34,086 nt of DNA from a virus (lineage: Duplodnaviria > Caudoviricetes), in the IMG/VR virus record IMGVR_UViG_3300044670_001784, positions 1 to 34,086 of that record, one strand, 5' to 3'. The translations under genes and the position numbers were made by a program. Below, one piece after another: positions 1 to 34,086 of the stretch. Position 1 is the first letter of the stretch; every line of letters begins with the position of its first letter. The notes beneath the pieces are model-generated. The model was not told where the DNA came from and did no database searches. It was given only the letters and a program-made list of their open reading frames with translations.

Positions 1-61
1 ACCCGCTATCTTTTTGAGCGCCGCTGTTTCGCCGCTCAAATCATATGTAGATAAAGCTGGC

Positions 62-277
62 GCGACAGTGCGCCAGTTATATATCTATATATATGGGCAA
101 CTGTCGCACTGTCGCACATTCTCTAAGTCATTGATTCTATTATACTTAATCGTCTAAAAATGAACTGTCGCAGAAAACAAACTGTCGCAACTGTCGCACT
201 TTTGGCTACAGGCCGCGTATTTACTGGCTGCGACAGTTATTTGGGGCAACTGTCGCACAACTGTCGCAACTGTCGCA
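62..277. repeat. Iteron array (AACTGTCGCA), probable replication origin
   Basis: Perfect AACTGTCGCA at 99-108, 163-172, 180-189, 189-198, 248-257, 259-268 and 268-277 (+) and 229-238 (-); partial or variant copies at 108-116 (+), 62-69 and 69-78 (-); AT-alternating tract 78-94; lies downstream of the primase-helicase operon. Confidence 0.85.
124..136 (-). promoter_or_regulatory. IHF binding site
   Basis: Minus strand AATCAATGACTTA is an exact match to the IHF consensus WATCAANNNNTTR, located between iteron clusters. Confidence 0.6.
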
Positions 278-284
278 GGCTTTT

Positions 285-761
285 TCAGTGGTTGCTGTTT
301 TGTTGCTCATAAATCGTCCTTATCCACCACTCAAACTCACCGACATCGAGGACATGGCGCATGATATTTACTTGGTAACAGACGAGTTGGATGTTGCCAG
401 GGACGTAATGTTCAGCGTTATTGATGCGATCGATTGATGCATTCAAGGGCATTTTCTTGTTATAAGCGCCGCGGTGATGCGTCATATTTAGGCCACTGAC
501 AGCGCATTTACCGTCTTGCGCATGCCAAAGGTCAATGATGTATTGGTTGTCGATGGTCCACTTGAAGCCCTTTTTGACGCGGCCATGCTTGAGCTGCTGG
601 GCTGATCTGGTCAGATATTTGGTGGGTGAGCTGTTGACAACGCGCTGTCGCTTTAAACGAATGCAATCAATGCAGCGCTTGGCCGCAAGCTTGCTGGGGA
701 AATAAGCTGTTGTTGGTTTTGCTTTGTTACAAACTTTGCACGTTACTTTGGAACTGTCCAT
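285..761 (-). CDS. HNH-type (His-Me finger) endonuclease with N-terminal Zn-finger
   Basis: N-terminal CxxC...CxxC; C-terminal CAVSG...SIDRINN..HYVPGNIQLVC..VN is typical of phage HNH-like nucleases; start overlaps the primase stop. Confidence 0.75.
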   Translation of the reverse strand: MDSSKVTCKVCNKAKPTTAYFPSKLAAKRCIDCIRLKRQRVVNSSPTKYLTRSAQQLKHGRVKKGFKWTIDNQYIIDLWHAQDGKCAVSGLNMTHHRGAYNKKMPLNASIDRINNAEHYVPGNIQLVCYQVNIMRHVLDVGEFEWWIRTIYEQQNSNH

Positions 762-2641
762 ATGGGAGCGCCGCCGACCTCGATATACTTTCGCATATGC
801 CGTGAATTGTCGGCCCGCTCAACGACCTTGAGCTCTCTATTCTGTATCCAGGTAGAAAGCAGTTGCTTAATTTTACTCTTATTTTCCGCAACGAGGTGAT
901 CTAATTCCAGCACGTTGGCTACCGCGATCCCGGCCCAATTCTTAGCCCTGACATCCTCGCGCCATTCATCGCTCCTGATCTCTGCCTGCACCGCATGCAA
1001 ATCTGCCAAAGTAATCTCATCAAAAGGATCAGGCCATTGCCACGATTCCGGTACGCCCACATTATCCCCATTATCAAGCTGCACAGAAATCATCTGCCGC
1101 CAAGAGCTGTCGCGACTAGGCGGAGCCAGGTTATCTTTGCTGTCTCCCTCCCGGCTGAAGCGCCATCGATCTGCCTCATCTATCCCGGCATTGCGAGCCT
1201 CTTCATAGGTCATGCTCATCAATCGCCTGACGTGCCTAGCTGCATCCGTTAAGGAGCTTGCGCCTCTGGCGTCACCATATGAGGCTGACTGTCCGTTCTG
1301 TGCTTTTCTGACGTGGTGTACCAGCTCCACAGCGCAGTTGCCTTGCTCTGCGATTTTGCCCCAGGTTTTCACGACCAGGTCCATCGCGCCATTATCATTC
1401 TCATTGAGCTTGTGACTACTAACGAACGGATCGACGATGATGACATCTATCGAGTTCGCCTTGATGTAATTAAGAATGATGTCGGCTGCCGGCAAAATGA
1501 TTGGCTCGCCGCCCCGGTTCTCAGCAATCACAACGCTGCTGTCGCGACCTGAGTTGACGAATAGGTTGCCAGCATAATCATCAGCGTCGATTTGATGATG
1601 TACAGCAATGCCGGCCAATCGTCTTTTAAGCTCATCTAAAGGGTCTTCGAGATTCCACACCCAAACCTTACGCTTCGGCGTCTCTATCCCAAGGAGCGGG
1701 ATTCCTGACGCCATAGCCATTGCTTCCGTTAACGTTAGCGCCGTCTTGCCGGTGCCCCCGGCAGCGACCGTAACGCTCAAAAATTTACGTATATAGTGGC
1801 GGCCATACACCCACTCTCGCTTCGGCAGCGCCGCAATGTTGCCGATATCCAGCGCCATCGGTGCCAGCGCATCAGTAATCTGTTCTATCTCTTCGGCTGT
1901 CGCGACTTCTTTTGTTTCGGCCCAGCCCTTGTCTCTAGCGCCTTTGATGGCCACCGCAAATTCGGCAAAGGTTTGTTCATGCGTATAGCCAGCTTGAGTC
2001 CAGCCGGTTGCAGTGCGCAAAATGTCATCGTCGCTTAATCCTCTTTGGACTTGCGCACCAACGTATCTGATCATCTCGTCGTGCCAACCGCCCTGACTAG
2101 CATTCAATAATGGTTTTGGCTGGTTCTCATGCGTGATCTTTTCAAGATCGGTAGCAGACAACATGGGAAGCTCTCGCCAATCGCCAGGAACGCCCTGGTC
2201 GATCGTCTCTTTATATACGGCGCCGCTACTATGAACGGAACCAGCAGCGATAACGATGCCACCGTTGCCCCTGACATCGATCTTGCTGTCGGGGTCAGTG
2301 CTATTCGTTATTGGAAAATCAGGGTTGGCTTGATAATAGAAGTGACGACCTCGCGCTGTCGCGACTGTTCTTGATGTGTAAGGCAAATGCTTCTTCACCC
2401 AGGCTTCGGCTTCAGCGCTGTCAGCGTCCACCACCACAACCTCTTTGCCGGTGACGATCGCCCAATTGCAACCAGTGAATCTTGCGCTACTAGCAAAGTA
2501 TTCAAACTCGTCTTCGCTGACTTCTTTGCCTTGGTATTTTTGCCAGTTAACGAGAGGGATTTTCTCTCGCGCTGGGATGATTGTTAAGCCTTCCTCGAAG
2601 AGCGCTCTCGCTTTATCCACGGGTTCGACAGCCTCAATCAT
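743..2641 (-). CDS. Bifunctional primase/polymerase (Prim-Pol) fused to a RepA/AAA_25-type helicase
   Basis: Prim-Pol motifs NWAIVTG..VVVDAD, TARGRHFYY, IDVRGNGGIV..GS; Walker A AAGGTGKT, Walker B VIIVDP, LVHHVRK and RGASSL motifs. Confidence 0.9.
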   Translation of the reverse strand: MIEAVEPVDKARALFEEGLTIIPAREKIPLVNWQKYQGKEVSEDEFEYFASSARFTGCNWAIVTGKEVVVVDADSAEAEAWVKKHLPYTSRTVATARGRHFYYQANPDFPITNSTDPDSKIDVRGNGGIVIAAGSVHSSGAVYKETIDQGVPGDWRELPMLSATDLEKITHENQPKPLLNASQGGWHDEMIRYVGAQVQRGLSDDDILRTATGWTQAGYTHEQTFAEFAVAIKGARDKGWAETKEVATAEEIEQITDALAPMALDIGNIAALPKREWVYGRHYIRKFLSVTVAAGGTGKTALTLTEAMAMASGIPLLGIETPKRKVWVWNLEDPLDELKRRLAGIAVHHQIDADDYAGNLFVNSGRDSSVVIAENRGGEPIILPAADIILNYIKANSIDVIIVDPFVSSHKLNENDNGAMDLVVKTWGKIAEQGNCAVELVHHVRKAQNGQSASYGDARGASSLTDAARHVRRLMSMTYEEARNAGIDEADRWRFSREGDSKDNLAPPSRDSSWRQMISVQLDNGDNVGVPESWQWPDPFDEITLADLHAVQAEIRSDEWREDVRAKNWAGIAVANVLELDHLVAENKSKIKQLLSTWIQNRELKVVERADNSRHMRKYIEVGGAPIWTVPK

Positions 2642-2828
2642 TTGAGCCCCAAAGGTCCGGACGGATATCAGATTTCTCGATGCTCATCAGCAAAGAAATC
2701 TCTGCTGCCCTTTCGGCGGGTATGCCTTTGCTGCTACGCTTCCACTTATAAATCGCATTGCGACTTAGCCCAAGCTGATTTGCCATGTCGCTTACGTTGA
2801 TTCCTCGCCAAAAAACTTCCGGTGTCAT
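2634..2828 (-). CDS. cro: Cro-like (YdaS-type) HTH regulator
   Basis: 64 aa; HTH MANQLGLSRNAIYKW, GIPAERA and C-terminal IRPDLW; divergent from the repressor and upstream of the replication gene. Confidence 0.85.
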   Translation of the reverse strand: MTPEVFWRGINVSDMANQLGLSRNAIYKWKRSSKGIPAERAAEISLLMSIEKSDIRPDLWGSND

Positions 2829-2854
2829 TGCGCTGCTCGTCCATGAAAAACCCG

Positions 2855-2883
2855 ACTGTAAACTAAAATGTTACAGCAGTAAA
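2855..2883 (-). promoter_or_regulatory. Putative leftward (cro) sigma70 promoter overlapped by an operator
   Basis: Minus strand TTTACT-17 bp-TACAGT; operator-like TGTAAACTAAAATGTTACA at 2857-2875. Confidence 0.5.
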
Positions 2884-2916
2884 CCTGCAAGATTACAATT
2901 TGCTTACATCAAGCTA

Positions 2917-2945
2917 TTGCTATTAGTCAACCGGAGGTTTACATT
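2917..2945 (+). promoter_or_regulatory. Putative rightward (cI) sigma70 promoter overlapped by an operator
   Basis: TTGCTA-17 bp-TACATT; operator-like AGTCAACCGGAGGTTTACA at 2925-2943; strong RBS GAGGAGG at 2961-2967. Confidence 0.5.
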
Positions 2946-2978
2946 TAGCATTCACTTATCGAGGAGGAGACGTGAAAA

Positions 2979-3359
2979 ATGGAAAAAACGCCGTTTAATC
3001 AGCGGATTAAGACTTTACGACAAGCCAGAGGAATGAGCCTGAGACACATGGCTGAAGAACTAGAAAATTATGGTGTCAAAGTAAGTCACAATGCAATCGC
3101 GAAGTGGGAACAAGAACGTCTGCCTGGGGCAACGCGATTGCCAAGTAAAGAAGTTGTTAGCGCCCTGTGCAAGTTGTTCAATGTCAAGCCTTCGTTTCTC
3201 ATCGAAGAAATGTTTGCAGGCGTTGGATCGCGCTCTGATAGTGAGCGCATCAAGCGACTTGAAGATGTTGAGCTGTTGACCGACGATGAATTTGAAGCGC
3301 TAGTTAACGTTAAAGATTTGTTCATAAAAACAAGGATAGTTAAAGCGGGAGAGGGATGA
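2979..3359 (+). CDS. CI-like XRE-family repressor (no peptidase domain)
   Basis: RIKTLRQARGMSLRHMAEEL...SHNAIAKWE...LCKLFNVKPSFL XRE HTH; divergent from cro. Confidence 0.85.
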   Translation: MEKTPFNQRIKTLRQARGMSLRHMAEELENYGVKVSHNAIAKWEQERLPGATRLPSKEVVSALCKLFNVKPSFLIEEMFAGVGSRSDSERIKRLEDVELLTDDEFEALVNVKDLFIKTRIVKAGEG

Positions 3360-3814
3360 AAAAGTTATTAGAGCAAATAGTGAGTAAAGAAGCGTCAGTT
3401 TTTTGCAGAGAGACAATCGATAGAATATACGAAGGAGACACTTATCATTGTTGTAGCACATCTGAATTTGAAATTTGGCACGTTGGAGATTGCTGCGCAT
3501 ACGAGCGCGGTAGACGTTTAAAAGAAGCGGACCCTGAATTAATTTTTTGCGGCGACCTTTGGTCCAGCCCCTCGTTGATGAAGCATCACATGCGAACGAA
3601 TAGATTTGTGGAGCGATTGCGAAATCGTGGGAGCGCATGTTGCGTGATGGAAGTGCGCAATGCGCACATGGTATGGGGGCATGACAAAGACATTTTCAGC
3701 ATCCAAATCCCCGCACATTTGCGTGACGAGATGGTGCGCGCCGCGGCGGCAAATCGGATGTATTCTAAGTCTCCTTTGCTTGGCATCTACATCAACGATG
3801 CAATGATTGCATGA
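3356..3814 (+). CDS. Hypothetical Cys/His-rich protein coupled to the repressor
   Basis: ATGA overlap with the repressor stop; GGAG RBS; 8 Cys (three CC pairs) and 7 His. Confidence 0.7.
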   Translation: MKKLLEQIVSKEASVFCRETIDRIYEGDTYHCCSTSEFEIWHVGDCCAYERGRRLKEADPELIFCGDLWSSPSLMKHHMRTNRFVERLRNRGSACCVMEVRNAHMVWGHDKDIFSIQIPAHLRDEMVRAAAANRMYSKSPLLGIYINDAMIA

Positions 3815-3864
3815 AGTTTACAAAATGCATTTTATGAAACAAATGCGGGACCAATAAAAATTAA

Positions 3865-3907
3865 TGTAACCTTTTAGTAGACATCGATTACAATAATCGT
3901 TTATGCT
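3865..3907 (+). promoter_or_regulatory. Putative early promoter with operator
   Basis: TAGACA(3878-3883)-18 bp-TATGCT(3902-3907); operator-like TGTAACCTTTTAGTAGACA at 3865-3883 covers the -35. Confidence 0.5.
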
Positions 3908-3937
3908 CTGCTCTCAAATTGAGAACGGAGACGAACG

Positions 3938-4363
3938 ATGGATGCACGAGCGAGCGAAGTAATACCTGGCAACAATGAACCCACGTTAGATGTATTAGCC
4001 GAGCAATGGCTGCAACAGAAATTACTGGAAGACGGACACAGAGCTAGACGTGTCGAGATAGAGCAGCAGATGATCCCTCATCTGACTGAGAAGCCCGAAG
4101 GCTCAAGCACCACTAAAACGCGCTTCGGTAGAAAGATCACTCTCACCAACAAAAACAACTATAAGCTTGACGATCTCGAGCTCGAAGAAGTGATCAAGAC
4201 GGTGCCGGCAAACCTGCTGCCGCTTAAAATCAAAACAACGATTGACGTTACGCGCCTCAAGTACATGCGCAACAACGAACCAGAAACCTATCGCAAGATT
4301 GCGAGAGCCTTTACCTCCTCACCCGCAAAGCCCGCCATCAAAATCGTAGGAGGTGCTGAGTAA
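3938..4363 (+). CDS. Phage hypothetical protein, first gene of the recombination module
   Basis: GGAG RBS; N-terminal coiled coil; TAATG coupling to the ATPase gene. Confidence 0.75.
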   Translation: MDARASEVIPGNNEPTLDVLAEQWLQQKLLEDGHRARRVEIEQQMIPHLTEKPEGSSTTKTRFGRKITLTNKNNYKLDDLELEEVIKTVPANLLPLKIKTTIDVTRLKYMRNNEPETYRKIARAFTSSPAKPAIKIVGGAE

Positions 4364-5121
4364 TGGCTATCGATCTATCGGCAATAAAGAAAACAACCGG
4401 CTTGAAGCCCCCCTCGATGATTTTGTTTGGCAGTGCCGGCGTGGGCAAAACTACGTTCGCGGCTGCCGCGCCTAATCCTATCTTTCTACAGACTGAAGCC
4501 GGCGAAGGCGCATTAGAACTATCTGCTTTTCCGCTGATCAAAACCTTTGATGAGCTGTTAGAAGCGATCGCTGCTCTAATAGAGCATGAGCATGATTACT
4601 CGACGTTAGTGCTCGACAGCCTCGATCACCTGGAGCCATTGATTTGGAAGAAGGTTTGCGAGATTGAAGGCAAGAAAAGCATAGAAGAATTTGGCTACGG
4701 CAAAGGTTATGTCTTCGCACTCGATTACTGGCGCCAGTTCCTGGCTGCTATTAACTCGCTGCGCGTTCACAAAAACATGTCGCTGATTCTAATTGCGCAC
4801 ACTCACATCCGCGCCTACAACAGCCCCGACACTGAAGCTTACGATCGGTACGAGATCAAGCTGCATGCAAAAGCATCTGGATTGATTCAGGAATCGGTCG
4901 ATGCGGTCCTGTTTGCCAAGCACAAAATTATTACGAAGAAAGAAGATAAAGGATTTAACCAGACCAGGGTAAGGGGCATTTCTACCGGCGAAAGGTGTTT
5001 GTGTACCACAGAGACACCTGGCTACATCGCAAAAAATCGGTACGGCCTGCCATCAGAAATTGAATTAAGTTGGGCAGCATTTGAACAAGCAATCGTAAAC
5101 GCAACAGCAAAGGAGCAATAA
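4363..5121 (+). CDS. AAA_24 / Sak4-like ATPase (single-strand annealing recombinase)
   Basis: Walker A GSAGVGKTTFAA, TLVLDSLD, FGYGKGY, LIAH and AKNRYGLP motifs. Confidence 0.85.
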   Translation: MAIDLSAIKKTTGLKPPSMILFGSAGVGKTTFAAAAPNPIFLQTEAGEGALELSAFPLIKTFDELLEAIAALIEHEHDYSTLVLDSLDHLEPLIWKKVCEIEGKKSIEEFGYGKGYVFALDYWRQFLAAINSLRVHKNMSLILIAHTHIRAYNSPDTEAYDRYEIKLHAKASGLIQESVDAVLFAKHKIITKKEDKGFNQTRVRGISTGERCLCTTETPGYIAKNRYGLPSEIELSWAAFEQAIVNATAKEQ

Positions 5122-5123
5122 AA

Positions 5124-5627
5124 ATGGCATCACTAAGTTTTAACGTTGATGAAGTAGATGTATCCGATCAACCCACAAAGTACGATCCGATCCCGGAGGA
5201 CATGTACAAGGCTGTCATCATCGACTCAGAAATGAAGCCAACCAAAGCCGGCAATGGCGCTTACCTTGAGCTTAAATTTGAGGTGATCGATAGTCAGTAT
5301 GAAGGCAAGTGGATTAGAGCGCGGTTAAATCTGCAAAACAAAAACCCAAAAGCAGTAGAGATCGCGCAACGAGACCTATCGAGCATTTGTCGCGCTATAG
5401 GCAAACAGGCTATCGCGGACAGCGAAGAGCTGCACCATAAGCCACTGCAAATAAAAGTTGTGATCCAGCCGCCGCGAGGTGAGTACCCGGCAAGCAACGA
5501 GATCAAGGCGTACTTTCCGGCCAACGCGCCTGCGGCTGTCGCGACTCTCCCAGCCCCTGCTGTCGAAACTACACCAGCCCCATCTCCTGCCCCGGCAGCC
5601 GCCGGCAAGAAGCCCTGGGAACAATAG
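5124..5627 (+). CDS. DUF669-like single-stranded DNA-binding protein
   Basis: YDPIPEDMYKAVI...KPTKAGNGAYLELKFEVID...NEIKAY, then a Pro/Ala tail ending KKPWEQ; follows the Sak4-like gene. Confidence 0.8.
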   Translation: MASLSFNVDEVDVSDQPTKYDPIPEDMYKAVIIDSEMKPTKAGNGAYLELKFEVIDSQYEGKWIRARLNLQNKNPKAVEIAQRDLSSICRAIGKQAIADSEELHHKPLQIKVVIQPPRGEYPASNEIKAYFPANAPAAVATLPAPAVETTPAPSPAPAAAGKKPWEQ

Positions 5628-6674
5628 ATGGTTGCTCTACCTGAACCACCCAACACAACACTTTCTGCCGTGGAGCGAGCGGGCGAGAAGGGTCAGGCCG
5701 TCGATGGCGGTCGGGCCCATCTTGGCGGATCAATCATTGGTCGCGAGTGCAAGCGGGAGCTTTGGTTTGGCTTTCGCTGGAGCACAATCGTTGTACATAA
5801 GGCGCGCTTGTTGCGCTTGTTTGCGCGAGGCGCCCGCGAAGAAGATTGGTTTAACCATTTGCTCACTCAAGCTGGCGTAACCGTGTGGGATGTTGACCCG
5901 GACACTAAACAGCAGTTCAGGGTTGAGGAGGTGGGTGGTCATTTTGGCGGAAGTTTAGATGGTGTTGTGCTTGGTTTGACTGAGGCACCATCGATTCCTC
6001 ATGTTTCAGAACAGAAGACGCATGCATTTAAAAGCTTTGAAGATGTCGCAAAAAAAGGCGTTTTGAAAAGCAAGCCCGAACACTACTCGCAAATGCAAGT
6101 GTACATGCACTTAATGAATTTGCCTTGGGCATTCTACCAGGCAGTCAACAAGAACAACGATGATTTGTACTACGAGCGAGTGCAGTACGACAAGGATGCA
6201 GCAGAAGCTCTAATCCGCAAAGCGGAGCACATCATCACAAGCGATCGCCCGCCGGAAGGCATCAGCAACGACCCATCATTCTACAAATGCAAATTCTGCG
6301 ACCACTCGTTTTTGTGTCACGGCTATTCAACGCCGGCGATGAGCTGCCGCACCTGTGCTTTCGCGACCGCAGAAATTGACGGCGATGCCAGGTGGTCGTG
6401 CGCAAAGCATAAGAAAGATATAAGCGTAGAAGATCAGCGCTTGGCATGCGACAAGCATCTATTTATTCCTGAGCTGTTGGAGCCTTGGGCGGAGGTGCTT
6501 GATGGCACTGACGAATTCGTTAGCTATAAAAACAAACTCAATGGCAATGAATTCATTAATGGCCTTAATGGATTTAGCAGCAAAGAGATTAGCGTTTGTG
6601 CAGAGCCAGCAGTATTGGGTGATCTCGTTATCAATGAGCTGAAAGAAAATTTCGATGCGGAAGTTACTGGGTGA
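5628..6674 (+). CDS. Cas4-like PD-(D/E)xK exonuclease
   Basis: HLGGSIIGRECKRELWF, GSLDG, EQKT, HYSQMQVYM; Cys clusters CKFC..C and CRTC...C. Confidence 0.8.
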   Translation: MVALPEPPNTTLSAVERAGEKGQAVDGGRAHLGGSIIGRECKRELWFGFRWSTIVVHKARLLRLFARGAREEDWFNHLLTQAGVTVWDVDPDTKQQFRVEEVGGHFGGSLDGVVLGLTEAPSIPHVSEQKTHAFKSFEDVAKKGVLKSKPEHYSQMQVYMHLMNLPWAFYQAVNKNNDDLYYERVQYDKDAAEALIRKAEHIITSDRPPEGISNDPSFYKCKFCDHSFLCHGYSTPAMSCRTCAFATAEIDGDARWSCAKHKKDISVEDQRLACDKHLFIPELLEPWAEVLDGTDEFVSYKNKLNGNEFINGLNGFSSKEISVCAEPAVLGDLVINELKENFDAEVTG

Positions 6675-6769
6675 AAAATCCCTACGACATTTGGTATAGC
6701 CCAACAGAGCTGGCTATCGCGAAATTAGTTCGCGCAGAAATCAAGCGCGCAAAAGAGGTAAATAGTTAG
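6671..6769 (+). CDS. Small hypothetical peptide (32 aa, MKNPYDIWYSPTELAIAKLVRAEIKRAKEVNS)
   Basis: Not in the ORF track; GTGA overlap with the nuclease stop; exactly fills the gap to the methyltransferase. Confidence 0.55.
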   Translation: MKNPYDIWYSPTELAIAKLVRAEIKRAKEVNS

Positions 6770-7722
6770 TGTGGATACTACCAAACAACCTAAATCTGTC
6801 ATCAGCTTTTGTACCGGATACGCTGGCATCGAGCGAGGACTTGAGCTTGCCGGGCTTGAACTTAGAACACTCTCTTATGTGGAGATCGAAGCCTTCGCCA
6901 TTGCAAACTTGGTCGCGAAGATGGAATCGGGTTCCCTGGATCCGAGCCCTGTCTGGTCGAATCTTAAAACCTTCCCAGCACACTTGTTTCGAGATCGAGT
7001 TGACATCCTTACATCTGGCTATCCCTGTCAGCCTTTCTCAGCCGCAGGAAAGCGCGCCGGAAAAGATGATCCCAGACATCTCTGGCCATACATCAGAGAA
7101 CACATCGATACAATGCGACCTGTTCGATGCTTCTTCGAAAACGTCGAAGGACACATCAGTCTTGGACTCAGAGAAGTCATCGAAGATTTGGAAGAGCTTG
7201 GTTATAAAACGACGTGGGGAATATTTAGCGCGTCTGAAGTCGGCGCGCCGCATCAGCGAAAGCGAGTCTACATCTTGGCCGACTCCGATAGCAAGCGATG
7301 GGCCAAACATGATAGCAAGCAAGGAAGCAGCAGCAAAGGAAAACGAACGGACACAGGGAGGGGTCAGACTATCAGGAGCGGTGCTATTGGAGCAGTGGCC
7401 GACTCCGACAGCAACGGACAACGGCCCCGGACTCGACAGGAACAACCCACGCGGCATTCAGCAGGGCAACGCTCTAGCGACAGCAGTAGCGTGGAAAGCG
7501 AGAGGATGGTGGCCGACTCCAGCAGCACACGAAGCTCGACTCGGTTATCAAGACCGGAGCGATCCGACAAAGAAAGGCACTCAGAAGTCGCTAACAACAG
7601 TAGTGATAGATCAGGCTGGCGGCAGAGCGCAGACCAATGGGCAACTGAACCCGGATTGGGTCGAGTGGTTGATGGGTGTCCCGACAGGGTGGACAGACTT
7701 AGGCTCCTGGGGAATTCAGTAG
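6769..7722 (+). CDS. Overlapping +1-frame methyltransferase beta polypeptide (putative TRD modules and motif IX)
   Basis: 317 open codons; three WPTP modules; GQLNPDWVEWLMGVPTGWT resembles motif IX (LTPRECARLQGFP type). Confidence 0.75.
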   Translation: MWILPNNLNLSSAFVPDTLASSEDLSLPGLNLEHSLMWRSKPSPLQTWSRRWNRVPWIRALSGRILKPSQHTCFEIELTSLHLAIPVSLSQPQESAPEKMIPDISGHTSENTSIQCDLFDASSKTSKDTSVLDSEKSSKIWKSLVIKRRGEYLARLKSARRISESESTSWPTPIASDGPNMIASKEAAAKENERTQGGVRLSGAVLLEQWPTPTATDNGPGLDRNNPRGIQQGNALATAVAWKARGWWPTPAAHEARLGYQDRSDPTKKGTQKSLTTVVIDQAGGRAQTNGQLNPDWVEWLMGVPTGWTDLGSWGIQ

Positions 7723-7778
7723 TGGTACAGACAGCGGCGAAAGCGTGGACAGTATTGGATAAGGAGATAACGAAGTGA
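6771..7778 (+). CDS. C5-cytosine DNA methyltransferase, alpha frame (motifs I-VIII and X)
   Basis: Motif I FCTGYAG, IV GYPCQPFS, VI ENVEG, VIII HQRKRVY, X RLRLLGNSVV; no motif IX in this frame; RBS GAGGT at 6755-6759. Confidence 0.9.
   Translation: MDTTKQPKSVISFCTGYAGIERGLELAGLELRTLSYVEIEAFAIANLVAKMESGSLDPSPVWSNLKTFPAHLFRDRVDILTSGYPCQPFSAAGKRAGKDDPRHLWPYIREHIDTMRPVRCFFENVEGHISLGLREVIEDLEELGYKTTWGIFSASEVGAPHQRKRVYILADSDSKRWAKHDSKQGSSSKGKRTDTGRGQTIRSGAIGAVADSDSNGQRPRTRQEQPTRHSAGQRSSDSSSVESERMVADSSSTRSSTRLSRPERSDKERHSEVANNSSDRSGWRQSADQWATEPGLGRVVDGCPDRVDRLRLLGNSVVVQTAAKAWTVLDKEITK
7276..7532 (+). repeat. Three direct repeats TGGCCGACTCC inside the methyltransferase
   Basis: Copies start at 7276, 7396 and 7510 (spacing 120 and 114 nt, both multiples of 3); they read WPTP in the beta frame and ADS in the alpha frame. 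Confidence 0.85.
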
Positions 7779-7906
7779 CAAAAATATACGTCCAAGTAGA
7801 CCCAGAAGATTTGGATCGATTCGTCCAGGTGCAGGAAGAAATAGCCGACATGCTGTCGCGATTTTTGATGATTGCTGAAGAGTTGCTTGATGAAAAAGAG
7901 GACTAA
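7775..7906 (+). CDS. Small acidic hypothetical protein (43 aa)
   Basis: Not in the ORF track; AAGGAG RBS; GTGA overlap with the MTase stop; MTKIYVQVDPEDLDRF...LLDEKED. Confidence 0.65.
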   Translation: MTKIYVQVDPEDLDRFVQVQEEIADMLSRFLMIAEELLDEKED

Positions 7907-8075
7907 ACAAGCAATCAATTTGCCGCCTTTGGAGTTCAAGCACCCCAGGCAAAGTTGCGGATACTGCGCCAATCTGGTCTTTGATTACTGCACGATCTTT
8001 AAAGACAAGGTGCCGATGAAATTTATCCGCAAACAAAACGATTGCGAGCATTTTGATGACCCGTTCACCGCATAG
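7890..8075 (+). CDS. Small Cys-rich protein
   Basis: CGYC...C...C pattern; ATG at 7890 overlaps the end of the previous ORF. Confidence 0.6.
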   Translation: MKKRTKQAINLPPLEFKHPRQSCGYCANLVFDYCTIFKDKVPMKFIRKQNDCEHFDDPFTA

Positions 8076-8298
8076 TTATTCAGAAAAATTCTACAAGAAG
8101 TGCCCATGTTGCACCAACTGGATAAAGATACGAACGACGATGTGCCAGGCATGCCATCGATTAAAACAGAACAACGATTTAGAACGAGTGATGTGCAAGC
8201 CGGCAGACAAGTGGATAAGGGCGCGATGGCGTCCAGGTAAATTTAGTGAAGAGGAGCAGGAATATGAGCGAAGCTTTCAGCAAGCAAGTTGGAGGTAG
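8056..8298 (+). CDS. Small Zn-finger-like protein
   Basis: CPCC...CQAC; overlaps both neighbours in an operon-like way; start uncertain. Confidence 0.55.
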   Translation: MTRSPHSYSEKFYKKCPCCTNWIKIRTTMCQACHRLKQNNDLERVMCKPADKWIRARWRPGKFSEEEQEYERSFQQASWR

Positions 8299-8545
8299 TC
8301 ATTATAAAGGGTTTGCGATTGAGCCGATTCGATTCTGTCAGAAAAATGGATTAGGCGCAGCGGAAAGTAGCATCGTTAAATACGCATGCAGATGGAAGCG
8401 AAAGCACCGCAACCTTGATGACCTGCGCAAAATTATTCATTACGCAGAACTATTGATCGCGATGGAAATGGAAAACCCAAAGCATGAAGAAGAAGCGTTT
8501 AGGAATGAGCGCAGCTTTAAGAATTTCAGTGAGAAAGAAAAATGA
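8264..8545 (+). CDS. DUF3310 (SaV-like / T7 gp1.7-like) protein
   Basis: QVGGSHYK..IEPI...VKYACRWKRK...DLRKIIHYAELLI signature; AGGAG RBS. Confidence 0.85.
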   Translation: MSEAFSKQVGGSHYKGFAIEPIRFCQKNGLGAAESSIVKYACRWKRKHRNLDDLRKIIHYAELLIAMEMENPKHEEEAFRNERSFKNFSEKEK

Positions 8546-8655
8546 AAAAGAGACGATGGGGCGATAACTATTCACAAACGAATGACCAGGCGTGGTTATT
8601 CATTCTTGCTGCTATGATCGTTTGTGCCGGGAGTGTTGCATGGACCTGGCTATAG
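8542..8655 (+). CDS. Small membrane peptide (37 aa)
   Basis: Not in the ORF track; ATGA overlap; basic N-terminus followed by hydrophobic AWLFILAAMIVCAGSVAWTWL. Confidence 0.6.
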   Translation: MKKRRWGDNYSQTNDQAWLFILAAMIVCAGSVAWTWL

Positions 8656-8870
8656 ATTACGATTTGCTTTCCGAGAAAATTGCTTTGCAAATCAGCAAGG
8701 CGCCAAAGGACCATGAAGTATTGTGGAATGCGCAAGAATGCGCAGACTACCTGCATTTTAAGAAGCGATACTTTGCAGAGAAACTTGCGAAGCAACCAGG
8801 CTTTCCTAAAACCAGAGGCACTGGCGCACTTTGGCTCAAAGCTGACATCGTTCGCTGGGCCAAAGGTTAA
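8640..8870 (+). CDS. xis: Excisionase / AlpA-like recombination directionality factor
   Basis: LWNAQECADYL...QPGFPK...LWLKADIVRW winged-helix pattern; convergent with the integrase; GGGAG RBS. Confidence 0.75.
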   Translation: MDLAIDYDLLSEKIALQISKAPKDHEVLWNAQECADYLHFKKRYFAEKLAKQPGFPKTRGTGALWLKADIVRWAKG

Positions 8871-9847
8871 AGTAACTGTCGTAGCTCTCTCGCATCCTTG
8901 TTGTAATAGGTCATTAGTTGTTTGATGTCTCTGTGGCCCGTCACCCGGGCCAGGTCTAACACTTGTAACTTACCTGCCAGCCTGGTCGTTGCTTCATGTC
9001 GCGCATCATGAAACGTCAAGTTATCGATTGCGCAGTGCGCGACAGCCTTCCTGAACATTGTACTGACTACGCCAGCAGAGACGCCTAGCATCGTTTCTTT
9101 CGTGCGTTCTAGTCTTTGTATTAACTCTATCGCCCGGTCAGACAACGGCACGTTGCGAGATACGGCTGTCTTTGTGATTGTATGTGGCAAGGATATATAG
9201 CCCTCGTCAAGATGCACATCCGACCACTTCACCCGCGCAAGCTCTCCCTGGCGCATCGCTGTCTCTAAAGCAACCAAGAATGCTATCGCGACTTTTTGAC
9301 GTTGCGCGGTTATGGGTTGGTCATCTGAGTAATTTAGCGCGACCAGCAATTGCTCTATCTCTTGATCACTGATCCGACGATTGCGTGGCTCAGGGTCTTT
9401 TGGCCGCATCAAATCAGTCATTGGATTGTGCGTCATCATGCGCCAGCGCCTGGCGTACTTGAAGATATTACTGATCAAATTAAGATCGCGATTCATCGTG
9501 CTTGGTTCGATCTCTTTTAATCGATCATCGATGAGGCGCTCGACATCCTCTCGCTGTATGTTGGTCAGTTTACGATCAAACAATCCAGGATACCTGCGCG
9601 CATACATATCCAAACGAATACGCTCCTTTTGTGCGCCTCGCTTGGTTTCGCTCACCTCTCGCTTGTAGCGCTCGCAGAGCTCGCGAAGCGTACCAGTGGC
9701 TATCGCGACTCCAGTGTCTCGCGTCACCATCTCCGCAGCCCAGGCTTGCGCCTGGCGCTTTGTGTCGAATGTTTTAGATTTTCGGCGCCCACCGACTTGA
9801 ATTTGCGCCTGCCATCGATTGCCTCGCTTCTGATAAGTGCCCTTCAT
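8867..9847 (-). CDS. int: Tyrosine integrase (Rci/HP1-like subfamily)
   Basis: LETAMRQGEL, TKT, FHDARHEATTRL and GHRDIKQLMTYY catalytic motifs; AGGAGG RBS favours ATG 9847 over 9886. Confidence 0.93.
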   Translation of the reverse strand: MKGTYQKRGNRWQAQIQVGGRRKSKTFDTKRQAQAWAAEMVTRDTGVAIATGTLRELCERYKREVSETKRGAQKERIRLDMYARRYPGLFDRKLTNIQREDVERLIDDRLKEIEPSTMNRDLNLISNIFKYARRWRMMTHNPMTDLMRPKDPEPRNRRISDQEIEQLLVALNYSDDQPITAQRQKVAIAFLVALETAMRQGELARVKWSDVHLDEGYISLPHTITKTAVSRNVPLSDRAIELIQRLERTKETMLGVSAGVVSTMFRKAVAHCAIDNLTFHDARHEATTRLAGKLQVLDLARVTGHRDIKQLMTYYNKDARELRQLL

Positions 9848-9856
9848 GACCCCTCC

Positions 9857-10080
9857 TGCTGCAATTTTTGCTGCATTCTGCTGCATTTTGCTGCGTGAAA
9901 ACGTGTATGAAGGTGTATCTAAAAGGTTTACAGAGCAAATGTAAAGCCCTGAAACCCCTATATTATGGGGCTTTAGGTGTATAGGTGGGTATTAGTGTAG
10001 AGGGGAATGGTGCCCGGGGCCGGGGTCGAAGAAGCCCGTTTTTACTGGGCTCAAAGGACGGTTGCTGTAATTTTGCTGTA
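9857..10080. mobile_element. attP region with arm-type repeats
   Basis: TGCTGC(A/G) at 9857, 9869, 9879 and 9889; TTGCTGTA at 10062 and 10073 on the other side of the core; (AG)GTGTA repeats at 9903, 9911, 9975 and 9994. Confidence 0.75.
10008..10030 (-). other. attP core: 3' 23 nt of a tRNA (probably tRNA-Leu)
   Basis: Minus strand TTCGACC-CCGGC-CCCGGGC-A-CCA = T-loop(7)+T-stem(5)+acceptor(7)+discriminator+CCA; the upstream sequence is not tRNA-like. Confidence 0.85.
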
Positions 10081-10100
10081 GTTCATCGCATAGGCGCCTC

Positions 10101-12143
10101 CTATTGCATCATTAAACCTTGTTGCGCTGAGTTTAAATTAGCCGGTGCAATCTCTGCGCCGAATCGACCACTCATTGATCCTACATTACCTGGGCCGGTC
10201 AATCCTTGTCCAAGTAGCGGCAGGATTTGCGGCAAGATTGATGGCGCATTGCGCTGGATCGATTGTAGCATTGTGCCGCGACCCAGGTCTGACAATATTT
10301 TCGGCAGTATTGCTGGGTCTGTTTCGGTCAGCACCCTGGCTATTTCAGCAGAGGCAGCGCGCAATTTTTGATCAGTTTGTGTCTGGTTGCTTTCTCTCAA
10401 GCTCGACATAATCAAATCGATTGCAGAGGTTGGAGGTGTTGCACCTTCCGCCTGGTTCCTGAATTGCCTCATCAGCTCAGATCGCTGGGCAGTCAAGCTG
10501 TTGGCGCCTGCTCTTTCTGTGACGGCCATGTTGCTCTCGCGACCCAGGTTATCCATGAACACGTCAAACGCCTGATCACCGTCCTTGCCGCTTGGAAATG
10601 CCAGGCGCATGAGGCGCCTGCGTGTTTCTGTCTTCATCACGTTTCTGGCAATGTTAGCAGACTCAACACTGTTATTAAATTGATCTTGCAGGTTCTGCAA
10701 AGCACCCAGGCGAAAAGCTTCCTTCTCGCTTTTGTCCATCCTCATCAGGTCTGCGGCAAGTTCGTCACCATCTTCTGAAAGCAACCCTCGACCTCTTTTC
10801 ATGGCCTCCATGACACTGCTATCACCCGCGTACAAATTTCGGGCTCTCGCGTACATTGGATTAGCATCATCGAGCATCTCTAAAAATTCAGAGCGAAGGT
10901 CGCGCACTGCGTTAACTTCTGTTGCACCAACGCCCTCGCTGGGAATTTTAGGAAATGCGACATCATCCAGACCCTGTTTCATATAATGCAAAAAGCGCGT
11001 GTTAATTGCAGATACCGGGGCACCGTCAGCGTCAACGATTCTGCCCTGTGGGGTAATGCGCAAACGCATAGCAACCGGGTCTTTTTGATTGCCTGCGATC
11101 CGCACTGCGTTTTGATACGCCTGTTGCATTGCTGGCGTTCTCATCAGTTCTTGTAGTTCTGGCGTGAAAGGTACATCAAGTTTATTTGCTGCACCGTACA
11201 GCTTGTCAGCAGTGCTTTTACGAGCGGCCTTCATCGCTTGGAAATCGTTGTAGAAATTGGCGCGCTGTCCGAATGCGTCTTGCAGGATAGTGCCTAGTCG
11301 AGCGTTCCTGCCCTTCATCCTTTCTTGCAAAAAACGATTGGCTGTTAGTTTGCCTGGACCTGGCATCACTGACAATACATCAATCAGCGCTTGCGTATTG
11401 CTGCCCAGGTCTGCAAGAGTCACTTGCTTGCCTGCTTGCTGGCCGATGAACGCGACAGCTTCATCTACTGACATGCCGTCAGCCTCAATTTGTTGAATCA
11501 GCGTCTGTCTTGCCAGGTTGACGCCTTCCCGGTCTGATGCCTTCTTTGACGAGTTAAACAGCGCACGATAAACAGGACTGACTAAACGTTTACCGAATTG
11601 GTCTATCACAAGCTGAGAAACGCCACCAAGAGAACCGCCAATTGCAGCACCGTCCGCCCTATCTATCGCGTTACCCTCATCAGCCATAAAACCACTAACT
11701 AAGCCAGTGCCGACAGCTTCAGCTCCGCGAGCTAAAGCGGTACGCCCGGCGCCCAGAGGTCCAAGCGCAAGACCGCCAGCAGCCTCTAATGCTAAAGCCT
11801 TTCCTTGGTTTTCTTCTCTATACTGATTTATTGTTCCTCGCTCTAACGCGATGCCAACATCTGACGAAGACACGTTCGCGTCTGGAAATCCTTTGTTAAC
11901 AGTGTCAGCAATCATTGAGCTGTCATTACCAAGTAAAGATCGCGTGAATCCCATCAACTCATCAGATGAGCTTAATGATGCTCCTTGCAAAATCAGGCCA
12001 ACTTCCGCAGGCGCTAAAGAACCATTTTCTATGGCTTTTAGCATTTGCAAACCTGTCCCTTCGGCTGGCAATCTTCCTGCCTTTTGGCTTTCTTTTAATC
12101 GTTTGTACAAGCTATCTATATAAAACTGGGTGCTTTCAGCCAT
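10101..12143 (-). CDS. Putative internal virion / DNA ejection protein
   Basis: 680 aa, helical and Ala/Gly-rich; last gene of the late operon, where podoviruses encode ejection proteins. Confidence 0.65.
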   Translation of the reverse strand: MAESTQFYIDSLYKRLKESQKAGRLPAEGTGLQMLKAIENGSLAPAEVGLILQGASLSSSDELMGFTRSLLGNDSSMIADTVNKGFPDANVSSSDVGIALERGTINQYREENQGKALALEAAGGLALGPLGAGRTALARGAEAVGTGLVSGFMADEGNAIDRADGAAIGGSLGGVSQLVIDQFGKRLVSPVYRALFNSSKKASDREGVNLARQTLIQQIEADGMSVDEAVAFIGQQAGKQVTLADLGSNTQALIDVLSVMPGPGKLTANRFLQERMKGRNARLGTILQDAFGQRANFYNDFQAMKAARKSTADKLYGAANKLDVPFTPELQELMRTPAMQQAYQNAVRIAGNQKDPVAMRLRITPQGRIVDADGAPVSAINTRFLHYMKQGLDDVAFPKIPSEGVGATEVNAVRDLRSEFLEMLDDANPMYARARNLYAGDSSVMEAMKRGRGLLSEDGDELAADLMRMDKSEKEAFRLGALQNLQDQFNNSVESANIARNVMKTETRRRLMRLAFPSGKDGDQAFDVFMDNLGRESNMAVTERAGANSLTAQRSELMRQFRNQAEGATPPTSAIDLIMSSLRESNQTQTDQKLRAASAEIARVLTETDPAILPKILSDLGRGTMLQSIQRNAPSILPQILPLLGQGLTGPGNVGSMSGRFGAEIAPANLNSAQQGLMMQ

Positions 12144-13423
12144 TACGGTGTTTCCCCCTCAAGAGCGTTTACTACGTTATCAAGATTAGGTTCCTTACCC
12201 ATTGCAGCGCTCGCTCTAGCTTTTAACTGAAATAATGATTTTGACAAATATCCTTCGCTTTTTTGAACTTCCATTACCTTTCTTTGTAGTAGCCTGCGAT
12301 ATGAAAGAGGGTCTGTTCTGAGCAACTGCTCGTTATCGTCTTGAAATTGCATAACACTATTAGCCATTATTTCATCTCTATCCAGCTTCAGCTTGATCGT
12401 TTCAATCAATATTCTGTTGCCCTCTACAGTCTTAGAAAGACCTGGCGCTGAATCTAAAATTAATTGCAAGTCAGTGTCTGTTGGATTTGAACCTAACGAC
12501 TTAACTAATGGCAGAGCAATTTGATTTGCAATAGAATTAAAAACTAATTCAAAAGAAGGGTCTTTTACATTTAAACCAAGATCGATACCTAATCCCCTAG
12601 CTGCCGCTAATAAACCCTGGGCAGAACCTGTTTGCGTACCAGAATCAAGTAATGCCGTTAGTTGATTTAGACTTGCTCTTTGCGACCCTGCACCAGCCAT
12701 ATTGTCAAAAATTGGGTCGGTAATTCCGTTGATTTTTGTAATTGCATTTTCATATAATTTTATGCTGGTAGAAGCATTTAGTTCTCTGTCAGATTTAAGT
12801 TCTGCTTTCTGGCGGTTAAACTGCTCTATTGATGTTGGCCCCGGTGGTAACCGCAGTGGTCCCTGGCCTGGAGGCATAGACCCCAATATTTCTTGAGCTT
12901 GATTTAAATTATTAGCTCGCTGACTCATTGAAAGATTGTATTGTTGTAACTCTGACGGCAATTGGTAAGGACTACTACGCTCACCAGTCAACGAATTCAC
13001 TTGGTATGGATTACCGTAAGCATCGTTTTGTACTTCGCCCTGCATTCCAAGCACGATTTCTTCTAAAGCTTCGTTGCTTAAATTTTCAACCTGATTAGCT
13101 GGCAAACCAAATTCGTTTACCAACATACCAGCCAACGCTTCACGCCTATTCATTAGCTGTATATCTTGGTTAAAATCATACTGATTCATAATCGATTGCT
13201 GTCTGCGCAAAATGTCTTGCGGAGAATCTTTCATGCCCAGTGAGACTTGCAGCGGATTAAGAATCTTACGCTGCATAAAGTTACCCAGAAATCCCTTATC
13301 TTCCTGCGGGTACATGGTTGGCAATTGCGGTGTTTGTCCGGCTGGCGCCATCTGGCCGCCTTGCAATTGCCCAAGCAATAATTTCTTTTGCTCGTCAGTA
13401 AGCGAATTAATATCAAAATCCAT
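12143..13423 (-). CDS. Putative internal virion / DNA ejection protein
   Basis: About 426 aa, Gln/Leu-rich; TAATG coupling to the next gene; ATG 13423 preferred as start. Confidence 0.6.
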   Translation of the reverse strand: MDFDINSLTDEQKKLLLGQLQGGQMAPAGQTPQLPTMYPQEDKGFLGNFMQRKILNPLQVSLGMKDSPQDILRRQQSIMNQYDFNQDIQLMNRREALAGMLVNEFGLPANQVENLSNEALEEIVLGMQGEVQNDAYGNPYQVNSLTGERSSPYQLPSELQQYNLSMSQRANNLNQAQEILGSMPPGQGPLRLPPGPTSIEQFNRQKAELKSDRELNASTSIKLYENAITKINGITDPIFDNMAGAGSQRASLNQLTALLDSGTQTGSAQGLLAAARGLGIDLGLNVKDPSFELVFNSIANQIALPLVKSLGSNPTDTDLQLILDSAPGLSKTVEGNRILIETIKLKLDRDEIMANSVMQFQDDNEQLLRTDPLSYRRLLQRKVMEVQKSEGYLSKSLFQLKARASAAMGKEPNLDNVVNALEGETP

Positions 13424-13775
13424 ATGGACCCCCAAGATTTTGTTGCGCCGAATTTAAATAGCCAGGCTGATTACCGGCGAAAGGTGGCGTACTCAAAGGT
13501 TGATTTGGGAAAGTTAGCTGCGGCATTGGTTGCATGCCTGGTCCTTGCGACTGATTCAAAATCTGATTGCGCATGTACTCCTCGTACTCTTCAGGCGTCA
13601 TTGTGGCTGCCGCGACTGCCGGGCTATTCATGATGCGATCTTTTATCATGCCGCCGATCTGCGCGGGATCATCGAGTAATGATTTACCCGTATCTATATT
13701 ATCTTGAATGCCGCCGAGCTTTTTTTGTATTTTTTTCGTAACAAGATTTTGCATCAAATTTGCAATGTTAAACAT
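13413..13775 (-). CDS. Putative small internal virion protein
   Basis: 120 aa with a Q/P/M-rich tail, in the ejection-gene cluster. Confidence 0.55.
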   Translation of the reverse strand: MFNIANLMQNLVTKKIQKKLGGIQDNIDTGKSLLDDPAQIGGMIKDRIMNSPAVAAATMTPEEYEEYMRNQILNQSQGPGMQPMPQLTFPNQPLSTPPFAGNQPGYLNSAQQNLGGPYGF

Positions 13776-13779
13776 TGTT

Positions 13780-16596
13780 TTATCCTAGACCAAAATTAGT
13801 TTGTGTGCCGCTGCTGCTACTCAAAGTTGGATTAGGCAGCATGTTTGCTCCACTTCTCAGCACGTCGAACATTCTGAATGGGTAGTTCTGCTGCTCCTGG
13901 AATCGACTGTATTGATCGTCCATGATCTGCTGCGCGAATTGCTGCTGCTGATTGCCAACACCTTGCATCTGTTGCGCATCTGCATATGTCATGCCTCGCA
14001 AATCTTGTCCCAACTGACCTAGCATCCCAGCCCCGGCCAATCTCTGTTGAGCGCCCTGCAAACCAGCATTTTGATTCGCGAGAGCAGCGCGCATACTGTT
14101 ATCGACATTGCCAAATTGACGATCAAGGTCTTGTTGATTCTGCTGAAATCCCATTTGCTGATTAGCCAAGTTAGCTTGCATTGCAGCGTTTTGATTTTGG
14201 AAACCATACGCCTGCGAATTTGCCTGATTAGCCAGCGCTGCTTGCATTGCCGCGCCTTGGTTAGCCTGTGCAGCCTGGCTACGCAGTTGTTGTGTCGCAA
14301 GTTGATTTGCTTGATTAGCTTGGCTCGCGCCAGCGCGAAGTTGCTGCGTTTGCATTAAACCTTGATTTCGCAGACCAGCTTCATCGATCGCTGTTCTTTG
14401 ATTGGCTAGTTGCGCCTGCATTCTTCTGTCTACATTAGCTTGGGCTGCCGCGCTTCCCAGTTGTTGCGCCTGCATATTTGCTGCCTGGTTAGCTTGGCCG
14501 GCAGTGACGCCTAGCTGCTGCGACTGCAATCGGCCTTGATTTCTTGCTTGACCTTCTTGCAGCGCTGTTTGCTGATTCATTCCCTGTGATTGCAAAGCAC
14601 GATCGCGATTTGCTTGGGCGGCAGCGTTGCTAAGTTGTTGAGCCTGCATGTTGGCGGCCTGATTGCTTTGACCTGCATCGACGCCTAAAGACTGAGATTG
14701 CAAACGACCTTGGTTGGCCGCTTGACCGGCAGTCAATTGAGCCTGCTGATTGGCCAGCGCTGCGCGCAAGCCCGCATCCTGATTCATCTGCTGTCGCGAC
14801 AAATTGTTTTGCGCATTGGCCTGCTGCGCGGTCATGTTCTGAGCTTGGTTCGCGAGAGCAAATGCCCGGGCGCTGTCCTGGTTGCTCATCATGCGCTGCA
14901 AGCCCTGCTGTCGCGACTGCAAAGATGCGTCCTGGTTTATCTGGCCTGCTCTGAGCGCTCTATCTGCATCGCTGATGCTGGCCTGTTGATTAGCCAGAGC
15001 AGCCTGAAGGTTAGCGTTCTGATTGACCTCGCCACCGCGCAAACCTAACTCAGCATTCGATTGGCTGGCTGTCAGTCCTGATTGCTGATTAGCAAGAGCG
15101 GCGCGCATGTTTGCATCTTGCGCAGCTAATCCGCTCTGTAGGCCAAGGCGCGCTGCTTCAGTCTGGCCTTGCAGACCGAGCTCTGCGTTTGCCTGACTAG
15201 CAGCTAAACCGCTTTGCTGATTCGCAAGAGCAAATTGACGATTGGCCTCTTGTGCTGCAAGTGCGCTTTGCAGTCCCTGCCGACTTTGCTCTGTTTGGCC
15301 TTGCAAGCCCAATTGCGCATTTGCCTGGCTGGCTGATAATCCCGTTTGCTGATTAGCTAACTGCCCTTGCAGACCCGTTTGCTGGTTAGCTCGAGCTGCA
15401 TCACTTCTTCTCGCCAAGTCTGCTTCGGCAAGACGCGCAGCCGATTCAAAGCCTTGCGCCCTGAGCGCCGAAGCAGTTTTAGCAGTTTGCTCCAATGCCG
15501 CTCTGTTTGTTTCACCTTCAACAATCGCAGCTCGATCGCCGCCGAAGGCGCCTGATGAAATGGCACTTGCTGCATTTTGGTTTTGCTGCATTTTGCGCGC
15601 ACGTTCTATGTCACCTATTGCGCTATCGATTACACCAGTTTGATACTGGTTCATATAATCGTCTAAATTAGTGTCTCTAAATTGTGCGGCATCTACTCTC
15701 TCTGCTGACACGTCATTTGCGGATACGGTGCCTGGCGTGATTTGACCAGTTTGCACTGCTGCAACGTTGCCGATATCGTTCGCTGTCACTGTGCCAGGAT
15801 TAATCGCACCAACACCAACCTCGCCGACCGAAGAAACGTCACCCGCGTTTACCCGGCCTGCGTTGATATTACTTGGCATGCCGATTTGCTGCGCATTACC
15901 AGCAGACGCGCCAGGACCGAGCAAATCGAGCGGCCCTATATCGTCGCCTCTTTGATACATCTCTCTAATTTGACCGGGATCATTGACCATCGAATTAGAT
16001 ACATCATCAAAAGATATTCCGGTATCGACATTATCAACACCAACATTCCTGTTGCTAAAGCGCTCCCTGGCATCTCTCACATAAGTGCGACCAGCGTTAA
16101 TACCTGTGTTTATATCGTCAACGTTAACGTTTCGAGAATTAAAGTTTTGACCAGTTCTTCCTGCATAAACATTGCCGGCATTTGCGCCGGTATTAATGTT
16201 TTGTACGGTTGCGTTTCTGCCGTAGAAATTTGTCGGTACATTTTGTGAACGGACTTGCTGCTGTCCGCCAGCTCTACCAGCATTAACATCACCAACACGA
16301 TTGGCCGCACCTACTTGGTTAGCATAAACATTGTTTGGCTGATAAGCGGCTACGCCCTGCGCAGCATTAATAGCCTGGTTAACTTGCTGTTGCCCTATAC
16401 GGCCCCGTGACGCATCCAGTGTTGCCTGCATTCCCTGCTGCTGGAATGGAGACATTGGAGCCACACGCGCAGCGTTGTAAGGTGTGTAAGGAGTGCGCGA
16501 TAGCGCTTGTCCCTGGTTAAAAACACTAAGCAGAGAGTTCTTAATTTGCGGGTCCATCTGCTGTGAACTTTCACTACTGCCTTTTCCAAAACTCAT
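13780..16596 (-). CDS. Repeat-expanded DNA pilot/ejection protein
   Basis: MSFGKGSSES N-terminus; core YMNQYQTGVID...GAFGGDR; long ANQ-rich segment with 11-residue periodicity. Confidence 0.7.
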   Translation of the reverse strand: MSFGKGSSESSQQMDPQIKNSLLSVFNQGQALSRTPYTPYNAARVAPMSPFQQQGMQATLDASRGRIGQQQVNQAINAAQGVAAYQPNNVYANQVGAANRVGDVNAGRAGGQQQVRSQNVPTNFYGRNATVQNINTGANAGNVYAGRTGQNFNSRNVNVDDINTGINAGRTYVRDARERFSNRNVGVDNVDTGISFDDVSNSMVNDPGQIREMYQRGDDIGPLDLLGPGASAGNAQQIGMPSNINAGRVNAGDVSSVGEVGVGAINPGTVTANDIGNVAAVQTGQITPGTVSANDVSAERVDAAQFRDTNLDDYMNQYQTGVIDSAIGDIERARKMQQNQNAASAISSGAFGGDRAAIVEGETNRAALEQTAKTASALRAQGFESAARLAEADLARRSDAARANQQTGLQGQLANQQTGLSASQANAQLGLQGQTEQSRQGLQSALAAQEANRQFALANQQSGLAASQANAELGLQGQTEAARLGLQSGLAAQDANMRAALANQQSGLTASQSNAELGLRGGEVNQNANLQAALANQQASISDADRALRAGQINQDASLQSRQQGLQRMMSNQDSARAFALANQAQNMTAQQANAQNNLSRQQMNQDAGLRAALANQQAQLTAGQAANQGRLQSQSLGVDAGQSNQAANMQAQQLSNAAAQANRDRALQSQGMNQQTALQEGQARNQGRLQSQQLGVTAGQANQAANMQAQQLGSAAAQANVDRRMQAQLANQRTAIDEAGLRNQGLMQTQQLRAGASQANQANQLATQQLRSQAAQANQGAAMQAALANQANSQAYGFQNQNAAMQANLANQQMGFQQNQQDLDRQFGNVDNSMRAALANQNAGLQGAQQRLAGAGMLGQLGQDLRGMTYADAQQMQGVGNQQQQFAQQIMDDQYSRFQEQQNYPFRMFDVLRSGANMLPNPTLSSSSGTQTNFGLG

Positions 16597-17984
16597 CGGT
16601 TTCCTCCTCGGAAAACTGGCGCCATTACGCTACCACTAAACCTCGCATTTTGATCGTAACCGCCAAAACCAGGGTTGTATTGTTGCGGCGCTGCCACCGG
16701 CAACGGCGCTGGCGGCACATAATTGTTTGCATAACCTTGCATCATAGGGTTACCCATTTGACTAGCTGAATCTAAAATAGGAATTTGTGTTTGTCTTTGA
16801 TGCCCATATATGCGCGGTGCAGGTGCTACATAAGGCTGTTGTTGGCGCCCTGCAATCGCCTGCTGATATCGTTGCTGCACAGTTAGCGGTTGAGAATATT
16901 GTGGTGCAAATTGCGAAACAGTGGGATTGTTTATATTAAAACTTTGGACGGGCATCGCGCTTGCTTGATCTGCCGAATCTAAAATCGGCATTGCTTGTTG
17001 ACTTGATATGTTGGCCTGCTGCGCTGGTAGTGGTGGCGGTGATTGCTGAAACAAAAGAGCGTCTCTTGAGGTTATCCGCCCATCTCCGTTAGCGTCATAC
17101 TGTAGGTCTGGCTCAATAACACCTGACGCCATTTGCATTATATTGCCCACCTCACTGTTTTGATCGATTGGCGGATTAAGAGGTGCAGTTGCTGCTTGAT
17201 ACGCCTGCTGCTGCGTAGAGGCAGCCTCCTGAGACGGTTCTTGCGCTGAAGGCTGATCAGGCTGAAAACGTTCTATATTATCGTAATATCCGACAGGAAA
17301 GCCCTGTTCAATGCCGGCATCATTCATTGAAGGTTCTTGCGCTGGTGCCGGTGCTGGTGCAGCAGCTTGATAAGGATTCTCGTCGGGCTCAGTGCCGTAG
17401 TTATAGTTACTTTGAACAGGGGATTGTTGCTGATTAGAGCGATTAATCGACTGATTGTAAGGCATTAAATCTAACGATGCTTGCGCGCTATCCTGATCAG
17501 CCTGGGAGGTTGTCGGTGTTGGCTGATAATCAGCAACGTATGTATTCGGCGGTGTGTAAGCGCCAAAATTATAGTTAGGATTGTAGTTGTCGTACATTCC
17601 TCGCTCACCACCAGTATGAGAATCGTCTTGCGGATATTGCGGCTGCGGTTGAGGCTGCGGTTGTGGTGCAGGCTGCGGTTGTGGTGCAGGCTGCTGGGGC
17701 GGCTGATAAGGCGCATAATTACTGCCAGGCAATTGATACTGGTTGTAATACCCGGACATAGGCTGCATCACAAACTGTGAACTTCCGTAAGCATCCTGTT
17801 GCGGATTGTATGGCGCTGGACCACCTAGCGGTTGTTGCGGATTGTAGTAGCCATAACCAGTATTGCTGGCGTAATTATTGCCGCCATAATTATTGTTGCC
17901 GTAATTATTGCTGCCATATTGATTTTGCGGCTGGAAGTTTGAGCCTCCTTTTCCACCGCCACCGCCACCTTTACCCGTTGACAT
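16593..17984 (-). CDS. Low-complexity Q/P/N/Y-rich protein (putative internal virion protein)
   Basis: 463 aa; MSTGKGGGGGGKGGS start; ATGA coupling to the next gene; one DANGDGRITSRDAL motif. Confidence 0.65.
   Translation of the reverse strand: MSTGKGGGGGGKGGSNFQPQNQYGSNNYGNNNYGGNNYASNTGYGYYNPQQPLGGPAPYNPQQDAYGSSQFVMQPMSGYYNQYQLPGSNYAPYQPPQQPAPQPQPAPQPQPQPQPQYPQDDSHTGGERGMYDNYNPNYNFGAYTPPNTYVADYQPTPTTSQADQDSAQASLDLMPYNQSINRSNQQQSPVQSNYNYGTEPDENPYQAAAPAPAPAQEPSMNDAGIEQGFPVGYYDNIERFQPDQPSAQEPSQEAASTQQQAYQAATAPLNPPIDQNSEVGNIMQMASGVIEPDLQYDANGDGRITSRDALLFQQSPPPLPAQQANISSQQAMPILDSADQASAMPVQSFNINNPTVSQFAPQYSQPLTVQQRYQQAIAGRQQQPYVAPAPRIYGHQRQTQIPILDSASQMGNPMMQGYANNYVPPAPLPVAAPQQYNPGFGGYDQNARFSGSVMAPVFRGGNR
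17641..17694. repeat. Tandem repeat encoding (QPAPQP)n/(QP)n
   Basis: GGCTGCGGTTGTGGTGCA at 17653-17670 and 17671-17688, with partial flanking copies. Confidence 0.85.
17871..17915. repeat. 3 x 15-bp tandem repeat encoding GxNNY
   Basis: RTAATTATTGYYGCC units at 17871, 17886 and 17901. Confidence 0.85.
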
Positions 17985-18378
17985 CTTTTATCTCCTTAAA
18001 CATGCTCACATGACTCACCTTGTAACCGATGTCATCGAGAGCTTTGGTCCAGCCTTTTCGGCCAGACAGTGTTATATATTTCGCTTCTAAAGCGCGGCCA
18101 AATTCTTGAAACGTTTCGTCCATACCTTTGATTTCCATCAAATCGCCTGCCGCTAAAAAAATATGGATAGCGCGAGCTCTCGGGTAACAAACAACTTCCG
18201 TTATCACGCAGCTTTTTTCTGCCGGCCAAAAGTGCATCCGACCCTCGTCAACAGCTTCAACGATGTCCTCAAATAAATGAGTGCCGCCGGCAAACTCAAG
18301 CGCGGCTTCGAGCATGACCCGGTATGGCAGCATTGCCTCTAACGTGCTTGGTGCTGCTAGTGCTTCCTTTGCGTTCAT
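17971..18378 (-). CDS. GNAT-fold-like morphogenesis protein
   Basis: IHIFLAAGDL...YITLSGRKGWTKAL..GY; located between the nozzle and the ejection genes. Confidence 0.6.
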   Translation of the reverse strand: MNAKEALAAPSTLEAMLPYRVMLEAALEFAGGTHLFEDIVEAVDEGRMHFWPAEKSCVITEVVCYPRARAIHIFLAAGDLMEIKGMDETFQEFGRALEAKYITLSGRKGWTKALDDIGYKVSHVSMFKEIKDVNG

Positions 18379-18581
18379 AAGGCTGTCGCTCCAACGTTGC
18401 CTGAATTATCCACCTCGATGCTGTATCGAGTGCCGTTTGGTGATTTCAAAATCAACCTCGCTGCACCTACCTCAACATCCTGATTCTTTTTGTGATTCAA
18501 TTGATCAGCTTGCTCGATCAACAAATTCATTTTGTTAGTGTCAATATCCGAATATTTTTCTGGCGCCGCAGGTAGAATCAT
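18375..18581 (-). CDS. Small tail-associated protein (68 aa)
   Basis: ATG 18581 overlaps the upstream stop (ATGA); LILKSPNGTRYSIEVDNSG beta-repeat of tail needle/spike type. Confidence 0.65.
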   Translation of the reverse strand: MILPAAPEKYSDIDTNKMNLLIEQADQLNHKKNQDVEVGAARLILKSPNGTRYSIEVDNSGNVGATAL

Positions 18582-20053
18582 CGAACGCTCCCTGGCACAA
18601 CATCTAATCGCATCACGCCCACGCGCCAATCTGTTTGTCGATTGCCTGTAACGCGCATACTGAGCTGACGTCCCTGGAAGCGCACTGATGTTGGATTGGA
18701 GAGGCTATATGGGCCGTGTTCTGTTTCTGGCGCATTCGGATAACTCTTTGTCTTAAATATAGCGGTGACATCACCCTGCGTCTTCTCGTCAGGGATTAGA
18801 TTCTTCGCAACCACTACTCGATCACCCGATCCAATTTCAACAGGTCCACTCTCAGCAAACACGGTTGCGTTGTCGTAGTTGAATCCAACTTCATGCTCGT
18901 AAATGTATCCGTCATCACCGACATAATTTGGGTAAATGAACTCACCGACATCTGCGCCGGCTGTTCTAACCAGTGATCCGACCGTCCAGAATTTTTCTTT
19001 ATAGTTGTATGTCACATACGAATCATTTTCTAACGAGTTGTTGCTTGGATAGAACCAAACAACTTCTGAAAATTTGCTGTTCAATACACCGTAGACTTTT
19101 GATCTTTGGCCTTCGTTGATGTTGTTGAAAACGAAATCGCCCACGGTACTGGGTATTGTTCTCACGCCACCGTCATAAACATAAAAGGCATTGGAGCCCA
19201 TCCAGATCGCGAAGCCGTCCGCTTTGACGCAGGCATTCGCAGATGCAATACCGCAGCCTGTGCCGACTCGCTGAAACCCATAAACAAACGGTGGCCCCGA
19301 ATAGCGCGCAACATGGGCGTCTGTCGTTGTCAGAATTAAAGTCTCACCGCGCAGTTGCTCTGCGGTCAGAATGTTGCCGGCTGTTGTCAGTGTAAAACCA
19401 CCTGCCTGGTTAGTCGCTGTCGCGGTCCATACATTGTTGTTTTCTTGATCGCACCATTCGACTCGATCACCTTCACCACCAGCACCCAGGGCAAAAACAA
19501 ATCTTTCGTCTGTAGTAATAATCGCAGTATTATTAACTGGCGCATTACTCAACACTGCCGCTACTGTCGAGGTGTTGTTAGTCCACTGATATATTTTGCC
19601 GTCAGCATTTGAGCAGCCGATCGCGTACTCACCCCAGTTGTCGATTGACCAGGACGTTGCTGGAACATACGGACCGCTATCTGGTCGCGTTGTTCCCCAG
19701 GAGCTCAATCCCCAGGTTAAAGCATTCCAACCTAAATTCTGCACTGCGTTATCATCGCCTGCCGTAAATCCTACCGGCGTGATATCGTGGATCGCGTTGC
19801 TCTCATCGATGGCGTATAGCTTACTGGTCGTACCTGCAACTGTTCGTCTGCCGCCAGAATTGTCGCGATAGCTCACGATCTTTCTGCATGCCCCGGTCAT
19901 TGCTGACGATGTTCTTTTGCGCCATCCGCCCACCGGCTGAAGGCTGCCTTCATACCAGCGTATTAAATTGCTGTCATTCCAAACGCCGCTTTGCTGATAG
20001 TCAGTGCCATTCTTATGAACGCCTGCTGGTATCTTTAATGCCATCAATCCCAT
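18578..20053 (-). CDS. Tail nozzle / packaged-DNA stabilisation protein (P22 gp10-like)
   Basis: 491 aa, beta- and Trp-rich (WSIDNWGE, EVVWFYPS, YNYKEKFWTVG); gene position. Confidence 0.7.
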   Translation of the reverse strand: MGLMALKIPAGVHKNGTDYQQSGVWNDSNLIRWYEGSLQPVGGWRKRTSSAMTGACRKIVSYRDNSGGRRTVAGTTSKLYAIDESNAIHDITPVGFTAGDDNAVQNLGWNALTWGLSSWGTTRPDSGPYVPATSWSIDNWGEYAIGCSNADGKIYQWTNNTSTVAAVLSNAPVNNTAIITTDERFVFALGAGGEGDRVEWCDQENNNVWTATATNQAGGFTLTTAGNILTAEQLRGETLILTTTDAHVARYSGPPFVYGFQRVGTGCGIASANACVKADGFAIWMGSNAFYVYDGGVRTIPSTVGDFVFNNINEGQRSKVYGVLNSKFSEVVWFYPSNNSLENDSYVTYNYKEKFWTVGSLVRTAGADVGEFIYPNYVGDDGYIYEHEVGFNYDNATVFAESGPVEIGSGDRVVVAKNLIPDEKTQGDVTAIFKTKSYPNAPETEHGPYSLSNPTSVRFQGRQLSMRVTGNRQTDWRVGVMRLDVVPGSVR

Positions 20054-20413
20054 TTAATAACTCCAGATTGCCGGCGCCGGAAACCCATGCGCTTTGTCTA
20101 GGTGAATGAAACGTCCTGAACCTTTTTGATTGACGCCTACGCGCTCAAAACCCATCTCAAGCGCTGCCGCAATCACCTTCAATGCTTGATCGCCGGTTGC
20201 TGCGATATCAACCGCCCGACCTGTTGCATGTGATCCTGGCTTATCTTTGCGCTTTTCAACTGGATGCTCTGCGCATCGATAGGCAGACGATAGTATCAAG
20301 GGGAATCCGACCCTCTCTCTCAGCGCATCAATCTCGTTTGCGAAAGCCCAATCCATACCAGACAACGATCCGCAATGCTGGCATCTAAATTCATCTTGGT
20401 GAAAGTATTTCAC
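20054..20413 (-). CDS. Peptidase M15A-type endolysin
   Basis: EFRCQHCG, SSAYRC..H, SHATGRAVDI and FIHLD zinc-binding motifs; follows the holin. Confidence 0.9.
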   Translation of the reverse strand: MKYFHQDEFRCQHCGSLSGMDWAFANEIDALRERVGFPLILSSAYRCAEHPVEKRKDKPGSHATGRAVDIAATGDQALKVIAAALEMGFERVGVNQKGSGRFIHLDKAHGFPAPAIWSY

Positions 20414-20781
20414 TTGGCTACACCTTTCACTTTCTCGACGCCCCGTATTCCTGACATACCCAGCATGCCTAGCATTACTGGATAAAGCAGATCGCTATTC
20501 ACTGGTGGCAGCTCTAGCCAAACGCTAAGAATAGGTTGGACGATTACATTATATGCAAGGCCAATCCAACAGACATGGCCGATTGCTGGGCGCCAGGACG
20601 ATTGAAACCAATTGCCTTTCGCGTCTTCTTTGTTTAATTCAATTTGCGCCAGCGCTTGTTCTTGCGCATGACGTTCGGCGAGCGTACTGAGTTCAAACGC
20701 GATGCGCTGCTTTTCGTCAGCGTCAGGTATGAACTTATCAAGCAACTTTGTTGCTGGACCTAGTAGCTCGCCAAGTATCAT
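20410..20781 (-). CDS. Holin (3TM/GTA-holin-like)
   Basis: LLDKFIPDADEK...SSWRPAIGHVC...LGMLGMSGIRGVEKVKGV signature with two hydrophobic segments. Confidence 0.8.
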   Translation of the reverse strand: MILGELLGPATKLLDKFIPDADEKQRIAFELSTLAERHAQEQALAQIELNKEDAKGNWFQSSWRPAIGHVCWIGLAYNVIVQPILSVWLELPPVNSDLLYPVMLGMLGMSGIRGVEKVKGVAK

Positions 20782-21003
20782 CTAATTAATTTCCTCAGTT
20801 TTTGGCATCAGACTTTCGGTCAGCGTGTTGGTGTATGCATTCAGCAGCACTTGCATTTCTGATCGCTGCATCTCTAAATCGGAAAGGCTTTTGAATAACG
20901 CCTCTGCCCGATTGACATAGCTAGTGTTACTTTCGCTCAGGTCTGCTCTCATCACTTCCTGCTCACCTAACGTTATCTTTTCTTGATCGATCTTGATTTC
21001 CAT
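20782..21003 (-). CDS. Small coiled-coil hypothetical protein
   Basis: 73 aa; AGGAG RBS; heptad-like C-terminal half. Confidence 0.65.
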   Translation of the reverse strand: MEIKIDQEKITLGEQEVMRADLSESNTSYVNRAEALFKSLSDLEMQRSEMQVLLNAYTNTLTESLMPKTEEIN

Positions 21004-21045
21004 TTTTGCTCGCTCCTAATACTTCACCACAACGGTGAAGCTTCC

Positions 21046-21189
21046 TTATTTATCTCTGCTGTTCCACAACTCAAACAGCACTTTAATTTTTTCCGCCATC
21101 GTTTCTTGATTCGCATGCATTTTCGCTAACACAATCACTAATGTGATGAAGCCGAATATCGGCCCGTAATAGTCCGCGATAGCCTCCAT
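21046..21189 (-). CDS. Small membrane protein (47 aa)
   Basis: Not in the ORF track; TGATG coupling; MEAIADYYGPIFGFITLVIVLAKMH...LFELWNSRDK. Confidence 0.7.
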   Translation of the reverse strand: MEAIADYYGPIFGFITLVIVLAKMHANQETMAEKIKVLFELWNSRDK

Positions 21190-21416
21190 CAAGACAGCAT
21201 CGCTGCACAGACGCCTGCGCCAGTGGTCACGACAGTACCAACGACCAGCCAGGCCAGCTTTTCCCAGCGGGCCGCATGCGCGTCCGCTACTGAACGAAGA
21301 TTTTTTAACTCATTTAGAGCCTCGCCCCAGCGCTCACCGCACTCAGCTTCATGCTTCGCGATTTGCTCTAAAGCTCTAATTGCCAGGTTGCGTTCTTCGT
21401 TTGTCACTTTTGGCAC
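21189..21416 (-). CDS. Small membrane-anchored coiled-coil protein
   Basis: HEAECGERW coiled coil followed by a C-terminal hydrophobic helix. Confidence 0.7.
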   Translation of the reverse strand: MPKVTNEERNLAIRALEQIAKHEAECGERWGEALNELKNLRSVADAHAARWEKLAWLVVGTVVTTGAGVCAAMLS

Positions 21417-21421
21417 CTATT

Positions 21422-21718
21422 TTAAGACCAGGGAACACCAGAGGCTTGCGTTGGATTCTTTTGCAGATCAATGTTCGCGGCTAACGATGCTTCAATAGCG
21501 TCTTTGTCAATCTCTTCGTAGCACCAAGACAGCGCAAGCTCTTCAGAAATTGAATCGTAATCCACCCAATCGGAGCTAGATGGATCAGGCGTAAACCCGC
21601 AAGTGCCGTAGGATGAAGCTGAAAAGTCACCGTCTACTAGAGAAGCTCTCCAGTGTGCAACGACTACACCACCGTCTGCTACGTTTCTTTCCAGTGTACC
21701 AATTGTCCATGTTGTCAT
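21422..21718 (-). CDS. Tail-fibre-associated small protein
   Basis: 98 aa, TWTIGTLER...AHWR...SGVPW; AGGAG RBS; directly downstream of the fibre genes. Confidence 0.65.
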   Translation of the reverse strand: MTTWTIGTLERNVADGGVVVAHWRASLVDGDFSASSYGTCGFTPDPSSSDWVDYDSISEELALSWCYEEIDKDAIEASLAANIDLQKNPTQASGVPWS

Positions 21719-21721
21719 TGA

Positions 21722-21970
21722 TTAAACTCCTTCTGTCTGTGATGCGCGAAATGCACTTATTATTTCCTCAGTATGAACCGCTGCACATATTGCTTGCACT
21801 TCTGCTGATTCGTTACTGTAGTCATCGCCTGCGGAGATAACGTGTCTGTGGTAGCCAGAAGATAGCTCTACGCCGTCTTCAAGCACCTGAGTACAAGTCC
21901 TGATTTGAACCGCTTTGTATGGGCCAACTATCTCTATTTTGTCTTCACTGATTACTTTTTCTAAAGCCAT
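21722..21970 (-). CDS. Tail-fibre-associated small protein (chaperone-like)
   Basis: 82 aa, DKIEIV...VQIR...EDGVELS..YHRHVI; AGGAG RBS. Confidence 0.65.
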   Translation of the reverse strand: MALEKVISEDKIEIVGPYKAVQIRTCTQVLEDGVELSSGYHRHVISAGDDYSNESAEVQAICAAVHTEEIISAFRASQTEGV

Positions 21971-22018
21971 TGTATTGCTCCTGTCTGTGCCTATCTCTGA
22001 TAAGCGTATGGTTGTTAC

Positions 22019-24451
22019 TTAGCTAGCCATGTAGCTGAATGAAATGTAAATTGCTGTACTAGATGTTAAGTCTCCATGTTTTAACTTATCAAAACCCCCA
22101 GATGAAGTGGTATAAAGCATCAAACTTGAGGTTGTGTTCAAATAGCCTGATGTTACTGGACCAAAAGAAGCATCAATATATTGAGCTAAACAGCCCATTG
22201 TTGTTGCCTTATCATTGGCTTCAGCGGTAAAAGGCAAGCCACCAATAGTTACGTCAGCAGTAGCTGTGGTATCAGAAAACGAAGATAGGTATGTGTAGCA
22301 AGTCACTAGTCTGCCCACCCTCGTATACTTGCTGGGGCCCGCACTAGCTGTCCCAGTTGTTAGAGTAGGAGTCCAAGTCCCCTCCTCATAGTCATCCAGC
22401 TTATTTGCCGCTGCCGTCCCGCCTAGATAGACTCCCCCGCTTAGATATGCGTCTTTGAAGCGGACAGAACTAGTACCTAAGCTCATTGCGTTATCGTAAT
22501 CAGCGCCTGCGTTTGTAGAAGGCACAATGGCGTAAGCGTCCCCTAATGGTTTAATGCCGCCATAACTTGCGTCAGCAAAAAACAAATCGCCACCGTTAGT
22601 ACCAATACTACCTACGGTTGTGCCGTCTTTTGCAAAGGAAGCAATAGCTCCATCACTTGACTTACGATTTAAATATAAAGGATCGCCATTAGACCTTACT
22701 CCAACAAAACCTGTGGGACGAACCTCAAAGCCATCCGTTGTTAAATCTGATGAAGTCTTACCCACCAAGAAAATGCCATCATTTGTCAGGCGCGCCCTCT
22801 CCGAACCGTTAGCGTTTATAGCTACGTTATTAACACCTACCCCATAAATACCATTAGCGTAAGAGCCTGCGCCACCAAAAAAGTAGCCGCTTGTAGTAGC
22901 GGTAAAACTATTGCCTGACGTAATTATATTGCCCGATAGGTACAGGTCTTTGAAGCGAACACTTGATGCACCTAAATCTCTAGCATTGTCAGCCTGCGGG
23001 TAGAACCTAGAAGTGTCAAAGTTATAATTGCGAGACCCTGCCAGAAATAGTTTTAGCATCCCGCCTTGAGAATTTATAGTTAGATCAGTGCCATCATTAC
23101 CCAACGAGCCAATTGTGCTGCCGTCTTTGCGGAGGTCTAAAATCGTGCCATCGTCTGTTGTGCGATTAAAGATTCCAGCAGTGGTTCCATCAGAAGCAGC
23201 TTGGACAATCCCGTTAGCGCCATCAACACGAAAACCTGTCGTGCCTGCGCCGCCTGAGCCAACTGTTGTCGAAGTAGTACCCACCAACAGGTTAGAGCTT
23301 GCATCCAGCGTCATAGCCTGAACACTTCCAGATGATGGACTCATTATTTTAAAAGTCTGTCTACCGTTACCGTCCTGAAGAACTAGACCACCAGAACCAT
23401 CGCCTGATAAACGACCACCTGTGCCGTCACCGTTGACGTAGATTATCCCCGTAGACCCTATTCGGAAACGTTCTGCGTTGTTAGTGCCAAAGATTAATGG
23501 CAAGTTTGCTCTGTGATAAACATAAGCTCCTGAGCTATTTTGTATCAAATCAAAACTGGTAGTCCCTAAAGTTGTGCCGTTTCCAGATATACGAACAGAA
23601 CCTGCCGCTGTGCCTGTAAAGTCTCCAGTGCTAATAGCTCCACCATCTACAGCCAAACCACCCATCGTGGCTACTCCGGAAATCGTCACACCGGAAGATG
23701 AGCTGGCTAGTTTTGTATTGCCGTCATAAAATAAAGATACTGCCCCGTCTTGGATTCCTCCAAGTATTGCTTCATTACCAGCCGCATTTTGTACTTCTAA
23801 GTAATCTGTTTTAAGTATTAATCTACCTGCGCCACTTGAGTCATCAACATAGGAATGTGTACCATCATGATAAATCTGTAAATCACTGCCAGCGCCGAAG
23901 ATGGCTTTACTTGAATCGGCAAGGGTAATGTCATCGCCTGTACCGACTGCGATATCTGTGCCGCCTGTTGTATTACCCGCAGCAAGAATTTCAGCAAGCG
24001 TATCTGAAGCGCCAGAGCTTACCCCGGCCATTGCATCAACTACCGCTGCGCCGCTGCCTGCACCATCAAGATAAACAACTGCTGTCTTGCCTGTTGCTAT
24101 TGTGACGTTGGCGCCAGTACCCTGGCTAATTGCAATCGATTGTCCGCCGGTCGTTGCGTTCTCGATCCACATGACCCGACTAATTGTGTTAGGCGCAATG
24201 GTAAGCGTTCTTGTGGCAGTCAGCGTGGCCGACGAGGTGACCTTGAAATACATTGCCCGCGCTGGATCAGCGGACCCGTCAGCAACGGTTGTTGTCGCGT
24301 CAGCATTGGCAGCAAAACCATCCTGCGTTGCATAGCCAAAAGCGGCAGCAATATTTGTCAGGTTGGTATTTGTTTTATCGCCCCAAGTCGCGGCAGCCTC
24401 GCCTGTGGCTATAAGCTCAAGGCGCAAATCGTTAGTATATGTTGATGCCAT
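22019..24451 (-). CDS. Tail fibre / receptor-binding protein
   Basis: 810 aa, Gly/Thr/Ser-rich; N-terminal anchor MASTYTNDLRLELIATGE..TWG; repeated fibre modules; C-terminal LDDYEEGTWTP...YTRVGRLV domain. Confidence 0.85.
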   Translation of the reverse strand: MASTYTNDLRLELIATGEAAATWGDKTNTNLTNIAAAFGYATQDGFAANADATTTVADGSADPARAMYFKVTSSATLTATRTLTIAPNTISRVMWIENATTGGQSIAISQGTGANVTIATGKTAVVYLDGAGSGAAVVDAMAGVSSGASDTLAEILAAGNTTGGTDIAVGTGDDITLADSSKAIFGAGSDLQIYHDGTHSYVDDSSGAGRLILKTDYLEVQNAAGNEAILGGIQDGAVSLFYDGNTKLASSSSGVTISGVATMGGLAVDGGAISTGDFTGTAAGSVRISGNGTTLGTTSFDLIQNSSGAYVYHRANLPLIFGTNNAERFRIGSTGIIYVNGDGTGGRLSGDGSGGLVLQDGNGRQTFKIMSPSSGSVQAMTLDASSNLLVGTTSTTVGSGGAGTTGFRVDGANGIVQAASDGTTAGIFNRTTDDGTILDLRKDGSTIGSLGNDGTDLTINSQGGMLKLFLAGSRNYNFDTSRFYPQADNARDLGASSVRFKDLYLSGNIITSGNSFTATTSGYFFGGAGSYANGIYGVGVNNVAINANGSERARLTNDGIFLVGKTSSDLTTDGFEVRPTGFVGVRSNGDPLYLNRKSSDGAIASFAKDGTTVGSIGTNGGDLFFADASYGGIKPLGDAYAIVPSTNAGADYDNAMSLGTSSVRFKDAYLSGGVYLGGTAAANKLDDYEEGTWTPTLTTGTASAGPSKYTRVGRLVTCYTYLSSFSDTTATADVTIGGLPFTAEANDKATTMGCLAQYIDASFGPVTSGYLNTTSSLMLYTTSSGGFDKLKHGDLTSSTAIYISFSYMAS

Positions 24452-24461
24452 TTTTTAGTCC

Positions 24462-25115
24462 TTACGCTGCTTCTTGCCAAGCTGTTGAAGCGATTGTTTG
24501 AGGTGACCAGGTATCGCTCGAAGACGATTGATCAGTCCAGTTGTTATGTGCTGAAGATTGTTCCTGCCAACTATCTGACGCAGACGATTGATCTGCCCAA
24601 GCAGTCGTAGCGCTACCTTCCGGGCGCCACTTCCGCCGACCGTTAGCACTAACAAAAGAAACAGCCGCGATAGTTGCAGCGCCAAGAAAAACTTGTCCCG
24701 CACTTGCATCGAACGAAGATGATCCTGCAATTGTTGCAGAACCGACTGCAACGATCTGCCCAGCCGCCTGGCTGCTTGACTGAGCCGAAACGTCAGCGGA
24801 CGCTTCGCGAACTCGTAATCCAGCAGCAGTACATCCGCTAGCCGCTGAAATCGTTGCCGAAGCGCTTTGTATGCGGCTCGCACTCGCCGAAAACGAACTG
24901 GCGGCACTTGCTGTTCCGGCGCCTTGTTGTATTCGTTGTCCGGCTGATGTGAAGGCTGAGTTGGCTGCTGCACTGGCTGATCCTTGCTGTATTCGTTTCG
25001 CAGTGGCTGAGAATGCGGACGCTGCCGCAACGGTGGCCGATCCGTCTTTGTAGGACCATTCGCCCCATTTTCCAGAGCCCCAAGCGCCATAGCCAAATCC
25101 GGTCGGTTCACTCAT
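24462..25115 (-). CDS. Ala/Ser-rich repeat virion protein
   Basis: About seven 20-aa repeats (GSATxAAxSxFxAxxxRI) followed by Trp every 10 aa; TAATG coupling. Confidence 0.7.
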   Translation of the reverse strand: MSEPTGFGYGAWGSGKWGEWSYKDGSATVAAASAFSATAKRIQQGSASAAANSAFTSAGQRIQQGAGTASAASSFSASASRIQSASATISAASGCTAAGLRVREASADVSAQSSSQAAGQIVAVGSATIAGSSSFDASAGQVFLGAATIAAVSFVSANGRRKWRPEGSATTAWADQSSASDSWQEQSSAHNNWTDQSSSSDTWSPQTIASTAWQEAA

Positions 25116-25495
25116 TAATTCAGCGTGATGTCCAAGTCACCGGCGGGTATCCGAAACACATCCCCGGTGGCAATTGTCTTGTTGGCATCCAGGCTCGCGA
25201 AAGCCAGCATGTTTCCGCTGCTGGCAGCGTCAAGGACAGCAACTGCTACCACTGTTCCATAGTTAGCTGTTGCTGTTGGGTACTCGATTGCGGCAGCGTT
25301 AGTTGTTGCGCTGCCGCTCGTTGTGAAGCTCGCTGACTGACGTGCGTATGCGCCGCCTGTGACCTCTGTGCCGGTGGTCGAGTCAGTGGGTGCTACCGTA
25401 TAAAGCGCAACGTACACAGTCGATGGTGACGTGTATGCGGTGTTGCTAAAGGCGTGCGCCAGCAGTTTGTTTTCTAAATAGTCTGTGAATGCCAT
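25115..25495 (-). CDS. Small tail/virion structural protein
   Basis: FTDYLENKLL...YVALYTVAP...EVTGGAYARQ...GDVFRIPAGDLDITL. Confidence 0.75.
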   Translation of the reverse strand: MAFTDYLENKLLAHAFSNTAYTSPSTVYVALYTVAPTDSTTGTEVTGGAYARQSASFTTSGSATTNAAAIEYPTATANYGTVVAVAVLDAASSGNMLAFASLDANKTIATGDVFRIPAGDLDITLN

Positions 25496-25503
25496 TTGCC
25501 TTC

Positions 25504-26130
25504 CTACTGAAGTGCGCGTGTGCGCATTTGAACTGATGTTTGACCGCGTGTGCGTTGATCGCTGACGTGCATATCTTCAACTTTTTTCTGATAGATACTG
25601 CCCCACACACTAATGCGCTCGTCATCTCTCAGATAGGGAGCTGACTGCAACAGGGCGCCATAGAGGTAGATGTCAGGGCTTAAAGACAAAAGCCAGTTAC
25701 TGGTATTGCTGTCAGAAAGAACAGGCACCTTGGCGTAGTAAACGAGTTCTGCCGTGTATCCGGTGCTCGTGTTATCTGGCGCCGGGTAGACTTCGATCTC
25801 TGTGCCGACATGGGTGTAGTATCGTGGCTTGCCAGTTGCGCTAGATGATGCGCGCAGCTTGTTCATGTACTCGTTAGTGACATACTCAAGCGGTTCTACT
25901 GGGTCAGTCTCTAAAATCAATTGCACCGACTGCATCCAATCAGCAGGCGTTGCACTGAACCTTGAATCGATCGTTGCCTGGCTGCGCGTGATCATGTATC
26001 GATGACGAATGTCACGCTGAAACTCTGCTTCCGCCAAACTAATAAAATCTGGAATTGCCGAGGTCAAATCATCTCGATTCAGCCAATCAGCAATACTTGC
26101 TTTTAATTCAGCGTAAGTAGTGAGGGCCAC
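25504..26130 (-). CDS. Head-tail adaptor protein
   Basis: MALTTYAELKASIADWLNRDDL...FISLAEA...PDIYLYGALL; position after the capsid genes. Confidence 0.8.
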   Translation of the reverse strand: MALTTYAELKASIADWLNRDDLTSAIPDFISLAEAEFQRDIRHRYMITRSQATIDSRFSATPADWMQSVQLILETDPVEPLEYVTNEYMNKLRASSSATGKPRYYTHVGTEIEVYPAPDNTSTGYTAELVYYAKVPVLSDSNTSNWLLSLSPDIYLYGALLQSAPYLRDDERISVWGSIYQKKVEDMHVSDQRTRGQTSVQMRTRALQ

Positions 26131-26456
26131 TAAACAGTGCCTCCTCTCGTTCTGAAGTATTTGTTATCGCCGTCATTGAGCCAGCGTTTGAAGCGAGCAG
26201 GGTCATCAACGATGCCCTGCTGCTTCAGGTCGTAGTAAACACTCAAGGGGATACTCGCAATTTTGCACCACTCGCCGAAGCGTTTGTGCCGGTCTATAAC
26301 GTTAGACGATCGTTTGTTTGCTTCGATAATCTTTGTCACGTCTTGCGAAGTTGCAATGACGAATTTGTCATCTTTGAGCGTATCGCCTTGCTCGTAGATA
26401 AAATCAGTTTTTATCTGAGCATCAGCGTCAAACGATAGATTGCGAATATCTTCCAT
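26130..26456 (-). CDS. Phage hypothetical protein
   Basis: 108 aa, QDV..IIEANK...IASIP...WLND...FRT; lies between MCP and adaptor. Confidence 0.75.
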   Translation of the reverse strand: MEDIRNLSFDADAQIKTDFIYEQGDTLKDDKFVIATSQDVTKIIEANKRSSNVIDRHKRFGEWCKIASIPLSVYYDLKQQGIVDDPARFKRWLNDGDNKYFRTRGGTV

Positions 26457-26465
26457 GATTAGTCC

Positions 26466-27434
26466 TTATGAAGTGCTTAGGTCTCGAATAACGCCCAACC
26501 CGGCCTCGTTATTCACTTGCAGTCCGTACTCAGCTAACAACATATATTTAGTTGCATCGCCGGTCTTCGCAAGTTCTTCGCTTTGCAGAGGACGCAGTGT
26601 TGCCATCTCAACCATATCGGGGTCTACAACGTAAGCATCACGCGCTCTTGAGAACCGATTTGGCACGATAGAAATCGAACCGAAGTCGGACACATACACG
26701 TCAGCAGCACCGATTATAGAAGTAGGACCGTCAGGTGCCTGGTAACGTTGAGCGGCGATGCCGGCGAAGCCAGATACAACCGTCTTAACGTGGGGACCGA
26801 CCATTAAGAACTTAGGATCACCTCCATTTGAGTACATTGATTGAACGACTGATTTTACCATAGCCTCAGTCAGCGCCCTTTGTGTCCCGTTAGTAGGCGC
26901 CGCGTTGGGAACACCACCAGACAGTGTTGGGTCTGCACCATTAGCACCGTTAGACGTGTTAGTGGTTAACCAAGATGTAAGCGGTGCTGTTTTACGAGCA
27001 ACAGAAGCGCTTCCGCCTACGGCAGCATGGCTCAAACCGCAAAGGTTGTGCTCCATGTCTCGCTTGAGCTCATCGCCCTTCTTAGCAAGTTGATACGCAA
27101 TTTCCGACCGTCTGCCGGCTTCATCAATTGCGCCAGACAGGTTGTCCGCAATGATAAAATCTTTGCGAGAAATTTGCGTGTAATTGCCGAGTCTGACAGT
27201 TGGCGTCACTGCTGCAAACGAGGACAAATCGTCGCCATCGATGTGGTGGTTAGCTGCGGCGGCGGCCAATGAATCGGTCTGCCACTCAAAGAAAGTGTTA
27301 GATACTTTCTTCTTTTTTGTCATGTTACTGATGAAAGGAGTGGTCTGGGGTGAGATGTTAAAAATCACATTCGACAAATCCTCACGGATGCCGACTGCGC
27401 TGTATTTTGTAAAAGTGTTTGTAACGATTGCCAT
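26466..27434 (-). CDS. Major capsid protein (DUF5309-like)
   Basis: GIREDLSNVIFNISPQTTPF, EWQTDSL, NYTQI, ELKRDME, YVSDFG, LAKTGD; follows the scaffold. Confidence 0.9.
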   Translation of the reverse strand: MAIVTNTFTKYSAVGIREDLSNVIFNISPQTTPFISNMTKKKKVSNTFFEWQTDSLAAAAANHHIDGDDLSSFAAVTPTVRLGNYTQISRKDFIIADNLSGAIDEAGRRSEIAYQLAKKGDELKRDMEHNLCGLSHAAVGGSASVARKTAPLTSWLTTNTSNGANGADPTLSGGVPNAAPTNGTQRALTEAMVKSVVQSMYSNGGDPKFLMVGPHVKTVVSGFAGIAAQRYQAPDGPTSIIGAADVYVSDFGSISIVPNRFSRARDAYVVDPDMVEMATLRPLQSEELAKTGDATKYMLLAEYGLQVNNEAGLGVIRDLSTS

Positions 27435-27444
27435 TGTAATTGCC

Positions 27445-28455
27445 TTAAATTAGAGATTCTAAAAGACCTGCTGCGTCTTCCAGCCGGCCACTTTTTGCAA
27501 GACGTTGACGAGCGTTTTTTACTTTCTTTGAACCAGGTTTAACTTGGCCTTGCCTGCTGCCAGGCTTGACGGTTGCAGAACGATTGCCTTTCTTGGCAGC
27601 CTTCTTTATCCGCGATTGGCCCCTGTCGTAAAGCATTGCCTTACGCAGAACCTTAATGTGATTGGCGCGAACGAGTGATTGAAGTTCTTCTTCTGCAACG
27701 CCTGCTTCTAAAAGATATTGGCGCAGCTCTTCTCGTTCTGTTTGTGCCGTCGATTCATCCTTCCATTCTGGGATGACCTCTGGCAGCCGGTGGACTTCTT
27801 CGCTCAAAACTTGCTGCATTGCTTGCGTTTGATACTGCTGGTTTGCTTGCGCTACCCGCTGTTGTTCCAACTGTATCGCCTGAAAGCGTTCCTGCTTGGC
27901 AAATTGGCGTTTGTTCCACTCGCGCTCTAAACGGGTTGCCTCTATCGGGTCTTCGTTATAAAGACGATCGAAATCCGGCACCGGCTCATCACTGGTGTTC
28001 AATTGAGTTTGCAATGCACCAAGGAGTTGTGCGTATTGCTGTCGCTCGAGGAGTACTGCATCGCGGTCTTGCTCAAAACTATTACGTTCTGCCGCGAGTG
28101 CTTGACTCTTCTTTGTGTAGTCTGCTTGGCGTGAGTACCCATTTTTGAGTTCGTCAAGCTGAACCTCAACTTCTTCTCCGTTGATTTTAACGGTAAAAGC
28201 TTCGGCTGCTTGCTCTTCCTCATCTGGGTCGTATTCATCGTCATTCAGATCGGCATCGTCTTCTGCTGAGTCGAAATCATCAGATTCTTCGAACTCAGCC
28301 TCTAACTCAACCTCGCCCTCTTCGGACTGGTCAACGCCTTCTTCGATCTCTTCAGCCTTATCCTCTTCAGGGGCCAACATATCTTCGATTGCGTCTCTTG
28401 CTTGGAAAAGTCCACTACTGGGATTTTCCGCATCATATTCCATTTTATCACTCAT
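27445..28455 (-). CDS. Capsid scaffolding protein
   Basis: Acidic N-terminus; VKINGEEVEVQLDELKNGYSRQADYTKKSQALA; coiled coil; basic C-terminus. Confidence 0.85.
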   Translation of the reverse strand: MSDKMEYDAENPSSGLFQARDAIEDMLAPEEDKAEEIEEGVDQSEEGEVELEAEFEESDDFDSAEDDADLNDDEYDPDEEEQAAEAFTVKINGEEVEVQLDELKNGYSRQADYTKKSQALAAERNSFEQDRDAVLLERQQYAQLLGALQTQLNTSDEPVPDFDRLYNEDPIEATRLEREWNKRQFAKQERFQAIQLEQQRVAQANQQYQTQAMQQVLSEEVHRLPEVIPEWKDESTAQTEREELRQYLLEAGVAEEELQSLVRANHIKVLRKAMLYDRGQSRIKKAAKKGNRSATVKPGSRQGQVKPGSKKVKNARQRLAKSGRLEDAAGLLESLI

Positions 28456-28460
28456 AAACT

Positions 28461-28691
28461 TTAGCTCCTATTTTTTTCGAAAGCGATCGAGTCGGCAGCA
28501 GCTCGCATGCTGTTAACTAAGTGATCCATCGCTTCCAATTGTGCGTGTAGTCTTTCCCTGTTATCGGGTTTCCTCTCACGCTGCCACATCTCAAAAATTT
28601 GGTACTTCACTCGACTGCACAATTCCTCAAAGTCGGGTTCATCGAACATCCGCTGGATGCTCTCAAGATACTGCTGCTCCGTTTTGGCCAT
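28461..28691 (-). CDS. Small hypothetical protein between portal and scaffold
   Basis: 76-aa helical ORF overlapping the portal end. Confidence 0.7.
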   Translation of the reverse strand: MAKTEQQYLESIQRMFDEPDFEELCSRVKYQIFEMWQRERKPDNRERLHAQLEAMDHLVNSMRAAADSIAFEKNRS

Positions 28692-30777
28692 TGTTCACGC
28701 TCGCTAGTTGTCTTATCGCCTCCCGGTCCCGCTCAGAACCGGCCTTGATCGCTGCTGTATCAACCTGGGCACCAAAGCGCGCAGTAATCTCAGCGGCCTT
28801 CAGTGCTATATCTGCCTCGTCTTTATCTCTGCGACGATCGTCTTCGCGCATCATCTTCTCGCGCTCAAGTTGCAGCTCCGCTTGCTTCTTCTGTATGTCA
28901 GCTTGGATGCTCTGCATCTGCACTTGTATCAGTGCAGCGTTAGGATCAGGCTGTTCTTGTTGTTCTTGTTGCTGCGGTTGATACTGAGATGGGTCGGTGA
29001 AGAATCGATTGATATCTTTAAAGCCAGCCAGCTCTAACATTTGCGTCATCGTCGCGTAATAGTTCTGCGCATTGACGATGGGGTTGTCTGGACCTAGTTG
29101 CTGCAATAATTGCTCTTGCTTCTGCGCAATTTGTTGCAGCATTGTCAATCGCTCAGTGTCTCCGCCTTTACCCAGGCTAACGTTGGCAACCACGTCCATG
29201 CTGGCGTTCCAGGCATCCGGGCTCATCGGCACAAAGTTGTTGCGCAATCTAATCATGCGCGTTCGTTCCTGATGCGTAACGACTAGCTTCAAGATGCCTT
29301 TGAAAAGTCGCGACATGCCATTCTCAGCAAATAGCCTAGCAATCATTTCTGTTCTTTGTTGCGCTGCCTGGATCGTTTGATTGACAGCCATCAGCGTCGA
29401 GCTTTGCAGAGCTTCTGGCGCCAGGCCATCGGCGGCCTTACTGATCCCGGTCCTGTTCTCTCTGATCTCGTCAAGGTATTGCATCATGCCAAAAGCATCG
29501 CCACCCACATAAGGCAGCGTGAATGGCACAACAGCACCTGGCTGTCGCATACGAATAATGCCGCCGGCCTCGACGTTCATTACGTCTTCCAGGCTTGCCT
29601 GCCCTTCGACAACACCAACCCTGGGGTGAGTAGACATTGCCAGGCTATCGAGTGATGCTCGCAGTACAGCCGATTTAATCCGCTGTATGTCCATTGTTAG
29701 ATCGGCGATCGACATGCCGAAGAATGAATGCGGTTCAGGATCAGGGCAGAACATTGCAAATGGGATATCGTCGCAAGGCTCGTTCCGCTGTACTTCATAA
29801 GTAGGACCAGCGCAGCATATCTTGCGCAGCTCACCGATACCGTCACCATCCATATCGATTCGCATGTACGCTTCAACGTACAGCACGCGTCTTCGCGTTG
29901 GATCAGAGTAGTCACGAGTCTGCTGGCTGAACTGACGCTCTCTTGCTTCTACGTTGAATAAGTCGAAGTCTTCATCATCAGTAGCGTAATCGATGATGTC
30001 ATCGTACTCGTAACCCATTTCAACGAGTTCGCTAACAGTAGCGTAGCGGCGGTGGGCGATGAGATCGGCGTCAGCAAAGGAGCGAGCGTGGCGACTGACA
30101 ATGATCTCTTCTGGAGGCACCGCCGCTACTTTTACTTTACCGTTAGCACGTCGGTGCGTAACGCTGACCGTAAAAAGTTGGACTTGTTGGCCATCGGGCG
30201 AATCGATCGTGTCGTTGCTCGCTGTTTCTAGGGATGTGACATCTACGTTAGGATCGGAGTTGAGTGCAGCTAGTGCTTGCTCGTCGAGTCCTGATAATTT
30301 GTACGACTGAACTTCTTCTGCTTCGTCCCAATAGTATTTTAAGAATCCGCTGCCCTTTACGAGCGCGTCTTTAAATACTGCATAGAGAATCTCGATATAG
30401 CTTTGGTCTTGGTCTTGATTCAAAATGTAATTTGCGTAGTCAGTTGCCTGGCTTGCCATTTCTAAATCTTCTGGACCTTGCGGGGCGTATTCAACAACGT
30501 GATCGCTTGCACAGAAGATACGGATAAGCGATGGCAGCATGGCCTGTACGGTATCCCGTACGTCCATTGTCATTGCAGTGCTTCGGCCTTCCTGCTCATT
30601 GCCGAATGGCTCACCGTTATAATATTCCGCGGCTTCGGCTCGCCCTGGGCTTATCGTGTTATCGATGAAATCAACGGCGTCCTCGATTGACTCACTGACG
30701 ATTGATTGTATTTCGTCTTCGCCGATCGTTTCTTCACTAACAAATTCTTCAGTTGTTTCGTTGCTGTAATCGCTCAT
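28663..30777 (-). CDS. Portal protein (P22-like podovirus type)
   Basis: 704 aa; YYNGEPFGNE, DVRDTV..MLPSL, FKDALVKGSG, RENRTGIS; C-terminal Gln-rich coiled barrel. Confidence 0.9.
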   Translation of the reverse strand: MSDYSNETTEEFVSEETIGEDEIQSIVSESIEDAVDFIDNTISPGRAEAAEYYNGEPFGNEQEGRSTAMTMDVRDTVQAMLPSLIRIFCASDHVVEYAPQGPEDLEMASQATDYANYILNQDQDQSYIEILYAVFKDALVKGSGFLKYYWDEAEEVQSYKLSGLDEQALAALNSDPNVDVTSLETASNDTIDSPDGQQVQLFTVSVTHRRANGKVKVAAVPPEEIIVSRHARSFADADLIAHRRYATVSELVEMGYEYDDIIDYATDDEDFDLFNVEARERQFSQQTRDYSDPTRRRVLYVEAYMRIDMDGDGIGELRKICCAGPTYEVQRNEPCDDIPFAMFCPDPEPHSFFGMSIADLTMDIQRIKSAVLRASLDSLAMSTHPRVGVVEGQASLEDVMNVEAGGIIRMRQPGAVVPFTLPYVGGDAFGMMQYLDEIRENRTGISKAADGLAPEALQSSTLMAVNQTIQAAQQRTEMIARLFAENGMSRLFKGILKLVVTHQERTRMIRLRNNFVPMSPDAWNASMDVVANVSLGKGGDTERLTMLQQIAQKQEQLLQQLGPDNPIVNAQNYYATMTQMLELAGFKDINRFFTDPSQYQPQQQEQQEQPDPNAALIQVQMQSIQADIQKKQAELQLEREKMMREDDRRRDKDEADIALKAAEITARFGAQVDTAAIKAGSERDREAIRQLASVNNGQNGAAVS

Positions 30778-32381
30778 ATCGGGCTCATGTCTAGTAATGC
30801 TTTAGCGAGTTCTTTTTCTTTCTTACCCATCTTGTTGTAGCCCTTGCCCAGCAAATCGATAATCTTGCTATCCTGCGATGCGTCAACAACAGGCGCCAAC
30901 AATCCGCCCAAGGCTTGCATGCCTTGATCGCTGTATTGCTGACCTAGTTGGGTTCTGGGTTGGTAGTCGAAAAATTGCTCAGTGTTTTGTCGCTGATTGG
31001 CTATGTCTTCAGCACTGAAGTTGACGCCCGGCACATAACGATCGCCCAGGTATCTCGCGACAGCACCTGGTGCCGATAGCACTGGTGCAACCATGCCGGA
31101 TGCAGCATTTGCCCCTGCGTCTACGAGACCTGCTATTTTTTCACCGGCGCCAAGTAATCCTGCGCTCATCGCGGCAGTAGCGCCAAGTGCTTTGGGGTTT
31201 GCTGCGCCTTTCTGTTTTTTAGCTTGCTGCTGATAGTTGTATACACCATCGGCCCATTGATCATCGAAAACTTCGTAGAGCTTTGGGTTCATAACCAGAG
31301 AACCCGTTTTTTGCGCTTCAGTGAAAGGCTCGCCTGCCCGGTTAGTTTTTGTATCTAAATCAGCAAACGTCTTTGGGAACATAACGCGAGCAGGCACACT
31401 TTCATCTAAACCACCAATGTAATTGCCAGGTATAATCGTGTCATAGGATTTGTGAGGAGACCCTCCAATAACACTTGCATCAGGTTGCGCGTCAAACATG
31501 CTGAAGCCAGAACTACCAATTGGTAACTCAGCAATTTCTGGCTGCAAAATTTCTGAATGAACATCCTCTTTGATCGGAAAGCCTACATCCCTATGTCGCG
31601 CTTTTGACATCTCTTCAACGAAAACCGATCGCAACTTGCCAGCACCTTTCTGCGGATAATCACCGCGCCCCATAATTTGATCGAGCGCATCGGGATGATT
31701 AACACCGACCCAATCAGGGCGAGACTTTCTGAGCTCCTGGTCAAATGCTTTTACATCTCTCTTTTTAATCGGCAACGATTGTGCTTGCTGCAACATCGCT
31801 TTAGCCGGCGGAGTGCTAAAGTTGACTGCCTCTTTACCCATCGCATTGAAAATGCCGACAGGCTGCATACCAGTTTCGTCAGCGGCCAGTGCAAAGTTAC
31901 TCTGTTTTTTCTTTGCGGCATCTAGCATCGATGCCCAGCCATAACCTTGCGGCTTGTAACGCAAACCGAAATTAGAACCGCCCTGAACATCCACTGGCAC
32001 GTCTAAATCAACACCACCAATAGTTTCTAACGTCTTACCAGTAACGCTAGTATCACCGGCAACAGGAACACCAACCTTGCCGACCAGGTCAGCAACATCG
32101 AGAACATTTCTTTCGCCGATATCGATTGATTGTGTTTTGTTTTCTATGTCAGCGCGTATTTTTTCGCGAAAGCGGAAAGCCTTGTTGTCGCGCATCGCTT
32201 TGTCGTACTTGGTCATTGCCGATTTGACAGCACTAGGATTTTGCGCGCTTTGAGGCTTCAGCATGCCGATACGAATAAGGTTAGCCGGGGTCGTTAAAAA
32301 CCCAGCTTCAGCCTCATCGGGAGTCGCGGCAGCGCCCAACAGACCGGCGCCTAGTAACCTACGAGCAGCAGCAGAGCTCAT
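30774..32381 (-). CDS. Large hypothetical protein between terminase and portal
   Basis: 535 aa; ATGA coupling to the portal; GLLG-rich ends around a globular-looking centre. Confidence 0.75.
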   Translation of the reverse strand: MSSAAARRLLGAGLLGAAATPDEAEAGFLTTPANLIRIGMLKPQSAQNPSAVKSAMTKYDKAMRDNKAFRFREKIRADIENKTQSIDIGERNVLDVADLVGKVGVPVAGDTSVTGKTLETIGGVDLDVPVDVQGGSNFGLRYKPQGYGWASMLDAAKKKQSNFALAADETGMQPVGIFNAMGKEAVNFSTPPAKAMLQQAQSLPIKKRDVKAFDQELRKSRPDWVGVNHPDALDQIMGRGDYPQKGAGKLRSVFVEEMSKARHRDVGFPIKEDVHSEILQPEIAELPIGSSGFSMFDAQPDASVIGGSPHKSYDTIIPGNYIGGLDESVPARVMFPKTFADLDTKTNRAGEPFTEAQKTGSLVMNPKLYEVFDDQWADGVYNYQQQAKKQKGAANPKALGATAAMSAGLLGAGEKIAGLVDAGANAASGMVAPVLSAPGAVARYLGDRYVPGVNFSAEDIANQRQNTEQFFDYQPRTQLGQQYSDQGMQALGGLLAPVVDASQDSKIIDLLGKGYNKMGKKEKELAKALLDMSPI

Positions 32382-32498
32382 CTACTTAGCGGGCTTCTTT
32401 TTTTTGGGAGGAGCGGATTTCTTCTTTGGGGTCATCATCTGTTCGATGGCCTGGGCAGCATCGCGATGACCTTGTGGTCCGTTTTTATAGGGCTTCAT
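32382..32498 (-). CDS. Small Lys/Pro-rich basic peptide (38 aa)
   Basis: Not in the ORF track; MKPYKNGPQGHRDAAQAIEQMMTPKKKSAPPKKKKPAK; stop abuts the next ATG. Confidence 0.6.
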   Translation of the reverse strand: MKPYKNGPQGHRDAAQAIEQMMTPKKKSAPPKKKKPAK

Positions 32499-32559
32499 TT
32501 GCACCACGCAATTTAAGAGGGATATCTATTTTCCCTCGTAAAAACTTGTTACATAACCC

Positions 32560-33963
32560 CTAGACCATATTTAGATTCCTGCGGATCGGCTTGTTCCAGT
32601 TGGTGCTGTTTGATCCACCGTGGATGACCGTGGCCGCCTCAACAGCAAACGTTAGACAAACAGCATCCGCCCTGTCGGGACTCGCCAGACCTCGCTTGCT
32701 CATCTCTGCTTTGGATTCGATTTGTAGCTTGCCGCTTGATGTGAATTTATATTTGATTGCGACCAACTCAGCCAGAAGATGATCATCCATTGGCATACTT
32801 ACGTCCCGGGCTTCTAGCCAGGCTTTCAGCTTGTACCAGAGCTCCGCTCTGAGGTTGAGGTAAGTGCCGCGCAGTGATGGGCTTTCGGCAGTATTAACGC
32901 CCACGGCAGGCAATTGCAGCTCTCTCAATCGATCACAGACGCCACCACCAACACCGATTGAGTCTACGCAGATTGTTGCCGGCTGCGACCTGGGCAGGCA
33001 GCTTTCATACTCAGCAACAACCGCTCCGGTCAATTGCATCAGGTCGAGCCCGCGCCATGTTTCCATCGCTAGAATCTTACGGCCCTGGCGCTTGCAGAGT
33101 ACGCTAGACGCACTCCCGAAGCGCGCAACGTCTAAGCCCCAGATAATCGGCTCATCGTCAGTTACCTGTACATCACGCTTCTGCGCGCTTTCAACGAGTT
33201 CCAGCGGGATAACAGTGTCATCGTCTCTAGCGGGGAAATCACCTAACACGCGGACCCGGTAGGCATTGCTCTCTTCGCCATATCTGACTTTCATCTCATC
33301 AACATATTCTTCAGAGACGAGTCCTGAGTCAACGCAGCTCACCTTTCTCGTCCACCACTCGCCTGCTTGACGATGATGCGTATCAAAGAAAAATCCTGAC
33401 GATCGAGTTGGGTTGCCTAACAGGATAGTACTGGCGTTATGACCGGACATCGATCCCGCCGCAGCTTCGAAGACTTGCTCGGGAATACCTGATGCCTCAT
33501 CGCATATAAGCAACACGTTATCGGAGTGTACGCCCTGGAGCGCTTCAGGTGTTTCTGCGCGGCTAGTTCGACAGCTTATGAATGCTTCACTGGGCGCAGC
33601 CTTATGACTTACGCGATCGCTCTTAACATCAAGGATTTCTTTTAGGGCGAGCGGCAGCTCATTAATCCAGCGCTTAACTTCAGCAAACAACGCATCGAAC
33701 AACTGCGCGCTCGTTGGGGCAGTTACAACAATCTTGACGGGGTATCGAGTAATTAGAAACCAAAGCATCAGCCAAGAAGCGGCAGTCGATTTGCCGACAC
33801 CATGACCGGACCTGATACTTAGTTTTCGCTCGCCATCGCAAACTGCTTTCATCAAGTCAGCTTGCCAGGCTTGCGGCTTTACGTTTAGGACATGCTCTAC
33901 AAACGCGACCGGGTCATTCCGATAGCGCAGTAAAAACTCTTTATAGGGGTTTTCTTCTGCCAT
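32560..33963 (-). CDS. terL: Terminase large subunit
   Basis: Walker A SGHGVGKS, Walker B LICDEASG, LLGNP; nuclease motifs GLDVARFG and SPDRADA; likely start ATG 33963. Confidence 0.93.
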   Translation of the reverse strand: MAEENPYKEFLLRYRNDPVAFVEHVLNVKPQAWQADLMKAVCDGERKLSIRSGHGVGKSTAASWLMLWFLITRYPVKIVVTAPTSAQLFDALFAEVKRWINELPLALKEILDVKSDRVSHKAAPSEAFISCRTSRAETPEALQGVHSDNVLLICDEASGIPEQVFEAAAGSMSGHNASTILLGNPTRSSGFFFDTHHRQAGEWWTRKVSCVDSGLVSEEYVDEMKVRYGEESNAYRVRVLGDFPARDDDTVIPLELVESAQKRDVQVTDDEPIIWGLDVARFGSASSVLCKRQGRKILAMETWRGLDLMQLTGAVVAEYESCLPRSQPATICVDSIGVGGGVCDRLRELQLPAVGVNTAESPSLRGTYLNLRAELWYKLKAWLEARDVSMPMDDHLLAELVAIKYKFTSSGKLQIESKAEMSKRGLASPDRADAVCLTFAVEAATVIHGGSNSTNWNKPIRRNLNMV

Positions 33964-34084
33964 TAAGTGCTCGCTTAACTGCCATGTGTGATGTCGGCAG
34001 ATCATAGAGCGCAGAAACTTGTTCCGCTATGGTGCGCAGGCTTTTACCTTGATGCTTCAGCGCAACCATCGTCGCGACAGCACG
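33941..34084 (-). CDS. Partial ORF: C-terminal HTH (resolvase-like) upstream of terL
   Basis: Truncated by the window edge; ...LKHQGKSLRTIAEQVSALYDLPTSHMAVKRALNGRRKPL*. Confidence 0.6.
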   Translation of the reverse strand, partial: RAVATMVALKHQGKSLRTIAEQVSALYDLPTSHMAVKRALNGRRKPL

Positions 34085-34086
34085 AG

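Follow-up and report, generated by a model that had tools for sequence, protein, structure and literature searches.

What is known of the way in which short-tailed phages reach the host membrane comes solely from P22 and T7, i.e., from a few short examples of fixed length. According to the available sections of a study on P22, gp7* forms a dodecamer in which each chain folds back with its tip wedged in the hub; the resulting bundle constitutes the extracellular channel, and gp20 spans the periplasm (10.64898/2026.09.03.749273). After ejection, T7 gp14 is described in the accessible text on this protein as a two-helix hairpin (PMC11784390). In Pa223, gp56, which equals LUZ24 gp53 in size, is detected in virions by mass spectrometry, is absent from the mature cryo-EM map, and has been modelled as a nonameric channel, and the available part of this account makes no mention of length co-variation (10.1101/2025.06.11.659172). 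In the accessible text of a study on LUZ24-like podoviruses, the internal virion genes were set aside (PMC10386132).

Paired indels in antiparallel arms have been described, in the portions of the respective reports available, for the cytoplasmic hairpins of chemoreceptors (36H, 40H, and other classes; PMC5907407) and for the HR1/HR2 fusion cores of alphacoronaviruses (PMC10893436). In both systems, helix packs on helix at a ratio of 1:1 in a few fixed classes, whereas the family analysed here combines a 1:2 ratio and near-continuous lengths with a 1:1 sister subfamily that carries the same core. Paired hairpin indels as such are already known. For ejection proteins, however, arms that co-vary were not described in the literature searched, with subscription papers and bioRxiv supplements largely outside its coverage.

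A first-pass annotation of this DNA had taken the H protein of phiX174 as its model. Like the C-terminal arm of the protein studied here, H contains long amide-rich helices built of 11- and 7-residue units, and this part of the comparison holds. However, the available text presents H as a 170-Å decamer of single helices across the cell wall and describes no partner strand (PMC7354561), while the window protein is two-armed. Profile searches for H or any other PDB relative gave nothing at E ≤ 10 with the core profile and only an unrelated coiled-coil fusion (E 0.19) with the full profile. A better model is offered by podophages of the P22/T7 type with their first ejection protein.

The 938-aa protein and its genomic setting

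The window, i.e., the whole stretch of 34,086 nucleotides analysed, is the 34-kb virus record IMGVR_UViG_3300044670_001784, which is 95% complete according to CheckV and belongs to a podophage. Its portal and capsid are of the SU10 type, and it also encodes an integrase and a hub resembling a nozzle. All features given below with coordinates lie on the minus strand. The gene order runs from the tail hub (18578..20053; phrog_3287, matching the VP1 nozzles 8zkk and 9nwi) via a conserved 135-aa gene (17971..18378; phrog_22172 and phrog_7642, family of LUZ24 gp54) and a 463-aa Q/P-rich gene to the 938-aa gene (13780..16596), two genes downstream of the 135-aa gene, and further to genes of 120 aa, about 430 aa (12143..13435), and 680 aa (10101..12143). 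By position, the ~430-aa protein is a periplasmic-tunnel candidate (slot of P22 gp20 and T7 gp15), for which PHROG and PDB searches gave no match, and the 680-aa protein (phrog_5880) would be the last ejection protein. Homology between P22 gp14 and the 135-aa gene was not detected. The 938-aa gene thus sits behind the tail hub and a small conserved gene and ahead of two larger internal proteins, which matches the phrog_4287 slot, except that an extra low-complexity gene intervenes in the version found in the window. The gene order of phiM5 equals that of the window minus the Q/P-rich and the 120-aa genes; LUZ24 lacks the same two genes and carries one more directly after the hub.

Taken alone, the 938-aa protein matches no PHROG, including phrog_4287 at E ≤ 0.001, and no Pfam family. 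Its short relatives P0029 (1.5e-6) and P0063 (2.8e-8) match phrog_4287, “DNA ejection protein”, and through them the protein is assigned by sequence to this family. gp27 of the Sinorhizobium phage phiM5, whose record notes its detection in particles, matches phrog_4287 at 6.5e-91 and aligns with the subfamily profile over nearly its whole length (hhalign probability 99.4). LUZ24 gp53 aligns remotely (hhalign probability 90.5), a match that weaker profiles missed. Both proteins resemble the window protein in a core with a G-x-F/Y-G-G/S-x-R turn, in their N- and C-terminal domains, and in a gene position behind hub and 135-aa gene; Pa223 gp56 is grouped with them by size and gene order. The phrog_4287 relatives are 313–468 aa long with short arms, in contrast to the arms of 229 and 484 aa made of paired repeats in the window protein. 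Moreover, phiM5 gp27 carries an added S74 domain, which is absent from the window's subfamily. A Pfam scan of 87 family members found no family in more than three members and none better than E 0.003. With the core profile, 3,967 clusters are reached at E ≤ 1e-10, a number that rises to 9,810 at E ≤ 0.001.

The protein comprises three conserved domains separated by two arms. The N-terminal domain (aa 1–85; 16342..16596) has a G/S/K-rich start and amphipathic helices, and is followed by the N-arm (aa 86–313; 15658..16341), which is rich in V, I, G, N, and P and predicted to be non-helical. The core (aa 314–383; 15448..15657) is predicted to form a helix, an AFGG turn (aa 350–354; 15535-15549), and a second helix, and is the putative hairpin tip. 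The C-arm (aa 384–865; 14002..15447) is rich in A, Q, L, and N (38% Q+N+R), has no proline, and consists of 11-, 7-, 18-, and 29-residue units; in relatives, it is predicted as a near-continuous helix. The C-terminal domain (aa 866–938; 13783..14001) again contains amphipathic helices. A clear transmembrane segment was not found in the protein (top 19-residue hydropathy 0.84).

Length co-variation and paired indels of the two arms

Both arms of the window protein contain repeats in mirror order. On the outer side, three 28-aa repeats of the N-arm (aa 123–206; 15979..16230; adjacent copies 13/28 and 9/28 identical) have as their partner three 58-aa (2 × 29) repeats of the C-arm (aa 616–789 with starts at 616, 674, and 732; 14230..14751; 42/58 and 33/58 identical). 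Next to the core, about 2.6 copies of a 21-aa repeat (aa 244–301; 15694..15867; 9/21 and 8/21 identical) are partnered by 44-aa (4 × 11) repeats (aa 414–545 with starts at 414, 458, and 502; 14962..15357; 33/44 and 24/44 identical). The four blocks, which the first-pass annotation had located at these positions, score far above shuffled sequences: self-alignment scores for the 28-, 21-, 44-, and 58-aa blocks are 119, 88, 276, and 367, compared with maxima of 60, 40, 78, and 112 when every lag is considered in 300 shuffled versions per block. The outer C-arm repeats number three, as a further unit suggested at aa 790 is only 9/58 identical. The proposed mirror order and length matching are borne out by C/N ratios of 2.02 for the inner repeats, 1.89 for the spacer, 2.07 for the outer repeats, and 2.05 for the distal stretch. 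The helix had been put at ~450 residues and 65–70 nm; between anchors, the C-arm measures 484 aa, or about 72 nm at 1.49 Å per residue. Self-comparison yields further lags of 11, 18, 29, and 33, indicating that the C-arm is made of 11- and 7-residue helical units.

At the DNA level, the repeat copies are only 41–65% identical, and Tandem Repeats Finder detects none of the periods corresponding to 28, 21, 44, and 58 aa; the repeats are thus old duplications rather than assembly slips. The same arm lengths of 229 and 484 aa occur on four other contigs (L002, L004, L211, and L218). Among the contigs of four sequencing runs, no clean unit-sized skip was seen; one contig, which may be the source of the record, spans the gene unchanged, and the others are fragments.

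Arm lengths are well defined throughout the family because the internal spacings of the three conserved domains are fixed at 35, 68, and 39 aa from the N- to the C-terminus. Loci with an open reading frame running off the contig were excluded. In a first set, 79 of 96 distinct proteins carry all anchors, the other 17 being fragments or members of distant subfamilies left out of the fit, and the arm lengths of the 79 correlate with r 0.994 and slope 1.99. In a held-out second set, 96 of 99 proteins could be anchored; 92 of these 96 lie within 11 aa of the line obtained from the first set, C = 2N + 14, and 95 within 22 aa. Over all 175 relatives, the Theil slope of C-arm versus N-arm length is 2.04 (2.03–2.05; r 0.994), with 73 distinct length pairs that form a near-continuum. 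N/C lengths start at 34/80 and extend to 229/484 in the window protein, the longest of the set. Distant cluster representatives could be anchored in only 11 of 136 cases, too few for use in the length comparison. The relation persists in phylogenetic contrasts for which the tree was built from the conserved blocks (slope 2.00, r 0.92; signs agree in 103 of 110 non-trivial contrasts). On this tree, 28 of 56 sister pairs differ in arm length, 23 of them in both arms and five in one, and differences between close sister phages reach 53/113 residues. A recurring clade (P0001, P0002, P0006, L216, and L217) has a C-arm 21–23 aa below the fit, so that a moderate mismatch of the arms is tolerated; L160 deviates by about 29–33 aa.

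Indels mirror this relation. Among 55 nearest-neighbour comparisons, 36 show one-to-one paired indels (41 events), 10 are one-sided, and nine were too complex and were omitted from the position fit. The distance of the C-arm indel from the core scales with that of its N-arm partner (slope 2.12, r 0.987), and fractional arm positions correlate with r 0.97, although 41 events overstate the independence of the data, as some indels recur in several pairs. The median C/N size ratio is 2.07, with pairs such as 5/11, 9/18, 10-11/22, 14/29, 16/33, 21/44, and 28/58. Compared with P0003, the window protein carries in mirror order +21/+44, +28/+58, and +14/+29 residues, with distances to the core of 42/65, 155/316, and 214/442 residues; the first two of these indels correspond to the units of the inner and outer repeats. 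Recent, near-perfect tandem copies are present at mirror sites of both arms in several relatives, among them P0058 (16/33) and P0128 (10/22), so that the paired duplications at two distant sites of the gene, as the first-pass annotation had proposed, are seen directly. As a refinement of this proposal, there are also some one-sided indels: two large variants, P0004 (+28/0) and P0007 (0/-80), an N-arm 10 aa shorter in P0081 than in its cluster mate, each seen on a single contig, and eight further differences of at most 5 aa each. P0004, P0007, and P0081 may be chimeras or true evolutionary intermediates.

Taken together, the two arms co-vary in length, size, and position. The predicted slope of about 2.1 is reproduced by the indel positions, while the global value for the arm lengths is corrected to 2.0–2.05.

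Strand-on-helix packing as a candidate geometry

A natural control is provided by a sister subfamily, retrieved by searching with a distant relative, which has the core in common with the window's subfamily but an A/G/Q/R-rich N-arm. From composition and step sizes, we infer that this N-arm is helix-like. Here, all anchors were located in 45 of 52 complete proteins, and arm lengths correlate with slope 1.01 (r 0.994); its main clade follows C = N + 36 throughout. The indels in 14 comparisons have a median ratio of 1.0, none being one-sided; four are complex and two match only in total.

The periodicities of the arms in the window's subfamily agree with a ratio close to 2. The hydrophobic periods of the N-arm are 2.64 and 5.3 residues and those of the C-arm 3.64, 5.5, and 11, and 5.5/2.64 gives 2.08. 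Taking 1.49 Å per helical residue in the C-arm, the N-arm would rise by 3.15 Å per residue, which corresponds to an extended chain. The slope thus tracks the ratio of rise per residue, 1:2 in one subfamily and 1:1 in the other, as expected for arms lying side by side. In such an arrangement, each 11-residue helical unit (about 16 Å) would be covered by 5–5.5 extended residues of about 3.1 Å each, and the V and I side chains of the N-arm might fit into grooves lined by small residues. Moreover, the mirror-placed indels and the predicted helix-turn-helix core strongly imply that the chain folds back on itself with its tip in mid-sequence. It is very likely that the two arms form a length-matched hairpin, and strand-on-helix packing is its probable geometry by a wide measure.

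AlphaFold2 monomer models of the short relatives P0029 and P0095 show a helix-turn-helix core, a C-helix of 150 residues, in the second model with one short break, and a non-helical N-arm of low confidence; at pTM values of 0.22 and 0.26, they are informative for secondary structure only. Neither model shows a contact between N-arm and C-helix, and a Foldseek search of the second against the PDB gave nothing at E ≤ 0.001. For P0095, three copies of the C-helix, residues 195–340, and three of the N-arm, residues 78–146, were also predicted as a complex. This reached a score of 0.53 versus 0.00 for the best of three controls, the runs sharing at least 92% of contacts and the partner pLDDT being at least 64; the score gives neither contacts nor the direction of pairing. 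On calibration, 116 of 157 solved pairs and 2 of 215 mismatched ones attained the mark, but with scores ≤ 0.60 only 18 of the solved pairs and both mismatches did. The prediction of oligomeric segments therefore lends weak support to a contact between N-arm and C-helix. A mean-field coupling analysis of 172 sequences (Neff about 40) revealed no clear anti-diagonal. Hence, for the antiparallel packing put forward by the first-pass annotation, composition, periodicities, and the slope-1 sister subfamily fit, while residue-level contacts are absent from the monomer models, and the antiparallel contact itself is best regarded as putative.

Possible role of the proposed hairpin at the cell surface

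By analogy to P22 gp7*, the core turn would dock on the hub with both termini at the membrane, and we infer that the hub of the window is the docking partner of the tip. gp7* resembles the window protein in gene position, in Q/N/A-rich sequence, and in a fold-back with its tip at the hub, here a proposed one. Further, its tip motif looks similar to that of the window core; it is the best aligned stretch but not significant. On the other hand, gp7* has only 229 aa, a short helix-helix hairpin, and membrane-embedded C-terminal helices, whereas the window protein has no hydrophobic but only amphipathic C-terminal helices. Homology to P22 gp7 was not detected in four comparisons with single and 7-sequence profiles (hhalign probability < 1%), and we therefore propose that the protein works like gp7, not that it is one. 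With regard to the P22 gp7 family, the language-model neighbour PF25688, at 0.86, is no more than a lead.

With a probability of roughly two in three, we favour a length-matched strand-on-helix hairpin that likely builds an extracellular rather than a periplasmic channel. If the tip docks extracellularly on the tail hub, a length beyond that of the periplasm would be explained. An extracellular spacer is further favoured by the downstream tunnel candidate, which measures 376–553 aa whatever the arm length, without any positive trend (rho -0.33, n = 50). The same hairpin could instead span the periplasm or the whole envelope like phiX174 H, or be the sole DNA tube, and its 11-residue units and Q+N+R content do recall the amide-lined hendecad tube of H as available text describes it (PMC7354561). 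We regard this as improbable, as an arm range of 12–72 nm is far too wide for a periplasm match, given 50 nm for the whole P22 channel in the available description (10.64898/2026.09.03.749273). Furthermore, arms differ by up to 53/113 residues between close sister phages, a separate tunnel candidate is encoded downstream, and no profile match links the protein to H or any PDB chain. Alternatively, the hairpin could be no hollow channel wall but a trimeric rod in the manner of a needle, spike, or fibre, which would probe or pierce the surface. Some distant relatives end in a Peptidase_S74 domain, a typical feature of trimeric fibres, the annotation of phiM5 gp27 is that of a tailspike, and the complex prediction with three copies scored above its controls. 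In addition, the window has no gene between hub and 135-aa gene, the place of LUZ24 gp55, a likely needle by size and position. However, LUZ24 carries both gp55 and the homologue gp53, the S74 domain does not occur in the window's own subfamily, and the account of Pa223 gp56 cited above points to a channel; a rod is thus unlikely.

Since length co-variation alone cannot tell in which state the arms touch, the N-arm could also be a transient chaperone that keeps the helix monomeric in the head, or a ruler of another structure, and peel off after ejection; ejection proteins do refold between packaged and ejected states, as available text on T7 gp14 describes (PMC11784390). The available sections on P22 describe its packaged ejection proteins as disordered (10.64898/2026.09.03.749273), and the neighbouring genes examined do not scale in step with the arms, neither the tunnel candidate nor the upstream low-complexity gene (rho only 0.36), so that we give this possibility little weight. 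Finally, the correlation could have arisen without physical pairing, through common descent, a general expansion of repeats, or faulty assembly. In favour of this, arms of low complexity are easily expanded, and there are a few one-sided variants. Yet the correlation survives phylogenetic contrasts, indels agree in size and mirror position, the slope becomes 1.0 where the N-arm is helix-like, and the repeat copies are too diverged for mis-assembly. Unless the anchors are misplaced, this reading is refuted by the length, held-out, position, and sister-family tests and has next to no probability.

For the length-matched hairpin, whenever one arm gains or loses a unit, a short-lived mismatch would result, which selection would repair through recombination or a corresponding change at the mirror site. 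The selective reason would probably be the thickness of the host surface polymer layer. If so, paired duplications at two distant sites would let short-tailed phages cross thick surface layers, and arm lengths would be a direct sequence read-out of the distance to be bridged. On a wider scale, a large podophage superfamily of ejection proteins (3,967 clusters at E ≤ 1e-10, clustered at 50% identity) might tune the reach of its DNA channel by a genetically encoded two-arm ruler. In one branch, an extended strand would have taken the place of the returning helix, forming a strand-braced helical tube of 12–72 nm at five residues per 11; we see about equal chances for and against this generalization. 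In this family, length can be adjusted over a six-fold range and obeys a precise structural rule, and the predicted fold, an extended strand along a helix of up to 70 nm, is one for which we found no solved example. Two testable questions follow: whether channel length corresponds to the thickness of the host surface layer, in the manner of tail tape measures in long-tailed phages, and how two distant sites of one gene expand in step. Moreover, the 1:2 and 1:1 slopes make secondary structure readable from indel statistics alone.

A search of 185,579 genomes for hosts retrieved 46 loci, mostly short metagenome-bin contigs and distant relatives. DNA matching the window is contained in estuary and marine sequencing runs.

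Variation in and around the ejection gene

Within a clade of near-identical relatives of the 938-aa ejection protein (proteins P0028-P0047, loci L029-L035), a paired +5/+11 allele, with 5 residues in the N-arm and 11 at the mirror position in the C-arm (404/407 versus 420/423 aa), is scattered across the clade. This distribution suggests, from sequence comparison, that both indels move jointly via recombination across the core. The downstream ejection genes (10101-13775 in the window, and the matching slot in the relatives' loci) form exchangeable sets of about 385/615, 430/680, and 481/546 aa, and their swapping is independent of arm length.

In many of the distant relatives the protein has a Peptidase_S74-like domain at its C-terminus (loci L043-L050, L079, L093, L116, and L135, proteins P0067-P0069, and gp27 of Sinorhizobium phage phiM5, L058:11578-12984), which accounts for the "tailspike" and "tail fiber" labels of these genes in phage records. 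Its presence varies even among close sister relatives.

The low-complexity gene upstream

The adjacent 463-aa gene (16593-17984, minus strand) encodes a Q/P/A/G/N/Y-rich, probably disordered product. Its start is rich in Gly and Lys, and aa 294-311 weakly resemble a dockerin/EF-hand motif (Pfam E 0.0027, short of the cut-off). In every relative where this slot is readable, it holds a low-complexity gene of 168-650 aa; these genes fall into several unrelated clusters, and there is a weak correlation between their length and that of the arms (rho 0.36, n = 76). In LUZ24 and phiM5, no gene is annotated in the slot. The 463-aa product may be a further ejected protein.

Lifestyle genes and other features

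The phage is likely temperate, as judged from its gene content, because it encodes a primase-polymerase/AAA protein (743-2641, minus strand), a DNA methyltransferase (6771-7778, plus strand), and a tyrosine integrase (8867-9886, minus strand). The integrase gene directly follows the ejection genes, as in phiM5. Between terminase and portal, a 535-aa gene (30774-32381, minus strand) had no match in PHROG and Pfam searches. Near the left end, upstream of an endonuclease gene, an 8-11-nt ACTGTCGC-like motif is repeated at 100-277; these repeats are possibly origin or operator sites.
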